Assembly (NCBI GenBank): GCA_025451275.1
Contig: JANWKR010000040.1
Location: forward strand, 118-64,117
Length of the DNA: 64,000 nt
Source of the DNA: Steroidobacteraceae bacterium
GTDB lineage: Bacteria > Pseudomonadota > Gammaproteobacteria > Steroidobacterales > Steroidobacteraceae
Direction: 5' to 3'
Made by a program: the position numbers and the translations under genes. Below the pieces are notes generated by a model. It worked only from the letters and a program-made list of their open reading frames with translations, did no database searches and was not told the DNA's origin. Of this stretch, positions 1 to 64,000 are shown piece by piece. Within the stretch, counting starts at the first letter, position 1; every line of letters begins with the position of its first letter.

Positions 1-139
1 CCAGGAAGACCTTGTCAAACTGACTGCGACGGGCGGCAGCGCCCGCCCGGGAGTTCACATAAACTCAATCCGCGAGGCGGCGGTGCCGGGGCTGTACGAT
101 TCATTTAGTCTTTCTCTTTCAGTGACTTAATTACCCTTC

Positions 140-1063
140 ATGGAGCTCATCCGCGGATGCGGCGCCCCCGGCCGCCCGGCCCACGGCAGCGTCCTCACCA
201 TCGGCGCCTACGACGGGCTGCACCTCGGCCACCAGGCACTGCTTGGGCGCCTGGCCGGTCATTCCCGGCGGCTCGGCCTGCCGGCGGTGCTGTGCACGTT
301 TGAGCCCCTGCCGCGGGAGTACCTCGTGCCGCAGGACCCGCCGGCCCGGCTCACCTCGCTCCGCGAGCGCTGGCGCATCCTCGCCACGCAGCCGGTGGAC
401 TACCTGTGGCTGCTGCGCTTCGGCGGGGCTTTGCGTAACCTCTCGGGGGAGGCCTTCGCGCAGCTGCTGGCGCGCGAGCTCCAGCCACGCGTCGTGGTCG
501 TGGGTCACGACTTCCGCTTCGGCAAGAACGGTCAGGGGACGGTGGCGCTGCTCGCCGAGCAGGGCCGACACCTCGGCTTCGAGGTCGACGTGCAGGAGCC
601 GGTGCTCAGGGACGGGGAGCGCATCAGCAGCAGCGCCGTGCGCGCAGCGCTCGACCGCGGTGACTTCGCGTCGGCCGAACGCGCCCTGGGGCGCCCCTGG
701 TCGATGCGCGGCCGGGTGCGGCCGGGGCAGCAGCTGGGCGCGGACCTGGGGTTCCCCACCGCCAACCTGCCGCTCGAGCGCCGGCGTGCGCCGGTCGCCG
801 GCATCTTTGCGGTGCGTGTGCACGTCGACGGCGGCGGCGCGCGGGCCGGAGTGGCGAGCCTCGGGACGCGTCCGACCGTGGGGGGCGGGGAGGCGCTGCT
901 CGAGGCGCACGTGTTCGATTTCGCCGACGACCTGTACGGGCGCGAGATCGAAGTGGAGTTCGTGGCGAAGCTGCGCGACGAGGAGCGCTTCGCGAGCCTC
1001 GGGGCGCTCGCCGCGCAGATGCGCGCCGATGCGGCGGAGGCACGTCGCATCCTCAAGGTTTGA
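140..1063 (+). CDS. ribF: Bifunctional riboflavin kinase / FMN adenylyltransferase
   Basis: 307-aa ORF. Has the N-terminal nucleotidyltransferase signature [16 protein letters not shown] and a C-terminal riboflavin-kinase region ([16 protein letters not shown]). Heads the conserved ribF-ileS-lspA-ispH array. Confidence 0.93.
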
Positions 1064-1071
1064 AAGAGGAC

Positions 1072-3888
1072 ATGGCCGACTACAAGCACACCATCACGCT
1101 GCCGCAGACCGACTTCCCCATGAAGGCGGACCTGGCGCAGCGCGAGCCCAAGCAGCTCGAGGCCTGGGAGGCGCGCGGCACCTACCGCAAGCTGCGCGAG
1201 ATCGCGCGCGGCCGGCCGCGCTTCGTGCTGCACGACGGCCCGCCGTACGCCAACGGCGCGATCCACATCGGGCACGCGGTCAACAAGATCCTCAAGGACG
1301 TCGTGGTGAAGTCGCGCTCCATGGACGGCTGCGACTCACCCTACATCCCGGGCTGGGACTGCCACGGGCTGCCAATCGAGCTGCAGGTGGAGAAGAAGCA
1401 CGGGCGCCCGGGCGCCAAGCTCGACGCGCGCGCCTTCCGCGCCGCCTGTCGCGCCTACGCCCAGGAGCAGATCGAGCTGCAGCGCACCGACTTCAAGCGT
1501 CTCGGCATCCTCGGCGACTGGGACCACCCCTATCTCACCATGGCGAAGGGCTATGAAGCGCAGCAGCTGCGCGCCTTCGGCCGTATCATCGCCAACGGCC
1601 ACCTTTACAAGGGCGTGAAGCCGGTGCACTGGTGCCTCGACTGCCGCTCGGCGCTCGCCGAGGCGGAAGTGGAGTACGAGCAGCGCACCTCGCCCGCGAT
1701 CGACGTCGGCTTCCGCGTCGTCGACAACGCCGAGCTGGCGCGCCGTGCCGGGCTCGGCGCCGGCGAGCTCGATACCGCGCCGGTCGATCTCGTCATCTGG
1801 ACCACCACGCCCTGGACGCTGCCGGCCAACCAGGCGGTCGCGCTGAAGAACGATTTCGTCTACGTGCTGGTGCAGGCGCGCGGCGCCTCGGTGCGGCGCC
1901 TGGTGCTGGCCGCGGAACTCATGGAGGCATGCCTCAAGCGCTTCGGGCTCACGCTCGAGAAGGTGCTGGCGCGCTGCGAGGGCGCCGCACTCGAGGGCCT
2001 CAAGCTCCGCCACCCGTTCCTGCCGCGCGAGGTGCCGGTGATCCTGGGCGAGCACGTGACGCTCGACGCCGGCACCGGTGCGGTGCACACCGCGCCCGGC
2101 CACGGCCAGGAGGACTTCGCGGTCGGCCAGCGCTACGGCCTCGAGGTCCTGAACCCGGTCGGCAACGACGGCCGCTTCCTGCCCGGGACGCCCCTGGTCG
2201 AGGGCCTGAAGGTCGATGCCGCCAACCCGGTCATCATCGAGGCGCTGCGCCAGGCGGGCGAGCTGCTGCACGAGGAGGCCTTCCAGCACAGCTACCCGGT
2301 GTGCTGGCGCCACAAGAGCCCGGTGATCTTCCGCGCCACGCCGCAGTGGTTCATCAGCATGGAGCAGGCGCAGCTGCGCGCGCACACGCTGCGCGACATC
2401 CCCGGCGTGCAGTGGACGCCGGCCTGGGGCGAGCCGCGCATTACCGGCATGATCGAGAGCCGCCCCGACTGGTGCATTTCGCGCCAGCGAACCTGGGGCG
2501 TACCGATCCCGCTGTTCGTGCACAAGGTGTCCGGCGAGCTGCACCCGCGTACCCAGGAGCTGATCGGGGCCGCCGCCGCGCGCGTCGAGGCGGGCGGCAT
2601 CGATGCCTGGTTCGATCTGGACCCGGCCGAGCTCCTGGGGGCCGACGCGGCGGACTACGACAAGGTGACCGACGTCATGGACGTGTGGGCCGATTCGGGC
2701 CTGTCGTTCGAGTGCGTCGGCAAGGAACGCCCGGAGATCGCAGCTCCGGTCGAGCTGTACCTCGAGGGCTCGGACCAGCACCGCGGCTGGTTCCACTCCT
2801 CGCTCCTCATGTCCGAGGCGCTGTATGAGCGCGCCCCGTACAAGGGCGTGCTCACCCACGGGTTCACCGTGGACGAGAAGGGCCGCAAGATGTCGAAGTC
2901 CTTGGGCAACGTCATCGCCCCGCAGAAGGTGGTGAACTCGCTCGGGGCCGACGTGCTGCGGCTGTGGGTCTCGGCCACCGACTACGCCAACGAGATCGCG
3001 GTCTCGGACGAGATCCTGAAGCGCATGGCCGACTCCTACCGGCGCATGCGCAACACCCTGCGCTTCCTGCTCGGGAATCTCGCCGGCTTCGACCCGCAGC
3101 GCCACGCGGTGGCCCCGGGCGAGCTGCTGGCGCTCGACCGCTGGGTGCTGGCGCGCACGCGCGCGCTGCAGGACGAGATCGTCGACGCCTACCGCCGCTA
3201 TGCGTTCCACCTCATCTACCAGAAGGTGCACAACTTCTGCAGCGTCGACCTCGGCGGCTTCTACCTCGACGTCATCAAGGACCGCATGTACACCACGCCC
3301 GCGGCCGGGCGCGGGCGCCGCTCGGCGCAGACCGTCATGTTCCACATCGCCGAGGCCATGGTGCGCTGGCTGGCACCGATCCTGTCGTTCACGGCCGAGG
3401 AGGTGTGGGGCCACCTGCCCGGGGCCCGCGCCGAGAGCGTGTTCCACGCCACCTGGCTCGAGCTGCCGGCGGTGGCGCCCGAGGCGATCGACTGGGACGC
3501 GCTCATGCGGCTGCGCAGCGACGTCACGCGCGAGCTGGAGAGGCTGCGCGACACCGGCGCGATCGGCGCGCCGCTCGATGCCCGGGTTGAGGTCTACTGC
3601 ACGGGCGCGGAGTATGCGCGCTACGCCGCGCTCGGCGCCGAGCTGCGCTTCCTGCTGATCACCTCGGAGGCGCACGTGCACGAGGTGGCGGCCGCGCCGC
3701 CGCAGGCGGTGCCGGCGGTGAACGCCGGCGCCGGCGTGTGGGTGCTGGCGCAGCCGACCGCCGAACCCAAGTGCGTGCGCTGCTGGCAGCGGCGCGGCGA
3801 CGTCGGCACGAACGCGGCGCACCCGCAGCTGTGCGGCCGCTGCATCCTGAACATCGAAGGGCCCGGGGAGCAGAGGCGGTACGTATGA
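1072..3888 (+). CDS. ileS: Isoleucine--tRNA ligase
   Basis: Class I aaRS motifs HIGH ([14 protein letters not shown]) and KMSKS (KMSKSLGN), plus a C-terminal Zn finger CVRCWQRR...CGRC. The track ORF opens at TTG 1060, but ATG 1072 ([17 protein letters not shown]) matches the usual IleRS N-terminus. Confidence 0.95.
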
Positions 3889-4421
3889 GCGAGGCGAAGC
3901 AGACTTACACGCGGGTCAAAGTGCCGCTGCCGGAGAGCGGCTGGCGCTGGCTGCCGCTCACCGCGCTGGTGATCGTCCTCGATCACGTGAGCAAGGCGTG
4001 GATCATGCACCACTTCGCGCTGTCCGAGCGCGTGCACGTGCTGCCGGTGCTGGACCTCATCCTCACCTACAACACCGGTGCCGCCTTCAGCTTCCTTGCC
4101 GGCGCCAGCGGCTGGCAGCGCTGGGTGTTCGTGCTGCTGGCGCTGATCGTGAGCACGGTGCTGATCGCGTGGATGCGCCGTCTGAGCGCGCGCCACCACG
4201 GCCTGCTCGCCTGCGGGCTGTCGCTGATCGCCGGTGGCGCGCTCGGCAACATGATCGACCGCCTGGTGCTCGGGCGGGTGGTGGATTTCGTGCACGTGCA
4301 CTGGGGGCTGGCGTACTTTCCGGCTTTCAACGTCGCCGACTCGGCCATCACCGTGGGCGCGGCGGTGCTGCTCATCGATGCCTGGCGCGAGACGCGCGCG
4401 GCGAAGCGGCTGCGGGTCTGA
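3885..4421 (+). CDS. lspA: Lipoprotein signal peptidase (signal peptidase II)
   Basis: ATG 3885 overlaps the ileS stop (ATGA). About 178 aa with several hydrophobic helices and motifs [10 protein letters not shown] and [11 protein letters not shown]. The longer track ORF from 3738 lies inside ileS. Confidence 0.9.
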
Positions 4422-4422
4422 C

Positions 4423-5358
4423 GTGCAGGTACTGCTCGCCAACCCGCGCGGCTTCTGCGCCGGCGTCGATCGTGCGATCGACATCGTCGAGCGTGCGCTC
4501 GAGCTGTTCGGGCCGCCGATCTACGTGCGCCACGAGGTGGTCCACAACCGCCACGTGGTGGAGCGGCTGCGCAGCCTGGGCGCGGTGTTCGTGGACGAGC
4601 TCGCCGAGGTGCCCCCCGGCGGCACGGTCATCTTCTCCGCGCACGGGGTCTCGAGCGCGGTCGAGGACGAGGCGCGCCAGCGCACGCTCAGCGTCTTCGA
4701 CGCCACCTGTCCGCTGGTCACCAAGGTGCACATGGAGGTGCAGCGCTACGCCCGCGAGGGGCGCGACGTCATCCTCATCGGCCACGCCGGCCATCCGGAG
4801 GTCGAGGGCACCATGGGGCGCTTCGACGCCTCCTTCGGCGGCCGCATCCTGCTGGTGGAGAACACCGCCCATGCCGCCGCGCTCGCGGTGCGCGACCCGC
4901 AGCGCCTCGCGTTCGTCACGCAGACCACGCTGTCGGTGGACGACACGGCCGAGATCGTGGCCACGCTGCGCGGGCGCTTCCCGGAGCTGGCCACACCGCG
5001 CCGCGAGGACATCTGCTACGCCACCCAGAACCGCCAGGACGCGGTGAAGAAGCTGCTCGAGCAGTGCGACGTGCTGCTGGTAGTGGGCTCGCGCACCAGC
5101 TCCAACTCCAACCGGCTGCGCGAGCTCGCCGACCGCGCCGGCGTTCCCGGCTACCTGATCGACGGCCCGGAGGACCTGCGCCGCGAGTGGTTCGAGGGCA
5201 GGCGCGCCGTGGGGGTGACCGCCGGGGCCTCGGCCCCGGAGCTCCTGGTGCGGCAGGTGATCGAGCAGCTCGTCCGCTGGGGCGGGCAGGCCCCGCACGA
5301 GGTGGTTGGGCGCGAGGAGCGGGTGTCCTTCACCCTGCCGCGGGAGTTGCGCCGCTAG
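4423..5358 (+). CDS. ispH: 4-hydroxy-3-methylbut-2-enyl diphosphate reductase
   Basis: GTG 4423 lies 1 nt after the lspA stop. N-terminus [16 protein letters not shown]; cluster-Cys contexts [10 protein letters not shown] and ICYATQNRQ. Position after lspA is classical. Confidence 0.92.
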
Positions 5359-5365
5359 CGTTCCC

Positions 5366-5384
5366 GCGGCCGCAGCGGCCGCGC
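5366..5384 (+). terminator. GC-rich hairpin just after ispH (possible terminator, no U-tract)
   Basis: CGCGGCC-GCAGC-GGCCGCG, a 7-bp stem starting 8 nt after the ispH stop. There is no clear T-run, so function is uncertain. Confidence 0.3.
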
Positions 5385-5480
5385 GGTCGCTGTTCCCGCA
5401 GCCGATTTTGGCGAGTCGCCCAGGGAACCGGCGCGTAGGCTGACGACACCTACTCGACGCAGCAAGGGGAGGCGAACGCC

Positions 5481-6644
5481 ATGCACGCCGCTCTGCGTAT
5501 CCATCGACCGCTCACCTGGATGTCCATCGCGGGTGTCGCGGCACTGCTCGGTGGGTGCGGCGGCGACGGCATGAGCAACATGCCGGGCGCGACCGCGATG
5601 GGCTGCATGTCCATGTCCATGTCCGGAGACGGCGGCATGAGCTGCATGGCCCCGACCGTCACCATGCACTCCCCCGGTGCGAACGTGCACCTCAGCGTCA
5701 GGCTGAGCGCCAGCGTCACCTCCATGAGGATGGACGACCCGGTGACGCAGGTCGACTTCCTGGTCGACGGGGCGCCCGTCGGCACGGCCACGATGGCGCC
5801 CTACGCCGTCGAATGGGACAGCACTACAGTCAGCGACGGCACGCATACGCTCACCGCCAGTGTCATGGACAGCATGGGCATGATGGCGAGCTCGGCGCCG
5901 CTCAGCGTGAGCGTCGACAACAACCCGTCGTTCGCGGTGTCGCTGTCGCCGACCCAGCTGATGCCGGCCCCCGCTTCCGGTGCCTCGGGCACCGCGAACA
6001 TCGCAGCGAAGCTCGCGAGTGGCGCGCTGAGCGGCCAGGTGATGCTCAGCGGCATGAGCGCCACCGCGGTCAGCCTCAACGAGGCGTTCGCCGGCAACAG
6101 CGGCGCACCGCTCATCACGCTGCACGAAGGCGCCGGCAGCGGCGAGTGGGACCTGCCCGCCGCGGCGCTCCTCACCGCCGAGCAGGTGACGGCGCTGCTG
6201 CAGGGCAAGCTCTACCTCGTCGCGGTTTCCGCCGCCCATCCCGGCGGTGAAGTGCGCGGCCAGGTCACCCCCGCCGGCGTCATGGTGAGCTTCGCCGGCA
6301 TGGACGGCGCGCAGGAGGTGCCGCCGGTCAGCATCGCGGCCACCGGGAGCGCTGCGGTCACGGTGGACACCGCCGCCGGCACGCTCACCGTGCACGTGCA
6401 CGCCGCCGGCGTCGACGATGCCATGGCCGCCGCGGTCGACGACGGCGCCATGGGCACCACCGGCGGCAAACTGACCGCGCTCGCCAAGGACCCGGTCGAT
6501 CCCGGGCACTGGTCGACCGAGCTCGCCGCGGTCAGCGCCATCGACATCTCCGACTTCGATGCCAGCCGCTGGTACGTGAACCTCGCCACCCCGGCGCAGC
6601 CGGCGGGCGCGATCCGCGGGCAGATCGACGCGCCGGCGCCGTAG
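5481..6644 (+). CDS. Predicted lipoprotein: Met/Cys-rich tract + bacterial Ig-like domain + two CHRD domains
   Basis: Lipobox LLGGC (Cys26). Residues 31-62 (MSNMPGATAMGCMSMSMSGDGGMSCMAPTVTM) hold 9 Met and 2 Cys. An Ig-like segment follows (VDFLVDGAPVGTA...YAVEWDSTTVSDGTHTLTASV). There are two CHRD-like repeats ending in HPGGEVRGQV and QPAGAIRGQI. Confidence 0.75.
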   Translation: MHAALRIHRPLTWMSIAGVAALLGGCGGDGMSNMPGATAMGCMSMSMSGDGGMSCMAPTVTMHSPGANVHLSVRLSASVTSMRMDDPVTQVDFLVDGAPVGTATMAPYAVEWDSTTVSDGTHTLTASVMDSMGMMASSAPLSVSVDNNPSFAVSLSPTQLMPAPASGASGTANIAAKLASGALSGQVMLSGMSATAVSLNEAFAGNSGAPLITLHEGAGSGEWDLPAAALLTAEQVTALLQGKLYLVAVSAAHPGGEVRGQVTPAGVMVSFAGMDGAQEVPPVSIAATGSAAVTVDTAAGTLTVHVHAAGVDDAMAAAVDDGAMGTTGGKLTALAKDPVDPGHWSTELAAVSAIDISDFDASRWYVNLATPAQPAGAIRGQIDAPAP

Positions 6645-6666
6645 CGGGTCGCGGCAGGATCCCCTG

Positions 6667-6696
6667 GCCGGTCCGCTCAGGGAGGAGCGGGCCGGC
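6667..6696. terminator. Strong hairpin between convergent genes (likely bidirectional terminator)
   Basis: GCCGGTCCGCTC-AGGGAG-GAGCGGGCCGGC, a 12-bp stem (one G-U pair) with a 6-nt loop. It lies between the stop of the CHRD gene (6644) and the stop of the acyltransferase gene (6711). Confidence 0.5.
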
Positions 6697-6710
6697 ATCT
6701 CGGCGCGAGC

Positions 6711-7646
6711 TCAGCGGCCGCGGTTCTGGTAGACGGAGCGCTTGAGCTTCCAGCGCTTGTGCGACCACGGCCAGTCGGGCGGTGCGGCGTGGATCTGCTC
6801 CTCGACCAGGCGCGCGTAGCGCTCGGTGAGTGCGCCGGAGGGCAGCGTCTCGCGGCCGTCGCTGAGGGGCTGGAAGTGCATCGCGTAGCAGCCGCGCGCG
6901 GTGCGCTTCAGGCCGATGAAAAACACCGGGAAGTGCGTGACGCGCGAGATCTCCTCCGGCCCCATGTAGAAGGCGGTGTCGCGCCCGAGGAAACGCGTCC
7001 AGTACTTGTGCTCGCTCTTGGTCGGCTCCTGGTCGGCCACCATGGCCACGGCGCGCACTATGTCGCGCCGCTTGATGATGTCGGCCAGCAGGTCCTGGGC
7101 CGGCACCAGGCGGCTGCCGAAGCGGGTGCGCAGCTTCTTCATCTCGCGCTCCGCCCAGCTGTTGACCAGCGGCTTGTAGGCGGCATCCAGCGGGTAGCCG
7201 AGCTCGAGTGACAGCGCGAGCAGCAGCCACTCCCAGTTGCACTGGTGCGCGGCCACCAGCAGCACCGGCTGGCCGCTCGCCAGCAGCGCGCGCGGCGCCT
7301 CGACGTTCACCATACTCACGCGGCGGCGGAACTCCTCGGGCGGCATGCTTACCGCCTTGACCACCTCGACCAGCATGTCGGCGAAGCCCATGTAGTAGGC
7401 ACGGATGACCGCGCGCAGCCCCGCCGCGTCGAGCCCGGGGAAGGCCTTGCCGAGGTTCTCGCGCACCACGTGCACGCGGTGGGGGAAGAAGCGGTAGGTG
7501 AGCCAGCCGAGGAGGCTCGACAGGCCGTACAGCACGGGCAGCGGCAGGCGCGATACCAGCCGCGCCCACCAGGCTGAGCGCACGGGCGCAGCCGGGGGCA
7601 CGGCGGAGGAGGGGGTGGCTTTGTCGGGCGAGACCTCGGTGAGCAT
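6711..7646 (-). CDS. LpxL/LpxM-type (lysophospholipid / lipid A late) acyltransferase family protein
   Basis: 311 aa. N-terminal hydrophobic anchor (WWARLVSRLPLPVLYGLSSLLGWL). HX4E catalytic motif in VAAHQCNWEW. Starts 6 nt after the RND stop on the same strand. Confidence 0.75.
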   Translation of the reverse strand: MLTEVSPDKATPSSAVPPAAPVRSAWWARLVSRLPLPVLYGLSSLLGWLTYRFFPHRVHVVRENLGKAFPGLDAAGLRAVIRAYYMGFADMLVEVVKAVSMPPEEFRRRVSMVNVEAPRALLASGQPVLLVAAHQCNWEWLLLALSLELGYPLDAAYKPLVNSWAEREMKKLRTRFGSRLVPAQDLLADIIKRRDIVRAVAMVADQEPTKSEHKYWTRFLGRDTAFYMGPEEISRVTHFPVFFIGLKRTARGCYAMHFQPLSDGRETLPSGALTERYARLVEEQIHAAPPDWPWSHKRWKLKRSVYQNRGR

Positions 7647-7652
7647 TCCGCC

Positions 7653-10600
7653 TTAGTTTACCGGATGCGGCTGCGTCGGCCGCCCCGCCGGCGGTGGCTG
7701 CGCCGTGAGCACGCGGCCGAAGCGCGGCGCCAGCCAGCGCTCGATGTCGTCGATCAGGGTGAAGGCCGCCGGGACGATGACCAGGGTGAGCGCGGTGGAG
7801 GTGATCAGGCCGCCGATGACGGCGATCGCCATCGGCTGGCGGAACGAGGCGTCGCCGCCGATGCCGATGGCGACGGGCATCATGCCGGCCACCATCGCCA
7901 CCGTGGTCATGACGATCGGGCGGGCGCGCTTGTGGCCGGACTCGAGAATCGCGGTGAGGCGGTCCTTGCCGGCGCGCATCTCCTCGATGGCGAAGTCGAC
8001 CAGCAGGATGGCGTTCTTGGCGACGATTCCCATGAGCATCAGGAACCCGATCATGGCGCCCAGCGACAGCGCCGAGCCGGTGAGGGCGAGCGCCGCCACC
8101 GCACCGCCGATCGACAGCAGCAGCGAGCCGAGGATGGTGATCGGCTGCAGCACGCGCGCGAACAGCAGCACCAGCACCGCGAATACCATGAGCACGCCCG
8201 TCACCATGGCGATCATGAAGTTGGTGGCGAGCTCGGCCATGATCTTGGCGTCGCCGACGTCGACCTGGTGCACGCCGGGGGGCAGATTCTTCAGTGCCGG
8301 CAGCGCCTTGATCTTGTCGAGCGCGGTGCCGAGCTTGACGCCGTTGAGGTCGGCGACGATCGACAGCCGCCGCGCCTGGTTGTAGCGGCGCACGCGCGTC
8401 GGCCCCTGGCCGAAAGTGATGTCGGCGACCGCCTTGAGCGGCACCGCGCCGCCGGAGGCGGTCGGCACCGGCAGGTTCTCGAGCGTGGACAGGTCGCGGC
8501 GCGTGCCCTCGGCGAGGCTGACGCGGATCGGCACCTGGCGGTCGGCCAGGGAGAACTTGGCGCTGTTCTGATCGAGCTCGCCGAGCGTGGCGATGCGGAT
8601 GGTCTCGCTGAGGGATGCCACCGTAACACCCAGCTGCGAGGCGAGATCCAGGTGCGGCTTGATGAGGATCTCCGGCCGCGGCATGTCGCCGTCGATGCCG
8701 GCGTCGCGCAGGAACGGCAGCGCGCGCATCTCCTCGACCAGCTTGCGGGCGCTCGATTCGACCAGCTGCGGGTTGTCGCCGGTGATGTAGAGGTTGATGT
8801 CACGGCCGTTGCCGTTGCGGTTGAAATGGATGCGCGCGTCGGGAATCACCGCCAGGTCCTTGATGACCCGGTCCTCCCACTGCCGCTGCGTCACCTTGCG
8901 CTTGTCGGGCTTCACCAGGTTGATCTCGAGGGTGCCGGTGCGCACCTCGCCGAACTCGTCGCCGCCGACCTGCTCGACCACCGACACGACCTCGGGCTGG
9001 CGGGCGATGATGCGGTACGCGGCCGCGGACACCGCGGCGGTGTCGGCCAGGCGCGCGCCGGCCGGCAGCTCGATGTTGAGCTCGGTGAAGCTGTCATCGG
9101 AGGCCGGGATGAACTCCGAGGGGATCATGCCGAGGCCGATGATCGAGAGCACGAAGAACGCTAAGCCGGCGCCGAGGGTCTTCCAGCGGTGGCGCGTGCT
9201 CCAGCGCAGCACGCGCTGGTACCAGAGCATGATCGGGCCGTCGGTGTGTGCGGCGATGTTCTCGGACTTGAGCGTATAGGCGGCCAGCACCGGCGTGATG
9301 AGGCGTGCCACCAGCAGCGAGAAGAACACCGCGCCCGCGACCGTCAGCCCGAACTGCTTGAAGAACTGTCCGGAGATGCCGCCCATGAAGCTCACCGGCA
9401 GGAATACCGCGATGATGGTGGCGGAGCACGCGACCACCGCCAGTCCGATCTCGTCGGCGGCATCGAGCGCGGCCTGGAAGCCGCTCTTGCCCATGCGCAT
9501 GTGGCGCACGATGTTCTCGATCTCGACGATGGCATCGTCGACCAGCACGCCGGCCACCAGGGACAGCGCCAGCAGGCTGATCTGGTTGAGCGAAAAGTCC
9601 ACCCACTGCATCAGCGCGAAGGTCGGGATCGCCGACAGCGGGATGGCGAGCGCGGCGATCAGCGTGGCGCGGATGTCGCGCAGGAACAGGAACACCACCA
9701 GCACGGCGAGGATCGAGCCCTCGACGAGTGCGCTCATGGCCGAGTGATAGGTGGCCTTGGTGTAGTCGACCGAGGTATAGACCTGGGAGATCGTCACCTG
9801 CGGGTTCTGCTGCTTGATCTTGGCGAGCTCGGCCTCGACCCCGTCGAGCACCTTGATGTCGGAGGTGCCCTTGGCCTTGAACACCTTGAAGATGGTGGCC
9901 GGCCGGCCGTTGAGGCGCGCCAGCGCGCGGATCTCGCCGACGCTGTCCTTGACGTCCGCCAGGTCCGAGAGACGCGCGAAGCGCCCGCCCGGCAGCATGA
10001 TCTGCGTGTCGCCGAGCGCGTGTGCGGTGCGCGCTTCCCCGAGCACGCGGATCGCCTGCTCGCCGCCGCCGATCTCGAGGCGGCCGCCGGGGGAGTCGAG
10101 ATTCAGGCTGCGCAGCTGCAGGTTCACCTGGGCGGCGGTGATGCCGAGTGCCTGCATGCGTGCCGGATCAAGCTCGACGCGGATCTCGCGGCTGACGCCG
10201 CCGCTGCGGGTCACCTGCGAGACGCCCTCGACGGCCAGCAGGTTCTTGCTGACGCTGTTGTCGACGAACCAGGACAGGTCCTCGGCGGACAGCGCGCTCG
10301 AACTCACCGCGTAGGCGACGATCTCGTTGCCGTCGATGTCGATGCGGGTGACGGTCGGCTCCTGGATGCCCTGCGGCAGATCGACGCGCACCTTGGCGAC
10401 CGCGTCGCGCACGTCGGCCACCGCGCGATCGATCGGCGTGCCGATGTTGAACTGCACGAAGACGCGCGACTGACCCTCGATCGCGAGCGAGGTGATGTTG
10501 TCGATGTTGCCGACGCTGGCCACCGCCGCCTCGACCTTCTGCATGATCTGCGTCTCAACCTCCTGCGGCGAAGCACCCGGCTGCAGCACCTGCACCAGCA

Positions 10601-10736
10601 CCACCGGGAAGCTCACGTCGGGGTTCAGGGTACGTGGCAGGCGGTTGAAGGCCACGGTGCCAAGGAACAGCAGCACCACGAACAGCACGACCGGCGAGAC
10701 CGGGTGGCGGATGGCCCAGGCGGAAATATTTTTCAT
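7653..10736 (-). CDS. RND efflux transporter, inner-membrane permease (AcrB/HAE-type)
   Basis: About 1027 aa from ATG 10736 (MKNISAWAIRHPVSPVV...). Size and the alternation of large periplasmic loops with TM bundles are typical of RND pumps. ATG lies 13 nt after the adaptor stop. The 22 codons upstream in the track ORF overlap the adaptor gene. Confidence 0.9.
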   Translation of the reverse strand: MKNISAWAIRHPVSPVVLFVVLLFLGTVAFNRLPRTLNPDVSFPVVLVQVLQPGASPQEVETQIMQKVEAAVASVGNIDNITSLAIEGQSRVFVQFNIGTPIDRAVADVRDAVAKVRVDLPQGIQEPTVTRIDIDGNEIVAYAVSSSALSAEDLSWFVDNSVSKNLLAVEGVSQVTRSGGVSREIRVELDPARMQALGITAAQVNLQLRSLNLDSPGGRLEIGGGEQAIRVLGEARTAHALGDTQIMLPGGRFARLSDLADVKDSVGEIRALARLNGRPATIFKVFKAKGTSDIKVLDGVEAELAKIKQQNPQVTISQVYTSVDYTKATYHSAMSALVEGSILAVLVVFLFLRDIRATLIAALAIPLSAIPTFALMQWVDFSLNQISLLALSLVAGVLVDDAIVEIENIVRHMRMGKSGFQAALDAADEIGLAVVACSATIIAVFLPVSFMGGISGQFFKQFGLTVAGAVFFSLLVARLITPVLAAYTLKSENIAAHTDGPIMLWYQRVLRWSTRHRWKTLGAGLAFFVLSIIGLGMIPSEFIPASDDSFTELNIELPAGARLADTAAVSAAAYRIIARQPEVVSVVEQVGGDEFGEVRTGTLEINLVKPDKRKVTQRQWEDRVIKDLAVIPDARIHFNRNGNGRDINLYITGDNPQLVESSARKLVEEMRALPFLRDAGIDGDMPRPEILIKPHLDLASQLGVTVASLSETIRIATLGELDQNSAKFSLADRQVPIRVSLAEGTRRDLSTLENLPVPTASGGAVPLKAVADITFGQGPTRVRRYNQARRLSIVADLNGVKLGTALDKIKALPALKNLPPGVHQVDVGDAKIMAELATNFMIAMVTGVLMVFAVLVLLFARVLQPITILGSLLLSIGGAVAALALTGSALSLGAMIGFLMLMGIVAKNAILLVDFAIEEMRAGKDRLTAILESGHKRARPIVMTTVAMVAGMMPVAIGIGGDASFRQPMAIAVIGGLITSTALTLVIVPAAFTLIDDIERWLAPRFGRVLTAQPPPAGRPTQPHPVN

Positions 10737-10749
10737 GGGCGCGGGCGCC

Positions 10750-11988
10750 TCACTTGCTGGCGGTGGCCGTGGTGCCCGGCGCGACCTTGACGGTTTCGCC
10801 ATCGCGCAGGAAGCCGCCGGCGGTGGCCACGACGCGCTCCTTGCCGGTCAGGCCCTGCGCGATGATGACGCCGGTCTCGGTCGTGCCCGACACCTTGACG
10901 GGCCGCCGCTCAACCTTCTCCGAAGCATCGACCACGAGCACGTAGCTGCCGGCGGAGTCGGCCATCACGGCGGTCTGCGGCAGCACCGGCCGCTGTGCCT
11001 TGTTAACCGTGACCTCGGCGCGGGCGAATGCGCCGGGCCGCAGCGCCGGGTCGGGCTTGAGCTGGATGCGGATGTCGCCGAGCCGCGTGGCCGGATCGAT
11101 GATCGCCCCGAGCAGCCGCACGTTGCCGGCAAAGGGCCGCTCGATGCCGGTGAGATAGACCGTCGCCGGTTGTCCGGTCTTCACCTGCGCCAGGTCCTGC
11201 TCGGCGATCTGGCCGCGCATCTCGACCTCGCCGCCGCTCGCGACGCGGAACAGTGCTTCGCCGCCCGGGTTGGCGATCTGGCCCACCTCGGCGCGGCGCG
11301 TCAGCACCGTGCCCTCGACCGGGGCGGTGATGCGCGCGCGCGTGAGCCGCACCTGCGCCTCGGCCAGCTGGGCGGCGACCACCTTGACGTTGGCGGCATC
11401 GGTGACCGCGGTGGCGCGGCGCTTTTCGATGTCTTCGGCAGACAGCGCGCCCGCGGCCTCGACGCCCTGCGCGCGCTTGTACTCGGCCGCGGAGAGGGCG
11501 GCTTGGGCGCGCGCCTGCTCGAGCGCGGCGTCCAGACGGTTCACCTGCTGCACCAGGACTGAGTCGTCGATCTTGGCGAGCACCTGTCCGCGCTTCACGT
11601 GATCGCCGGCCTCGACGTAGACGCCGACGATGCGCCCGGTGTCGCCCTCGTTGGCGATCGGCATGTCGTAGCGCGCCGCAATCGCACCGGTGAAGCTCAC
11701 GCTGGCCGTGACGCCCTGTATCCCCGGCACGATGACGCTCACCAACGGGATGTTGCCGCGGTCGGCGAGCGCGGCGCCCGGCTTGGCACCGCCGGCCATC
11801 AGCTTCCAGGCGAGCGCGGCGATCAGCACGATGGCGACGAGCGCGCCGATGATCCACCAGCGGCGGTTCACCGGGCCCGGTGACGGGGTCATTTTGGTCA
11901 CCATCGCGGGCGTCTCCGCGGCACGGTCGAAGGGTCGGTCGCGGCCAATCCAGGTCACCGGATCGTCCTGCGTTTCGGGGGTGCTCAT
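10750..11988 (-). CDS. RND efflux periplasmic adaptor (membrane fusion protein)
   Basis: About 412 aa from ATG 11988 (MSTPETQDD...). Single N-terminal TM (RRWWIIGALVAIVLIAALAW), a coiled-coil hairpin (QQVNRLDAALEQARAQAALSAAEYKRAQ) and beta-barrel-type C-terminal segments. Immediately upstream of the RND permease. Confidence 0.85.
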   Translation of the reverse strand: MSTPETQDDPVTWIGRDRPFDRAAETPAMVTKMTPSPGPVNRRWWIIGALVAIVLIAALAWKLMAGGAKPGAALADRGNIPLVSVIVPGIQGVTASVSFTGAIAARYDMPIANEGDTGRIVGVYVEAGDHVKRGQVLAKIDDSVLVQQVNRLDAALEQARAQAALSAAEYKRAQGVEAAGALSAEDIEKRRATAVTDAANVKVVAAQLAEAQVRLTRARITAPVEGTVLTRRAEVGQIANPGGEALFRVASGGEVEMRGQIAEQDLAQVKTGQPATVYLTGIERPFAGNVRLLGAIIDPATRLGDIRIQLKPDPALRPGAFARAEVTVNKAQRPVLPQTAVMADSAGSYVLVVDASEKVERRPVKVSGTTETGVIIAQGLTGKERVVATAGGFLRDGETVKVAPGTTATASK

Positions 11989-12560
11989 GATGTGTCCCGG
12001 GTTCGTGGCCACGGAGATTTCCTTAGATTTTCCGACCCTGACAGTGCGCCGATCAGACTCTGACCCGGCAGCCGACCGGGAGTTTAAGACTCTGTGCGCA
12101 GAAACCCACGCCGGACGCGCCAGGGGGACTGCGGCGCTCGACAGGCCGAAAACGGCCACTCGCGCCAGCGATGGAGCCGCAGGGTCGGCTCCGGCAGGTC
12201 TGGTGATCCCCCGGATCTGGGTCCAGGCACCGGTGGCAGTCTCCTCCTGGCCCGGTGCAAGGGCGGGCAGCATAGCAGAGCCCTGCGTTTTGCCGAATCG
12301 CGTCCGTGCGCGGCGGTTAGATGCGCGCCGCAGGCCGCGCGTTTAACAGCACGGGCGCGGAAGAGGCGAATCCGCACGGCGCGGCGTGGTGCCGCAGAGT
12401 CGGCTGCAGGACGAGACAGTCTCCCAGGCCGGGACCTGCGCGGTGGCACCATGCTTTAAATACGCAGCGCGGGCTCGTGCCGGGGGCAGCCGCGACGCTC
12501 GCGCGCTACCCGGACTGACACGGGCTGGTGGCCGGACCGCCGGCGCGAGTCAGAGGAAAT

Positions 12561-12597
12561 TGGTGCCGGGAAGAGGATTCGAAACTGCGCATTACGA
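12561..12597 (-). repeat. Decayed direct copy of the 3' half of tRNA-Thr (putative att remnant)
   Basis: TGGTGCCGGGAAGAGGATTCGAAACT..GCGCATTACGA matches 16880-16931 of the intact tRNA. The first 26 nt match at 24/26, then 7 nt are missing, then 11/11 match. Orientation is the same as the intact gene. Confidence 0.6.
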
Positions 12598-12681
12598 GCG
12601 ACCGGGCGAAGCACTCGACGCTCGAGAAGTTGCTGGCCTCGTACAGATAAGCATGGGCTGCGGTATGCGCAGTGCCCCTTG

Positions 12682-13422
12682 TTACTTCTGGCGGGCTGGC
12701 CGCGAATTCCCCTTGTCAGCTTGTGCTCGGGAATAGGCGTCCTTGACAGTTTTGTAGCATTCGCAGGCAGCTGCTAGGAGGCCTCCTTGGTCGAGGATCG
12801 TGATGGTGCCGCGCCGGTAGGCGATGAGCTTGCGGTCCCGTAGGGCGCACATTGCCACGCTGACGCCCACTCGCCGCACGCCCAGCATGAGCGCAAGAAA
12901 TTCCTGAGTAATGCGAAACTCGTTGGAGTTCACCCGGTCATGGGTCATCAATAACCAACGGGCCATGCGCTGTGTCACCACGTGGAAGCGATTGCACGCC
13001 GCGGTCTGCGCGATCTGGATCATGAGCAAGTGGGTAAAGAGGAACACCTCTTTCTTCAACGCCGCGCTCGTGCTGAAACTGCGGCGAAAGGCCGCTGTTG
13101 TCATCCGCATTGCCGTGCCTTCGCCTTGCACCACCGCCCGAAAAGGCGAGAGGGCGACACCCAACGCCATAGGAATCCCGATCATGCCTTCAGGGCCGAT
13201 GAGTCCGACCTCTGCAGCCCTGTCAGAATTCACGGTAGTCAGCATCGAGACGAAGCAGTCGTTGGGAAAGTACACCTCGCAAATCTGAGACTGCGATTCG
13301 TACAGAGTCTGCCCGAAGGCTAGCTTGACGGGTTCGAGGGCCGGCAGCAGTTTCCGGTAATCCTTGCGGGGCAATGCAGCAAGCAGGCGATTCGGATTCG
13401 AAACTTGTCTTGCGCGAAGCAA
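12682..13422 (-). CDS. Crp/Fnr-family transcriptional regulator (paralogue 1)
   Basis: 246 aa with an apparent TTG start. N-terminus NRLLAALPRKDYRKLLPALEPV, a cNMP-binding-like beta-roll (EVYFPNDCFVSML) and a C-terminal HTH ITQEFLALMLGVRRVGVSVA. Clearly paralogous to the divergent neighbour. Confidence 0.8.
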   Translation of the reverse strand: MLRARQVSNPNRLLAALPRKDYRKLLPALEPVKLAFGQTLYESQSQICEVYFPNDCFVSMLTTVNSDRAAEVGLIGPEGMIGIPMALGVALSPFRAVVQGEGTAMRMTTAAFRRSFSTSAALKKEVFLFTHLLMIQIAQTAACNRFHVVTQRMARWLLMTHDRVNSNEFRITQEFLALMLGVRRVGVSVAMCALRDRKLIAYRRGTITILDQGGLLAAACECYKTVKDAYSRAQADKGNSRPARQK

Positions 13423-13564
13423 TTAAGAACTCCCCAGCGTGCCCGTGTGCAACTCCTTCGGGGAGCCATTCCTCGAGTTTCGAATTATCGTTCGCGGACG
13501 TGATCGAGTCGAAGGCTGATACAGCGTTTTATAAGTATAATTTAGTGTAACAAAAACAATCAAT

Positions 13565-13604
13565 TATGTTCGCCCCCGAACAAAATTGTTCTCTAGCGAA
13601 CATA
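13565..13604. promoter_or_regulatory. Nested palindrome in the divergent Crp-Crp intergenic region (candidate operator)
   Basis: TATGTTCGC-cccc-GAACAA-AA-TTGTTC-tcta-GCGAACATA, with 9-bp outer arms and 6-bp inner arms. Lies 67 nt upstream of ATG 13671. A perfect TATAAT sits at 13536-13541 in a 32% GC stretch. Confidence 0.4.
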
Positions 13605-13670
13605 AGCCTGGGAGGCGCTATCGTCTGGTGCTCTATACTCTGTGGACCGAATACCGCCGTGGTTGACAGC

Positions 13671-14390
13671 ATGCCCGGCTCCCACGAACCGCAGCAAAAC
13701 CACCTGCTAGCTGCGCTATCACCCGCCGAGCGCGAACGAATCTATCCGCACCTGCGGCTCGTCCCGCTGCCGCTGGGCAAAGTCTTGTACGAGTCCGGCG
13801 ACCGACTGCGCCACGTTTATTTTCCGACCGACTCCATCGTGTCTCTACTGTATGTCCTGGTCGACGGGGCGTCGGCAGAAATCTCGGTGGTCGGTAACGA
13901 GGGCCTCATCGGCATCGCGCTGTTCATGGGCGGTGAGACCACCCCGAGTCGGGCCATCGTGCAGAGCGCCGGTCACGCTTACCGCCTGATCGGACAGCGT
14001 CTCAAGGACGAGTTCCACCAAAATGGGCCGGTGCAGCTTCTGCTGCTGCGCTACACGCAGGCTCTGATTACGCAGATGGCCCAGACTGCAGTGTGCAATC
14101 GCCATCACTCGGTGGACCAGCAACTGTGCCGCTGGCTGCTGCTGTCTTTGGATCGCCTGTCGTCCAACCAGTTGAGCATGACACAGGAACTGATTGCCAA
14201 CATGCTTGGGGTGCGCCGTGAAGGCGTCACCGAAGCCGCTGGCAAGCTGGAGAAGCTAGGCGTAATCCGCTACGCACGGGGGCACATCACGGTACTCGAT
14301 CGCCCCCAGCTGGAACGGCTGTGCTGCGAGTGTTACGCCGTGGTCAGGAAGGAAAGCGACCGCCTCCTGCCACGCACGGCGCCTGAGTGA
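13671..14390 (+). CDS. Crp/Fnr-family transcriptional regulator (paralogue 2)
   Basis: About 239 aa from ATG 13671 (MPGSHEPQQNHLLAALSPAERERIYPHL). Has VYFPTDSIVSLL and the HTH MTQELIANMLGVRREGVTEAA. The 35 upstream codons of the track ORF are AT-rich and contain the palindrome. Confidence 0.8.
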   Translation: MPGSHEPQQNHLLAALSPAERERIYPHLRLVPLPLGKVLYESGDRLRHVYFPTDSIVSLLYVLVDGASAEISVVGNEGLIGIALFMGGETTPSRAIVQSAGHAYRLIGQRLKDEFHQNGPVQLLLLRYTQALITQMAQTAVCNRHHSVDQQLCRWLLLSLDRLSSNQLSMTQELIANMLGVRREGVTEAAGKLEKLGVIRYARGHITVLDRPQLERLCCECYAVVRKESDRLLPRTAPE

Positions 14391-14408
14391 GACGATTTGC
14401 GGGGCCAC

Positions 14409-14603
14409 TCAGTTCGCCGGCTTTGTCTCCCGCTTCATGTGCAGCTTCGCCCGGCGCCCACACTGTTCGCACGGAATCCACGCGACCAGGTGTTGACCCT
14501 CCGCCATGTCGTCCGGATTGAACTCATAATCCGGCTGGTCGATGCGCCCGCAGACTTCGCACTCGATCCAGGCGACTAGCGCTGCGGGGCGGCCGGCGTC
14601 CAT
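14409..14603 (-). CDS. Small Zn-ribbon-like protein with an internal duplication
   Basis: 64 aa with two CxxC knuckles in a repeated context (LVAWIECEVCGR ... LVAWIPCEQCGR) and a basic tail. Convergent with Crp paralogue 2. Function unknown. Confidence 0.45.
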   Translation of the reverse strand: MDAGRPAALVAWIECEVCGRIDQPDYEFNPDDMAEGQHLVAWIPCEQCGRRAKLHMKRETKPAN

Positions 14604-15344
14604 CGCGTCGTGTTACCGGCCATCGGATTTGTTGACACGAGAGTAGCGCCAGAAAATCCGCCCTCCCAAGCCGCCGCCGCCGAGCGCCGTACAGGCAAGT
14701 TCTGCGACGCCGCCAGGGAGCTTGGCCAACCGTAGAGGCCAAGCGATAACAGAGCGAATAGAAGGACCGGGCCGACCCAATACCTGGGCGGCATCGGTTT
14801 GTTAGGGCTCTGTGTATCCACCGCGACAGCCTAATACCGCCGCGTGTCGCATGGCTAGGAACATCAAAGAATTGCGCTGATGATGCGGGCGACCGCTGCA
14901 AACAAGATAACGAGGAAGCCAGTTAAACTGATCCAGTCGTCGGTGGCTTTCTCCTTGTAGATCTGCGCCGCTGGCCTTAGTTCTTCGTCGACGATCTCGT
15001 TGCCGCTCTGCAGGACCTTCGCCAGCAGGACGAGCCTAGCTTGGTTGGCGCGCTCTGCCTCCGCGAAATTAACATCGAGTCAAACGCGATGATGCGGGTG
15101 TTTGCGTAGATCGCCATCAGGCCCCTAATGAGACTTGCTGAAATCTGCCTTCGCCAACGGTCAGGACCAGCAGGGCGATAGCAACCTCGACTAAGGTCCA
15201 GACTAGGTGCCAGATCAGACGCCAGCCACGCGCGGTCCACGTTGTGTTTGCTCGTGAGTGGGTACGCGGCCGTTGAGCGCCTTCACCTGCCTGAATGTAC
15301 GGAACCGCACAGAAGGCCGGCAGGAGCAAGCGTAACCTATTGCT

Positions 15345-16472
15345 ATGCTGCACGAATTCCTTACGACCAACCGAGATGCCCTGGTCGAACGGTGTCGACT
15401 CAAGGTCGCGAAGCGGTTGGCACCCAAGGTTACCGATGCGGAGCTGACCCATGGAATACCGGCTTTCCTGGATCAGGTGATTAAGACGCTCCAGGTCGAG
15501 CAGACCGCCGAGCCCCTACGCAGCCGCAGGGTCTCAGGGCCGGCCGGAGGCGCGCCGGCCATGTCCGAGATAGGCACGACTGCGGCGCTGCATGGGCGAG
15601 AGTTATCCATGCAGGGGTTCACAGTTGAACAGGTCGTTCACGACTACGGCGATCTCTGTCAGGCGATAACTGATCTCGCATGTGAACACAGCGCTCCGAT
15701 TGAGATAGACGAGTTTCGAACTCTCAACCGCTGTCTCGACAATGGAATCGCCGATGCAGTGACCGAATACGCGTTTCAGCGGAATTCCCTGGTGGAGGAC
15801 ATCGGTGTAAAGGCCTTGAACGAAAGGCTAGGATTTCTCGCGCACGAACTGAGAAACCATCTCCACGTAGCGACTCTTGCCGTTATTGCCATCCGAGCAG
15901 GCAACGTCGGGGCGGCCGGCGCAACGGGTGCGGTGCTGGACCGCTCCCTGATCGGGATGCGGAGTCTCATAGATCGCTCCCTGGCCGATGTGCGAGTAGC
16001 AGCGGGAATGCTTCCTCGACGCCAACTGGTGTCGCTCGCCGATTTCGTTTCCGACGTAAAGATATCGGCCTCACTCGAGTCAAACTCGCGAGGATGCGTC
16101 TTTACAGCCGGTGCGGTTGACTCGGAGCTTGCGCTCGATGTTGACCGGGAAATGCTCCTTTCCGCAGTTGGAAACCTGCTGCAAAATGGTTTTAAGTTCA
16201 CACTGCCGAACACGGAAGTTCTATTGAGCGCCTACGCCGTCGGCGATCGAATCCGGATTGAGGTCGAAGACCATTGTGGCGGCCTTCCACTTGGTATGGA
16301 CAACCTATTTCCGTCGTTCAAGCAGCGCGGCAAGGACAGGTCCGGCCTTGGACTCGGCCTCTCAATCTGTCGACGCAGCGTTGAGGCGAACAATGGAGTG
16401 CTCAGGGTCCGCGACATCGCGGGCTCAGGCTGTGTTTTCACGATTGACCTGCCCCGGCACACACTGCCGTAA
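15345..16472 (+). CDS. Cytoplasmic sensor histidine kinase (RsbRD-N-like N-terminal domain + HisKA + HATPase_c), orphan
   Basis: 375 aa with no TM segment. H-box FLAHELRNHL, N-box NLLQNGFKF, G-boxes DHCGGLP and GLGLGLSI. The N-terminus MLHEFLTTNRDALVERCRLKV resembles RsbRD_N-type helical sensors. No response regulator in the window. Confidence 0.85.
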   Translation: MLHEFLTTNRDALVERCRLKVAKRLAPKVTDAELTHGIPAFLDQVIKTLQVEQTAEPLRSRRVSGPAGGAPAMSEIGTTAALHGRELSMQGFTVEQVVHDYGDLCQAITDLACEHSAPIEIDEFRTLNRCLDNGIADAVTEYAFQRNSLVEDIGVKALNERLGFLAHELRNHLHVATLAVIAIRAGNVGAAGATGAVLDRSLIGMRSLIDRSLADVRVAAGMLPRRQLVSLADFVSDVKISASLESNSRGCVFTAGAVDSELALDVDREMLLSAVGNLLQNGFKFTLPNTEVLLSAYAVGDRIRIEVEDHCGGLPLGMDNLFPSFKQRGKDRSGLGLGLSICRRSVEANNGVLRVRDIAGSGCVFTIDLPRHTLP

Positions 16473-16879
16473 CACCTCGAAGTCCCGGACGTGGATGCTA
16501 GGCGCGCTCGGTTGTTAACCGACCTGTCACGAGCGTCCTAGCCTATCGTCGCTCCCGCATCGGCGTCACGGCAGCCGACGGACGCAGCTCCGGGCCCGCC
16601 TCCTCGCTCTATCGCGCAGGGTTAGCCGTTTTGAATAGTCGATGCGCGGAGCCGCATCTAGGACGGCTTGCCGGTCGCAGGAAAACCTAGCCCAAGCCTC
16701 AGCCGGCGCGGCTGACCACCCGTGCCGCTGTCGTCGATGTATACGTGGAGCATGTGGGCGCTCTATGGTCTTGGCCGTCCCAGGGCCCAGTTCACGGTTC
16801 TGACGGACTTGCTAATGGACTTGCTCAGGCCCAGCCTGACGCGTTTGCGGCCAAATTCACCTGTAAGTCATTGAGTTAA

Positions 16880-16955
16880 TGGTGCCGGGAATAGGATTCG
16901 AACCTACGACCCGCGCATTACGAATGCGCTGCTCTACCAGCTGAGCTATCCCGGC
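16880..16955 (-). tRNA. tRNA-Thr (anticodon CGU)
   Basis: 76 nt: GCCGGGA-TA-GCTC-AGCTGGTA-GAGC-A-GCGCA-TTCGTAA-TGCGC-GGGTC-GTAGG-TTCGAAT-CCTAT-TCCCGGC-A-CCA. This folds by hand into a full cloverleaf, with anticodon-loop positions 34-36 = CGT. Confidence 0.92.
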
Positions 16956-16979
16956 GCGCGCCATGGAAGGCGCGGCATT

Positions 16980-17393
16980 CTACATTTTTTTGCGCAGGCG
17001 GATCACGAGGTCGATGCCGGCGACCTCGGTGCCCGGAGGCGGCGGCGGCAGGCGGCTGAACTCGACGGACGGCACCGGTACGTCGATGAGCGCGCCGCTC
17101 TCGAGGTCGTGGAAGTGGTAGTGCGGGTCAACGTTGGAGTCGAACCAGGCACGCGAGCCGTCGACCGACAGCTGCCGTATCAGCCCGTGGGCCGCGAACA
17201 GGTTGAGCGTGTTGTAGACCGTCGCCTTCGAGATCCGCGCCCCGGCTGAACGTAGCTGCGCCAGGATCTGTTCGGCGGACAGGTGCTGCGGGGCGGACAA
17301 CAGGAGCGAGGCGATGCGCACGCGCTGCGCGGTCGGACGGATGCCGCAATGGGCCAGTCGCTGCTCGCAGGCTGCCGGGGCTTGGGGCTCCAT
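16980..17393 (-). CDS. Fur-family transcriptional regulator (Cys-poor, Irr-like?)
   Basis: 137 aa from ATG 17393 (MEPQAPAACEQRLAHCGIRPTAQRVRIASLLL...). Winged-helix region ISKATVYNTLNLFAAHGLI and a His cluster DPHYHFHD. No C-terminal CxxC pairs. The rest of the 307-aa track ORF is an out-of-frame extension running into emrB. Confidence 0.75.
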   Translation of the reverse strand: MEPQAPAACEQRLAHCGIRPTAQRVRIASLLLSAPQHLSAEQILAQLRSAGARISKATVYNTLNLFAAHGLIRQLSVDGSRAWFDSNVDPHYHFHDLESGALIDVPVPSVEFSRLPPPPPGTEVAGIDLVIRLRKKM

Positions 17394-17452
17394 GATCGCG
17401 GCATTATAGGGGCAAGTCGCCGCGGATTCCGCTCTTTTGGGGTCCGGCGCGG

Positions 17453-19006
17453 TCAGTGCGCCGCGAGCGGACTCCCGCCTCCCTTGCCCTTCTTGACCAG
17501 CAGCAGCAGCGGCAGCATGGCCAGGAACAGGATGCCGAGAGTCTTGAAGTCGTCCAGATACGACAGGAGCGTCGCCTGCTGGACGGTCTGCGCGTAGATG
17601 CCGGCGAGGGTCGCCGGCGCATCCGGTGCGGCGCCGAGCATGCTGCCGACCTGGTGGGCGTAGTCGGGGTAGGCCGGATTGAGCGGCTGCAGCTGCTCGA
17701 CCAGCCGGCTCTGGTGGAACTGTGCGCGGCGCGTCAGCACCGTAGCGGCGAAGGAGATGCCGATGCTGCCGCCGAAGTTGCGCGCCAGGTTGATCAGCGC
17801 CGAGGCGTTGTTGGTCTTGTCCGGCGGCACGCCGCGAAATGCCATGGCGTTGATCGGCACGAACAGGAAGGGCAGCGCGATGGATTGCAGGATGCGCAGC
17901 CACATCAGGCGGCTGAACGAGACGCCGAGATAGACGTTGGTCATGAGCAGCAGGCTCGCGCCGCCGATGACGAGTCCGATGCCGGTCAGGATCCTAAGGT
18001 CCACCTTGTTGATCGAGCGCCCGACCAGGGGCAGGAGCAGGATCGTGGCGATGCCGCCCGGGGTGAGCACCATGCCGGCGTCCACCGCGCGATACCCCAT
18101 GAGCTGCTGCGTGTAGGCGGGCAGCAGGAAGGTGCTGCCGAACAGCATGAAGCCGAGCATCAGCATCAGCACGAAGGTCACCGCAAAGTCGGGATTCTTC
18201 ATCAGACGCAGATCGACCATCGGGTGCTCGTGGCTGAGCTCGCGCCAGATGAGCAGCGCGAACGCCGTCGCGGAGGCGATCGCGAGCGTCGCGATCAGCG
18301 GGGAGGAGAACCAGTCCGCGTCCTGGCCGCGGTCCAGCACCACCTGCAGGCAGCCGAGGCTCAGCGCCACGAAGCCGAAACCCCACCAGTCGACGGAGAA
18401 GGAGCTGGCACCGCGCTGCGGGCCGCTGTCCTTGATGAGCGGGATCACCAGCATGATGAGCGCCGCGCCGACCGGCACATTGATGAGGAAGATCCAGCGC
18501 CAGTCGTAGTTGTCGGTCAGCCAGCCGCCGAGGGTCGGGCCGACGGTCGGTGCCACCACCGCGGCAATGCCGTAGACGGCCGACGCCATGCCGCGCTTTT
18601 CTGCGGGGAAACTATCCGCGAGGATCGCCTGGCCGACCGGCTGCAGTCCGCCGCCGGCCGCGCCCTGCAGCGCGCGCAGCACGATGAGGGTCGGCAGGTT
18701 CGGGGCGAGGCCGCACAGGAGCGAGGCCAGCGTGAAGCCGGCGATGCAGGTGAGGAACAGGCGCTTGCGCCCGAAGGTGTTGGCGAGCCAGCCCGAGATC
18801 GGCATCACCACGGCATTGGTGACCAGGTAGCTGGTGAGCACCCACGTGGACTCGTTCTGGCTCGAGGAGAGCGCACCGGCGATATGCGGCAGCGCGACGT
18901 TGGCGATGGAGATGTCCATGATCTCCATGAACGCCGCCAGCGCCACCACCGGGGCGATCACCCACGGGATGTCGCTGGCGGCGGCGCGCGCCACCGCCGT
19001 GTTCAC
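17453..19006 (-). CDS. emrB: MFS (DHA2, 14-TM) multidrug efflux permease, EmrB/QacA type
   Basis: 517 aa. Motifs IANVALPHIAGAL and GWLANTFGRKRLF (MFS motif A). Many TM helices. 4-nt start/stop overlap with the upstream HlyD-type adaptor. Confidence 0.88.
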   Translation of the reverse strand: MNTAVARAAASDIPWVIAPVVALAAFMEIMDISIANVALPHIAGALSSSQNESTWVLTSYLVTNAVVMPISGWLANTFGRKRLFLTCIAGFTLASLLCGLAPNLPTLIVLRALQGAAGGGLQPVGQAILADSFPAEKRGMASAVYGIAAVVAPTVGPTLGGWLTDNYDWRWIFLINVPVGAALIMLVIPLIKDSGPQRGASSFSVDWWGFGFVALSLGCLQVVLDRGQDADWFSSPLIATLAIASATAFALLIWRELSHEHPMVDLRLMKNPDFAVTFVLMLMLGFMLFGSTFLLPAYTQQLMGYRAVDAGMVLTPGGIATILLLPLVGRSINKVDLRILTGIGLVIGGASLLLMTNVYLGVSFSRLMWLRILQSIALPFLFVPINAMAFRGVPPDKTNNASALINLARNFGGSIGISFAATVLTRRAQFHQSRLVEQLQPLNPAYPDYAHQVGSMLGAAPDAPATLAGIYAQTVQQATLLSYLDDFKTLGILFLAMLPLLLLVKKGKGGGSPLAAH

Positions 19007-20232
19007 AGGTGGCCTCGCTTGCCGTGATGGGTGTCCTGCTGCGCCAGCGCCTGCCCGTCCGCGCCGTCAGGATGGCCGAGGTTGGCCGCGACGATGCTGC
19101 TGATCGCCTGATCGGCGCCGGCTTCCTGGCTCTCGTAGACGTCGGTGTTGAGAACTGCCGGCCAGGCCGGCTGCTTGGACAGCGCCGCGCCGGACTGGTC
19201 GTGCACGTCGACCTCGACGTCGGTCGACAGGCCGAGGAACAGCGGGTGACGCTCGAGCTCGGCCGGGTCGAGACCGATGCGCACCGGCAGGCGCTGCACG
19301 ATCTTGATCCAGTTGCCCGAGGCGTTCTGCGCCGGCAGCACGGCGAGCGCGCTGCCGGTGCCGGCGGTGAGTCCCAGCACCTTGCCGTGGAAGTGCACCT
19401 TGGAGCCGTACATGTCGGCGGACACGTTCGCCGGCTGGCCGATGCGCAGCCCCGCGAGCTGGTTTTCCTTGAAGTTGGCATCGATCCACATGGATTCCAC
19501 CGGCAGGATGGCAAGCATCTCGGTCGCGGGGCTCACCTGCTGGCCGAGCTGCACGGCGCGGCGCACCACGTAGCCGGAGACCGGTGCCACGACGCGCGTG
19601 CGGGCTGCGGCCAGCCAGGCCGCGCGCAGCTGCGCCTCCGCCTGCAGCACGCGTGGGTGCGTGTCGGGAGTGGTGCCGGCGATCGCGGCGCGCGTGGCCG
19701 CCAGGGACGCCTGCGCCTGCGCCAACCCCGCCTGCGCCGCGTGCACCGCGTTCTGCTCGTGCTGCAGGGTCTCCTGCGAGACGCCGTGCAGGGCGATCAG
19801 CGGCCGGTCGCGCTCGACGTCCTGGTTCGCCTGGGCCACCTGCACGTGCTGGGTCTGCAGCGCGGCCGCGTTGCGCTGCGCCTCGGCGAACAGCTGCGCC
19901 ACGTCACGCACCGTCTCGGCGAGACTGGCCTTGGCCTGGGCGAGCGCCACCTGCGTATCGCGCGGATCGAGCTGCACCAGCACCTGGCCGCGGTGCACGA
20001 ACTGCGTCTCGTCGGTGCTGATCGCCGTCACGGTGCCGGCCACCTGCGGCGTGAGCCGCACCAGGTTGCCGTCGACGTACGCATCGTCGGTGCCGACGCG
20101 AAAGCGCGCCACGGTCAGGTAGTACAGTGCCCAGCCGGCGATCGCGAGCAGCGCCACGGCGCCGATGATGATCAGCGGACGGCGGTTGCGCGGCTTGGCC
20201 GGCGCCGGCTGCTGCGGGGTCTGCTCACTCAT
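19003..20232 (-). CDS. emrA: HlyD-family efflux adaptor, EmrA type
   Basis: 409 aa. N-terminal TM (PLIIIGAVALLAIAGWALYYL), TDDAYVDGNLVRLTPQVAGTV, a long coiled coil, and C-terminal NWIKIVQRLPVRI. Overlaps the OMF stop by 8 nt. Confidence 0.88.
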   Translation of the reverse strand: MSEQTPQQPAPAKPRNRRPLIIIGAVALLAIAGWALYYLTVARFRVGTDDAYVDGNLVRLTPQVAGTVTAISTDETQFVHRGQVLVQLDPRDTQVALAQAKASLAETVRDVAQLFAEAQRNAAALQTQHVQVAQANQDVERDRPLIALHGVSQETLQHEQNAVHAAQAGLAQAQASLAATRAAIAGTTPDTHPRVLQAEAQLRAAWLAAARTRVVAPVSGYVVRRAVQLGQQVSPATEMLAILPVESMWIDANFKENQLAGLRIGQPANVSADMYGSKVHFHGKVLGLTAGTGSALAVLPAQNASGNWIKIVQRLPVRIGLDPAELERHPLFLGLSTDVEVDVHDQSGAALSKQPAWPAVLNTDVYESQEAGADQAISSIVAANLGHPDGADGQALAQQDTHHGKRGHL

Positions 20233-21730
20233 GCTTGTCTCCTGAGGTGACCGCGGCGAGGGCGGCCGGGTCGTGGTTGGAATTCCACCAGCCGCCGCCG
20301 AGGGCGCGGAACAGCGTCGCGGTGTCGGTGAAGCGCTGCACGTCGGCCTGGACCTGGGTGAGCGCGGCCTGCTGGTACTGCTGCTCGGCGGTGAGCACCT
20401 GCAGCTCGGTGTACTTGCCGGCGCGATACTGGGCCAGCGCCAGGTCGCGGTCGTCGCGGGCCGCGCTCAGCGCGCTGCGGTGCGCGAGGTAGCTCTCGTC
20501 GTCGTGGCCGAGCGCCTGCAGGGCGTTGGCGACTTCGACGAAGGCGCCGAGGGCGGTGGCGCGGTAGTTGGCGAGCGCCTGCCGGTAGCGCTCCTCGGCC
20601 TCGTGCTCGCGCGCGCTGAGCGCGCCGCCGTGGAACAGCGGCGCCGTGACGTTGATACCCGCCGACCAGATCCCGCCCGGGCGGGTGAAGAAATCCGAGA
20701 GCGCGCTGGTCTGCTGCGCGTACTGCGCGGAAATGCCGAACGAGGGCAGGCGCGCGGCTGCCGCGACCCCGACCGCGGCGGAGGCCTGGTGCAGGGAGTC
20801 CTCGGCCGCCAGCACGTCGGGTCGCTGGCGCACCAGCGTCGAGGGCAGCGACAGGGGCAGCTGCGCGGGCAGCGTGAAGTCGCGTAGGGTGAGGGCGGGG
20901 GGTACGAACTCGTCGGGCGACTGGCCGCTGAGCTGCGCCAGCGCATTGCGGTAGGCGTCGCGCTGCTGATGCAGTGCCGGCAGCGTCGCGCGCAGGTTCT
21001 CGAGCTGCGTCTGCGCCAAGAGCGTGTCGCTGCGGGTGATCTTGCCGGCATTCTCCAGGGCCTGCGTAAGGTCGAACTGCGACTGCAGCTCATCCACGAG
21101 CGCCTGGGTGACCTCGATCTGCGCGCCGCTGGCGGCATAGTCGAAGGCCGTCATCACCACCTGGTCGACGAGCGTGACGTAGGTATTCAGCACCTGGTCG
21201 CGGGCCACGCCGGTGGCGGCCTGCTGCGATTCGATGGCGCGGCGCGTACCCCCGAAGACGTCGAGGTTGTAGGCGAGTGCGGGGCCGAGCTCGAAGCGGT
21301 TGCCGGTCTGATCGATGGCGTTCACCGGTCCGTACAGGAAGCTGCCGTTGATGTGGGCGCGGCCGACCTGGCCGGTGGCGTCGAACTGCGGCAGGGCCGC
21401 CCCCGCGACCGCCTGCAGCTCGTACTGCGCGGCCTTCAGGCCGTGACGGGCGGCCTCGAGGCTCGGGTTGCGCTCGAGGGCCGCGCGCACCAGCTGCTCG
21501 AGCTGCTCGGAGCCGTAGAGGCGATACCAGTCCGCGGCGACATCGCCGCCGTAGCTGATGCTGCGCGTGGCGCTCGGGGCCGGCGCGGCGTGGGCATAGC
21601 CCCCGGCAGGGGCTGCGGGACGGCTGAAGTCGGGGCCCAGGGTGCAGCCGCCGATGAGCAGGCTGACGGTGAACAGTCCGATCGCGAGCAGGCTGAGCGT
21701 GAGCGGGGGCAGGATGCGGCGCACGTACAT
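20225..21730 (-). CDS. Efflux outer-membrane factor lipoprotein (NodT/OprM family)
   Basis: 501 aa. Lipobox LLIGGC, two OEP-type repeats, RPDVLAAE motif, and C-terminal ALGGGW. Confidence 0.88.
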   Translation of the reverse strand: MYVRRILPPLTLSLLAIGLFTVSLLIGGCTLGPDFSRPAAPAGGYAHAAPAPSATRSISYGGDVAADWYRLYGSEQLEQLVRAALERNPSLEAARHGLKAAQYELQAVAGAALPQFDATGQVGRAHINGSFLYGPVNAIDQTGNRFELGPALAYNLDVFGGTRRAIESQQAATGVARDQVLNTYVTLVDQVVMTAFDYAASGAQIEVTQALVDELQSQFDLTQALENAGKITRSDTLLAQTQLENLRATLPALHQQRDAYRNALAQLSGQSPDEFVPPALTLRDFTLPAQLPLSLPSTLVRQRPDVLAAEDSLHQASAAVGVAAAARLPSFGISAQYAQQTSALSDFFTRPGGIWSAGINVTAPLFHGGALSAREHEAEERYRQALANYRATALGAFVEVANALQALGHDDESYLAHRSALSAARDDRDLALAQYRAGKYTELQVLTAEQQYQQAALTQVQADVQRFTDTATLFRALGGGWWNSNHDPAALAAVTSGDKHE

Positions 21731-21731
21731 G

Positions 21732-22280
21732 TCAGGTCTCCGGGTTGGCGGTGCGGCGCGCCCGCGGGCGCGCGGCCTTCACCAGCCCCGCCAGCGAGGG
21801 CAGGGCGGTGCTGGCGCCGGCCGCCTGCTGCAGGTGTCCGAGCAGGCGCTGCATGAGGGCGATGAGCGTGTCGACCTCCGCCTCCGAGAACGGCTCGACC
21901 AGCTCGTTGAGCAGCTCGACCACCAGGCGCTTGCCCTCGAGCGCGTGGCGGCGCCCCTCGGCGGTGATCGCGATCTCGACCGCGCGGCGGTCCTTGCGGC
22001 TGCGCTCGCGGCGCGCCAGGCCGCGCCGCTCGAGCTCGTCGACCACGCGGGTGAGGGCGCCCATGTCGTGACCGAGGTCCTCGGACAGGCGCGTCGCCGA
22101 GACGTGCTCGTGCTGTGCGAGCCCGATCAGGGCCAGCCACTGGGTGAAGGAGATCGGCAGCCTCTGGAAGCGCTTCTCCGCCACCTGGGTCATGAGCACG
22201 CCGCAGCGCTTCATGAGAAAGCCCACGCTGCGGCTCGGCTCGAGTGTCTCCTGGGAATAGTAGGGTTTGGGCTTACGCAT
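21732..22280 (-). CDS. MarR-family transcriptional regulator
   Basis: About 182 aa from ATG 22280 (MRKPKPYYSQETLEPSRSVGFLMKRCG...). Winged HTH region SATRLSEDLGHDMGALTRVVDELERRGLARRERSRKDRR. Its stop lies 1 nt before the OMF start. The track ORF opens at an upstream TTG. Confidence 0.85.
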   Translation of the reverse strand: MRKPKPYYSQETLEPSRSVGFLMKRCGVLMTQVAEKRFQRLPISFTQWLALIGLAQHEHVSATRLSEDLGHDMGALTRVVDELERRGLARRERSRKDRRAVEIAITAEGRRHALEGKRLVVELLNELVEPFSEAEVDTLIALMQRLLGHLQQAAGASTALPSLAGLVKAARPRARRTANPET

Positions 22281-22312
22281 GATTGCTCCGGCTAAATTTG
22301 CCGAGACTATAT

Positions 22313-22324
22313 TTGCCAAGGCAA
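22313..22324. promoter_or_regulatory. Palindrome TTGCC-AA-GGCAA upstream of marR (candidate MarR operator)
   Basis: Lies 33-44 nt upstream of ATG 22280 in an AT-richer patch. ATTTGCC is also directly repeated at 22296 and 22311. Confidence 0.35.
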
Positions 22325-22422
22325 GTAAAGTCAAGCGCGCCCTGGAACCGCGCGCCGGAGTTCATCAGGTGCACCCGCGCGGTGGGGTGCCTTAAGCTCG
22401 TGCGCGCCGTAGGGGAGGACGC

Positions 22423-23034
22423 ATGAACTGGCAGCTGTTCGCGGGTTTTCTTTTGATGACGCTGGTGCTGATTCTGGCGCCCGGTCCGATCGTGACGCTG
22501 GTGATCTCGACCGGGGCCACGCGCGGAGTGCGCGCGGCGCTCGTCACCGTGGCGGGTACCTCAACCGGCAACGCGTTGCTCCTGACCGCCATCGCGTTCG
22601 GCCTGGACTGGGTGCTGCGGCACGCGGCGTACCTGTTCGAGGTGCTGCGCTGGGCGGGCGTCGCTTACCTCATCTTGCTCGGCGTGCGTGCCTGGCGCAG
22701 CGCCGGTCACACGCAGCCGGCCGTGAGCGGCAACCAGGTGCACTTCTGGCGCGGCCTGACCGTGGCGCTCACCAACCCCAAGACACTGGCGTTCTTTACC
22801 GCGTTCCTGCCGCAGTTCGTCGACCCCACGCTGCCCGTGGCGCGCCAGCTGGCCGTGATGTGCGGGGTGTCCGTGGTGCTGGCCTCGCTCAGCGATTCCT
22901 GCTGGGCGGTGCTCGCGGGGCTGGGGCGCACCTGGTTCATGCGGCCGGCACGCGCCCGGCTGCTCGGGCGTGCCTCCGCCCTGACCCTGATCGGCGGCGG
23001 CGTGTGGCTGTCGCTGGCGCGCCGCCCGGCCTGA
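22423..23034 (+). CDS. LysE/RhtB-family amino-acid (or small-metabolite) exporter
   Basis: 203 aa, about 6 TM. N-terminus FLLMTLVLILAPGPIVTLVIS and LTNPKTLAFFTAFLPQFV are typical of the family. Confidence 0.85.
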   Translation: MNWQLFAGFLLMTLVLILAPGPIVTLVISTGATRGVRAALVTVAGTSTGNALLLTAIAFGLDWVLRHAAYLFEVLRWAGVAYLILLGVRAWRSAGHTQPAVSGNQVHFWRGLTVALTNPKTLAFFTAFLPQFVDPTLPVARQLAVMCGVSVVLASLSDSCWAVLAGLGRTWFMRPARARLLGRASALTLIGGGVWLSLARRPA

Positions 23035-23062
23035 AGCGGGTGCGCGGGGCGGCGGGGCCGCG

Positions 23063-25018
23063 CTAGGCGAGCTTGCTCTGCAGGTGCTGGGCGAGCTCGG
23101 CGATAGTCGGGAAGTCGAACAGCTCGGTCAGATCCACCCGGCCGGGATATTCCTTGTCGATCTGCTCGTGGATCTCGATGAGCTTCAGTGAGCTGGCGCC
23201 GATCTCGAACAGGTTGTCGTGCACGCCGACGCGCTTGCCCTCGAGGGCGGTGTCGCAGATGTTCTTGAGCTTCTCCTCGATCGCGGTGCGCGAGCCGGGC
23301 TCGGGTGCACGCTGCGCGGCGCGCAGCGCCGCGAGCTCTGCGAGCTCGGCGGCAAACTCGCCGTCGACGTAGCCGTCCTCCAGCAGGTGACGCTGGATCT
23401 TGCCGCTGGTGGTCTTGGGGATGCGCTTCACCGGCACGACGTCCGCGACCTCGAGCCCGGACTGCTCGTTCACGAGGCGCGCCACCTGCGCGGCGAGCGG
23501 CAGGAACTCCTCCATGGCGCCGCGGTGCAGTACGAACACCACCAGCTGCTCGGCGTCGCCGCCGCGCGGCCGCACGCCCGCGGCGACCACCTTGCCGAGC
23601 TCGAGACCCGGAGCGCGCTGCGCGATGGCCTCGAGGTCGTGCGGGTAGTAGTTCTGGCCGTTGACGAAAATGATCTCCTTGGCGCGCCCGGAGACGAACA
23701 GGTCACCGGCGTGCATCAGCCCCAGGTCGCCGGTGCGCAGCCAGCCGTCGGCGGTGAGTGCGGCGGCGTTGGCCGCCGGGTCCTCGTAGTAGCCGCGCGT
23801 GACGTTGTCACCGCGGATGTGCACGTGCCCGATGCGCTCGGCAGGCAGTTCGCGGTCCGTCTCGTCCGCGATGCGCACCCGGCAGTAGGGGATGGCCCGT
23901 CCCTCGGACACGAGGCGCACCGCGTCGCGGTCCGCCGCGTCGACGAGCTCCACCGCGCTGCCGGCGCTCATGCGGTGGCGGTTGAGCGCGATGGTCTTGA
24001 GGGGCGCGCCCAGCGGCGGAAAGCTCACGGCGAGCGAGGCCTCGGCGAGCCCATACACCGGGTACATGGCGTTGCGGTTGAGCCGCGCCGGCGCGAGCCG
24101 CGTCAGGAATTCGTCGCACAGCTCCACCGAGATCGGCTCGGCACCGTTGAAGATGAGGCGCACGGCCGACAGATCCAGTGCCTCGACCGGACGCTCGCCG
24201 AGCACCTTGAGGTAGTGCTTGTAGCCGAAGTTGGGCGAGCACAGGATGCTGGCGCGGATGCGCGCGGCGAAGGTGAGCCACAGCAGCGGGCGGCGCACGA
24301 ACAGCTCGGTCGGCATCAGGTGCGCGTGCACGCGGTTGGCGAACATGATCAGGTGGAAGCCGATGAGGCCCATGTCGTGGGTCAGGGGCATCCACGACAG
24401 GCTCACGTCACGCTCGGAGAAGCCCGCCACCTCGGTGGCGCCGTAGCAGTTGGCGAGGATGTTGCGGTGCGTGAGCACCACGCCCTTCGGCTCGCTGGTC
24501 GAGCCGGAGGAGAACTGGATGAAGGCGGTGTCGTCGGGCGCGACGCGCTGCACTTCGCCGGCGCGCGAGATGTCGTCGAGGTCATCGACCAGGAACACGC
24601 GCCGGCGCAGGCCCTCGTAGACCTCGCTCTCGCCGGCCTGTGCGGCGAAGCTGCCGATGCGCTCGAGCGAGCGCCGCTCGGTGTACAGGTACGGCTTGCC
24701 GAGGCGGCGCGCGATGCGCAGCAGCTTGTGGCGATGCTCGTCGCTGATCCCGAGCGCCACCGGCACCGGCACGATGCCGCCGAGGATGGCGGCCCAGAAC
24801 ACGTCGATGAACTGCTCGTTGTTGTTCAGGAACAGGATCAGCTTGTCGCCGCGCCGCGCGCCGAGCTTCTGCAGGTGATGCAGGATGCCGAGCGCGCGCT
24901 CGTAGAGTTCGGCGAACGACACCTCGCGGCTGTCGTTCTCACCCTCGAGGTAGGTGAGGGCGCGCGGCGCGGAGCGGTTGCCGGTGATGACTTCCGTGAG
25001 GGTCGTGGCTTTGGACAT
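23063..25018 (-). CDS. Fatty acyl-AMP ligase (FAAL) fused to a C-terminal carrier-protein domain
   Basis: 651 aa. Adenylation cores FSSGSTSEPKGVVLTH, WLRTGDLG, and GRAKEIIFVNGQNYYPHDLE (FAAL-like). The C-terminal roughly 80 aa have a phosphopantetheine motif LFEIGASSLKLIEI. Confidence 0.85.
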   Translation of the reverse strand: MSKATTLTEVITGNRSAPRALTYLEGENDSREVSFAELYERALGILHHLQKLGARRGDKLILFLNNNEQFIDVFWAAILGGIVPVPVALGISDEHRHKLLRIARRLGKPYLYTERRSLERIGSFAAQAGESEVYEGLRRRVFLVDDLDDISRAGEVQRVAPDDTAFIQFSSGSTSEPKGVVLTHRNILANCYGATEVAGFSERDVSLSWMPLTHDMGLIGFHLIMFANRVHAHLMPTELFVRRPLLWLTFAARIRASILCSPNFGYKHYLKVLGERPVEALDLSAVRLIFNGAEPISVELCDEFLTRLAPARLNRNAMYPVYGLAEASLAVSFPPLGAPLKTIALNRHRMSAGSAVELVDAADRDAVRLVSEGRAIPYCRVRIADETDRELPAERIGHVHIRGDNVTRGYYEDPAANAAALTADGWLRTGDLGLMHAGDLFVSGRAKEIIFVNGQNYYPHDLEAIAQRAPGLELGKVVAAGVRPRGGDAEQLVVFVLHRGAMEEFLPLAAQVARLVNEQSGLEVADVVPVKRIPKTTSGKIQRHLLEDGYVDGEFAAELAELAALRAAQRAPEPGSRTAIEEKLKNICDTALEGKRVGVHDNLFEIGASSLKLIEIHEQIDKEYPGRVDLTELFDFPTIAELAQHLQSKLA

Positions 25019-26328
25019 CAGCGGCGTTCCAGCCTCATGTGCAGCGGATGGCGCGTGCGCAGGTTGATCTGCGCCTCGAGCTCGAGGGGTTGGTCGGGTA
25101 CGTAGGCGAGCCGGTAGCGGCGCGCCACCATGTACAGGTGCATGAGCATTTCGTAGAGCGCGAAGGTCTCGCCGATGCAGTGCCGCGGGCCGGCGGCAAA
25201 GGGCATGTAGGCGAAGCGCGGCCGTTCGGCCTCGTGCTCCGGGCCGAAGCGCTCCGGCCAGAACCGCTCGGGCTCCTTCCAGAAGGCCGGGTGCCGGTGC
25301 AGCAGGTACAGCGGCAGCAGCACGTTGGTCTTGGGCGGCACCGGGAAGCCTCCCAGCACGTCCGCCTCGATGGTGCGGCGCGACAGCAGCCAGCCGGGCG
25401 GGTACAGGCGCAGCGCCTCGTCGATCACCTGGCGCGTGTAGGTGAGTGCCTCCATCTGCTCCAGACCTGGGGCGGCCAGCGGCGCTGCGGCATCGAGCTC
25501 GGCGTGCAGGCGCGCCTCGGCCTCGGGGTGCTGCGACAGCAGGTACCAGGTCCAGTTGAGCCCGCTGGCGGTGGTCTCGTGGCCGGCCACGATGAGGGTC
25601 ATGACCTCGTCGATCAGCTCGCGCTCGCCCATGGGCTCGCCGGTCTCCTTGTCGCGCGCGCTCATCAGCATGGCGACGTAGTCGAAGTGCTCCTCGGGCT
25701 CGGCACGGCGCCGCGCGACCAGCCTGGCCACCAGCTTGGTGAGCTGGCGGAACTTGTAGGCGAACTGCAGATCACGCGACTGCTCCTTGGTCACCACCTC
25801 GAAGGGGTTGCCGCCGAGCTCGGCGCTCAGGCGGTCGAGATCGGTGCCGAAAATGGCGCGCAGCACGATGGTGAGGGTGAGCTCGCTCATCTCGTCGGTG
25901 AGATTGACCGACTCGCCGCGCCCGGCGAGGGTGTCCCAGCGCTCGAGGAAGCGCTCGTTGGCCCGGGCGATCACCCCGGCAAAGCCGGTGATGACGCGGC
26001 GGTGGAAGTAGGGCTGCATCATGTAGCGCTGGCGCTTCCACAGCTCCCCCTCGCTGGTCATGATGCCCTTGCCGAGCAGGATCTTGACGCGGTCGAGGCC
26101 GACGCCCTTGGTGTAGTTGCGGTGGTTGGAGACCAGCACCCGCTTCACGTCATCCGGGTGGTGGATGACATAGGTATAAGATCCGCGCGCGGGCACGAAC
26201 ACCCGGTAGGTGTCGCCATGGCGGGCGAACAACTCGATCATGCGCTCCAGGGAATCGTCCGTGGAGCCGATGTCGAACTGCTGCTCGGCCTCCGGGGGCC
26301 GGGGATTCGCGGATGCGGCGGCGGTCAT
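25018..26328 (-). CDS. Cytochrome P450 (CYP4/CYP102-like fatty-acid-hydroxylase type)
   Basis: 436 aa. I-helix LIVAGHETTASGL, EXXR (EALR in IDEALRLYPP), PERF (WPERFGPE) and heme loop FAAGPRHCIGETFA. Its stop overlaps the FAAL start (TGATG). Confidence 0.9.
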   Translation of the reverse strand: MTAAASANPRPPEAEQQFDIGSTDDSLERMIELFARHGDTYRVFVPARGSYTYVIHHPDDVKRVLVSNHRNYTKGVGLDRVKILLGKGIMTSEGELWKRQRYMMQPYFHRRVITGFAGVIARANERFLERWDTLAGRGESVNLTDEMSELTLTIVLRAIFGTDLDRLSAELGGNPFEVVTKEQSRDLQFAYKFRQLTKLVARLVARRRAEPEEHFDYVAMLMSARDKETGEPMGERELIDEVMTLIVAGHETTASGLNWTWYLLSQHPEAEARLHAELDAAAPLAAPGLEQMEALTYTRQVIDEALRLYPPGWLLSRRTIEADVLGGFPVPPKTNVLLPLYLLHRHPAFWKEPERFWPERFGPEHEAERPRFAYMPFAAGPRHCIGETFALYEMLMHLYMVARRYRLAYVPDQPLELEAQINLRTRHPLHMRLERR

Positions 26329-26463
26329 GCAAGCTGTTGAAAGCCAAACCTTAATCTTATATCACACGTGCGCCGCCGACTCGCCCCGGCGCCCGGCCGC
26401 GCGCGGCGCGGGCATCGCGGCCGCGCGCCTTGCGTCCCGGCCTGGCTGGAGGTTCCTCACCGC

Positions 26464-27210
26464 ATGAGTGGCGACGACGAAGGGCGGCTGCGCAACACGC
26501 TGTACCGCACCACCACGCGCTCGAGCCGGCGCATGACCCCGGCGCGCCGGCTGCTGTATCGCATCGCCGTGCCGGTCGCGCTGGCGATCATCCGCGCCTG
26601 GTGGTTCACCTGCCGGGTGGTGCGCGTCGAGGGCGTCGAGCACCTGGACGCCGCGCTCGCGCGCGCCCCCTCGCTGGTGCCGTGCTACTGGCACCAGCAC
26701 CAGCTGTACTGCGGCAAGTTCCTGGTCGAGCAGCGCGAGCGCGGCCTCGTGCCCGGCTGGCTCATCAGTCCCTCGGTGGACGGCGAGCTCGGCGCCATGA
26801 TGGTGCGGCGCTTCGGCGGGGCGGTGATCCGCGGTTCCTCCACGCACACCGGTGCGCGCGCGCTGCGCGACTACTACCAGGCGCTGGTGAAGGACAACGT
26901 CTCGCCGGTGATCACGCCCGACGGGCCGCGCGGCCCGCGCTTCAAGTTCAAGCCCGGCGCGCTGCTCCTGTCGCAGATGTCCGGGCGGCCGATCCTGCCC
27001 ATGGCCTACGCCGCCTCGCGCGCGCGGCTGATCAAGTGGGACAAGTTCGTGATCCCGCTGCCGGGGGCGCGCATCGCGATCGCCATCGGGCCGCCGGTCT
27101 ATGCCCCGCGCGTGACCGACGCCGCCGGCCTCGAGCGGCTGCAGCAGGAGATGGAGGGCGAGCTCAAGCGCCTGTACGGCGTCGCCCGTGCGGCGTTGCA
27201 GGGGCCCTGA
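26464..27210 (+). CDS. DUF374 / LPLAT-superfamily acyltransferase-like protein
   Basis: About 248 aa from ATG 26464. Motifs CYWHQHQL, SPSVDGELGAMMVRRFGGAVIRGSS, ITPDGPRGPRFKFKPGALLLS. Divergent from the P450-FAAL pair. Confidence 0.7.
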   Translation: MSGDDEGRLRNTLYRTTTRSSRRMTPARRLLYRIAVPVALAIIRAWWFTCRVVRVEGVEHLDAALARAPSLVPCYWHQHQLYCGKFLVEQRERGLVPGWLISPSVDGELGAMMVRRFGGAVIRGSSTHTGARALRDYYQALVKDNVSPVITPDGPRGPRFKFKPGALLLSQMSGRPILPMAYAASRARLIKWDKFVIPLPGARIAIAIGPPVYAPRVTDAAGLERLQQEMEGELKRLYGVARAALQGP

Positions 27211-27419
27211 AGCAGGGCGTCCCCGGGGATTCTGTTAAGTCTCGCAAAGCTCTTCCGGAACATGGTCTTAGCTTGTGTTCCTGATCAAGTGTGCGAGAAT
27301 CCCCTGCAACCACTTGGAAAATAGCGGCGGCGAATCGTCCAGTCCGTGACGGTGTGATACGTAACGCCGGTGGTTTTTGAATACGCTGCGGCCAAGGGTT
27401 AGTGGGAGACTCGGGGCAC

Positions 27420-30098
27420 ATGACGACTCCGCCGCCGGAAAAGCCGGCGGAATTTACCGCTTCGGACATTCTTTCGGCTGACGCCTGGACCGGCCGGACT
27501 CCCAAACCCGTGCTCGGCATCGACGTCGTCTGCACCAAGATCGCGGTCGACTTCCAGAACATGCGCCGCGACTCCATGGACGAGTGCGTGCGGCGCAATC
27601 TCGAGCTGCTGCGCGGGGCTACCGGCTGCGACTGCACCTTCCTGGCCGTGCTCGACCCCGAGGATTCGACCTTCGCCGAGGTGCGCCTGGCGCGCGGCGC
27701 CTTCGCCCAGTGCCGCCCGGAAGGGCTGCAGGGCGTGGGCATGGAATCGTTCCCGTGGCTGAAGAGCCGCAACGAGCATCTGCGCCTCTCGGAGCTGCGC
27801 GACAGCGCCACGCCGCGCAAGGAGCAGGCGACGGAAGCCGCACGCCTGGCGGACCTGCAGATCGGCTCGGCGCTGTTCGTGGCGCTGCGCGTGCAGGACA
27901 AGCCCGCCGGGTTCCTGGCCCTCGCCCACACCCTGCCGCGCGGCGCCTGGGACGTGAACCTGCAGCTGCTGATGAAGCTGGTGGGCACCAGCCTCGCCAC
28001 CGGACTTGAGCGCATCCGCACCGAGACGCGCCTCGCCAAGCTCGAGGAGCGCACCAATCTGTTCCAGGCCGCCGCCAACGACGGCATGTGGGACTTCGAC
28101 GTCGAGAACAACGAGGTCTACTTCTCGCCGCGCTGGAAGGCCATGCTCGGCTACGGCGACGACGACATGCGCGGCTCGCCCGACTGGCGCAGCCTCGTGC
28201 ACCCGGACGATCTGACGCGCGTGCAGGCGGCGATCCGCGACCACGTCGCCGGCAAGACCCCGATCTTCGAGAGCACGCACCGCATGCGGCACCGCAACGG
28301 CGAGTGGCGCTGGGTCATCAGCCGCGCCACGGCGCGCGTCGACAAGCACGGGCGGCTGCTGCGCCTGGTGGGTGTCGAGCTCGATATCACCGAGCGCAAG
28401 CTGTACGAGGAGGCGCTGTTCCGCGAGAAGGAGAGCGCCCAGATCACCCTGCAGTCGATCGGCGACGGCGTCATCACGACCGATGCCAATTCCACGATCG
28501 ACTACATCAACCCGGTCGCCGAGGAGCTGACCGGCTGGCGGCTCGAGGACGCCATGGGGCGGCCGGTGGAGGAGATCTTCCGCGCCTTCCACGAGGAGAC
28601 CTGCGAGCCGCTCGAGAATCCGCTGACCGTGTCGATCCGCCGCATCCGCCCCATCAAGTCGGTGCGCCCGATGCTGCTCATCCGCCGCGACGGCAACGAG
28701 CTGTACGTCGAGAGCACCGCCGCCCCGATCCGCGACGGCTCCGGCCACGTGGCCGGCGGCGTGCTGGTGTTCCATGACGTGTCCGAGTCGCGCGAGCTCA
28801 ACCGCCGCCTCTCCTACCACGCCAGCCACGACCTGCTCACCGGGCTGGTCAACCGGCGCGAGTTCGAGAGCCGCCTGGAGCGGGCGCTGAAGAGCGCCAA
28901 GGCGCGCGAGGCGTCCTATGCGCTCGCCTACCTCGACATCGACCAGTTCAAGATCGTCAACGACAGCTGTGGCCACGGCGCCGGCGACGCACTGCTCGGC
29001 CAGGTCGGTGCGCTGCTCAAGTCCAAGGTGCGCTGGCGCGACACGCTCTCGCGCCTCGGCGGCGATGAGTTCGGCATCCTGCTCGAAAGCTGCTCGCTGG
29101 ATGAGGCGATGCGCACCGCCGAGACGCTGCGCGAGAGCGTGCGCAACTTCCGCTTCACCTGGGAAGACCGCGTGTTCCGCCTCGGCGCCAGCATCGGCGT
29201 GGTACCGATCACGCCCGACAACGAGGACGTGGCCGGCATCCTCTCGGCCGCCGACTCGGCCTGCGCCGCCGCCAAGGAGTCCGGCCGCAACCGCGTGCAC
29301 TCCTTCGCCGAGAACGACATCGAGCTCATGCGCCGCCGCAAGGAGATGCAGTGGGCGGCGCGCATCAACGCGGCGCTGGAAGAGGGGCGCTTCGAGCTGT
29401 TCCGCATGGCGATCCAGCCGCTGCAGCGGGTCGAGGTCGGCCAGCATTACGAGCTGCTGCTGCGCCTCAAGGACGAGACCGGGCGGATCGTCGCCCCCAA
29501 CGACTTCATCGCCGCGGCCGAGCGCTACGGCATCACCCCGGCGATCGACCGCTGGGTGATCGAGAACGCGTTCCGCTGGCTGGTGTCCGATTCCGACGAG
29601 CGCGAGAAGCTCGCGCAGTGCTCGATCAACCTCTCCGGGCAGAGCCTCGGCGATGACAAGTTCCTGCCGTTCGTCATCGAGCAGCTGCGCCACAGCGGCC
29701 TCGACGCGACCAAGATCTGCTTCGAGATCACCGAGACGGCCGCGGTGCAGAGCTACTCGCAGGCCAACCGCTTCATCCAGGCGCTGAAGGAGCAGGGCTG
29801 CAAGTTCGCGCTCGATGACTTCGGCACCGGCCTGTCCTCGTTCGGCTACCTCAAGCACTTCCCGGTCGACTTCCTCAAGATCGACGGCAGCTTCGTGCGC
29901 GAGATCCTCCGCGACCCGATCGACCGCGAGATGGTGCGCTCGATCAACGAGATCGGGCACCTGACCGGCAAGCAGACCATCGCGGAGTTCGCCGAGAACG
30001 CCGAGATCATCCAGATGCTCACCAGCCTCGGCGTCGACTACGCGCAGGGCTACGGCGTCGCCCAGCCGCAGCGCGTGGTGAAGTCAGCGGTTGCCTGA
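27420..30098 (+). CDS. GAF-PAS-PAS-GGDEF-EAL signalling protein (c-di-GMP turnover)
   Basis: About 892 aa. GGDEF intact (SRLGGDEFGILL) with an RxxD I-site (RWRD) 5 residues upstream. EAL domain with YELLLRL, QCSINLSG, FEITETA, ALDDFGTG, KIDGSF, EFAEN, QGY. No TM segment. GTG 27402 is an alternative start. Confidence 0.9.
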   Translation: MTTPPPEKPAEFTASDILSADAWTGRTPKPVLGIDVVCTKIAVDFQNMRRDSMDECVRRNLELLRGATGCDCTFLAVLDPEDSTFAEVRLARGAFAQCRPEGLQGVGMESFPWLKSRNEHLRLSELRDSATPRKEQATEAARLADLQIGSALFVALRVQDKPAGFLALAHTLPRGAWDVNLQLLMKLVGTSLATGLERIRTETRLAKLEERTNLFQAAANDGMWDFDVENNEVYFSPRWKAMLGYGDDDMRGSPDWRSLVHPDDLTRVQAAIRDHVAGKTPIFESTHRMRHRNGEWRWVISRATARVDKHGRLLRLVGVELDITERKLYEEALFREKESAQITLQSIGDGVITTDANSTIDYINPVAEELTGWRLEDAMGRPVEEIFRAFHEETCEPLENPLTVSIRRIRPIKSVRPMLLIRRDGNELYVESTAAPIRDGSGHVAGGVLVFHDVSESRELNRRLSYHASHDLLTGLVNRREFESRLERALKSAKAREASYALAYLDIDQFKIVNDSCGHGAGDALLGQVGALLKSKVRWRDTLSRLGGDEFGILLESCSLDEAMRTAETLRESVRNFRFTWEDRVFRLGASIGVVPITPDNEDVAGILSAADSACAAAKESGRNRVHSFAENDIELMRRRKEMQWAARINAALEEGRFELFRMAIQPLQRVEVGQHYELLLRLKDETGRIVAPNDFIAAAERYGITPAIDRWVIENAFRWLVSDSDEREKLAQCSINLSGQSLGDDKFLPFVIEQLRHSGLDATKICFEITETAAVQSYSQANRFIQALKEQGCKFALDDFGTGLSSFGYLKHFPVDFLKIDGSFVREILRDPIDREMVRSINEIGHLTGKQTIAEFAENAEIIQMLTSLGVDYAQGYGVAQPQRVVKSAVA

Positions 30099-30207
30099 GG
30101 CGACGCGCTCGCCGGTGCCGCCGGCCGGCGCTGCCGAGACGACCCCCTCCCGCAGGTTTCCGCCGCCGTGGCCTGCGCCCGGCCGCGCGCTGCGCGCGAG
30201 CGTGCCG

Positions 30208-30747
30208 CTAGCCGCGGGGGGCGTAGAACAGGTAGTCGGCGCTGTACGGCACTTTCGTCTCGCTGCCCTGCTTCGTGGCGTCGCACTGCGCCGCCGGCGG
30301 CGCCTGGCCGTCGTGGGTGCGGATGCGCTGCACGTGCGTGACGTGCGCGAGCGTGCCGGTGCCGCCGTGACCGACGACTCCCAGCAGCAGCCACGGGATC
30401 GAGTGGCGGTCGGGCGCATCGGCATGGGCCACCGCCTTGCCGGTGATCTCGCTGCCGTCCTGGTGCTTCCAGGTGGGGCCTGCCGAGTGATGGACGACGA
30501 CCGCGCCCTTGGCGTCGCGCAGCTCCGCCTCCGGGCCCTTGAGCGTCCACTGCGCCACGCCGCCGGTGACCGTGCACGCGTAGATCTGCACCCCTTCGGC
30601 GTGTGCGCGCAGCACCAGCTGTTCGCCGGCCGGGGCTGCGATCTCGAGCGGTATCTCCTCGGCGGCGCTGGCAATCGCCGCGGCGGCCGCCATGGCGCCG
30701 CAGAGCGCCATGCGGGCGGCCTGGAGTCTGATGCATCGATCCGTCAT
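30208..30747 (-). CDS. Secreted DUF3455-family protein
   Basis: 179 aa with a signal-like N-terminus (MALCGAMAAAAAIASA). Motifs GVQIYAC, GPTWKHQDGS, IPWLLL, VQRIRTHDGQAP, VPYSADYLFY. The start could be M1 or M13. Confidence 0.65.
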   Translation of the reverse strand: MTDRCIRLQAARMALCGAMAAAAAIASAAEEIPLEIAAPAGEQLVLRAHAEGVQIYACTVTGGVAQWTLKGPEAELRDAKGAVVVHHSAGPTWKHQDGSEITGKAVAHADAPDRHSIPWLLLGVVGHGGTGTLAHVTHVQRIRTHDGQAPPAAQCDATKQGSETKVPYSADYLFYAPRG

Positions 30748-30777
30748 GTGACCTCCGTACCTGACCCGCCGCGGGCC

Positions 30778-31632
30778 TCAGCCGGCGCCGAATTCCAGGC
30801 GCATCGACAGGTCGATGGCGTGCACGTGCTTGGTGAGTGAGCCCACCGATACATAGTCGACCCCGGTTTCGGCGATCGCCCGTACCGCCTCCAGCGCCAC
30901 GCTGCCCGAGGCTTCGAGCCGGGCGCGGCGGCCCGCGGCGCGGTTGCGCGCCACCGCGGCGCGCATGTCCTCGAGGCTGAAGTCGTCCAGCATGATGATG
31001 TCGGGGGCGGCAGCGAGGGCCTGCTCGAGCTCGGCGAGCGACTCGACTTCTACCTCCACCGCGATCCCGGGCGCGGTGCGGCGCGCGGTGGCGATGGCCC
31101 CGGCGATCGAGCCGGCGGCGGCGATGTGGTTCTCCTTGATGAGCACGCGGTCGTAGAGGCCCATGCGGTGGTTGTCGCCGCCGCCGCAGCGCACGGCGTA
31201 CTTCTGTGCACTGCGCAGCCCGGGCAGGGTCTTGCGCGTATCGAGGATGCGGCACTCGGTGCCGGCCACCGCGTCCACGAAACGCCGCGTCACGGTCGCG
31301 GTGGCCGACAGCAGCTGCAGGAAGTTGAGCGCGGTGCGCTCACCGGTGAGGATCGCGCGTGCCGGACCTGCGATCTCGAACACCACCGCGCCGGCGGTGA
31401 CGGGCTCGCCGTCGGCCGCGCGCCACGTCATGCGCACCTGCGGGTCGAGGCGGGTGAAGATTGCCTCCGCCCAGGGCCGCCCGCACAGGATGGCGTCCTC
31501 GCGCGTCACCAGCCGGCCACGCACCTGCTGCGCAGCCGGCACGAGCGCGGCGGTCACATCACCGCTGCCGATGTCCTCGCGCAGCGCCGCATCGACCTGG
31601 GCGTCGAGATCGGCCGGCGGTGATGTGGGCAC
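30778..31632 (-). CDS. nadC: Nicotinate-nucleotide diphosphorylase (quinolinate phosphoribosyltransferase)
   Basis: 284 aa. Motifs ALREDIGSGDVTA, ILTGERTALNFLQ, ILDTRKT, IMLDDF, LEASGSV. Confidence 0.92.
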   Translation of the reverse strand: MPTSPPADLDAQVDAALREDIGSGDVTAALVPAAQQVRGRLVTREDAILCGRPWAEAIFTRLDPQVRMTWRAADGEPVTAGAVVFEIAGPARAILTGERTALNFLQLLSATATVTRRFVDAVAGTECRILDTRKTLPGLRSAQKYAVRCGGGDNHRMGLYDRVLIKENHIAAAGSIAGAIATARRTAPGIAVEVEVESLAELEQALAAAPDIIMLDDFSLEDMRAAVARNRAAGRRARLEASGSVALEAVRAIAETGVDYVSVGSLTKHVHAIDLSMRLEFGAG

Positions 31633-31638
31633 CGGACC

Positions 31639-32217
31639 TCAGTAGAGGGGCAGGCCGTGGCTGGAGGCCCCCATGCACATGAGCATGGGAATCGACAGCA
31701 CGAAGTTCACCCGCGAGGCCATGCCGGCGGTCTTGCGCGCCTTGGCCTTCTCCTCGTCGGTGGCGGCGACGAGGCCCAGGATCTTCTTCTGGTTCGGCCA
31801 GATGAGGACCCAGACGTTGAACAGCATGATGGTGCCGAGCCAGGCGCCCGTGCCGATCGCGCGGCTGCCCTCGGCGAAGGTGAAGGCCGGCACGAAACGC
31901 GGGCCGAGGAGGGCGGCGCCGCCGAGCCAGGTCGCTACCGCGCCCCAGCGGAACCAGAACAGCGCCCGCGGGGCCACATACTTGGTGATGCCGGCTCCGC
32001 CCGGTCCACCCTTGTCCGCGGCCGCATCCGCCAGGGCCGGAGTCTGCGCCACGTTGAAGTAGTACAGCAGGCCGATCCAGAACACGCCCGCGACGATGTG
32101 GAACCAGCGCGCGAAGCTCAGCGGATTGATGTGCATGCCGCCGATCAGCACCGACAGCAGCAGCGCCAGCACGATGCCGAGGATGAGCGAGTGACGGTGG
32201 TTGTTCAGAAGATTCAT
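31639..32217 (-). CDS. Conserved integral membrane protein (resembles PuuD-type membrane domain; function uncertain)
   Basis: 192 aa with 4-5 hydrophobic helices. Motif HIVAGVFWIGLLYYFNVAQ. 7 nt upstream of nadC on the same strand. Confidence 0.5.
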   Translation of the reverse strand: MNLLNNHRHSLILGIVLALLLSVLIGGMHINPLSFARWFHIVAGVFWIGLLYYFNVAQTPALADAAADKGGPGGAGITKYVAPRALFWFRWGAVATWLGGAALLGPRFVPAFTFAEGSRAIGTGAWLGTIMLFNVWVLIWPNQKKILGLVAATDEEKAKARKTAGMASRVNFVLSIPMLMCMGASSHGLPLY

Positions 32218-32340
32218 GGCTTTATATCTCCAAGTTCTTGTTTCTGCAGGCTTGGGTTAGTTCCCGGCGTTTGAAGAATAGGCGAGCCACCCCCATAATT
32301 CAACGCAAGTTCAACAGGCGTCGGGGCGCTGTTAAGTCAC

Positions 32341-32550
32341 ATGAGTAACAGCGGTCCGAATCCACGCCCGGTGCAGCCCGCGGAGCGTCCTCCGTCCCCG
32401 TGCATCAACGTCTGCTCGCTCGACGAGCGGGGATACTGCATCGGATGCCTGCGTACCGGGGCGGAGATCGGGCGCTGGATGGCGATGAGCCCGGCCGAGC
32501 AGTGGAGTCTGCTGACCGAGCTCGCCGAGCGACGCAAGTCAATGAGGTAA
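32341..32550 (+). CDS. DUF1289 (YdhL-like) small Cys-rich protein
   Basis: 69 aa. Motif SPCINVCSLDERGYCIGCLRTGAEIGRW is typical of DUF1289. Confidence 0.75.
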   Translation: MSNSGPNPRPVQPAERPPSPCINVCSLDERGYCIGCLRTGAEIGRWMAMSPAEQWSLLTELAERRKSMR

Positions 32551-32557
32551 GGCAAGA

Positions 32558-32875
32558 ATGGATGTCGTGGAGAGAATCAAGACCGAACTCGGCTCGGCGC
32601 CGGTGGTGCTGTTCATGAAGGGCACGCCGGACTTCCCGCAGTGCGGGTTCTCGGCGCAGACGGTGGCGGCGCTGCGCGCCGTCGGCGCGCAGTTCAGGCA
32701 CGTCAATATCTTCGAGGAGCCGGAGCTGCGCGAGGCGCTCAAGCGCTTCTCCAACTGGCCGACGTATCCGCAGCTGTACGTCAAGGGCGAGCTGGTCGGC
32801 GGCTGCGACATCGCGCTCGAGATGTACAAGAGCGGCGAGCTGAAGAAGGTGCTGGCCGCAGCCGGCGCCGCCTAG
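32558..32875 (+). CDS. grxD: Monothiol glutaredoxin (Grx4 family)
   Basis: 105 aa. Motifs VVLFMKGTPDFPQCGFS (CGFS active site), WPTYPQLYVKGELVGGCDI. Confidence 0.93.
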   Translation: MDVVERIKTELGSAPVVLFMKGTPDFPQCGFSAQTVAALRAVGAQFRHVNIFEEPELREALKRFSNWPTYPQLYVKGELVGGCDIALEMYKSGELKKVLAAAGAA

Positions 32876-32892
32876 CGGCGCCGCGCCGCCGC

Positions 32893-33639
32893 TCACAGCG
32901 TCGGCAGCTCCGGCTCCAGCGGCGGCTCCTCGCCCGTCTCGGGCGCGCCGCTGAGCCAGCCGAGCGCGCGCGCCCGCTCCTCGGCGCCCTGGTAGCTGTC
33001 GCGCAGCCGGTTGCACACCAGGCAGAAGAGCGCGGCGCTGCGCTCGGCGTCGTAGCGCGCGCTGTGCGCGCTCCCGGCATCCCACTCCAGTCCCGCCACG
33101 GTCACCGCCTTGGCCAGCACCGTCTGGCCGAGCGCCGCGCCGGCGAGCGTCGCGGTGTCAAAGCACGAGAACGGATGAAACGGATTGCGCTTGACGTCGG
33201 CGCGCCCCACGGCGGCATTGAGGAAGCCCAGGTCGAACGCGGCGTTGTGGCCCACCAGAATGGCGCGCCGGCACTGATAGGCACGTACCGCGTGGCGCAC
33301 CTCGCGGAACACGCGCTGCAGCGCGTCGCGCTCGGGCAGCGCCGGGCGCAGCGGGTGAAAGGGATCGATACCGGTGATGGCGAGGGCAGCCGGGTCGAGC
33401 CGTGCGCCGGGGAAGGGCTGGACGTGAAAGTTGTGCGAGGCGCCGGGGCGCAGCGTGCCGTCCGCGTCCATGTCGATCAGCACCGCGGCAATCTCCAGCA
33501 GCGCATCGGTGGCGGAGTTGAAGCCGCCGCACTCGACGTCGATCGCCACCGGCAGGTAACCGCGGAAGCGCCGCGTCATGAGCGCGGCGGTCGCAGCCGG
33601 CGGCGCGGGCGCCTCGGCCGGGGCGGATTCGCGGCTCAT
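32893..33639 (-). CDS. rnt: Ribonuclease T
   Basis: DEDDh exonuclease: [40 protein letters not shown]. The start may be M1 (33639) or the internal MTRRFRGY. Confidence 0.88.
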
Positions 33640-33650
33640 ATGGTCAGCCC

Positions 33651-34682
33651 TCAGGCCGCCAGCCGCCAGGCGAGCGACTCGCCGGCGCGCAGCGGCACCA
33701 GCTCCTCATCGCCGAACGGCAGGCGCTCCGGCACGCGCCACGCGTCCCGGGTGAGGGTGACGGTCGCCTCGTTGCGCGGCAGGCCGTAGAAAGCGGCGCC
33801 GTTGAGCGCGGCGAACGCCTCGAGCTGGTCCAGCGCACCGGCCGCCTCGAAAGCCTCGGCGTACAGCTCGATGCCGGCGTGCGCGGAGAAAATGCCGGCG
33901 CAGCCGCACGCGGCTTCCTTGGCGCGGCGCGCATGCGGGGCGCTGTCGGTGCCGAGAAACAGCCGCGGGCTGCCGCCGGCGACCGCCGCGAGCAGGGCGG
34001 CGCGGTGCTCCTCGGCCTTCAGCACCGGCAGGCAGTAGTGGTGCGGCTGCAGGCCGCCGGCAAACAGCGCGTTGCGGTTCATGAGCAGGTGCTGCGGCGT
34101 CACGGTGGCGCCGATACCGGCGCGCGCACCGTGCACAAAGTCGAGCGCGGCGCGCGTGGTGATGTGCTCGAACACGATGCGCAGCTGGAGGTGCCGGGCC
34201 GCGAGCGGTGCCAGCACCGCCTCGATGAAACGCGCCTCGCGCTCGAAGATGTCGACCTGCGGGTCGGTCACCTCGCCATGCACCTGCAGCACCATGCCGA
34301 CCTCGGCCATGCGCGCCAGGGTCGCGTCGATGCGGCGCACGTCCGTGACCCCGGCGTCGGAGTGCGTGGTCGCACCGGCCGGATAGAGCTTGCAGCCGAC
34401 GATGCCTGCGGCCTTGGCGCGCGTGATCTCTTCGGGCGGCGTGGCATCGGTCAGGTACAGGGTCATGAGCGGCTCGAACGCGGCGCCGGCCGGCAGCCGT
34501 GCGCGGATGCGCTCGCGGTACTCGAGCGCCTGGCGCGTCGTGGTCACCGGCGGGTTCAGGTTCGGCATGACCATGGCGCGCGCGAACCGCGCGGCGGTGA
34601 ACGGCAGCACCGCGGCCAGCGCGGCACCGTCGCGCAGGTGCACGTGCCAGTCGTCGGGACGCCGCAGCACCAGGGACTTCAC
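33651..34682 (-). CDS. pyrC: Dihydroorotase (homodimeric type)
   Basis: 343 aa from GTG 34682. Motifs [41 protein letters not shown]. Its start overlaps the upstream peptidase stop (GTGA). The track ORF extension to 34964 lies inside that gene. Confidence 0.9.
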
Positions 34683-36250
34683 GGCGCGGGCCCCAGCGCG
34701 GCAAACACGTTCTGCTTCAGCAGCAGCTCGAGGGCGAAGCGCACGCCGAAGCCGGTGATGTCGGTGCTCACGTGGCCGAGTCCGCCGCTGCGGCTGGCGG
34801 CCGACAGGTCGACGTGCGCCCAGGGCGTGGTCTGCGGCACGAAGCGCGACAGGAAGCGGGTCGCGAGAATGTGATCGCCCTTGCCCTCCACGGCGCATTG
34901 CACGACGTCGGCGACCTTGCTCTCGAGCTCGGCGTCGTAGTCGGCCTCGAACGGGAAGTTCCACACGCGCTCACCGCTGGCGCGGCCGGCGCTCTCGAGC
35001 TTGCCGGCCAGTGCCGGCCGGTTGCTGAACACGCCGCTCATGCGCTCGGTGAGCGCGTAGACGCACGCGCCGGTGAGCGTGGCGAAGTCGAGCATGAGGC
35101 GCGGCTGCGTGCGCGCGGCGAGGGCGAGGGTGTCGGCGAGCACCATGCGGCCTTCGGCGTCGGTGTGGATCACCTGGATGGTGACGCCGTTGGCGGCGGT
35201 CACCACCTCCTGCGGCTTGTAGGCGTGTGGCCCGATGCGGTTCTCGGTGATCGCCAGCCACGCATCGGCCGCCAGCGGTGCGCGCAGCTCGGCGAGCGCG
35301 ATCAGGGTTGCGAGCGCCACGGCGCTGCCGGCCATGTCGGTGTGCATGTCGAGCATCGAGCGGTGCGTCTTGAGGTTGACGCCGCCGGTGTCGAACAGGA
35401 TCCCCTTGCCGACGAGCGCCACGTCCGGGTGCGCGGCGCGCCGCCGGCGCGCCGGGCGGTAGCGCAGGTGCGCGATACCGGCCCCGGCGGCATCGTTGCC
35501 CGAGGCCACCGCGAGGAAGGCGTTGGCGCCAGCGCGGCGCAGCGCACGCTCGTCGAGCCAGGTGAGGCCGAGCCTGTGCCGGCGCGCCAGTTGCCCGATG
35601 AGGCGGCGGTAGCCGCCCGCATCCAGCATGTTGGGCGGCAGCGCGGTCAGCCAGCGCACGAGGTTGGTGCCGCGGGCGCTCGCCGCGGCGTGGCGCGTAT
35701 CGAGACCGTCGGCGTCGAGCAGCGCGATGCGGCGCACGTGCCGCTCGGGGTGCGCCTGAGTGCGGAAGCTCGGCAGCGGGAAGGCATGCGCGAGCGTCGC
35801 CGCCAGCAGTGCCTCCAGCGCGGCGCGGCCGGCGGCGCGCGGCCCGGGCGCGGCGAGCGCCAGCTGTTGCGGCTGGCGCGCGGCTGTCTCCTTGAGCATG
35901 CGCCCGGCGAGCGCCAGGCGTTCGAAGGGGCTCGCCTTGGCGTCGAGGTAGCCGAGCACCGCGAGCGTGTGGCGGGGGTTGGCGAGCACCGTGGTGCGTA
36001 CGCTGCCGGCGCGGGCGGGTTCGCGCGCGTGCAGCTCCTGCCAGCGCGTGCTCTCGGGCAGCGCACGGAATGTCGCATCGCCGGCCGGCAGTGTGACGAT
36101 CGCCAGCAGGGCGTCGAGCTGCGCGGCATCGGCGCGCTGCGCGGCGACGATCGCGGGCGCAGCCGCCACCGGCAGCAGGCCCTCGCTGCGAGCCGCGGAA
36201 GCCCGGGAGCTCACTTGCTTTACCTGCCGCTGCTCGCCATCATTACTCAT
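34679..36250 (-). CDS. M17 leucyl-aminopeptidase-family protein
   Basis: Catalytic-domain motifs VGKGILFDTGGVNLK, DMAGSAV, HTDAEGRMVLAD, TLTGA. Start assigned to ATG 36250 (MSNDGEQ); the N-terminus is uncertain. Confidence 0.8.
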   Translation of the reverse strand: MSNDGEQRQVKQVSSRASAARSEGLLPVAAAPAIVAAQRADAAQLDALLAIVTLPAGDATFRALPESTRWQELHAREPARAGSVRTTVLANPRHTLAVLGYLDAKASPFERLALAGRMLKETAARQPQQLALAAPGPRAAGRAALEALLAATLAHAFPLPSFRTQAHPERHVRRIALLDADGLDTRHAAASARGTNLVRWLTALPPNMLDAGGYRRLIGQLARRHRLGLTWLDERALRRAGANAFLAVASGNDAAGAGIAHLRYRPARRRRAAHPDVALVGKGILFDTGGVNLKTHRSMLDMHTDMAGSAVALATLIALAELRAPLAADAWLAITENRIGPHAYKPQEVVTAANGVTIQVIHTDAEGRMVLADTLALAARTQPRLMLDFATLTGACVYALTERMSGVFSNRPALAGKLESAGRASGERVWNFPFEADYDAELESKVADVVQCAVEGKGDHILATRFLSRFVPQTTPWAHVDLSAASRSGGLGHVSTDITGFGVRFALELLLKQNVFAALGPAP

Positions 36251-36310
36251 TCTAACGCGACCGAAGCACGCGCGCGTGAGCGCCGCCGCCACCGCGCCGC
36301 CAGCGAACGC

Positions 36311-38980
<2,670 letters not shown>

Positions 38981-38990
38981 GGGTGTCCTC

Positions 38991-40418
38991 ATGAACGCCG
39001 CCACGGGCCTCGTGGAAGTGCGCGTCCCGGACCTGGGCAACTTCAAGGACGTCGCCGTCATCGAGGTGCTGGTGAAGCCCGGCGACAGCGTCGGCGTGGA
39101 CACCCCGCTCGTGACCCTGGAATCGGACAAGGCGGCGATGGACGTGCCGTCGACCGCCAGCGGCGTCATCGAGAAGATCCACGCCACCAAGGGCGGGACG
39201 CTCAACAGCGGCGACCTGCTCGCGACGCTCCGGGCCGACGGCGCGGGCGCCCCGGCCGCAGCGGCGCCGGCGCCGGCGGCTGCTGCTGCGCCGCCTGCCA
39301 CTTCGCCCGCAGCCAGCGCGGCGCCCGCGGCGCGCCCGGCACCGCCACCGCAGGCAGCCCCGGCACCGCCGCCCGCGGCCGCGCCGCCGGCGGAGCGCTC
39401 CGGCGGCAAGCTCGTACCGCTGTCGCAGCTGGGCGTGCCGACCTCGTACCGCCAGGACCTCGCGCCCATCGACGAGCCGGGGTTCTCACGCGCCCATGCC
39501 GGGCCCTCGGTGCGCAGGTTTGCGCGCGAGCTCGGCGTGAACCTCGCCCAGGTCGCCGGCCACGGCTTCAAGGACCGCATCACCCACGAGGACGTCAAGG
39601 CGTTCGTCAAGCACGTCCTCGGCGGCGGCGCGCCCGCGGCGGGTGCCGCGGCCGGCGGCGCGGCGGCGCGCCCGGCGCTGCCGGAAGTGCCGCCGGTCGA
39701 TTTCGCGCAGTTCGGTCCGACCGCGCTCGAGCCGCTGTCGCGCATCCAGCGCATCTCCGGGTCACGCCTGCACGCCAGCTGGGTCAACATTCCGCACGTC
39801 ACGCAGTTCGACGAGGCCGACATCACCGAGCTCGAGCAGCTGCGCGCCAGCCTCAAGGACAAGGCGCAGGCCGCGGGCGTGAAGCTCACGCCGCTCGCCT
39901 TCATCATGCGCGCCTGCGTCAAGGCGCTGCAGGAGTTCCCGCGCTTCAACACCGCGCTCGCGCCCGACGGCGCCAATCTCATCGTGCGCAAGTACCTGCA
40001 CCTGGGCTTCGCCGCGGACACGCCCAACGGGCTCGTGGTGCCGGTGGTGCGCGACGCCGACCGCAAGGACATCTACGCGCTGGCGCGCGCGCTCGGCACG
40101 CTGGCGGACAAGGCGCGCCAGGGCAAGCTCGCGCCGGCGGACATGCAGGGCGGCTGCTTCACCATCTCGAGCCTGGGCGGCATCGGTGGCACGGCCTTTA
40201 CGCCCATCATCAACGCCCCCGAGGTGGCGATCCTCGGCGTCTCGCGCTCGAGCATGCGCCCGATCTACAAGGAAGGCGGCTTCGTGCCGCGACTGATGCT
40301 GCCGCTGTCCCTGTCGTACGATCACCGCGTCATCGACGGGGCGATGGCGGCGCGCTTCACGACCTTCCTGGCGCACACGCTGGCGGAGGCGCGCGCCCTG
40401 CTCGAGGCGGTGCTGTGA
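38991..40418 (+). CDS. aceF: Dihydrolipoyllysine-residue acetyltransferase (PDH E2), single lipoyl domain
   Basis: About 475 aa. One lipoyl domain (TLESDKAAMDVP), an Ala/Pro linker, a subunit-binding domain (PSVRRFARELGVNL) and a catalytic domain with DHRVIDGA. Confidence 0.93.
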   Translation: MNAATGLVEVRVPDLGNFKDVAVIEVLVKPGDSVGVDTPLVTLESDKAAMDVPSTASGVIEKIHATKGGTLNSGDLLATLRADGAGAPAAAAPAPAAAAAPPATSPAASAAPAARPAPPPQAAPAPPPAAAPPAERSGGKLVPLSQLGVPTSYRQDLAPIDEPGFSRAHAGPSVRRFARELGVNLAQVAGHGFKDRITHEDVKAFVKHVLGGGAPAAGAAAGGAAARPALPEVPPVDFAQFGPTALEPLSRIQRISGSRLHASWVNIPHVTQFDEADITELEQLRASLKDKAQAAGVKLTPLAFIMRACVKALQEFPRFNTALAPDGANLIVRKYLHLGFAADTPNGLVVPVVRDADRKDIYALARALGTLADKARQGKLAPADMQGGCFTISSLGGIGGTAFTPIINAPEVAILGVSRSSMRPIYKEGGFVPRLMLPLSLSYDHRVIDGAMAARFTTFLAHTLAEARALLEAVL

Positions 40419-42199
40419 GCCGCGTGGATCTCACGATCCCCGACATCGGCAACTTCAGCGACGTGGCCGTGGTCGAGGTGCTGGTCAAGACCGGCGACGT
40501 CATCGAGGTCGATACCCCACTGGTCACGCTCGAGACCGACAAGGCGTCGATGGACGTGCCGGCGACCGCCGCCGGCAAGGTCACCGAGGTGCTGCTCAAG
40601 CGCGGTGACAAGGTCGCCAAAGGCTCGCTCATTGCGCGGCTCGAGTCCGGCGACGCGGCAGCCGCGGCGGCCCCACCGGCGAGCGAGGCGCCTGCACCGC
40701 CGCCGCCACCCGCGGCGCGCACCGAGACCGCCGGCGACACGGTCCGTATGCCGGCGGCGGCCGGCGGCAGCGCCGCGCGCGCCGGCGAGGACTTCAATCG
40801 CAGCACCCAGCTGCTGGTACTCGGCTCCGGGCCGGGCGGCTACACCGCCGCATTCCGCGCCGCCGATCTCGGGCTCAAGGTGACGCTGGTGGAGCGGTGG
40901 CAGGAGCTCGGTGGCGTGTGCCTGAACGTCGGCTGCATTCCCTCGAAGGCACTGCTGCACGCCGCCAAGGTCATCGAGGACGCCGCGGAGATGAGCGAAC
41001 GCGGCATCGCCTTCGGTGAGCCGCGCATCGACCGGTCCAAGCTGCGTGCGTGGAAGGCCGCCGTGGTCGCCAAGCTCACCGGCGGGCTGAGGGTGCTGGC
41101 GCGGCAGCGCAAGGTCGAGGTGGTGCGCGGCACGGGGCGCTTCGTCAGTCCCAACGTCATCGAGGTCATGGGGGCGAGCGGCTCCGAGCGCATCCGCTTC
41201 GACCAGTGCATCATCGCCGCCGGCTCGGAAGCGGTGCGGCTGCCCGGACTGGCGGATGATCCGCGCATCCTCGACTCCAGCAGCGCGCTGGAGCTGCCGG
41301 AATTCTCCGGCGGACTGCTGGTGGTCGGCGGCGGCATCATCGGACTCGAGATGGCGTGTGTGTACGACGCCCTCGGTGCCAAGGTCAGCGTGGTTGAGCT
41401 CACCGGGCAGCTGATGCCGGGCTGCGATCCTGACCTGGTGCGTCCGCTCGAGCGCCGCATCCGGTCGCGCTACGAGCAGATCCTCCTCAACACCAGGGTC
41501 GCCGCGGTCGAGGCACAATCCGCCGGCCTGCGCGTCAGCTTCGGTGGCGACAAGGCGCCGGCCGCGCAGGTGTTCGAGCGGGTGCTGGTGGCGGTCGGTC
41601 GGGTGCCCAACGGCAAGACCATCGGCGCGGAGCTCGCCGGGGTCAAGGTGTCCGAGCGCGGCTTCATTCCGGTCGACAAGCAGATGCGCACCAATGTGGC
41701 GCACATCTTCGCCATCGGCGACATCGCCACACCGCCACTGCTGGCGCACAAGGCGATGCACGAAGGCAAGGTGGCCGCCGAAGTGGCGGCAGGTCAGAAG
41801 CGTGCGGCCGACTGGCGCGTCATCCCCTCGGTCGCCTATACCGATCCCGAGGTGGCCTGGGTGGGGCTCACCGAGAGCGAGGCGCGTGCCGCCGGCACCG
41901 CGTTCAAGAAGGGGGCCTTCCCGTGGGTGGCCAACGGCCGTTCGCTGTCCCTCGGCCGCGAGGAAGGCTTCACCAAGCTGCTGTTCGATCCTGACAGCCA
42001 CCGCCTGCTCGGCGGCGGCATCGTCGGCAGCAACGCCGGGGAGCTGATCAGCGAGGTGGCGCTGGCGATCGAGAACGGCTGCGACGCGGCCGACATCGGC
42101 CTCACCATCCATCCGCATCCCACCCTCAGCGAGACGGTGGCCGGGGCGGCCGAGGCCTTCGAGGGCACGCTCACCGACCTCTACATCCCGAAGAAATAA
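40415..42199 (+). CDS. lpdA: Dihydrolipoyl dehydrogenase (E3) with N-terminal lipoyl domain
   Basis: 594 aa. N-terminal lipoyl domain (TLETDKASMDVP), Ala/Pro linker, FAD fold LVLGSGPGGYTAA, redox disulfide GGVCLNVGCIPSK, C-terminal HPHPTLSE. GTG overlaps the aceF stop. Confidence 0.93.
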   Translation: MSRVDLTIPDIGNFSDVAVVEVLVKTGDVIEVDTPLVTLETDKASMDVPATAAGKVTEVLLKRGDKVAKGSLIARLESGDAAAAAAPPASEAPAPPPPPAARTETAGDTVRMPAAAGGSAARAGEDFNRSTQLLVLGSGPGGYTAAFRAADLGLKVTLVERWQELGGVCLNVGCIPSKALLHAAKVIEDAAEMSERGIAFGEPRIDRSKLRAWKAAVVAKLTGGLRVLARQRKVEVVRGTGRFVSPNVIEVMGASGSERIRFDQCIIAAGSEAVRLPGLADDPRILDSSSALELPEFSGGLLVVGGGIIGLEMACVYDALGAKVSVVELTGQLMPGCDPDLVRPLERRIRSRYEQILLNTRVAAVEAQSAGLRVSFGGDKAPAAQVFERVLVAVGRVPNGKTIGAELAGVKVSERGFIPVDKQMRTNVAHIFAIGDIATPPLLAHKAMHEGKVAAEVAAGQKRAADWRVIPSVAYTDPEVAWVGLTESEARAAGTAFKKGAFPWVANGRSLSLGREEGFTKLLFDPDSHRLLGGGIVGSNAGELISEVALAIENGCDAADIGLTIHPHPTLSETVAGAAEAFEGTLTDLYIPKK

Positions 42200-42288
42200 C
42201 ACGCGCCTTGGCCGGCGCGGCGGCGATGCCGTAGGATCTGAGCCGCCGGAGATGGCATTCCTCCGCGAACCGCCCTGAGGCTGATGAT

Positions 42289-42320
42289 GCCTACCAACGC
42301 GCAAGCCGCGTGAGGTAGGC
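42289..42320 (+). promoter_or_regulatory. Leader hairpin covering the Shine-Dalgarno region of the antiporter gene
   Basis: GCCTACC-A-ACGCG-CAAGC-CGCGT-GA-GGTAGGC (7+5 bp). The 3' arm ends 1 nt before ATG 42322 and includes part of the GAGG SD. Confidence 0.3.
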
Positions 42321-42321
42321 C

Positions 42322-43518
42322 ATGACGGACATTTACAGCCTCGCTACTCTCTGGCTCGGCCTCGCCCTGGTGGCGACGCTCCTGTCCATCTGGCTGCGCA
42401 TCGCCACGGCGATGTCGGAAATCATCATCGGCACGGTGGCGCAGCTGCTCATCGGCGCCGCACTGGGCGGGGCGGTACTGGGCGCCGACCAGTCGTGGAT
42501 CAAGTTCCTCGCCAGTACCGGCGCGGTGGTGCTCACCTTCCTCGCCGGCGCCGAGCTCGATCCCCAGGTGATGCGGCGCGAGTGGCGGCAGGCGACCGTC
42601 ATCGGCCTGGTCGCCTTCACGGCCCCGTTCCTCGGCTGCGCGGCGGTGGCGCGCTGGCTGATCGGCTGGAGCCCCGCCGCCAGCTGGCTGGCCGGCATCG
42701 CGCTGTCCACGACTTCGGTCGCGGTCGTGTACGCCGTGATGCTCGAGTCGGGGCTCAACCGCACCGACTACGGCAAGGTGGTGCTGGCGGCGTGCTTCGT
42801 CAACGATCTCGCCACGGTGCTGGCGCTCGGCTTCAAGTTCTCGCCCTTCACCCTGCGCACGCTGGTGTTCGCCGGCGGCTGCACCGCGGCGTTCTTCGTC
42901 ATGCCGTGGCTGGTGCCGCGTTTCTTCCGCCGCTTCGGCGGCCGTCCCTCGGAGCTCGAGGCGAAGCTGCTGCTGCTGGCGATGTTCGGGCTCGGGGCAC
43001 TGGCCCTGTGGGCGGGCAGCGAGCCGGTGCTGCCGGCGTACGTGCTCGGCATGATCCTCGCCGGCACCGTCGGCCGCGATCATGAGCTGGTGCGGCGGCT
43101 GCGCACGCTGACCTTCGGCCTGCTGACGCCGTTCTACTTCATCCGCGCCGGCGCCTTCGTCTCGGTGCCGGCGCTCGTCTCCGGCGCCGGCGTGCTCGCC
43201 CTGCTGCTCGGGGCCAAGATGCTGACCAAGTTCGCCGGGGTGTACCCGGTCACGCGGCTGTTCCGCGCGCCGCGGCGCGAGGCCCTGTATACGACGCTCC
43301 TCATGTCCACCGGCCTGACCTTCGGCAGCATCGCATCCCTCTTCGGCCTCAGCCACGGCATCATCACGCAGCAGCAGTACTCGTACCTGATCGCCGCCGT
43401 GATCGGCAGCGCCATCGTGCCGACGCTCATCGCCAACGGGTTCTTCCTGCCGCGCCACCTGCTGCCGCCCCCGGCGACGGCGCCGCGCGCCGCCGCGCAG
43501 CCCGTGCGCGAGACGTGA
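42322..43518 (+). CDS. Cation:proton antiporter (CPA1/CPA2, Na+/H+ exchanger family)
   Basis: 398 aa, about 11-12 TM. N-terminus LWLGLALVATLLSIWLRIATAMSEIIIGTVAQ is typical of Na_H_Exchanger proteins. No C-terminal TrkA/KTN domain. Confidence 0.8.
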   Translation: MTDIYSLATLWLGLALVATLLSIWLRIATAMSEIIIGTVAQLLIGAALGGAVLGADQSWIKFLASTGAVVLTFLAGAELDPQVMRREWRQATVIGLVAFTAPFLGCAAVARWLIGWSPAASWLAGIALSTTSVAVVYAVMLESGLNRTDYGKVVLAACFVNDLATVLALGFKFSPFTLRTLVFAGGCTAAFFVMPWLVPRFFRRFGGRPSELEAKLLLLAMFGLGALALWAGSEPVLPAYVLGMILAGTVGRDHELVRRLRTLTFGLLTPFYFIRAGAFVSVPALVSGAGVLALLLGAKMLTKFAGVYPVTRLFRAPRREALYTTLLMSTGLTFGSIASLFGLSHGIITQQQYSYLIAAVIGSAIVPTLIANGFFLPRHLLPPPATAPRAAAQPVRET

Positions 43519-43537
43519 CCCGGCCGTTCGTGCCGTA

Positions 43538-43963
43538 CTACAGGCGGCGCAGACGCTCCAGGTAGGCCGGCTCGTCCGGCAGGCGCGCGTCGCGCTGCGC
43601 CTCCCACAGCGTCTCGGCGAGCGGCTCGAGCATGGCGTGCTCGGCTGCGTGCGCACCGCCCAGGCGCTGACTGAGCGCCGCGTGCAGCTGCGCGATGCCG
43701 GCGGGACGGTCGGTCGCCACCTGCTCGCGGATCGCCAGGTGCAGCCCCATGTGCAGGAAGGGATTGGCGCGCCCACCTTCAGGCCGGAACTCGGCCGCCA
43801 GCGCCTCCTCGCCCGATTCGAGCCAGGCGATGTACTCCGGGTGCTCGGCGATGACCGCCGCCAGCTGCGCCTCGAGCGGCTCGAGCGGCGCCCGCGCGCT
43901 GAACTTGCGCCATGCCTCGAGGTAGCGTCGGCGCAGCTGCTCACGGCCCTCGGCGGCAAACAT
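43538..43963 (-). CDS. DUF1841-family protein
   Basis: 141 aa. Motif NPFLHMGLHLAIREQVATDRPAGI is characteristic of DUF1841. Confidence 0.65.
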   Translation of the reverse strand: MFAAEGREQLRRRYLEAWRKFSARAPLEPLEAQLAAVIAEHPEYIAWLESGEEALAAEFRPEGGRANPFLHMGLHLAIREQVATDRPAGIAQLHAALSQRLGGAHAAEHAMLEPLAETLWEAQRDARLPDEPAYLERLRRL

Positions 43964-43976
43964 CGGTACGCTCTGC

Positions 43977-44675
43977 TCAGGCGCGGGCGCGGCGGCCGGG
44001 GCGCCGTGCGGGACGCATGGGGCGCGCCTTGCGCTGCACGCGCGCCGGCGTCTTGGCTGGATACTCGCACAGGTCGCGGATGATGCAGGTGGGGCAGGCC
44101 GGGGAGCGTGCCGTGCACACGTAGCGGCCGTGCAGCAGCAGCCAGTGGTGCGCGTCCTTGCGAAATTCCGGCGGCGTGTTGGCGACGAGGCCCGCCTCGA
44201 CCGCGAGCGGCGTGCGCCCGGGGGCCAGCCCGGTACGGTTGGCGACGCGGAAGATGTGCGTATCGACGGCGATTTCCACCTGGCCGAACACCATGTTGAG
44301 GATGATGCTCGCCGTCTTGCGCCCGACCCCGGGCAGCGCCTCGAGCGCGGCGCGCTCGGCCGGCACCGCCCCGCCGTGCCGATCCAGGATCTGCTGCGCG
44401 AGGCCGACGAGGTTCTTGGCCTTGGTGTTGTAGAGCCCGACGCTCTTGATGTAGGGCTTCACCCCCTCGACGCCGAGCGCGGCGATGGCGGCCGGCGTGT
44501 TGGCGACGGGGAACAGCACGCGGGTGGCGGCGTTGACGCTCTTGTCGGTGGTGTGCGCCGAGAGCATGACCGCCACCAGCAGCTCGAAGGGTGAGGTGTG
44601 CAGCAGTTCGGTCGTCGGGGCGGGGTTGGCGGCCTGCAGCCGCCGGAAGATCGCCCTGCGGGTGGCGGGATGCAT
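43977..44675 (-). CDS. nth: Endonuclease III
   Basis: 232 aa. HhH-GPD motif LPGVGRKTASIILN...VDTHIFRV and a 4Fe-4S loop CTARSPACPTCIIRDLC (C-X6-C-X2-C-X5-C). Confidence 0.93.
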   Translation of the reverse strand: MHPATRRAIFRRLQAANPAPTTELLHTSPFELLVAVMLSAHTTDKSVNAATRVLFPVANTPAAIAALGVEGVKPYIKSVGLYNTKAKNLVGLAQQILDRHGGAVPAERAALEALPGVGRKTASIILNMVFGQVEIAVDTHIFRVANRTGLAPGRTPLAVEAGLVANTPPEFRKDAHHWLLLHGRYVCTARSPACPTCIIRDLCEYPAKTPARVQRKARPMRPARRPGRRARA

Positions 44676-44678
44676 CGG

Positions 44679-45221
44679 CTAGCCCGGCGTCCCGGCCTGC
44701 TTGCGCTCACTGAGCAGCGCCGCGCGGCGCGCGGCGCGCTCGCCGAGGCGCCGGTTGCGCGCCGCATAGCGGCTGCGGTTGTCGGCCGGGGCCGGCGCTG
44801 CGAGCGGCGGCGCAAGCGCCGCGCGCGGCACCAGGGTGATGCAGTCGACCGGACACGGCGCGACGCACAGCTCGCAGCCGGTGCACAGCGCCAGCACCAC
44901 GGTGTGCATCTGCTTCTGCGCCCCGATGATGGCGTCGACCGGGCACGGCGGCAGGCACTTGGCGCAGCCGATGCAGGCGGCCTCGTCGATCTGCGCCACG
45001 AGCACAGGACCTGCAGCGCCGCACTCCGGGTCGAGCGGCTGCAGCGGCTGCCCGAGCAGGCGCGCGAGCGCGGCGATGGTGTCCGCGCCCCCCGGCGGAC
45101 AGCGGTTGAGGTCAGCCGCGCCCGCGGCCAGCGCTTCCGCGTACGGGCGGCAGCCCGGGTAGCCGCAGCGCGTGCACTGCGTCTGGGGCAGCAGGGCGTC
45201 GATCTGGTCCGCGGTGTGCAT
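44679..45221 (-). CDS. RnfB/RsxB-like Fe-S ferredoxin (stand-alone, no N-terminal TM)
   Basis: 180 aa. N-terminal Cys cluster CTRCGYPGC...C plus two 4Fe-4S motifs [12 protein letters not shown] and [12 protein letters not shown]. Immediately upstream of nth, as in rsx-nth operons. Confidence 0.8.
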
Positions 45222-45244
45222 GGGTGCGCCGCGCGTGGCGGTGG

Positions 45245-47326
45245 TCAGCTGACCTTCATGCCGGGGGTGGCGCCGGCGTCAGCCGTCAGCAGGAACAGCC
45301 CCGGCGTCTCGCCGCTGGCCGCGAGCACCATGCCCTGCGAGACGCCGAATTTCATCTTGCGTGGCGCGAGGTTGGCGACCACCACCGTCAGTCGCCCCTT
45401 GAGTGCGGCCGGCTCGTAGGCTGACTTGATGCCGGCGAACACGGTGCGGGTATCCGAGCCGAGATCGAGCGTCAGCTTCAGCAGCTTGTCGGCTCCGGCG
45501 ACCGTCTCGGCCTCGACGATGCGGGCGACGCGCAGGTCGATGCGCTTGAACTCGTCGATGGAAATCTGCGCGACGGCGCCCGCAGCGGCCACCCCGGCCG
45601 GCGCAGCAGCGCTCGCGGCGCGCGGCACGGGCGGTGGCGCGGCGGGCGGCTCCGCCTCGAAGAGCGCATCGAGCATCTTGGCGTCGACGCGGGTCATCAG
45701 GTGCTGGTAGGGGTTGATGCGCTCGGGCAGGGAGGCGGCATCGCTCCAGGCGAAGCGGCGCTCGAGACCGAACAGCTCCAGCGCCACGTGCGCGGCCAGG
45801 TGCGGCAGCACCGGCGCCAGCAGCACCGACAGCAGCTTGAAGCCGTGCAGGGCGCGCGAGCACACGTCCTGCAGCTCCGCGGCGCGCGCCGGGTCCTTGG
45901 CCAGCACCCAGGGCTGGCGCGCGTCAAAGTCGTGATTGATGCGGTCGGCGAGTGCCATGATGTCGCGCATGGCCTTGCCGAACTCGCGGTTCTCGTAGGC
46001 CTGCTGCACCTGGAAGGCGTGGGCCGCGGCGAGTGCCGCCAGCTGTTCGGTGTCGCCCTGGTAGGCGAGCTGACCGTTGAAGTGGCGCGTGATGAAGCTC
46101 GCGGCGCGGCTGGCGATGTTGACGTACTTGCCGACCAGGTCGCTGTTGACGCGCGCCACGAAGTCGTCGGGGTTGAAGTCGAGGTCCTCGACGTTGGCAT
46201 TGAGCTTGGCGGCGAGGTAGTAGCGCAGCCACTCGGCGTTCATGCCGAGTTCCAGATAACGCAGCGGACTGATGCCGGTGCCGCGCGACTTGGACAGTTT
46301 CTCGCCCGAGACGGTGAGGAAGCCGTGCACATAGACGTGGTCCGGAACCTTGTACGGGGGACCTGCGAACTTGAGCATCGCCGGCCAGAACAGGTTGTGG
46401 AAGTAGATGATGTCCTTGCCGATGAAGTGGATCTGCTCGGTATCGGCCGCGGCCAGGAACTCCGTGAAGGTGCGTCGCTCGCCGTTGGCGCGTGCCTTGC
46501 CGCTGTCGAAGTAGCTCTGCAGCGCTGCGAGGTAGCCGATCGGCGCATCCAGCCACACGTAGAAGTACTTGCCGGGCGCATCCGGGATCGGGATACCGAA
46601 GTAGGGCGCATCGCGCGAGATGTCCCAGTCGCCGAGCGCCTGCTCGCCGCTGCCGGTGAGCCACTCGCGCGCCTTGTTGACGACCTGCGGCTGCAGCCGC
46701 CCGGGGGTATCGAGCCACTCCTTGAGAAACGCCACGCACTTCGGGTCCGACAGGCGGAAGAAGAAGTGCTCGGAGGCCTTCAGCACCGGCTGGGCGCCGC
46801 TGAGCGTCGAGTACGGGTTGATGAGGTCGGTCGGCGCATACACCGTGCTGCACACCTCGCACGCGTCCCCGTACTGATCGGGCGAGTGGCAGTTCGGACA
46901 CTCGCCCTTGATGTAGCGGTCGGCGAGGAACATGCCCTTGACCGGATCGTAGAACTGCTCGATCGACTTGCGGTACACCAGCCCGGCGGCGACCAGCCGC
47001 GCGTACACGTCCTGTGACAGCTGCGTGTTCTCGGGCGAGTCGGTCGAGTGCCAGTGATCGAAGCTGAGGTGAAAGCCCTCGAGATACGGGCGGCGGCCGG
47101 CGGCGATGCGCGTCACCAGCTGCTGCGGCGTCACGCCTTCGCTCTCGGCCTTGAGCATGATGGGCGCGCCATGCGCGTCGTCGGCGCACACGAAGTGCAG
47201 CTGGTGGCCCTGCATTCTCTGGAAGCGCACCCAGATGTCGGCCTGGATGTACTCCATGATGTGGCCGATGTGCAGCGGGCCGTTGGCGTAGGGCAGCGCC
47301 GTGGTGACGAAGATCTTGCGGGTCAT
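45245..47326 (-). CDS. metG: Methionine--tRNA ligase
   Basis: 693 aa. HIGH ([15 protein letters not shown]), KMSKS variant KLSKSRG, Zn knuckles [17 protein letters not shown], and a C-terminal tRNA-binding domain [11 protein letters not shown]...[10 protein letters not shown]. Confidence 0.95.
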
Positions 47327-47349
47327 CCGCCTTAGTTTACACAGCTTGG

Positions 47350-47369
47350 CGGCGGCGCTGGCGCCGCCG
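47350..47369 (-). terminator. GC hairpin between the second PilT-like gene and metG
   Basis: CGGCGGCGC-TG-GCGCCGCCG (up to 9 bp) inside the 54-nt spacer. No U-tract, so it could be a pause or attenuator site, or nothing. Confidence 0.25.
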
Positions 47370-47380
47370 GGCGCGCGGCC

Positions 47381-48442
47381 TCAGCCGGCGTCGCGGTACT
47401 CCTCGAACTTGTTCTTGTTGATGGCCTTCTTGAAGGCCTCTTTACCGCTGATCTGGCGTTGATTGAGCAGCTGCTCGATGGCGGAGTCCATGGTGCGCAT
47501 GCCGAACGCCCCGCCGGCCTGCATGGTGTTCTCGAGCTGATCGAGCTTGCCCTGACGGATGAGGTTGGAGGCCGCCGGGGTGTTCACCAGGATCTCCAGC
47601 GCGGCGACGCGCCCCTGCTTGTCGGCGCGCTGCAGCAGCTGCTGCGAGACCACCCCGCGCAGCGAGGTCGAGAGCATGGTGCGCACGTGCGACTGCTTGT
47701 CGGACGGGAATACGTTGACCATGCGGTCCACGGTCTGGGCCGCGCCGTTGGTGTGCAGCGTGCCCATGACCAGAATGCCCATCTCGGCCGCGGTCACCGC
47801 GATGCTCATGGTCTCCAGGTCGCGCAACTCGCCCACCAGGATGACGTCCGGATCCTCGCGCAGGGCTGAGTGCAGCGCGGCCGCAAAGCTCTGGCTGTGC
47901 ACGCCGATCTCGCGCTGGCTGATGAGACAGTTCTTGCGCTCGTGCACGAACTCGATCGGATCCTCGACCGTGAGGATGTGGCCCTTCACGCGGCGGTTGA
48001 TGTCATCGATCATGGCCGCGAGCGTCGTCGACTTGCCCGAGCCGGTCTTGCCGGTCACCAGGATCAGGCCGTTGTTGGCGCGGGACATCTGCCGCACCGC
48101 CTCGGGCATCTTCAGATCATCGAGGGTCAGCGCCTTGGAAGGGATGGCGCGGAACACCGCCCCCATGCCGTTCAGCTGGCGCATGACGTTGACGCGGAAG
48201 CGGCCGCGGCCCTCGAGCGTGTAGGCGAAGTCGGCGCCGTCCTTGGCCTCGAAGCGTTCGAGCGCCGCCTTGGGCATGATCTCGTACAGCGCCTGCTTGA
48301 CGGCCTCGGCCGCCAGCTTGTCGGGCCTGAGCGCCGACAGGTCGCCGTACAGGCGTATGCGCGGCGGGTCGCCGGAGATGAAATGCAGGTCCGAGCCGCG
48401 CTTCTCCAGCACCTCGATCAGGAGTGAGTCGACCTGCGGCAT
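47381..48442 (-). CDS. PilT-family hexameric ATPase, paralogue B (variant His box)
   Basis: 353 aa. Walker A GKTGSGKST, Asp/Walker B DPDVILVGELRD. The His-box region reads AEMGILVMGTLHT. The AIRNLIRE-equivalent is AASNLIRQGK. Confidence 0.85.
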   Translation of the reverse strand: MPQVDSLLIEVLEKRGSDLHFISGDPPRIRLYGDLSALRPDKLAAEAVKQALYEIMPKAALERFEAKDGADFAYTLEGRGRFRVNVMRQLNGMGAVFRAIPSKALTLDDLKMPEAVRQMSRANNGLILVTGKTGSGKSTTLAAMIDDINRRVKGHILTVEDPIEFVHERKNCLISQREIGVHSQSFAAALHSALREDPDVILVGELRDLETMSIAVTAAEMGILVMGTLHTNGAAQTVDRMVNVFPSDKQSHVRTMLSTSLRGVVSQQLLQRADKQGRVAALEILVNTPAASNLIRQGKLDQLENTMQAGGAFGMRTMDSAIEQLLNQRQISGKEAFKKAINKNKFEEYRDAG

Positions 48443-48452
48443 GCGTGCGGCT

Positions 48453-49577
48453 TCAGGCGGCGGAGGAGTTGGTGGCCGGGCCCGGTGCGGAAGTGAGTTC
48501 CACCTTGGGCAGCATGCTGGTGTCGGTCACGAACTTCTGGAACTGGCGCTTCTCGCTGGCGTAGTTGTAGGCGTCGTCCGGATCGACGGTGCGCGCGGTG
48601 ATGGCTCCCATCAGCGCCTGGTCGAGCAGCTGCATGCCGAGATCGCGCCCCATCTGCAGCTGGCTCGGGATCTGGTGCGTCTGCTCGGTCTGGATCAGCT
48701 TGGCGATCGCCTTGGTCATCATGAGCACTTCGCAGATCGCCTTGCGGCCGTGGCCGTCGGGGGTCTTCACCAGCACCTGGGTGACCACCGCCAGCAGGCT
48801 CTGCGCCAGGAAGCTCTTGGTTTGCTCGCGCTCCTCGACCGGCAGTGCGTCGATGATGCGGTCGATGGTCTTGACCGCGCTGGTGGTATGCAGGGTGCCC
48901 AGCACCAGGTGGCCGGTCTCGGCTGCCGTCATGGCCATGGAGATGGTCTCGGCGTCGCGCAACTCGCCCACCAGGATGACGTCCGGGTCTTCACGCATCG
49001 CGGCGCGCACCCCTTCGGCGAAGCTCGGGATGTGCGTGCCGAGCTCGCGCTGGATGACCTGGCTGTTCTTGCTCGGATGCACGAACTCGATCGGGTCCTC
49101 GAGGCTGATGATGTTGAGGCGGCGCGTCGAGTTCAGGTGATCGATCATGGCCGCGAGCGTCGTCGACTTGCCGGTGCCGGTCGAGCCGGTGACGAGCACC
49201 ATGCCCTGGTGAAAGTCGCACAGCTTGGTGACCACGGCCGGCAGCGCCAGCTTCTCCAGCGTCGGCACGACCGAGGGAATGGCGCGGAACGTGGCCCCCA
49301 CCCCGGTGTCCTTGCGGTACACGTTGACGCGGAAGCGGCCGCCCTCGGAGGACACGTAGGAGAAGTCCAGGTCGTTGCCCTTGTTGAACACCTCGTTCTG
49401 GGAACGGGTGAGGATCTCGGCGATGTAGCCCTCGAGCTCCGGGGCACGCAGGTCGCGGAATTTGATGGGCAGCAGGTCGCCGTGCATGCGCAGCATCGGG
49501 GGCACCCCGACCGCCAGATGCACGTCCGAGCACCCCTGCTGGGTGCCCAGCTTCAAAAACGCGTCGATGCGCGCCAA
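48453..49577 (-). CDS. PilT-family hexameric ATPase, paralogue A (variant AIRNLIRE region, C-terminal tail)
   Basis: 374 aa. Walker A GSTGTGKST, DPDVILVGELRD, His box AETGHLVLGTLHT. The AIRNLIRE-equivalent reads AIAKLIQTEQ. There is an extra C-terminal tail ...FVTDTSMLPKVELTSAPGPATNSSAA. Confidence 0.85.
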   Translation of the reverse strand: MARIDAFLKLGTQQGCSDVHLAVGVPPMLRMHGDLLPIKFRDLRAPELEGYIAEILTRSQNEVFNKGNDLDFSYVSSEGGRFRVNVYRKDTGVGATFRAIPSVVPTLEKLALPAVVTKLCDFHQGMVLVTGSTGTGKSTTLAAMIDHLNSTRRLNIISLEDPIEFVHPSKNSQVIQRELGTHIPSFAEGVRAAMREDPDVILVGELRDAETISMAMTAAETGHLVLGTLHTTSAVKTIDRIIDALPVEEREQTKSFLAQSLLAVVTQVLVKTPDGHGRKAICEVLMMTKAIAKLIQTEQTHQIPSQLQMGRDLGMQLLDQALMGAITARTVDPDDAYNYASEKRQFQKFVTDTSMLPKVELTSAPGPATNSSAA

Positions 49578-49736
49578 GCGCCTGCTCCTGAGGGCATGGT
49601 CTATATCCCTGTTTAGCCGCTTCGGGGCTTTGCGATCAACAACTTGAGGTCGGAAATTTGACCTAACGCACGAACTTAAGCAAGGCGAAGGCTGGAGCGG
49701 GGCGATACGGCCCGGGCGGGCGGGCCGGGAGGACGG

Positions 49737-52211
49737 TCAGTTGCGGTAGCGCTCGAGCGCCTGGCTCAGTTCGTTCATGGTCTGGAAGCGCTTGTTCTTG
49801 TCGACCGCCATGGCCTTCATGACCAGATCCGACAGCCCCGGCGGCAGGTTCGGATTGACGTCCTGGGGGACACGGGCCTTGCCCTGCACGTGCTGGTACA
49901 TGACCGACATATGGTCGCCGCGCGAATACGGCGGCACGCCGGTCACCATCTCGTACAGCATCACCCCGAGGGCGTAGATGTCGGCGCGCTGGTCGACCTT
50001 CTTGCCGAGGATCTGCTCGGGGGCCATGTACTTCGGCGAGCCGATCACGTAGCCGGTCTTGGTGAGCTGCGTGTCGCCCTCGCGCTGCGCCGCCGCGACC
50101 CCGAAGTCCACGATCTTGAGCAGCCCCTCCTGATTGATGAGCACGTTGGCGGGCTTCAGGTCGCGGTGCACGATGCCCTGCTGGTGCGCCACGGTCATGC
50201 CGGTGCAGATGTCGATGCCGAACTGCACCGCGCGCTTGAGCTCGACCGGCTTCTCGTTGACGACCTCGCTGCCGAGGGTGTGCGAGGGGAAGTACTCCAT
50301 GGAGATGGCGTACAGGCCCTGGATGTAGAGGAAGTCGTAGATGCGGATGACGTTCTTGTGGGTGATCTTGCGCGAGTAACGCAGCTCGTGGACGAAGCGC
50401 TTCATCACCTCTTCGTCGCCGGACACGTTCGGATTCAGGAACTTGAGGATCAGCCGCTCATCGACGACCGTGTCCTCCATGAGCAGCACGGTGCCGAACG
50501 CGCCGCGGCCGATGCGATCGATGTACTTGTAGCGGCCCTCGATGATGTCGCCCGACTTGAGGGTCTGAATGTCGAGCCGCGCGGCGGCCTCGGCCTGGCG
50601 CACGGCCGCCGCGCGGTCCTGCTCGGAGATCACCTGGGTCTTGACGCCCACCTCGGGCGGCGCGGCGGCCTGCGGCGGCCGCACCCCCGCCTGCGCGGCG
50701 GCCGAGGCCGCGGCGGCCGGCGGCAGCGGCGTGGCGCTGATGCCGCCGGCGCTGCCGGACCCCAGCGCGGTGACGCCGGCCATGCGGTTGTCGAGCTCGC
50801 TGACCGCGGCCTGCGCCATGCGCGAGATGGTCTGGTCGGGCGAGGCCACCTGCGCCTGCAGCTCGTGGCGCACCTGCTCGGCGCGCTGCTCGTCCGCCAC
50901 GCGTGACAGGGCCTGGATGGCTTCGATGCGGATCTCGCGCTCCGGGCGCGCCACCAACGGCAGCAGCGTGTCGACCAGCTTGCTGTCGCCGAGCTTGCCG
51001 AGCGCGCGCACCACGATCGGGGCGGCCTTGCCGCTGGTCGGCGAGTGCAGCATCTCCATGAGGCGCGGCAGGGCGCGCTTGCTGCCGATCTCGGCCAGCG
51101 CGTCCACGGCGCGCTCGCTCACCCACCAGTCCGTGTCCTTGGTCGCCTGGATGAGCGAGTCGACGGCACGCTCGTCCTTGGTCTGGTTGAGGATCTCGAT
51201 GGCAGCGCGGCGGATGTCCTCGTCCTTGTCGCGCACCAGCTGCAGCACCGCGTCGATCACCTTCGGGCCGCCGATCTTGCCGAGCGCATCCGCGGCACGG
51301 CTGCGCACCCACCAGTCGCTGTCCTTGAGCGACTCGAGCAGGTACTTGACCGACTGGGGGTTGCCCACCTCGTTCAGCACCTCGACCGCGGCGCGGCGCG
51401 CGTTCTCGTTCTCGTCCTTGAGGATGTCGATCAGGTAGCGGATGGTCTCGGGGTGGTTGGCCTTGATGACCACGTCGATGGCGCGGTTGAGCACGTCGAT
51501 CTCGGGGTCGCGCAGCAGCGCGCATACCCGCTCGATGTCGATCGGCCCGTCCATGCGCTGCAGCGCCGAGAGCGTGGCGCCGCGGATCAGCTTGTTGGGG
51601 TCCTTCAGCAGCGCCTGCAGCGCGGTCTGCACCTCCGGGGTGTTGAAGCGCGCCAGGGTATTGATGATGTGCACGCGCGCGATCGGGTCCTTGCCCTGCA
51701 CGCGTCCGATGAGCTCGGGCACCGCGCTCTTGTCGGCGATCTCGGAGATGATGCGGAACAGCGCCGCCTTCTCGTTCGGCTCCTGGGTATAGGCGGCGTT
51801 GAGCAGCTCGCGTACCGTGAAGCGGGTCTTCTGCGCGGCGATGACCTCGAGGATCGTGGGCCGGGGGATACCCGGCGTGGCGAGTGCCTCGATCAGCATG
51901 TGGGCCGGGTAGTTGCGGCTGCTGGTGAGTGCCCAGGAGATGCCGGAGATCACCCGCGGGCTGCCCTCGACCAGGCCGCGCATGAACTGCGGGAAGGTCT
52001 TCTGGCTGACGAGGCTCGCCAGCACGTCCACGAACGCCATGGTGGCCGACTTGTCGGCGTCCGGCAGTGCGCCGAACACGGCTTCGATCGCGCCGGGACC
52101 GACCTCCTTCAGCCGCGCGATCGCCTTCTGCGTCGCCGGGCTGGACGGATCGGTCGCGGACCGGATCTCCGTCACCAGCCGGTCGGCACGCAAGTTCGTG
52201 AAAAAGCTCAT
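49737..52211 (-). CDS. HEAT-repeat protein fused to a C-terminal Hanks-type Ser/Thr protein kinase
   Basis: 824 aa. The N-terminal roughly 470 aa are HEAT/PBS-lyase-like repeats (e.g. DSDWWVRSRAADALGKIGGPKVIDAVLQLVRDKDEDIRRAAIEIL). An Ala/Pro linker follows. The kinase domain has GRGAFGTV, LILKFL (Lys), HRDLKPANVL, DFG and SPKYMAPE. No TM segment. Confidence 0.88.
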   Translation of the reverse strand: MSFFTNLRADRLVTEIRSATDPSSPATQKAIARLKEVGPGAIEAVFGALPDADKSATMAFVDVLASLVSQKTFPQFMRGLVEGSPRVISGISWALTSSRNYPAHMLIEALATPGIPRPTILEVIAAQKTRFTVRELLNAAYTQEPNEKAALFRIISEIADKSAVPELIGRVQGKDPIARVHIINTLARFNTPEVQTALQALLKDPNKLIRGATLSALQRMDGPIDIERVCALLRDPEIDVLNRAIDVVIKANHPETIRYLIDILKDENENARRAAVEVLNEVGNPQSVKYLLESLKDSDWWVRSRAADALGKIGGPKVIDAVLQLVRDKDEDIRRAAIEILNQTKDERAVDSLIQATKDTDWWVSERAVDALAEIGSKRALPRLMEMLHSPTSGKAAPIVVRALGKLGDSKLVDTLLPLVARPEREIRIEAIQALSRVADEQRAEQVRHELQAQVASPDQTISRMAQAAVSELDNRMAGVTALGSGSAGGISATPLPPAAAASAAAQAGVRPPQAAAPPEVGVKTQVISEQDRAAAVRQAEAAARLDIQTLKSGDIIEGRYKYIDRIGRGAFGTVLLMEDTVVDERLILKFLNPNVSGDEEVMKRFVHELRYSRKITHKNVIRIYDFLYIQGLYAISMEYFPSHTLGSEVVNEKPVELKRAVQFGIDICTGMTVAHQQGIVHRDLKPANVLINQEGLLKIVDFGVAAAQREGDTQLTKTGYVIGSPKYMAPEQILGKKVDQRADIYALGVMLYEMVTGVPPYSRGDHMSVMYQHVQGKARVPQDVNPNLPPGLSDLVMKAMAVDKNKRFQTMNELSQALERYRN

Positions 52212-52462
52212 TCAGCCTTTCCGTGGAGAGCCGCTGCTGCACGTCGCCGCCGCGCCCCCCGCGCCGGAGCACTATGCAAGGCAAGGGCGGAATCTGTCCG
52301 GGCCGGCGTCACGCGGCCGCGACCGCATAGTAAATAAGGAGCATCCGGCATTCGAACCCGCGGGATTATGCCATAGCCTTGAGCCGGGCCACGGAACGCG
52401 GCCGTGTGCGCGCCCGGCGCCCAACCTCTAGAATCTGTCTCCGGACACCCTGCGGTTTCAAC

Positions 52463-53560
52463 ATGATCCCCGAATCCTCCCTGGAGAGCGCGCGCGCCGC
52501 GCTCGATGCCTACGTCGACCCCTACCTCGGCCAGTCCCTGGCGGCGGTCCAGGCGGTGCGCGAGGTGCGCGCCGATGGCGGCGGCCTCACCGCGCGGATC
52601 GCGCTCGGCTACCCGGTGGGCGGCTACCTGGAGGAGCTCACGGCGGCACTGCGCGGGCAGCTGGCCGCGGCCGGCATCAGTGCGCCGCTCACCGTCCAGC
52701 TCGAGGCGGACATCCGCGCGCACGCCGTGCAGCGCAACCTCAGGCCGCTCGGGGAGATCGCCAATGTCGTGGCGGTGGCCTCGGGCAAGGGGGGCGTCGG
52801 GAAGTCGACCGTGGCGGTCAACCTGGCGCTCGCCTGGGCCATCCAGGGGGCGCGGGTGGGGCTGCTCGATGCCGACATCTACGGCCCGAGCCAGCCGCTC
52901 ATGCTGGGGCTCACCGGGCAGCGCCCGAGCTCTCCCGACGGCAAGCACCTGCGGCCGCTCGCCGCCCACGGGATCAGCGCCATGTCGATCGGTTTCCTGG
53001 TGGACGCCGAGCAGCCGATGGTCTGGCGCGGGCCGATGGTGACGCAGGCCCTGACCCAACTCCTGTCGGAGACGCAGTGGGGCGCGCTCGACTACCTGGT
53101 GGTCGACATGCCGCCGGGCACCGGCGACATCCAGCTCACGCTCGCGCAGCGCGTGCCGGTGGCCGGCGCGGTGATCGTCACCACTCCCCAGGACATCGCG
53201 CTCGCCGATGCACGCAAGGGCCTCAAGATGTTCGAGAAGGTGGCGGTGCCGGTGCTCGGCATCGTGGAGAACATGAGCGTGCACGTGTGCAGCAACTGCG
53301 GCCACAGCGAGCACATCTTCGGCGCCGGGGGCGGTGAGCGCATGGCGCGCGAGTACGGCGTGCGGCTGCTCGGCGAGCTGCCGCTCGATGCCCACATCCG
53401 CGAGGAGGCCGACGGCGGCCGCCCCACGGTGGTCGCCAGTCCCGACTCGCCGCGCGCCCGGCCGTATTTCGCGATGGCGCGGCGCACCGCCGGGGCACTG
53501 GCGGTGCGCGCCCGCGATCGCAGCGGCGTATTTCCCAAGATCGTGGTCGAAGAAAGCTGA
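52463..53560 (+). CDS. apbC: Fe-S cluster carrier ATPase (Mrp/ApbC/NBP35 family)
   Basis: About 365 aa from ATG 52463. N-terminal DUF59-like region, deviant Walker A VASGKGGVGKST, and CxxC in VCSNCGH. Confidence 0.92.
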   Translation: MIPESSLESARAALDAYVDPYLGQSLAAVQAVREVRADGGGLTARIALGYPVGGYLEELTAALRGQLAAAGISAPLTVQLEADIRAHAVQRNLRPLGEIANVVAVASGKGGVGKSTVAVNLALAWAIQGARVGLLDADIYGPSQPLMLGLTGQRPSSPDGKHLRPLAAHGISAMSIGFLVDAEQPMVWRGPMVTQALTQLLSETQWGALDYLVVDMPPGTGDIQLTLAQRVPVAGAVIVTTPQDIALADARKGLKMFEKVAVPVLGIVENMSVHVCSNCGHSEHIFGAGGGERMAREYGVRLLGELPLDAHIREEADGGRPTVVASPDSPRARPYFAMARRTAGALAVRARDRSGVFPKIVVEES

Positions 53561-53624
53561 TCCGGCGACGCGAACCTGCTAACGTGCGCGCCGCGGCCGG
53601 CGCGGCGCGCCTCACGGAACAAGC

Positions 53625-54191
53625 ATGAGCATCAAGTCCGACAACTGGATCCGGCGCATGGCGCGCGAGCACCGGATGATCGAGCCGTTTGCCGCGGAGC
53701 AGGTGCGGGAGTCGGACGGCCACAGGATCGTCTCGTACGGCACTTCCAGCTACGGCTACGACGTGCGCTGCGCCAGCGAGTTCAAGATCTTCACCAACAT
53801 CAACTCGACCATCGTCGACCCCAAGAACTTCGATCAGAAGAACTTCGTCGACTTCGACGGCGGGGTCTGCATCATTCCGCCCAATTCCTTCGCGCTGGCG
53901 CGCACCGTGGAGTACTTCCGCATCCCGCGCAACGTGCTCGTCGTGTGTTTGGGGAAAAGCAGTTATGCGCGCTGCGGCATCGTGTGCAACGTAACGCCTC
54001 TGGAGCCGGAGTGGGAAGGTCACGTGACGCTCGAGTTCTCCAACACCACACCATTGCCGGCGAAGATCTACGCCAATGAGGGCGTGGCGCAGATGCTGTT
54101 CTTCGAGTCCGACGAGGTGTGCTCGACTTCCTACAAGGACCGCGGCGGCAAGTACCAGGGCCAGCGCGGCGTGACGCTGCCAAAGACCTGA
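53625..54191 (+). CDS. dcd: dCTP deaminase
   Basis: 188 aa. N-terminus [13 protein letters not shown]. Motifs [32 protein letters not shown]. Confidence 0.93.
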
Positions 54192-54195
54192 CCGT

Positions 54196-54921
54196 TCAGC
54201 GCTTCAGGCTCTCGATCTGCAGCGTCCACTGCACGTCGTCGCCCTTGGTCTGCTCGACCTTCATGGGGATGAAGCCCTTGCCGGGCGCGCACCAGAAGCG
54301 CGTGGTGCGCGGTGAGTACTTCTTCTGCGCGCGGTAGATCACGGTCGGCACATCGCCGAGCGGCGTCTTCAGGGTCGCCTCGCCCTCGCGCGTGAACTGG
54401 TACTCGCGCACGCTGTTCTTGTCGATGAGCTGGAACTTGTCGGGCGTCTTGCCGGCGAGCAGCTCGCTCATCAGGGCGAGCTGCACCGAGCCATCGTCCT
54501 GCACCGCGGGGGTCAGCGGCAGGTCGACCTTGGTGCCCTCGTAGTTCCCGGTGAGGCGCTTGGTCTGCCAGTCGTACTTGAGGTCGATGCTGTGCCGGGC
54601 ATCGCCGCCGCCGGAGCGGTAGCTCTGCGGCTGGATGCCGTCCCCGACCACCTTCGCAACGCTCGTCTGGTCGGGCGAGAGTCCCGAGGCCAGGCGGCCG
54701 AGCCCGCGCCCTTCGCTCTTCGAGCTGTAGGTCCAGGTGTCGCCGGAGTTCTCGAGCCTCAGGTCCGAGACCGCGACCGTCATGCCGTGCCAGATGCCCC
54801 GGTAGGTCGCCTGGTAGGGCTTGAGCTCATCCGCACCGGCGGCCGCGGCGCTCCACAGCGTCGCGCCCACGGCGATGGCGCAGGCGGCGCGCCGCCGCCG
54901 CGTCTCAGGTGTCGGCTGCAC
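54196..54921 (-). CDS. DUF3108-family periplasmic protein
   Basis: Start tentatively at GTG 54921 (signal-like RRRRAACAIAVGATLWSAAAAGA), overlapping the purN stop by 17 nt. The full track ORF (to 54978) would overlap purN by 74 nt. The body matches DUF3108-type proteins found next to purN. Confidence 0.6.
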   Translation of the reverse strand: MQPTPETRRRRAACAIAVGATLWSAAAAGADELKPYQATYRGIWHGMTVAVSDLRLENSGDTWTYSSKSEGRGLGRLASGLSPDQTSVAKVVGDGIQPQSYRSGGGDARHSIDLKYDWQTKRLTGNYEGTKVDLPLTPAVQDDGSVQLALMSELLAGKTPDKFQLIDKNSVREYQFTREGEATLKTPLGDVPTVIYRAQKKYSPRTTRFWCAPGKGFIPMKVEQTKGDDVQWTLQIESLKR

Positions 54922-55573
54922 TGAATTCCTCCACGATCGGCTGATCCAGGCGCGCGCCGTCGAGCCACGCCGCACCATCGTGCCACCTCAGCCGGCCGGC
55001 CGCGACCCAGCCGATGACGCGCGGATAGATGACGTGCTCGGTGCGCAGCACGCGTGCGGCGAGTGCCGCCTCGGTGTCCCCGGCTCGCACCGGCACGCGC
55101 GACTGCAGCACCACCGGCCCGGCGTCGAGCTCGGGCGTCACGTAGTGCACGCTGGCGCCGTGCGCGCGCGCGGCGGCCGCGAGCACGCGGCGATGGGTGT
55201 GGAGGCCGCGGTAGGCGGGCAGGAGCGAGGGGTGCACGTTCAGCATGCGCCCGAGGTAGCGCGCCACGAAGCCGGCCGAGAGGATGCGCATGAAGCCGGC
55301 GAGCGCGATCAGGTCCGGGCGCGCGGCGTCGATCGCGTCGGCCAGCCGCGCCTCGAAATCCCCGGCCGCCTCGCCCCTGGAGTGTGGCACCGCGGCGGTC
55401 GCGGTGCCGAGCCCGGCGGCGCTGGCAAGTCCTGCGGCATCCGCGCGGTCCGCGATCACGCGCGCGATCTGGGCGTGAATCTCGCCGGCGCGGCAGGCGC
55501 GGGCGATCGCGGTCATGTTGCTGCCGCGGCCGGAGATGAGGACGACCAGCCGCAGCGGCGGAGCGGCGCTCAT
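54905..55573 (-). CDS. purN: Phosphoribosylglycinamide formyltransferase
   Basis: 222 aa. Motifs [11 protein letters not shown] and [16 protein letters not shown]. 4-nt overlap with the purM stop. Confidence 0.92.
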
Positions 55574-56601
55574 TCGGCGATGACGACGCCCCGGCCGCCG
55601 GCACGCACCTCGCCGATCAGCTGCGCATGCTCGCCGTGGGAGTTGAGGAGCTGCACCGCCGCCTGCACCTGCGCGGCCGGTACGATCACCACCATGCCGA
55701 TACCGCAGTTGAAGGTGCGGTACATCTCGGCCGAGTCGACCCGCGCGATGTGCTGCAGCCAGTCGAACACCGGGTCGCGCTGCCAGCTCGAGCGCGTGAG
55801 CAGCGCCTCGGTGCCCTCGGGCAGCACGCGCGGGATGTTGTCGGTGAGGCCGCCGCCGGTGATGTGGGCGAGGCCGTGCACGGGCAGGGCGCGTATCAGG
55901 GCGAGCAGTGGCTTCACATAGATGCGGGTCGGGGCCAGCAGACGGTCGAACAGGCTGCGGCCCTCGAGCTGCGTGCCCGGTCCGGCATCGGCCATGCTCA
56001 CGAGCTTGCGGATGAGCGAGTAGCCGTTCGCGTGCGGTCCCGAGGAATCGAGGCCGACGATGGCATCGCCGGCGCGCACCCTGCTGCCGTCAATGATCGC
56101 CGCCTTCTCGACGACGCCGACGCAGAAACCGGCCAGGTCGTAGTCGGCGCCGTGGTACATGCCGGGCATCTCGGCGGTCTCGCCGCCCACCAGCGCCGCG
56201 CCGGCCTGCACGCAGCCCTCGACGATGCCGCGGACCACGGCTTCGGCGACGTCGACCTGCAGCTTGCCGGTGGCGTAGTAGTCGAGGAAGAACAGCGGCT
56301 CGGCGCCCTGCACCACGACGTCGTTGGCGCACATGGCCACGAGGTCTATGCCGATGGTGTCGTGGCGGCCGGTGTCGATCGCCAGGCGCAGCTTCGTGCC
56401 CACGCCGTCCGTGCCCGACACCAGCACCGGCTGCCGGTAGCCGCTCGGCAGCTCCACCAGTGCACCGAAGCCGCCGATGCCCGCCAACACCTCGCGGCGC
56501 TGCGCGCGCCGCACCAGCGGCTTGATGCGCTCGACGAGCTCGTCACCGGCGTCGATGTCGACGCCGGCATCGCGATAGGTGGTGCCGGGGCGGTCGCTCA
56601 T
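55570..56601 (-). CDS. purM: Phosphoribosylformylglycinamidine cyclo-ligase (AIR synthetase)
   Basis: 343 aa. Motifs [41 protein letters not shown]. Confidence 0.93.
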
Positions 56602-56695
56602 GGTTCCTGGGGCGGCGCACTCCGGGCCGCCGTGGGGCCGGGGCGCTATGGTATTGTACCCGCCGCTTCGCGCGCTTGCGCAGGCAATCCAGACA

Positions 56696-57664
56696 ATGTC
56701 GCGAACGGCCCAAATTCAACTGCGGCGCACGGCGCGCGTGCCGGCTCTGCTGGCGGGACTGTGTGTGTTGTGCGCCCTGCCGCCGGCGTGGGCCGGACGC
56801 CCGGTGCGCGTCTACGAGGTCGATGTCGACGGGCAGTCGGCGCCGGCGGTGCAGAACGCCATGCGCCAGGCGCTGGTGCGCGCCACCGGCCGGCGCGAAT
56901 CAGCCGACGACCCGGCGTTCGCCAGCCTGGTCGCCGATGCACCCAAGTACGTGAAGAGCTACGCGGCAGGTCCCCGCGGCGAATCGCAGGTGGTGTTCGA
57001 TGCCGCCGCGGTCGCGCAGGCGGTGAGCGCCGTCGGCCGCAGCGTCTGGGACCGCGTGCGTCCGTTCACGCTGGTGGCACTGGCGCCGCCGCGCAATCGC
57101 GCCGCACAGGACGCGGCGCGCGCCGAGCTCGAGCGCGTGGCCGCCGAGCGCGGCCTGCCGATCAGCCTCGTGCCGGTCGCGGTCGATGACGCCGCGGGCA
57201 GCCCGCTCGGCACCGACGCGCTCATGCAGACCGCGCAGCGCTATGGTGGCGACGAGATCCTGGTGGGCCGCGGCGAGGATGCCGGTCCCGACACGGTGCT
57301 GCAGTGGACCCTGTACACGCGCACGGCGAGCGAGAGCTGGAGCGGCCCGCTGGCCGCCGGCATCGAGCACACGGTCGACTTCCTGGTGCCGCCGCAGGGC
57401 GGTTCGCTGGCGCAGACGGACGCCACGCTGCGCGTGCGCATCGACGGCGTCGCGAGCCTGCCCGACTACGCGAACGTCGCGCGGCTGCTCGAGAGCGTGC
57501 CGGGCGTGCGCCGTGCCAACCTCGTGGTCGCCGATCCCGGCAGCGTGGTGTTCGAGCTGACCGTGCGCGGTGGCGCCGCGGCGCTCGAGCAGGGACTGGC
57601 CGGTTCCACGCGGCTGCGCGGTGGCGGCACCCCGCCCGTGTACCGTTACCAGCCCCAGGGCTGA
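56696..57664 (+). CDS. Secreted DUF2066-like protein
   Basis: About 322 aa from ATG 56696 with a signal peptide ([20 protein letters not shown]). Its position between purM and hda matches what I recall for DUF2066 genes. The upstream part of the track ORF overlaps purM. Confidence 0.55.
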
Positions 57665-57679
57665 GGCGGAGCGGCACGC

Positions 57680-58222
57680 GTGCGGCACCTGCCCAACCTC
57701 ATCTGCGTGCTGCGCCTGGCGCTCATCTGGCCGGTGCTCGCGACGCTGCACGCGGGCCAGTATGTGACGGCGCTGGCGTTGTTCATCGCCGCCGCCGTCT
57801 CCGACGGCCTCGATGGCTACCTCGCCAAGCGCTTCCGCTGGACCTCCGAGCTCGGCAAGTTCCTCGATCCGCTCGCCGACAAGCTGCTGCTGATGGCAGT
57901 GTTCATCGAGTGCGCCTGGCTCGAGCTGGTGCCGTGGTGGCTGACCGCCGCGGTGGTGGCGCGCGACGTGCTGATCGGGCTCGGCGCGCTGGTCTTCCGC
58001 CTGTGGTTCGGTCCGCTGCACGGGCGGCCGACGCTGATCAGCAAGCTCAACACCGGTGCGCAGCTGCTGTACGTCATGCTGGTGCTGCTCAGTGCCGCCG
58101 AGCGGCTGCCGCTGCGCGAGGTGCTCGACGCCGCCGCGCTCGCCACCTTCGCCACGACCGTGATCTCCGGGCTGCACTACGTCGCGACCTTCTCGCGGCG
58201 CGCCTGGACACTGCCCGCCTGA
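57680..58222 (+). CDS. CDP-alcohol phosphatidyltransferase family protein (PgsA-like)
   Basis: 180 aa from GTG 57680. Signature DGLDGYLAKRFRWTSELGKFLDPLADK (D-x2-DG-x2-AR-x8-G-x3-D-x3-D). Confidence 0.82.
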   Translation: MRHLPNLICVLRLALIWPVLATLHAGQYVTALALFIAAAVSDGLDGYLAKRFRWTSELGKFLDPLADKLLLMAVFIECAWLELVPWWLTAAVVARDVLIGLGALVFRLWFGPLHGRPTLISKLNTGAQLLYVMLVLLSAAERLPLREVLDAAALATFATTVISGLHYVATFSRRAWTLPA

Positions 58223-58231
58223 GGGCTGCGC

Positions 58232-58933
58232 ATGCGCCAGATCCCGCTGGCAGTGCGGCTGCCCGACCGCGCGGTGTTCGCCAGCTTCCTGCCCGGCCCC
58301 AACTCGCAGGCGTTCGCCTACGCGCAGCAGCTCGCCGCCGCGCCCGGCGCCGGACTGACCTGGCTGTGCGGCGCTGCCGGGGCCGGCAAGACGCATCTGC
58401 TGCAGGCGATCTGCGCCGCGGCGAGCGCGCGCTGGCGCGCCGGCTACGTGCCGCTCGCGGACGTCGCCGCGCTCGGAGTGGGAGTGCTCGACGGCCTGCC
58501 GCAGATGCAGGTGCTGTGCCTCGACGACGTCGACCGGGTGGTCGGCCAGGGCGAGTGGGAGCGCGGGGTGTTCGCGCTGCTGCGCGAGCTCGAGGAGGCG
58601 GGCGGCCAGCTGGTGCTGTCGGCGCAGTCACCGCCGGCACTGGTGCCCTGGACGCTCGCCGATCTCGGCTCGCGCTGCGCGGCGGGGACCGTGTTCCAGC
58701 TGCGCGTCCTGGGAGAGCACGAGCAGCAGGCGGCGCTGCGGCTGCGGGCACAGCTGCGCGGCGTCGAGCTGCCGGAGGAGACGCTGCGCTGGCTGCAGCG
58801 GCGCTTCCCGCGCGACATGCGCACGCTGTACGCGCTGCTCGACACGCTCGATGAGGCGGCGCTCGCCGCGCAGCGGCGCCTCACCGTGCCGTTCATCCGC
58901 GAAGTGCTGCGCGCCCGCGATCCGTCCGCGTGA
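58232..58933 (+). CDS. hda: DnaA regulatory inactivator Hda
   Basis: 233 aa. Walker A CGAAGAGKTHLLQA and a DnaA-like AAA+ core (VLCLDDVD). Position downstream of purM is typical. Confidence 0.85.
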   Translation: MRQIPLAVRLPDRAVFASFLPGPNSQAFAYAQQLAAAPGAGLTWLCGAAGAGKTHLLQAICAAASARWRAGYVPLADVAALGVGVLDGLPQMQVLCLDDVDRVVGQGEWERGVFALLRELEEAGGQLVLSAQSPPALVPWTLADLGSRCAAGTVFQLRVLGEHEQQAALRLRAQLRGVELPEETLRWLQRRFPRDMRTLYALLDTLDEAALAAQRRLTVPFIREVLRARDPSA

Positions 58934-58945
58934 GCCGGACCGCCC

Positions 58946-61916
<2,971 letters not shown>

Positions 61917-61930
61917 CGCGCCGCGCGCCC

Positions 61931-62521
61931 TCAGCGCAGCGGCGTCACCTTGATCTTCGGAAAGCCGAGGTCGTCGGCGCCACCCCAGTGGGCCCACTGG
62001 CTGATCACGATGTCGGGGTAGTTGCGCTGGCCCGGGCTGCCGTTGTAGCGGGCGAGCGCCTTACGCACGTCGAAGCGCTCGTGGCCCATGTAGTAGCGCA
62101 GGATCGCGCAGCCCATGCGGATGTTGGGGGCGACGTGCACCAGCTCGTAGCGGTGCATGCCGAGCTTCTCCGGCCAGAACGGCATCACCTGCATCAGGCC
62201 CACGGCGCCGGCCGAGGACACCGCCCAGCGGTCGAAGCGGCTCTCGACCTGGATCAGCGCCATCACCAGCCCGGGCGGCAGACGCGCCTCGCCGCTGCGG
62301 TGCGTCTCGCAGTAGACCTGCTGCAGGATGTCGAGGCGCTGGTCCTGCTCCTTGACCAGCTTGCGCAGCCGCGGCTCCATGAGCTTGTACCAGACCGCCG
62401 AGTCGTACTGGTCGGTGAAGCACTTGGCCTGGCTGATGGCGCGCGCCACGACCGACTCGAGTCCCGGGTCGCGCTGCTGGTCGGCGCAGGCGCCGCCGGG
62501 CAGCAGGCCGAGCAGCAGCAC
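61931..62521 (-). CDS. Lytic transglycosylase (SLT domain)
   Basis: Catalytic region ALIQVESRFDRWAVSSAGAVGLMQVMP ... YNGS. The start is uncertain: GTG 62521 gives VLLLGLLPGGAC..., and no canonical start was seen between it and the proS stop. The longer track ORF overlaps proS. Confidence 0.7.
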   Translation of the reverse strand: MLLLGLLPGGACADQQRDPGLESVVARAISQAKCFTDQYDSAVWYKLMEPRLRKLVKEQDQRLDILQQVYCETHRSGEARLPPGLVMALIQVESRFDRWAVSSAGAVGLMQVMPFWPEKLGMHRYELVHVAPNIRMGCAILRYYMGHERFDVRKALARYNGSPGQRNYPDIVISQWAHWGGADDLGFPKIKVTPLR

Positions 62522-62564
62522 CAGCGCAGCGCCGAGCGGGCCGCAGCGCCGCGCGCCGCTGCTG

Positions 62565-64000
62565 TCAGCGGCCGAGACGCGAGCGCAGGAAGCTGAGCGC
62601 TTCGCCGGCCGGGAACTCGGTGCTGGCGCTGTCGCGACGGTGGCGGTACTCGAGCTTGCCGGCCTCGAGGCCGCGCTCGGCCACCACCAGACGGTGCGGA
62701 ACGCCGAGCAGCTCGGCGTCGGCGAACTTGACGCCCGGGCGCGCGTCGCGGTCGTCGTACAGCACTTCGACTCCGGCGGCACTGAGCTCGGCATACAGGC
62801 GGTCGCTGACCTCGCGCACACGCGCGGACTTCTGCAGGTTAATCGGTACCAGCACCACCTGAAAGGGCGCGATCGGCTCCGGCCAGATGATGCCGCGCTC
62901 ATCGTGGTTCTGCTCGATGGCCGCGGCCACGATGCGCGTCACACCTATGCCATAGCAGCCCATGAGCAGGGTGACTTCCTGGCCGGCCTCGTCGAGCACC
63001 CTCGCCTTCATCGGCGCGCTGTACTTGCTGCCCAGCTGGAAGATGTGGCCGACCTCGATGCCGCGCGCGATCTTCAGGCGGCCGCGGCCCGAGGGGCTCG
63101 GATCGCCCTCGACCACCTTGCGCAGGTCGGCAGCCGGCGCGGCCGGCAGGTCGCGCTCCCAGTTCACCCCGGTGAGGTGCATGTCCTTGTCGTTGGCGCC
63201 GCAGACGAAGTCGGCGAGTGCCAGTGCGGCGTGGTCGGCGTACACGCGGCACTTGAGGCCGACCAGTCCTACGTAGCCGGGCTCGGTGCCGGTGGCGGCC
63301 AGCACGCGGGCCGCGCTTGCCATGCGCAGCGGGCTCGCCACCCCGGGCAGCTTCTGCGCCTTCACCGCGTTGAGCTCGTGGTCGCCGCGTACCACCAGCG
63401 CCACCACCTCATCGCCCGTGCCGTCGACGATCAGCGTCTTGAGGCAGCGCGCCGGCTCCACCTTGAGAAAGCGCGCCAGGTCCTCGATGGTGCGCATGCC
63501 GGGCGTGGCCACCTTGCGCAGCGCCTCGCGCGGGGCCGGGCGCGGCTCCGCCGGCGGCAGCGCCACGGCGGCCTCGAGGTTCGCGGCGTAATCGTCCCCG
63601 TCCGAGAACACGATCGCGTCCTCGCCGGAAGGGGCGAGCACGTGGAACTCCTGGCTGACATCGCCGCCGATGGCGCCGGAGTCGGCGCGCACGGCGCGGA
63701 AGGTGAGCCCGGTGCGGGTGAAGATGCGGGTGTAGGCGTCGTACATGGCGCGGTAGCCGGCCTGCAGCGAGGCCTCATCGAGGTGGAAGGAGTAGGCATC
63801 CTTCATGATGAATTCGCGCGCGCGCATGACGCCGAAGCGTGGCCGCACCTCGTCGCGGAACTTGGTCTGGATCTGGTAGAAGTTGACCGGCAGCTGGCGG
63901 TAGCTCTGCAGCTCGCGCCGCGCGATGTCGGTGATCACTTCCTCGTGCGTGGGACCGGCGACGAAGTCGCGCTCGTGCCGGTCCTTGAAGCGCAGCAGTT
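62565..64000 (-). CDS. proS: Proline--tRNA ligase (5' end beyond the window)
   Basis: Class II aaRS motif 2 region [25 protein letters not shown], an INS editing-domain-sized insertion, and C-terminal anticodon-binding domain LVPIN...[31 protein letters not shown]. The frame stays open to nt 64000 ([24 protein letters not shown]). Confidence 0.93.

Follow-up and report, generated by a model that had tools for sequence, protein, structure and literature searches.

The window analysed here is a stretch of 64,000 nt from a Steroidobacteraceae bacterium, which harbours a cytochrome P450 gene abutting a gene for a fatty acyl-AMP ligase fused to a carrier protein (FAAL-CP). The features relevant to this pair are as follows:

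6711..7646, minus strand: LpxL/LpxM-family (PF03279) acyltransferase (Pfam Lip_A_acyltrans, E 1e-33)
22423..23034, plus strand: LysE, convergent with FAAL-CP and 28 nt from it
23063..25018, minus strand: FAAL-carrier protein fusion, 651 aa (Pfam AMP-binding and PP-binding)
25018..26328, minus strand: cytochrome P450, 436 aa (Pfam p450, E 3e-75)
26327..26467, plus strand: relic of an Sfp-type PPTase, a 46-codon ORF
26464..27210, plus strand: DUF374/LpxJ-family acyltransferase, 248 aa (PF04028)

The FAAL-CP, P450, DUF374 and LysE ORFs display GC3 values of 0.92–0.95, and are therefore taken to be coding frames. Base 25018 of the window DNA is common to the TGA of the P450 and the ATG of the ligase, and by virtue of this TGATG overlap the P450 is predicted to be translationally coupled to FAAL-CP. 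ORFs, Pfam domains and the shared base all agree with the initial annotation, which had described a P450 running into a 651-aa FAAL-carrier fusion. Its placement of a divergent DUF374 gene 135 nt upstream is likewise borne out, with the DUF374 ATG at 26464 (preceded by GGAGG) and the P450 ATG at 26328, as is that of a convergent LysE-type gene at the other end. LysE itself was considered as a member of the cluster and rejected, since of 80 related loci just 2 keep it beside FAAL-CP.

Within FAAL-CP, Pfam places the AMP-binding domain at residues 20–411 (E 3e-54) and the PP-binding domain at 592–646 (E 4e-11), the latter containing the carrier motif LFEIGASSL, in which Ser610 (within GASSL) is invariant in 110/110 relatives. 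The core motifs are all present (A3 SSGSTxxPKG, A5 YGLAEA, A7 TGD, A8 GRxKE and A10 PKTxSGK), with 65–100 % conservation per position amongst these 110 relatives. Of the NCBIfam models, PRK09192 ('fatty acyl-AMP ligase') fits best, at 374.6 bits against a curated cutoff of 600, and FAAL-CP is therefore regarded as a divergent subfamily. In FAALs, a specific insertion between A5 and the hinge blocks the CoA-ligation conformation. Residues 339–385 of FAAL-CP align essentially gap-free to EcFAAL (3pbk) and LpFAAL (3kxw), with McyG gapped there, and alignments of acyl-CoA ligases begin only at approximately residue 364–375; judged by these alignments, the window protein is predicted to carry the FAAL insertion. 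The top two PDB matches of the FAAL domain both activate substrates other than fatty acids (one is the loading didomain of McyG, the other an A domain that activates keto acids), so that the assignment of a fatty-acid substrate is tentative.

The P450 translation contains VAGHETT (the AGHETT of the I-helix), EALR (ExxR), PERF and FAAGPRHCIGETFA, and its heme loop, FAAGPRHCIG, fits FxxGxRxCxG. Its nearest solved structures are CYP97A3 (E 2e-66), 7wzl and CYP97C1, followed by CYP170A1, CYP4B1 (8e-44), CYP3A and CYP102 (about 1e-39), and it scores under every NCBIfam cutoff. The earlier label of 'CYP4/CYP102-like' is thus apt for the broad class, but the protein lies outside both families, with CYP97A3/C1 and CYP170A1 nearer. 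No redox partner gene is encoded near the window P450.

Co-conservation of the P450 and FAAL-CP had been set beforehand as a check on the pair, and it held strongly both ways: in 87 of 107 FAAL-anchored loci the P450 immediately precedes FAAL-CP, and in 71 of 74 P450-anchored loci FAAL-CP immediately follows the P450. Gamma- and Betaproteobacteria as well as Bacteroidota are represented amongst these loci; P450 orthologues of 44–54 % identity hold the same position in other phyla, and the P450 stop and FAAL-CP start codons overlap in most linked loci. Of the 83 loci with enough flank, 77 possess one or more lipid A-type acyltransferases (outside Steroidobacteraceae, 10/12), and there are usually two, either one LpxJ-type and one LpxL-type or two of the latter. 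LpxJ/DUF374 is dominant in gammaproteobacterial loci, and is replaced by one or two copies of PF03279 in those of Burkholderiales, Cycloclasticus and Bacteroidota; overall, it is kept ≤3.3 kb upstream of FAAL-CP in 77/94 loci. The two families are unrelated, and both are known as lipid A late acyltransferases. A dedicated Sfp/HetI-type PPTase also recurs in the modules of relatives, between acyltransferase and P450, and in Olivibacter PPTase, P450, FAAL-CP and LpxL-like genes are packed closely together, flanked by a TonB receptor and a peptide deformylase. The full module is an Sfp-type PPTase, the P450 leading into FAAL-CP, and an LpxJ-type and/or LpxL-type (PF03279) acyltransferase. The terms 'orphan' and 'minimal', previously applied to the cluster, must be abandoned, as the trio in the window is a decayed local copy of this larger module of four to five genes, which normally includes the PPTase and an LpxL-like acyltransferase.

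A number of loci retain FAAL-CP and acyltransferases but possess no P450 (e.g. L060, L076, L079, L080, L097, L134 and L166), and in four species a radical-SAM/SPASM enzyme occupies the coupled slot of the P450. Since the P450 is nearly absent without FAAL-CP, and FAAL-CP keeps its acyltransferases without the P450, the latter looks to be a replaceable tailoring step, reliant on the pathway of the carrier. A second FAAL comes after the P450/FAAL-CP pair in Panacagrimonas and Variovorax (in the former, an alpha-oxoamine-synthase-like enzyme as well), and no lipid A-type acyltransferase is found in the examined flanks. These variants, along with the 30–40 % homology of FAAL-CP to lipo-initiation modules of large NRPS/PKS enzymes, would suit a scheme in which the product of P450 and FAAL-CP is a small lipid, soluble or secreted (such as a signal, a hydroxy or dicarboxylic acid, or the starter of a pathway encoded elsewhere), the acyltransferases being unrelated, syntenic LPS housekeeping genes. 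Synteny with GGDEF-EAL and nadC genes within Steroidobacteraceae points the same way, as it shows that gene order alone accounts for part of the linkage. We nevertheless consider this scheme very improbable: the acyltransferase linkage persists across orders and phyla at GC contents from 0.38 to 0.72, with all other flanking genes differing, and switches between two acyltransferase families; the dedicated PPTase is embedded between acyltransferase and P450; and no C, KS or TE genes are present in the scanned flanks.

With regard to the PPTase, the initial annotation had noted none nearby. No intact gene is present in the window, but this is because the module's own copy has been deleted there, leaving a 46-codon relic at 26327–26467. 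The first 12 codons of this relic (MQAVESQTLILY) correspond to the N-terminal residues of the PPTase found in relatives, ORF 26210–26467 matches a PPTase profile (E 1e-10), and alignment with the DNA of related loci L001 and L012 reveals approximately 490 bp to be absent at this point. Intact homologues of the relic are PPTases, as judged by hhalign against Pfam-verified PPTases (98.7 %, E 1e-16). The remnant fits tightly between its neighbours, its ATG overlapping that of the P450 head-to-head (CATG) and its TGA overlapping the DUF374 ATG (ATGA).

DUF374 does have a known function, as it is the family of LpxJ, whose members are late acyltransferases of lipid A. The window protein matches PF04028 with 69.6 bits (E 1.7e-19; cutoff 26.8), using a query that began at 26461, one codon ahead of the ATG and in frame. 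In Rickettsia typhi LpxJ, residues W60, H61, D86, D132, W172 and D173 are essential (PMC6148475). Counterparts of all six are found in the window protein, as WH (YWHQ), D (SVDGE), D (TPDGP) and WD (KWDK). Published mutagenesis primers gave the R. typhi sequence around four of the six positions, and FAFWHNML, VTPDGPKGP and SWDKLIIPIPFG pair with CYWHQHQL, ITPDGPRGP and KWDKFVIPLPG of the window, respectively. The counterpart of D86 is presumably the aspartate of SVDGE, which was matched to the DGE block of the family. H84, which is non-essential in LpxJ, is not conserved in the window protein. At some loci DUF374 has further LPS genes on its flanks, namely GT2, LAB_N and ArnT-like PMT_2 genes, or a GT9 heptosyltransferase.

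The protein encoded at 6711–7646, outside the cluster coordinates first noted, is the second lipid A-type acyltransferase of the module, displaced by 15 kb in the window; the orthologue in many relatives directly follows FAAL-CP and is convergent with it. It matches Pfam Lip_A_acyltrans (E 1.3e-33), is 37–43 % identical to acyltransferases abutting FAAL-CP in L081, L087 and L134, and harbours the HX4E motif as HQCNWE, which is kept across the LpxL-like proteins of the module. Amongst NCBIfam equivalogs its highest score is 94.6 bits, where 248 would be required, so that the level of LpxL, LpxM or LpxP is not reached; as it belongs to a divergent clade below these cutoffs, transfer of function to it is unsafe.

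From these domain identities, intact catalytic motifs, gene order, coupling and cross-phyla co-conservation, the best explanation would be that a dedicated acyl carrier, which loads itself, hands a fatty acyl group oxidised by the P450 to late acyltransferases for attachment to lipid A, a proposal to which we give about an even chance. The FAAL domain would adenylate a free fatty acid, probably long-chain, and attach it to the phosphopantetheine arm of the carrier fused to it, bypassing CoA and the housekeeping ACP. The co-translated P450 would then oxidise (most likely hydroxylate) the acyl group, either whilst it is still on the carrier or immediately after its transfer, and the LpxJ-type and LpxL-type enzymes would move it to lipid A or Kdo2-lipid IVA as a secondary (acyloxyacyl) chain. 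In relatives, the dedicated Sfp-type PPTase would prime the FAAL-CP carrier; with this gene deleted from the window, another PPTase must do so there. Lipid A had been suggested earlier as one possible acceptor, and gains real support from the identity of DUF374 with LpxJ and from the substitution of the LpxL/LpxM family where DUF374 is absent; we infer this acceptor, as we do the acyl chain and on-carrier oxidation. The intact LpxJ active-site residues, LpxL-like HX4E motif and carrier Ser count in favour of the proposal, as does the LPS neighbourhood of DUF374 at some loci. Counted against it are the lost PPTase, the distant LpxL-like gene and the want of a nearby redox partner in the window, along with the second-FAAL variants, the aryl-polyene or xanthomonadin-like clusters of L060, L079 and L301, and the breadth of PF03279, which is not exclusive to lipid A and also holds PatA, AlmG and the acyltransferases of aryl-polyene clusters.

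This breadth, and the membership of both LpxJ and LpxL/M in the LPLAT superfamily, would also accommodate the same carrier logic with a different acceptor, such as a lysophospholipid (Aas-like re-acylation), an aminolipid or an aryl-polyene-type outer-membrane lipid anchor. In L301 a paralogue of the P450 lies inside an aryl-polyene cluster, and in L060 and L079 FAAL-CP abuts a xanthomonadin-like cluster, such clusters carrying LolA_3, MMPL and Lip_A_acyltrans; moreover, the LpxL-like proteins of the module score far under the LpxL equivalog cutoffs. Such acceptors are possible but doubtful, as late acylation of lipid A is the main characterised activity of both acyltransferase families, non-homologous lipid A acyltransferases swap for one another across lineages, the six LpxJ-essential residues are present, and Arn-like or heptosyltransferase neighbours occur in some loci. 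If lipid A is the acceptor, the P450 might alternatively hydroxylate a chain already on it, with an acyltransferase esterifying the group supplied by FAAL-CP at that hydroxyl. AlmG, a PF03279 member, takes its group from a carrier and places it on the hydroxyl of a secondary acyl chain (PMC4278540), rhizobial lipid A bears tertiary substituents on (omega-1)-hydroxy chains (PMC5613085), and the usual presence of two acyltransferases would fit. We regard this tertiary decoration as unlikely, given that coupling and near-obligate co-occurrence of P450 and FAAL-CP suit a shared substrate better, and that the P450-less loci retain FAAL-CP and acyltransferases, so that a P450-made hydroxyl is not universally required.

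No paper describing the P450/FAAL-CP/acyltransferase module was found in the literature, and the module points to an undescribed route by which an outer-membrane lipid would receive an oxidised fatty acid. Amongst known systems, Escherichia coli Aas couples an adenylate-forming activator, a carrier-bound acyl group and an LPLAT-type acyltransferase to bring free fatty acid into a membrane lipid. Unlike the module, Aas is one fused protein that borrows the housekeeping ACP and repairs lysophospholipid, with neither an oxidation step nor a PPTase. BioI (CYP107H1) and other carrier-dependent P450s act on carrier-tethered acyl or aminoacyl groups, and the linkage pattern suggests that the window P450 may operate in a carrier-dependent mode; it is not close to BioI, being nearer to CYP97, CYP170, CYP4, CYP3 and CYP102, and displays no sign of C–C cleavage. 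The window DUF374 protein belongs to the Pfam family of the LpxJ enzymes of Helicobacter, Campylobacter, Wolinella and Rickettsia, and matches the six residues found to be essential. Those LpxJ enzymes that are characterised probably use ordinary acyl-ACP, and LpxJ is not known to be linked to a FAAL-carrier and P450. Their activity was assayed by expression in E. coli with no dedicated carrier (PMC6148475).

In AlmE-AlmF-AlmG of Vibrio cholerae, an adenylating enzyme loads a phosphopantetheinylated carrier, from which a PF03279 enzyme transfers the cargo to lipid A (PMC4278540), and the proposed scheme resembles this system. AlmE is a DltA-type amino-acid ligase that charges a separate small carrier with glycine, whilst the ligase of the module is FAAL-type and carrier-fused, with P450 and PPTase as further members. 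In the rhizobial AcpXL/LpxXL system, a dedicated carrier passes an unusual, often hydroxylated acyl chain (the very-long-chain 27-OH-C28:0 of lipid A) to a late acyltransferase of the LpxL family whose gene lies in that cluster (PMC5613085), and a dedicated, non-housekeeping carrier is clustered with a late acyltransferase in the module also. In rhizobia, FabF/FabZ paralogues assemble this chain on AcpXL, its hydroxyl deriving from the starter unit, whilst no ketosynthase or dehydratase (FabF/FabZ-type) was seen amongst the Pfam-scanned neighbours (a subset of flanking ORFs) of the window and related loci. The FAAL-fused carrier of the module would instead load a pre-made acid, with a P450 or radical-SAM enzyme as the oxidation step, and often with an LpxJ-type enzyme present.

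The arrangement of the P450, FAAL-CP (a fatty acyl-AMP ligase fused to a C-terminal carrier domain), DUF374 and LysE genes proposed in the initial annotation was confirmed as written, including its ORFs, Pfam matches, motifs, overlap and spacing. At a window GC content of ~70 %, coding frames were recognised by GC3 values of 0.92–0.95, and base 25018 is common to the TGA of the P450 gene and the ATG of the FAAL-CP gene.

Features of the window (coordinates, strand, description)
6711–7646, minus: LpxL-like acyltransferase (PF03279); Pfam E 1e-33; HQCNWE motif; 37–43 % identical to copies adjacent to FAAL-CP
12682–13422, minus, and 13566–14390, plus: two Crp/Fnr-like regulators, within the lower-GC segment 12000–17900
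15345–16472, plus: histidine-kinase-like ATPase, within the same segment
16980–17903, minus: ORF with an Irr/Fur-family regulator as its C-terminal part, within the same segment
17453–22334, minus: MarR–OEP–HlyD–MFS efflux operon, a neighbour recognised by Pfam
22423–23034, plus: LysE-family gene, convergent with the FAAL-CP gene
23063–25018, minus: FAAL-CP, 651 aa; AMP-binding domain at residues 20–411, PP-binding domain at 592–646 (LFEIGASSL)
25018–26328, minus: P450, 436 aa; Pfam E 3e-75; AGHETT, EALR, PERF and FAAGPRHCIGETFA present
26327–26467, plus: relic of a carrier-activating PPTase, 46-codon ORF retaining the first 12 PPTase codons (MQAVESQTLILY)
ATG at 26464, plus: DUF374 protein; GGAGG ahead of the start; divergent, 135 nt from the P450 start
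27402–30098, plus: GAF–PAS–PAS–GGDEF–EAL protein, a neighbour recognised by Pfam

With regard to the two coupled enzymes, the best NCBIfam model for FAAL-CP is 'fatty acyl-AMP ligase', with a score below cutoff, and its residues 339–385 (motif A5 to the hinge) give a gap-free alignment with the FAAL structures from E. coli and Legionella; judged by sequence, the ligase is of the FAAL type. The carrier serine, Ser610, is invariant in 110 relatives, amongst which the core ligase motifs are also conserved (65–100 % per position). Given that its top two PDB matches are the loading didomain of McyG and an A domain activating keto acids, the ligase has a fatty acid as its likely, rather than proven, substrate. 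Amongst 1.8 billion representatives searched, stand-alone proteins of ~650 aa share 44–53 % identity with FAAL-CP, and lipo-initiation modules at the N-termini of giant NRPS/PKS enzymes share 30–40 %. The P450 is nearest to CYP97A3/C1, followed by CYP170A1, CYP4B1, CYP3A and CYP102, and reached no cutoff amongst curated family models; no redox partner for it is encoded nearby.

Genome scan 1 yielded 80 species-level FAAL-CP loci, whilst a second, started from distant stand-alone homologues, and a third, started from an Alcaligenaceae copy, both reached other taxa. Close homologues (83–96 % identity) belong to metagenome-assembled genomes of Steroidobacteraceae, the source of most metagenome-derived homologues recovered. 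Counts from the FAAL-CP side come from profile searches, using HMM envelope coordinates, of 114 non-redundant loci, drawn from the window and from scans one and two. Of the 107 loci whose upstream sequence sufficed, 87 have a P450 gene that terminates only a few bases from the FAAL-CP start; in four this coupled slot is taken by a radical-SAM/SPASM enzyme, and no oxidoreductase was found upstream of FAAL-CP in 16. Conversely, scanning from aligned distant P450 orthologues gave 77 further P450-anchored loci, 74 of them with enough downstream sequence, and FAAL-CP lies directly downstream in 71 of these, with one more having a tandem P450 duplicate and then FAAL-CP. The two real exceptions, in which a P450 occurs without FAAL-CP, are second P450 copies, one of them inside an aryl-polyene-like cluster. 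Lack of co-conservation had been named beforehand as grounds for abandoning the proposed pairing; each gene is accompanied by the other (87/107 and 71/74), and the pairing thus stands in both directions. A tandem P450 duplication upstream of FAAL-CP is seen in L061/L238 (1854–4170; L-numbers denote related loci from other genomes, in their own coordinates), from one peat-soil (palsa) gammaproteobacterial MAG.

Conservation at the level of the family alone proves little, because the GGDEF–EAL and nadC genes are likewise syntenic within Steroidobacteraceae. Outside of this family the P450–FAAL-CP pair is kept with P450s that are 44–54 % identical, unrelated flanking genes and GC contents of 0.38–0.70, occurring in Burkholderiales, Casimicrobiaceae, Alcaligenaceae, Thiotrichaceae, Chromatiaceae and Lysobacterales, and also in Granulosicoccus, Thiohalophilus, Ectothiorhodospiraceae, Cyclobacteriaceae, Olivibacter and a Chitinophaga MAG. 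Synteny alone as the full explanation was rejected, since distant loci with unrelated flanks keep the module (PPTase, P450 and FAAL-CP with an LpxJ-type and/or LpxL-type acyltransferase). LysE, MarR and the efflux genes were likewise excluded from the cluster, with LysE adjacent only in L014 and L040 and the MarR–OEP–HlyD–MFS set only in L067. The GAF–PAS–PAS–GGDEF–EAL protein displays ~90–92 % identity across species whose FAAL-CP, P450 and DUF374 proteins share 78–87 %, which is unusually high conservation for a c-di-GMP signalling protein.

The radical-SAM/SPASM enzymes (395–457 aa; nearest models NirJ/AhbD-type) stand in place of the P450 at ~6550–8000 in each of L031, L035, L044 and L045, all Steroidobacteraceae species in which FAAL-CP is otherwise orthologous. 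No acyltransferase was found near these four variants, DUF374 included; in L031 the downstream synteny with nadC is kept despite the replacement.

DUF374 proteins constitute the LpxJ family of lipid A 3′-secondary acyltransferases, a known non-orthologous replacement of LpxM, and the local sequence of R. typhi LpxJ at the essential positions W60/H61, D132 and W172/D173 was decoded from the mutagenesis primers in the same report (PMC6148475). In the window protein, YWHQ, TPDGP and KWDK correspond to these respective positions; by its motifs, then, it is to be placed in LpxJ rather than in a family of unknown function. For D86, the remaining one of the six essential residues, we take SVDGE of the window protein to match the DGE block of the LpxJ family. 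A DUF374 gene lies at most 3.3 kb upstream of FAAL-CP in 77 of 94 loci. Loci lacking DUF374 carry a ~285-aa PF03279 gene ('bacterial lipid A biosynthesis acyltransferase') convergent directly after FAAL-CP, often as two copies. A PF03279 gene also follows FAAL-CP in many Steroidobacteraceae, and 77/83 loci with adequate flanks carry one or both acyltransferase types. The LpxL-like proteins of the module fall well short of the NCBIfam cutoffs for LpxL, and so represent a divergent clade.

In the window itself, the LpxL-like gene is separated from FAAL-CP by an RND pump, regulators and the efflux operon, ~15 kb in total. Positions 12000–17900 have a GC content of 0.60–0.64 vs ~0.70 elsewhere, and this segment may be an insertion that helped to part the two genes. 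Next to the displaced LpxL-like gene, positions 5481–6644 (+) encode one Big_7 Ig-like and two CHRD domains in a single protein. In a Steroidobacteraceae subclade (L080 4147–7905; L042, L055, L063, L070 and others), DUF374 is the first gene of a co-directional run with GT2, LAB_N (the lipid A biosynthesis N-terminal domain) and PMT_2/ArnT-like genes, and in L005 and L006 a GT9 heptosyltransferase occupies its usual position.

An Sfp/HetI-type PPTase likewise belongs to the module, and Pfam supports this assignment in L081, L084, L093, L134 and L194. Many Steroidobacteraceae have a 230-aa gene (gap ORF c29) between DUF374 and P450 that has no Pfam or NCBIfam match; profile–profile comparison with the Pfam-verified PPTases settled its identity as a divergent PPTase (hhalign 98.7 %, E 1e-16), and it bears the motifs GKP, FSISHS, GLDxE and WxxREAxxK. 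The window retains only the relic of this gene, with ~490 bp absent from the DNA alignment to L001 and L012, a deleted state common to L004 and L022. The relic and P450 start codons overlap head-to-head as CATG (26326–26329), and the relic TGA overlaps the DUF374 ATG as ATGA (26464–26467); there is therefore no intergenic spacer between the divergent operons, and the deletion preserved the coupling to DUF374. An unusually high AT content marks the retained 5′ PPTase stretch (26330–26365), which may also serve as promoter sequence. Across the 64-kb window, the PPTase profile of the module gave no further match. Thus, the initial claim that no PPTase lies nearby is true of the window, but not as its original state, as the relic and deletion make the absence a secondary loss; the carrier of the window must rely on a PPTase encoded elsewhere.

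As regards function, the combination of FAAL-CP and acyltransferase persists without the P450, and so forms the core. The P450 is almost never found without FAAL-CP and is replaceable by a radical-SAM enzyme; this suggests that the oxidoreductase is an interchangeable tailoring activity with a carrier-pathway-dependent substrate, which would be the acyl-S-carrier or its product. Beside the carrier, two unrelated acyltransferase families interchange, each characterised mainly for the late acylation of lipid A, and because both are of the lipid A type an Aas-like phospholipid repair system is a minor rival only. The best model consistent with the observed domain identities, motifs and linkage has four steps, with the substrate, timing of oxidation and acceptor as we infer them: the PPTase would prime the carrier, the FAAL would put a free fatty acid onto its own carrier, the P450 would hydroxylate the fatty acid after this loading, and the late acyltransferases would install the hydroxylated chain on lipid A.

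An acceptor other than lipid A is plausible even for the acyltransferase-linked form, as PF03279 enzymes act on other lipids too, and a P450 paralogue in L301 (663–7633) lies inside an aryl-polyene-type cluster (MMPL, LolA_3, Lip_A_acyltrans and an adenylating enzyme). In L060 (3370–10902) and L079 (~10000–17775), a xanthomonadin/aryl-polyene-like cluster comes directly after FAAL-CP, comprising a flavin halogenase, FkbO-type chorismatase, MipA, GT2, ACP, adenylating enzyme, Lip_A_acyltrans and LolA_3; the chorismatase is a Pfam match in L079, with the corresponding L060 ORF matching only FAA_hydrolase, weakly. Panacagrimonas perspica DSM 26377 (L194, 5010–14522) has PPTase, P450 and FAAL-CP, then a second FAAL without carrier, followed by an alpha-oxoamine-synthase-like aminotransferase and a Zn-dehydrogenase, a gene set that suggests a sphingoid-base-like product. 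The same PPTase, P450 and FAAL-CP order with a second, carrier-less FAAL also occurs in L298 (Variovorax sp. ZT4R33) and L243, and no lipid A-type acyltransferase is present in the available flanks of these three loci. From these clusters and second-FAAL variants it follows that the carrier pathway can feed different off-loading enzymes.

Returning to lipid A as the acceptor, rhizobial very-long-chain acids can carry further substituents or span the outer membrane. It is conceivable, although we lean somewhat against it, that the module performs a widespread late acylation of lipid A without CoA or the housekeeping ACP, in which FAAL-CP brings in scavenged fatty acids and the P450 (in some species a radical-SAM enzyme) oxidises the chain. 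This would be the first P450-dependent lipid A modification, giving omega- or in-chain-hydroxy, possibly dicarboxylic, secondary chains able to bear substituents or span the outer membrane.

Lipid A acylation governs outer-membrane permeability, stress tolerance and innate-immune recognition. To our knowledge, the donor in all known late acylations is acyl-ACP from fatty-acid synthesis, or AcpXL, and we know of no oxygenase acting on lipid A chains other than LpxO, an Fe/2-oxoglutarate enzyme. If the model is true, free-fatty-acid activation on a dedicated carrier together with P450 tailoring would represent a new input and new chemistry for envelope biogenesis, as well as an example from nature of tailoring enzymes (P450 vs radical SAM) being swapped on a lipid carrier. 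The module spans Steroidobacteraceae, Burkholderiales, sulfur-oxidising Gammaproteobacteria and Bacteroidota, and is carried by three apparently cultured strains (Olivibacter sp. CPCC 100613, Variovorax sp. ZT4R33 and Panacagrimonas perspica DSM 26377), so that the idea is directly testable. The Olivibacter strain has PPTase, P450, FAAL-CP and an LpxL-like gene, and the other two strains represent the second-FAAL variant. Full-text literature on FAAL or P450 together with lipid A, LpxL or late acyltransferases yielded nothing describing the module, and according to a 2024 aminolipid review it is not established that FAALs are used to make such lipids. Carrier-dependent acylation or decoration of lipid A is itself known, and the module would be a widely distributed form of that kind, for which we found no published description. 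Its closest precedents are AcpXL/LpxXL, in which a dedicated carrier is paired with a late acyltransferase and the very-long chain is hydroxylated (PMC5613085), and AlmEFG, which unites a ligase, a carrier and a PF03279 transferase (PMC4278540).

Follow-up and report, generated by a model that had tools for sequence, protein, structure and literature searches.

Between the divergent apbC and metG genes of the window, by which is meant the whole 64-kb stretch of DNA that was analysed, ORF calling places three minus-strand genes, encoding a kinase with HEAT repeats and two PilT-family ATPases that are referred to here as A and B (Table 1). The number of reading frames, their sizes, their strand and the gaps between them are, to the base, those first described. 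A and B are separated by 10 nt and B and metG by 54 nt, and within this latter gap neither sequence inspection nor a terminator scan found a terminator-like site. In all 11 of the apbC-type loci with enough sequence metG likewise lies 3′ of B. On the opposite flank the apbC ORF as called begins at 52379, and since homologues align only from around residue 22-29 of that ORF the start was placed at the ATG at 52463. With this start apbC and metG are about 5.1 kb apart and still divergent, as had been claimed; the two are indeed neighbours in E. coli K-12, where 131 bp separate mrp (apbC) from metG and the genes are likewise transcribed away from each other. The GC3 of the kinase, A and B genes (0.94-0.96) is similar to that of the flanking genes, and these genes are thus no recent import.

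Table 1. Positions of the three genes, the parts of the kinase, the spacer and the flanking genes within the window.
Feature	Position	Strand	Details
metG (flank)	45245-47326	-	Pfam tRNA-synt_1g and tRNA_bind; same direction as B
PilT-family ATPase B	47381-48442	-	353 aa
PilT-family ATPase A	48453-49577	-	374 aa; TTG start; AGGAG 8 nt upstream
Kinase-A spacer	49578-49736	-	159 nt
HEAT and Hanks Ser/Thr kinase	49737-52211	-	824 aa; ATG start
Kinase domain	49737-50552	-	residues 554-824
Ala/Pro-rich low-complexity linker		-	residues ~471-553
PBS/alphaRep-type HEAT repeats	~50802-52211	-	residues ~1-470
Kinase-apbC intergenic region	52212-52462		~250 nt
apbC/mrp (flank)	52463-53560	+	Pfam ParA/NUBPL; divergent from kinase

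The kinase is a two-part protein in which Pfam recognises six HEAT_2 repeats and a Pkinase domain (residues 561-813, E-value 8.5e-50), with the HEAT part matching alphaRep proteins and the kinase part the PknB enzymes of S. aureus and M. tuberculosis. All the elements of a Hanks-type kinase are present, namely the Gly-rich loop, the VAIK Lys, the alpha-C Glu, HRDxKxxN, DFG, APE and the Arg of subdomain XI. Invariant among 38 homologues are GRGAFGTV, K590, E609, H682-R683-D684-K686-N689, D702-F703-G704, T717 of the activation loop, P731-E732 (APE) and R808. With every catalytic motif in place and its residues invariant, the kinase is predicted to be catalytically competent. Identity across the family is 53% in the kinase domain, 43% in the HEAT region and 16% in the linker. 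No TM-like segment is apparent (the maximum 19-residue hydropathy is 1.18), nor is there one by hydropathy in A or B, and all three proteins are accordingly classed as soluble, which for the kinase agrees with its earlier description as a soluble Hanks kinase with a large HEAT scaffold. It is in this respect that the kinase departs from the PknB/Stk1-type kinases, to which its catalytic domain is closest and whose catalytic motifs it shares: it has neither TM segment nor PASTA domains, and the sensor or scaffold is instead an N-terminal PBS/alphaRep-type HEAT solenoid of ~470 aa. Its score on the NF033483 model is 279 bits, under the cut-off of 450.

What kind of ATPases are A and B? Both align end to end with the PilT/PilU model TIGR01420 and exceed its curated cut-off of 319 bits (414 bits for A and 439 for B). 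The best solved match of A is the PilT of P. aeruginosa (317 bits, 47% identity), to which B scores 331 bits with 50% identity; the scores against PilU (9n32) are lower, at 240 and 270 bits respectively, such that neither protein is PilU-like. The two are 42% identical to each other in the window and about 44% when the A and B families are compared. Overall identity to the PilT of P. aeruginosa is 45-54% for A and B, and PilTs of different phyla share 54%. In a neighbour-joining tree with three references and no bootstrap, the PilTs of P. aeruginosa, G. metallireducens and A. aeolicus make up one clade, outside which A and B each form a clade of their own, B as sister to the solved PilTs and A further away.

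The AIRNLIRE motif, a hallmark of functional PilT, is intact in neither protein. Window A has AIAKLIQT at this position, and its family has lost the two Arg residues as well as the Glu, and window B has AASNLIRQ, its family keeping A-x-x-N-x-I-R-[EQ] without the first Arg. Judged by these comparisons, A and B are bona fide members of the PilT family in clades distinct from the three solved PilTs. The term non-canonical, as originally applied to them, is thus apt with regard to those clades but not with regard to family membership. Public annotation has them as 'twitching motility protein PilT' or 'PilT/PilU family type 4a pilus ATPase'.

The two families also differ at their catalytic sites. 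In A, which carries a family-specific C-terminal tail, all catalytic motifs are canonical, with the Walker A Lys, Asp-box Glu, Walker B Glu, T220 and H222 kept in 54 of 54 sequences and H229 in 53. In the B family the Walker A Lys, Asp-box Glu and H229 are kept in 42/42 and the Walker B Glu in 41/42, but the His-box region is altered, with AAEMGILVMGTLHT in place of AAETGHLVFGTLHT in the window; none of the 42 sequences has the first His-box histidine, H222, all having I or V there, and in 32 of them T220 has become M. A role as proton shuttle across the closed subunit interface has been assigned to the counterpart of T220 (McCallum et al. 2019). With H222 missing from every member and T220 from most, the B family lends itself to a natural test of the model in which PilT catalysis is proposed to involve a proton shuttle between subunits, and also of obligate cooperation between two motors.

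The association of the kinase with these ATPases extends well beyond the window. In a sample of kinase loci whose full-length kinases fall into 57 groups when clustered at 90% identity and into 25 when clustered at 60%, an A-type ATPase directly follows the kinase in 66 of the 67 related loci with enough downstream sequence, and the order A then B is found in all 43 of the longer loci. The reverse test, in which the starting point was three A-type ATPases selected with no regard to the kinase, returned the same arrangement each time. Chance adjacency, the circumstance in which the original prediction would have failed, is therefore not the explanation of the linkage. The module is found in unrelated genomic contexts on contigs labelled Gammaproteobacteria, NC10/Methylomirabilis and Tectomicrobia, and a search of plasmids did not find it there. 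A orthologues are 62-65% identical in modules labelled Gammaproteobacteria, Proteobacteria, Methylomirabilis and Tectomicrobia, B orthologues are 54-58% identical across distant modules, and the pairwise divergences of the kinase, A and B are correlated (r 0.92-0.96). Taken at the level of sequence and gene order, the kinase, A and B form the core of a conserved and vertically inherited module with a fixed order. Synteny of the apbC-metG arrangement itself extends to relatives whose kinases are as little as 46% identical. In one relative, L082, the kinase stands between apbC and metG but the ATPases are absent, and thus the kinase can persist alone.

Most lineages, those on contigs labelled Gammaproteobacteria, NC10/Methylomirabilis and Tectomicrobia among them, have a larger module, which comprises a small DUF6812-like ORF as well as the kinase, A and B and in which the gene of the kinase overlaps that of A (median gap -1 nt). 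Its neighbours include an FHA-only protein, a PP2C, and FHA-GAF-HD-GYP, FHA-EAL or FHA-GAF-cyclase proteins. Among 147 flanking ORFs from 40 dereplicated loci, FHA domains occur in 29, PP2C in 9, GAF in 9, HD-GYP-type HD in 7, EAL in 2 and cyclase in 2, and the FHA-only protein comes after B in 18 of 24 loci. By their domains, the kinase and these partners together are predicted to write, erase and read phospho-threonine, in connection with the turnover of cyclic nucleotides. Within the 64 kb of the window there is no homologue of the FHA, PP2C or small-ORF proteins, and in its lineage these partners do not lie next to the trio. The module had been proposed as possibly self-contained, which is not entirely accurate: in most lineages the DUF6812-like ORF, FHA, PP2C and cyclic-nucleotide enzymes are added. 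The Steroidobacterales lineage of the window has a reduced trio that was relocated into the ancestral apbC-metG gap and acquired a new spacer of ~100-200 nt in front of A.

This spacer between the kinase and A is typically ~100-200 nt in the apbC-type lineage, with a median of 131 nt. In the window a GC hairpin, GGCCCG-N6-CGGGCC, lies 3′ of the kinase stop codon and is followed by a more AT-rich stretch with a motif, TTCGTGCGTTAnGTCAAAtTTcCG..TTGATC, that is common to the close relatives L001, L162 and L141/147/154/159. The spacer, in which an internal promoter or operator may lie, folds no better than its shuffles (z -0.15), has no match in Rfam and contains no sigma-70 consensus. As the junction is no longer coupled in the lineage of the window, the link between the kinase and A may be looser there.

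As to the machine on which these ATPases might act, no pilus gene was found nearby, as the original prediction had stated for the 64 kb. Pfam searches of 53 ORFs of the window gave no type IV pilus family beyond the T2SSE matches that the two ATPases themselves produce, a tblastn search with A and B as queries found no other T2SSE ATPase in the window, and the prepilin motif G-F-T-L-I-E is absent from all six of its frames. Genes for pilB, pilC, pilM-Q or pilins occur neither in the window nor beside any module examined, and no pilus structural family recurs among the flanking ORFs of these loci. With no type IV pilus structural gene linked in any locus, a pilus as the target is assumed from family membership only. 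Literature searches found no published description of the module, which fits the claim that no system of this composition had been described, and the module may therefore represent a new way of controlling PilT-like motors.

The reading that we favour, at somewhat better than even confidence, is that the module is a pair of accessory PilT-like motors controlled by threonine phosphorylation, where we infer both the mechanism and the dependence on a pilus. In this scheme the HEAT solenoid would dock one or more ATPase hexamers and the kinase would phosphorylate itself and/or A and B on Thr, a mark that FHA partners, where present, would read. A and B would work as a pair, either as a mixed hexamer or as two cooperating hexamers in the manner of PilT and PilU, with B relying on A for efficient hydrolysis. 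Their most likely target would be a type IV filament machine encoded elsewhere, on which they could serve as conditionally engaged accessory retraction motors or as load sensors reporting to second-messenger signalling. Control of A and B by the kinase, the formation of a heterohexamer and an independence from pili, all of them raised at the outset, may each apply.

There are precedents for parts of this scheme. The PilT/PilU pair of the type IVa pili of P. aeruginosa, V. cholerae and Neisseria also comprises two adjacent, co-directional genes for PilT-family hexameric ATPases above the TIGR01420 cut-off. PilU is reported to depend on PilT (PMC6762196, PMC6821130), and one of A and B may need the other in the same way. 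A and B differ from that pair in having their own clades, in a degenerate AIRNLIRE and, for B, in the loss of H222, and in always being preceded by the HEAT-Hanks kinase, usually with FHA and PP2C genes. Orphan PilT paralogues (MXAN_0415/6705/6706 of M. xanthus, PilT2 of Neisseria and PilT1-3 of Geobacter) resemble A and B in being encoded outside pil clusters, but the publications consulted on them report no association with a kinase, FHA or PP2C. In M. xanthus, MXAN_6705/6706 form an adjacent conserved pair, and MXAN_0415 and MXAN_6706 are associated with partial S-motility defects, deletion of MXAN_6706 giving a partial motility defect (PMC13584747). These paralogues are 58-66% identical to M. 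xanthus PilT (PMC13584747), and are thus closer to their own PilT than A and B are to that of P. aeruginosa.

The regulatory half of the scheme has its nearest counterpart in the H1-T6SS of P. aeruginosa. There a threonine-phosphorylation pathway made up of the PpkA kinase, the PppA PP2C phosphatase and Fha1 exerts post-translational control over a nanomachine dependent on a hexameric ATPase (ClpV/AAA+), and its genes lie together with those of the machine. The likeness, a Hanks kinase, PP2C and FHA protein encoded with an ATPase, applies to the wider family and not to the window. The machines are different, with ClpV/AAA+ in the one and the PilT family in the other; PpkA sits in the membrane and has a periplasmic domain, while the kinase of the module is soluble with a HEAT scaffold; and fusions to GAF-HD-GYP, EAL or cyclase domains are frequent among the FHA partners of the module.

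It is possible, though on balance doubtful, that the module is instead an unrecognised signalling device independent of pili, spread across Gammaproteobacteria-, NC10- and Tectomicrobia-labelled contigs, in which A and B are cytoplasmic hexameric ATPases that phosphorylation on Thr gates and that are tied to the turnover of c-di-GMP/cNMP. They would serve as a motor or a mechanochemical switch for some target other than a pilus, or in signalling pure and simple, and the PilT fold would thereby have been recruited to another role. The constant absence of linked pilus genes would suit such a device, as would the recurrent signalling partners (FHA, PP2C, GAF-HD-GYP, EAL and cyclase), the degenerate AIRNLIRE of A, the missing first Arg of B, and the position of both outside the clade of the three solved PilTs. 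However, orphan paralogues away from pil clusters (PilU, PilT2 and those of M. xanthus) still act on type IV pili, A and B are well over the TIGR01420 cut-off with the whole PilT architecture kept, and the module encodes no alternative substrate or membrane partner.

That A and B are simply the ordinary pilT and pilU of the organism, beside an unrelated kinase, is improbable. Their public annotation, their tandem co-directional arrangement and the identity of B to P. aeruginosa PilT, not much lower than that between PilTs of different phyla, would all agree with it. Against this, the kinase-A-B order is constant in the 43 longer loci, with overlapping genes; A and B fall in separate orthologous clades away from PilT and both match PilU worse than PilT, which upholds the view that the pair is unlike pilT/pilU; H222 is lost in every B; and the less PilT-like gene comes first, the reverse of P. 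aeruginosa, in which pilT precedes pilU. That the module is a PD-T4-6- or MADS-like system of defence against phage, with a Ser/Thr kinase at its base and the ATPases as effectors, is scarcely credible, since the matches of the kinase domain to the PD-T4-6 and mad6 models and the weak matches of the ATPases to mad8 span only the generic kinase domain or P-loop, the neighbourhood is housekeeping with native codon usage, the module is vertically co-inherited and syntenic across the whole clade, no defence or mobile genes recur beside it and it was not found on plasmids; membership of PD-T4-6 or MADS was rejected in the lack of any full-length system match or defence-island context.

Two open questions in type IV filament biology are the role of orphan PilT paralogues and the means by which motors of the retraction type are turned on or off. 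In the module a specific PilT-like pair is joined to enzymes of c-di-GMP/cNMP metabolism and to a complete set for phospho-threonine signalling, namely kinase, PP2C and FHA readers. If the kinase does control the motors, this would be, as far as literature searches show, the first such control for PilT-family ATPases, and a parallel to the T6SS threonine-phosphorylation pathway. The annotation 'PilT, twitching motility' could meanwhile mislead the inference of piliation and motility from metagenomes in abundant soil and sediment lineages such as the Steroidobacterales; window A is 100% identical to a protein, P0428, labelled 'Steroidobacterales bacterium'.

The kinase gene of the window and the two genes that follow it, encoding PilT-family ATPases referred to here as A and B, are three minus-strand open reading frames whose coordinates and gaps are exactly those of the original prediction, with 159 nt between the kinase and A and 10 nt between A and B. 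The genes around this module are housekeeping genes, the order being nth, an rnfB-like ferredoxin gene, metG, the module, apbC, dcd, DUF3108, purN and purM. Its description as an insertion between apbC and metG is sound, since mrp (apbC) and metG of E. coli K-12 are divergent neighbours separated by 131 bp. Homologues of ApbC align only from around residue 22-29, so that the real start of the gene is probably the downstream ATG, which gives a divergent kinase/apbC intergenic region of about 250 nt. The GC3 of the kinase, A and B genes (0.94-0.96) is the same as that of the flanks, which argues that they are native, and recent horizontal acquisition of the module is ruled out by codon usage together with synteny across relatives. 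Kinase homologues that are 84-96% identical bear the label of Steroidobacteraceae MAGs, and a protein labelled 'Steroidobacterales bacterium' matches A at 100% identity.

Coordinates and attributes of the features discussed within the window
Feature	Position	Strand	Remarks
Kinase gene	49737-52211	-	824 aa
Kinase-A spacer	49578-49736		GC hairpin directly 3' of kinase stop
ATPase A gene	48453-49577	-	374 aa; TTG start, AGGAG 8 nt upstream
ATPase B gene	47381-48442	-	353 aa
metG	45245-47326	-	54 nt from B
apbC	likely start ATG 52463 (mechanical ORF start TTG 52379)	+	divergent from kinase; start from homologue alignments
Low-GC stretch	12400-16900		GC 0.54-0.63 vs ~0.68-0.73 in flanks
CRP-like regulator	13566-14390		within low-GC stretch
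HATPase_c protein	15345-16472		within low-GC stretch
tRNA-Thr(CGT)	16880-16955		beside low-GC stretch

Is the adjacency of the kinase and the PilT-family genes meaningful? It is. Full-length, collinear HEAT-plus-kinase proteins of around 790-830 aa constitute a large family, which resolves into 57, 34 and 25 clusters at 90%, 70% and 60% identity. Their neighbourhoods were drawn from exact-protein look-ups, from a profile search of genome contigs and from a metagenome search. The genome-contig search, made with an alignment of the full-length kinase, keyed on generic kinase motifs and returned 77 unrelated kinases and three true relatives; the metagenome search used a HEAT-core alignment in its place. 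The proposed linkage to PilT-family genes holds in this material: an A-type ATPase is next after the kinase in 66 of the 67 loci where the sequence extends 300 nt or more beyond the kinase, and A is followed by B in all 43 loci where it extends 2400 nt or more. Conversely, all three A-type ATPases recovered by a profile search independent of the kinase lie in the order small ORF, kinase, A, B. Across 35 loci kinase, A and B diverge in step, their pairwise divergences correlating with r values of 0.92-0.96, from which it follows that the three are inherited as a unit, the ATPases being better conserved (median identity 64% for A and 60% for B) than the kinase (44%). These results support the conserved kinase-plus-two-ATPase module that had been suggested and widen it to a larger phospho-threonine module, whose core the window carries in relocated form.

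A relative's locus, L082 (1-3801), at 49% kinase identity, has the order apbC, divergent from kinase then metG, with no ATPases between. As this locus falls within the window's clade it looks like a secondary loss of the ATPases, and it indicates that the kinase can persist alone at the apbC-metG site. Two other candidate exceptions were rejected, namely locus L136 (1-2521), where the HEAT region runs straight into the last two thirds of B through an internal deletion or a chimera, and P0390, an assembly riddled with indels. A 504-aa 'A' at L176 (8001-10190) is probably an artefact or a product of decay, as indels also break up other genes of that assembly, metG among them.

The module occurs in two forms. 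The full form, represented by 52 loci in varied genomic contexts, has the order small ORF of about 155 aa (with a weak match to DUF6812), kinase, A, B, and the kinase stop and A start overlap (median gap -1 nt), such that kinase and A are predicted to be translationally coupled in most lineages. An FHA-only protein of around 220 aa follows B in 18 of the 24 full-form loci with enough sequence, and among the divergent or nearby genes are those for PP2C and for FHA-GAF-HD-GYP-type, FHA-EAL or FHA-GAF-cyclase proteins. Phospho-threonine writers, erasers and readers are thus found fused or adjacent to cyclic-nucleotide enzymes. FHA (29) heads the families found in the 147 flanking ORFs of 40 dereplicated loci, ahead of NlpC/P60 (10), PP2C (9), GAF (9) and HD_5 (7), and the 25 most frequent families include none of type IV pili. 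Among the source labels of the full form, which as MAG labels could be mistaken, are Gammaproteobacteria, Granulosicoccaceae, Ca. Methylomirabilis/NC10 and Ca. Tectomicrobia. One module contig (L086, GCA_975955295.1; GC 0.45) is labelled Kaarinaea lacus, a Nostocales cyanobacterium; its kinase groups in the same family as those of the other loci, and the contig could be a contaminant from a non-axenic culture. In one lineage (L172 1-3941; L168 3424-6944; L093-L110) the module adjoins pel exopolysaccharide genes, encoding PelD_GGDEF, a glycosyltransferase and PelG, and in several loci NlpC/P60 and PBP1b-like genes recur beside it.

The reduced form, with 30 loci including the window, consists of dcd and apbC divergent from kinase, A, B and metG, with neither the small ORF nor the FHA gene adjoining, and extends down to 46% kinase identity. 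Homologues of the small ORF, of PP2C and of the FHA-only and FHA-GAF-HD-GYP proteins are absent from all 64 kb of the window. The A proteins of the reduced form make up one clade, suggesting that the module moved into the mrp-metG intergenic region just once. Only this apbC-metG lineage has a spacer between kinase and A (median 131 nt), and the window and its close relatives (L001, L162, L141, L147, L154 and L159) have in common the spacer motif TTCGTGCGTTAnGTCAAAtTTcCG..TTGATC, a possible internal promoter or operator element. The spacer does not fold better than shuffled sequences, the region has no Rfam match at E up to 1, and a promoter and terminator scan gave no sigma-70 consensus and no convincing terminator.

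What kind of ATPases, then, are A and B? Public annotation names both simply PilT. Against the curated cut-off of 319 bits for TIGR01420 (PilT/PilU), B scores 439 and A 414 bits, and the best match of both is P. aeruginosa PilT (B 331, A 317 bits), with PilU weaker (B 270, A 240 bits). Window A and B are 42% identical to each other, the value for A against B as families being about 44%, and the orthologues of distant modules are 62-65% identical to window A and 54-58% to window B. In a neighbour-joining tree without support values A is monophyletic, B is monophyletic bar one divergent sequence, and three solved PilTs (P. aeruginosa, G. metallireducens and A. aeolicus) group apart, as the sister clade of B. 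Identity is not decisive here, B being 50% identical to P. aeruginosa PilT as against 53-54% among PilTs of different phyla. A and B represent a dedicated, co-inherited ATPase pair.

Both families retain the Walker A Lys, the Asp-box Glu, the Walker B Glu, the gamma-phosphate His (H229) and R239. The A family retains AAETGHLVLGTLHT and the B family has AAEMGILVM-TLHT, with H222 replaced by I or V in 42/42 sequences and T220 by M in 32/42; AIRNLIRE is shortened in B to A-x-x-N-x-I-R-[EQ] and mostly lost in A. Within the closed interface the T220-equivalent of the neighbouring subunit is assigned a proton-shuttle role (McCallum et al. 2019), and a ring of B only may for this reason be a poor ATPase, which is one ground for suspecting that A and B work together.

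The kinase combines six HEAT_2 matches over residues ~30-470, akin to alphaRep/PBS-type 31-residue repeats, with a Pkinase domain (561-813) akin to PknB/Stk1. All the Hanks catalytic motifs are present and invariant across 38 homologues, including the activation-loop T717 and K590, the Lys whose mutation had been proposed. The protein is predicted from these motifs to be catalytically competent and, as it has no TM-like segment, soluble.

Within such a module the HEAT solenoid would recruit the ATPase ring or rings, threonine phosphorylation of the kinase and/or of A and B would set the activity or engagement of the pair, and the FHA partners may read this mark and adjust c-di-GMP/cNMP. Most simply, the target would be a type IV filament machine encoded elsewhere, by analogy with PilU, PilT2 and the M. 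xanthus paralogues. A role independent of pili stays a serious rival to this, because the loci offer no link between the module and pili. A defence system is rejected, the PADLOC matches being to generic domains only. A search for plasmid-borne copies in cultured strains gave generic HEAT proteins only.

The module comes nearest in kind to the PilT/PilU tandem and to orphan PilT paralogues, and it has a functional analogue in the PpkA/PppA/Fha1 threonine-phosphorylation pathway of the T6SS. What sets it apart from all of them is the combination of a HEAT-Hanks kinase with two distinct PilT-family clades, together with the altered His box of B. No description of it was found in the literature on PilT with HEAT repeat, Hanks/threonine kinase, FHA or PP2C, nor was any publication found on DUF6812 or any literature linking Steroidobacter to T4P. 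The module is of clear interest for both type IV filaments and bacterial Ser/Thr signalling.

Elsewhere in the window, the low-GC stretch may be an island integrated at tRNA-Thr(CGT). At 23063-26328 and 27402-30098 lie an AMP-binding/PP-binding protein then a cytochrome P450, which could form a small pair for secondary metabolism or lipid modification, and a GAF-PAS-GGDEF-EAL protein 17 kb from the module.
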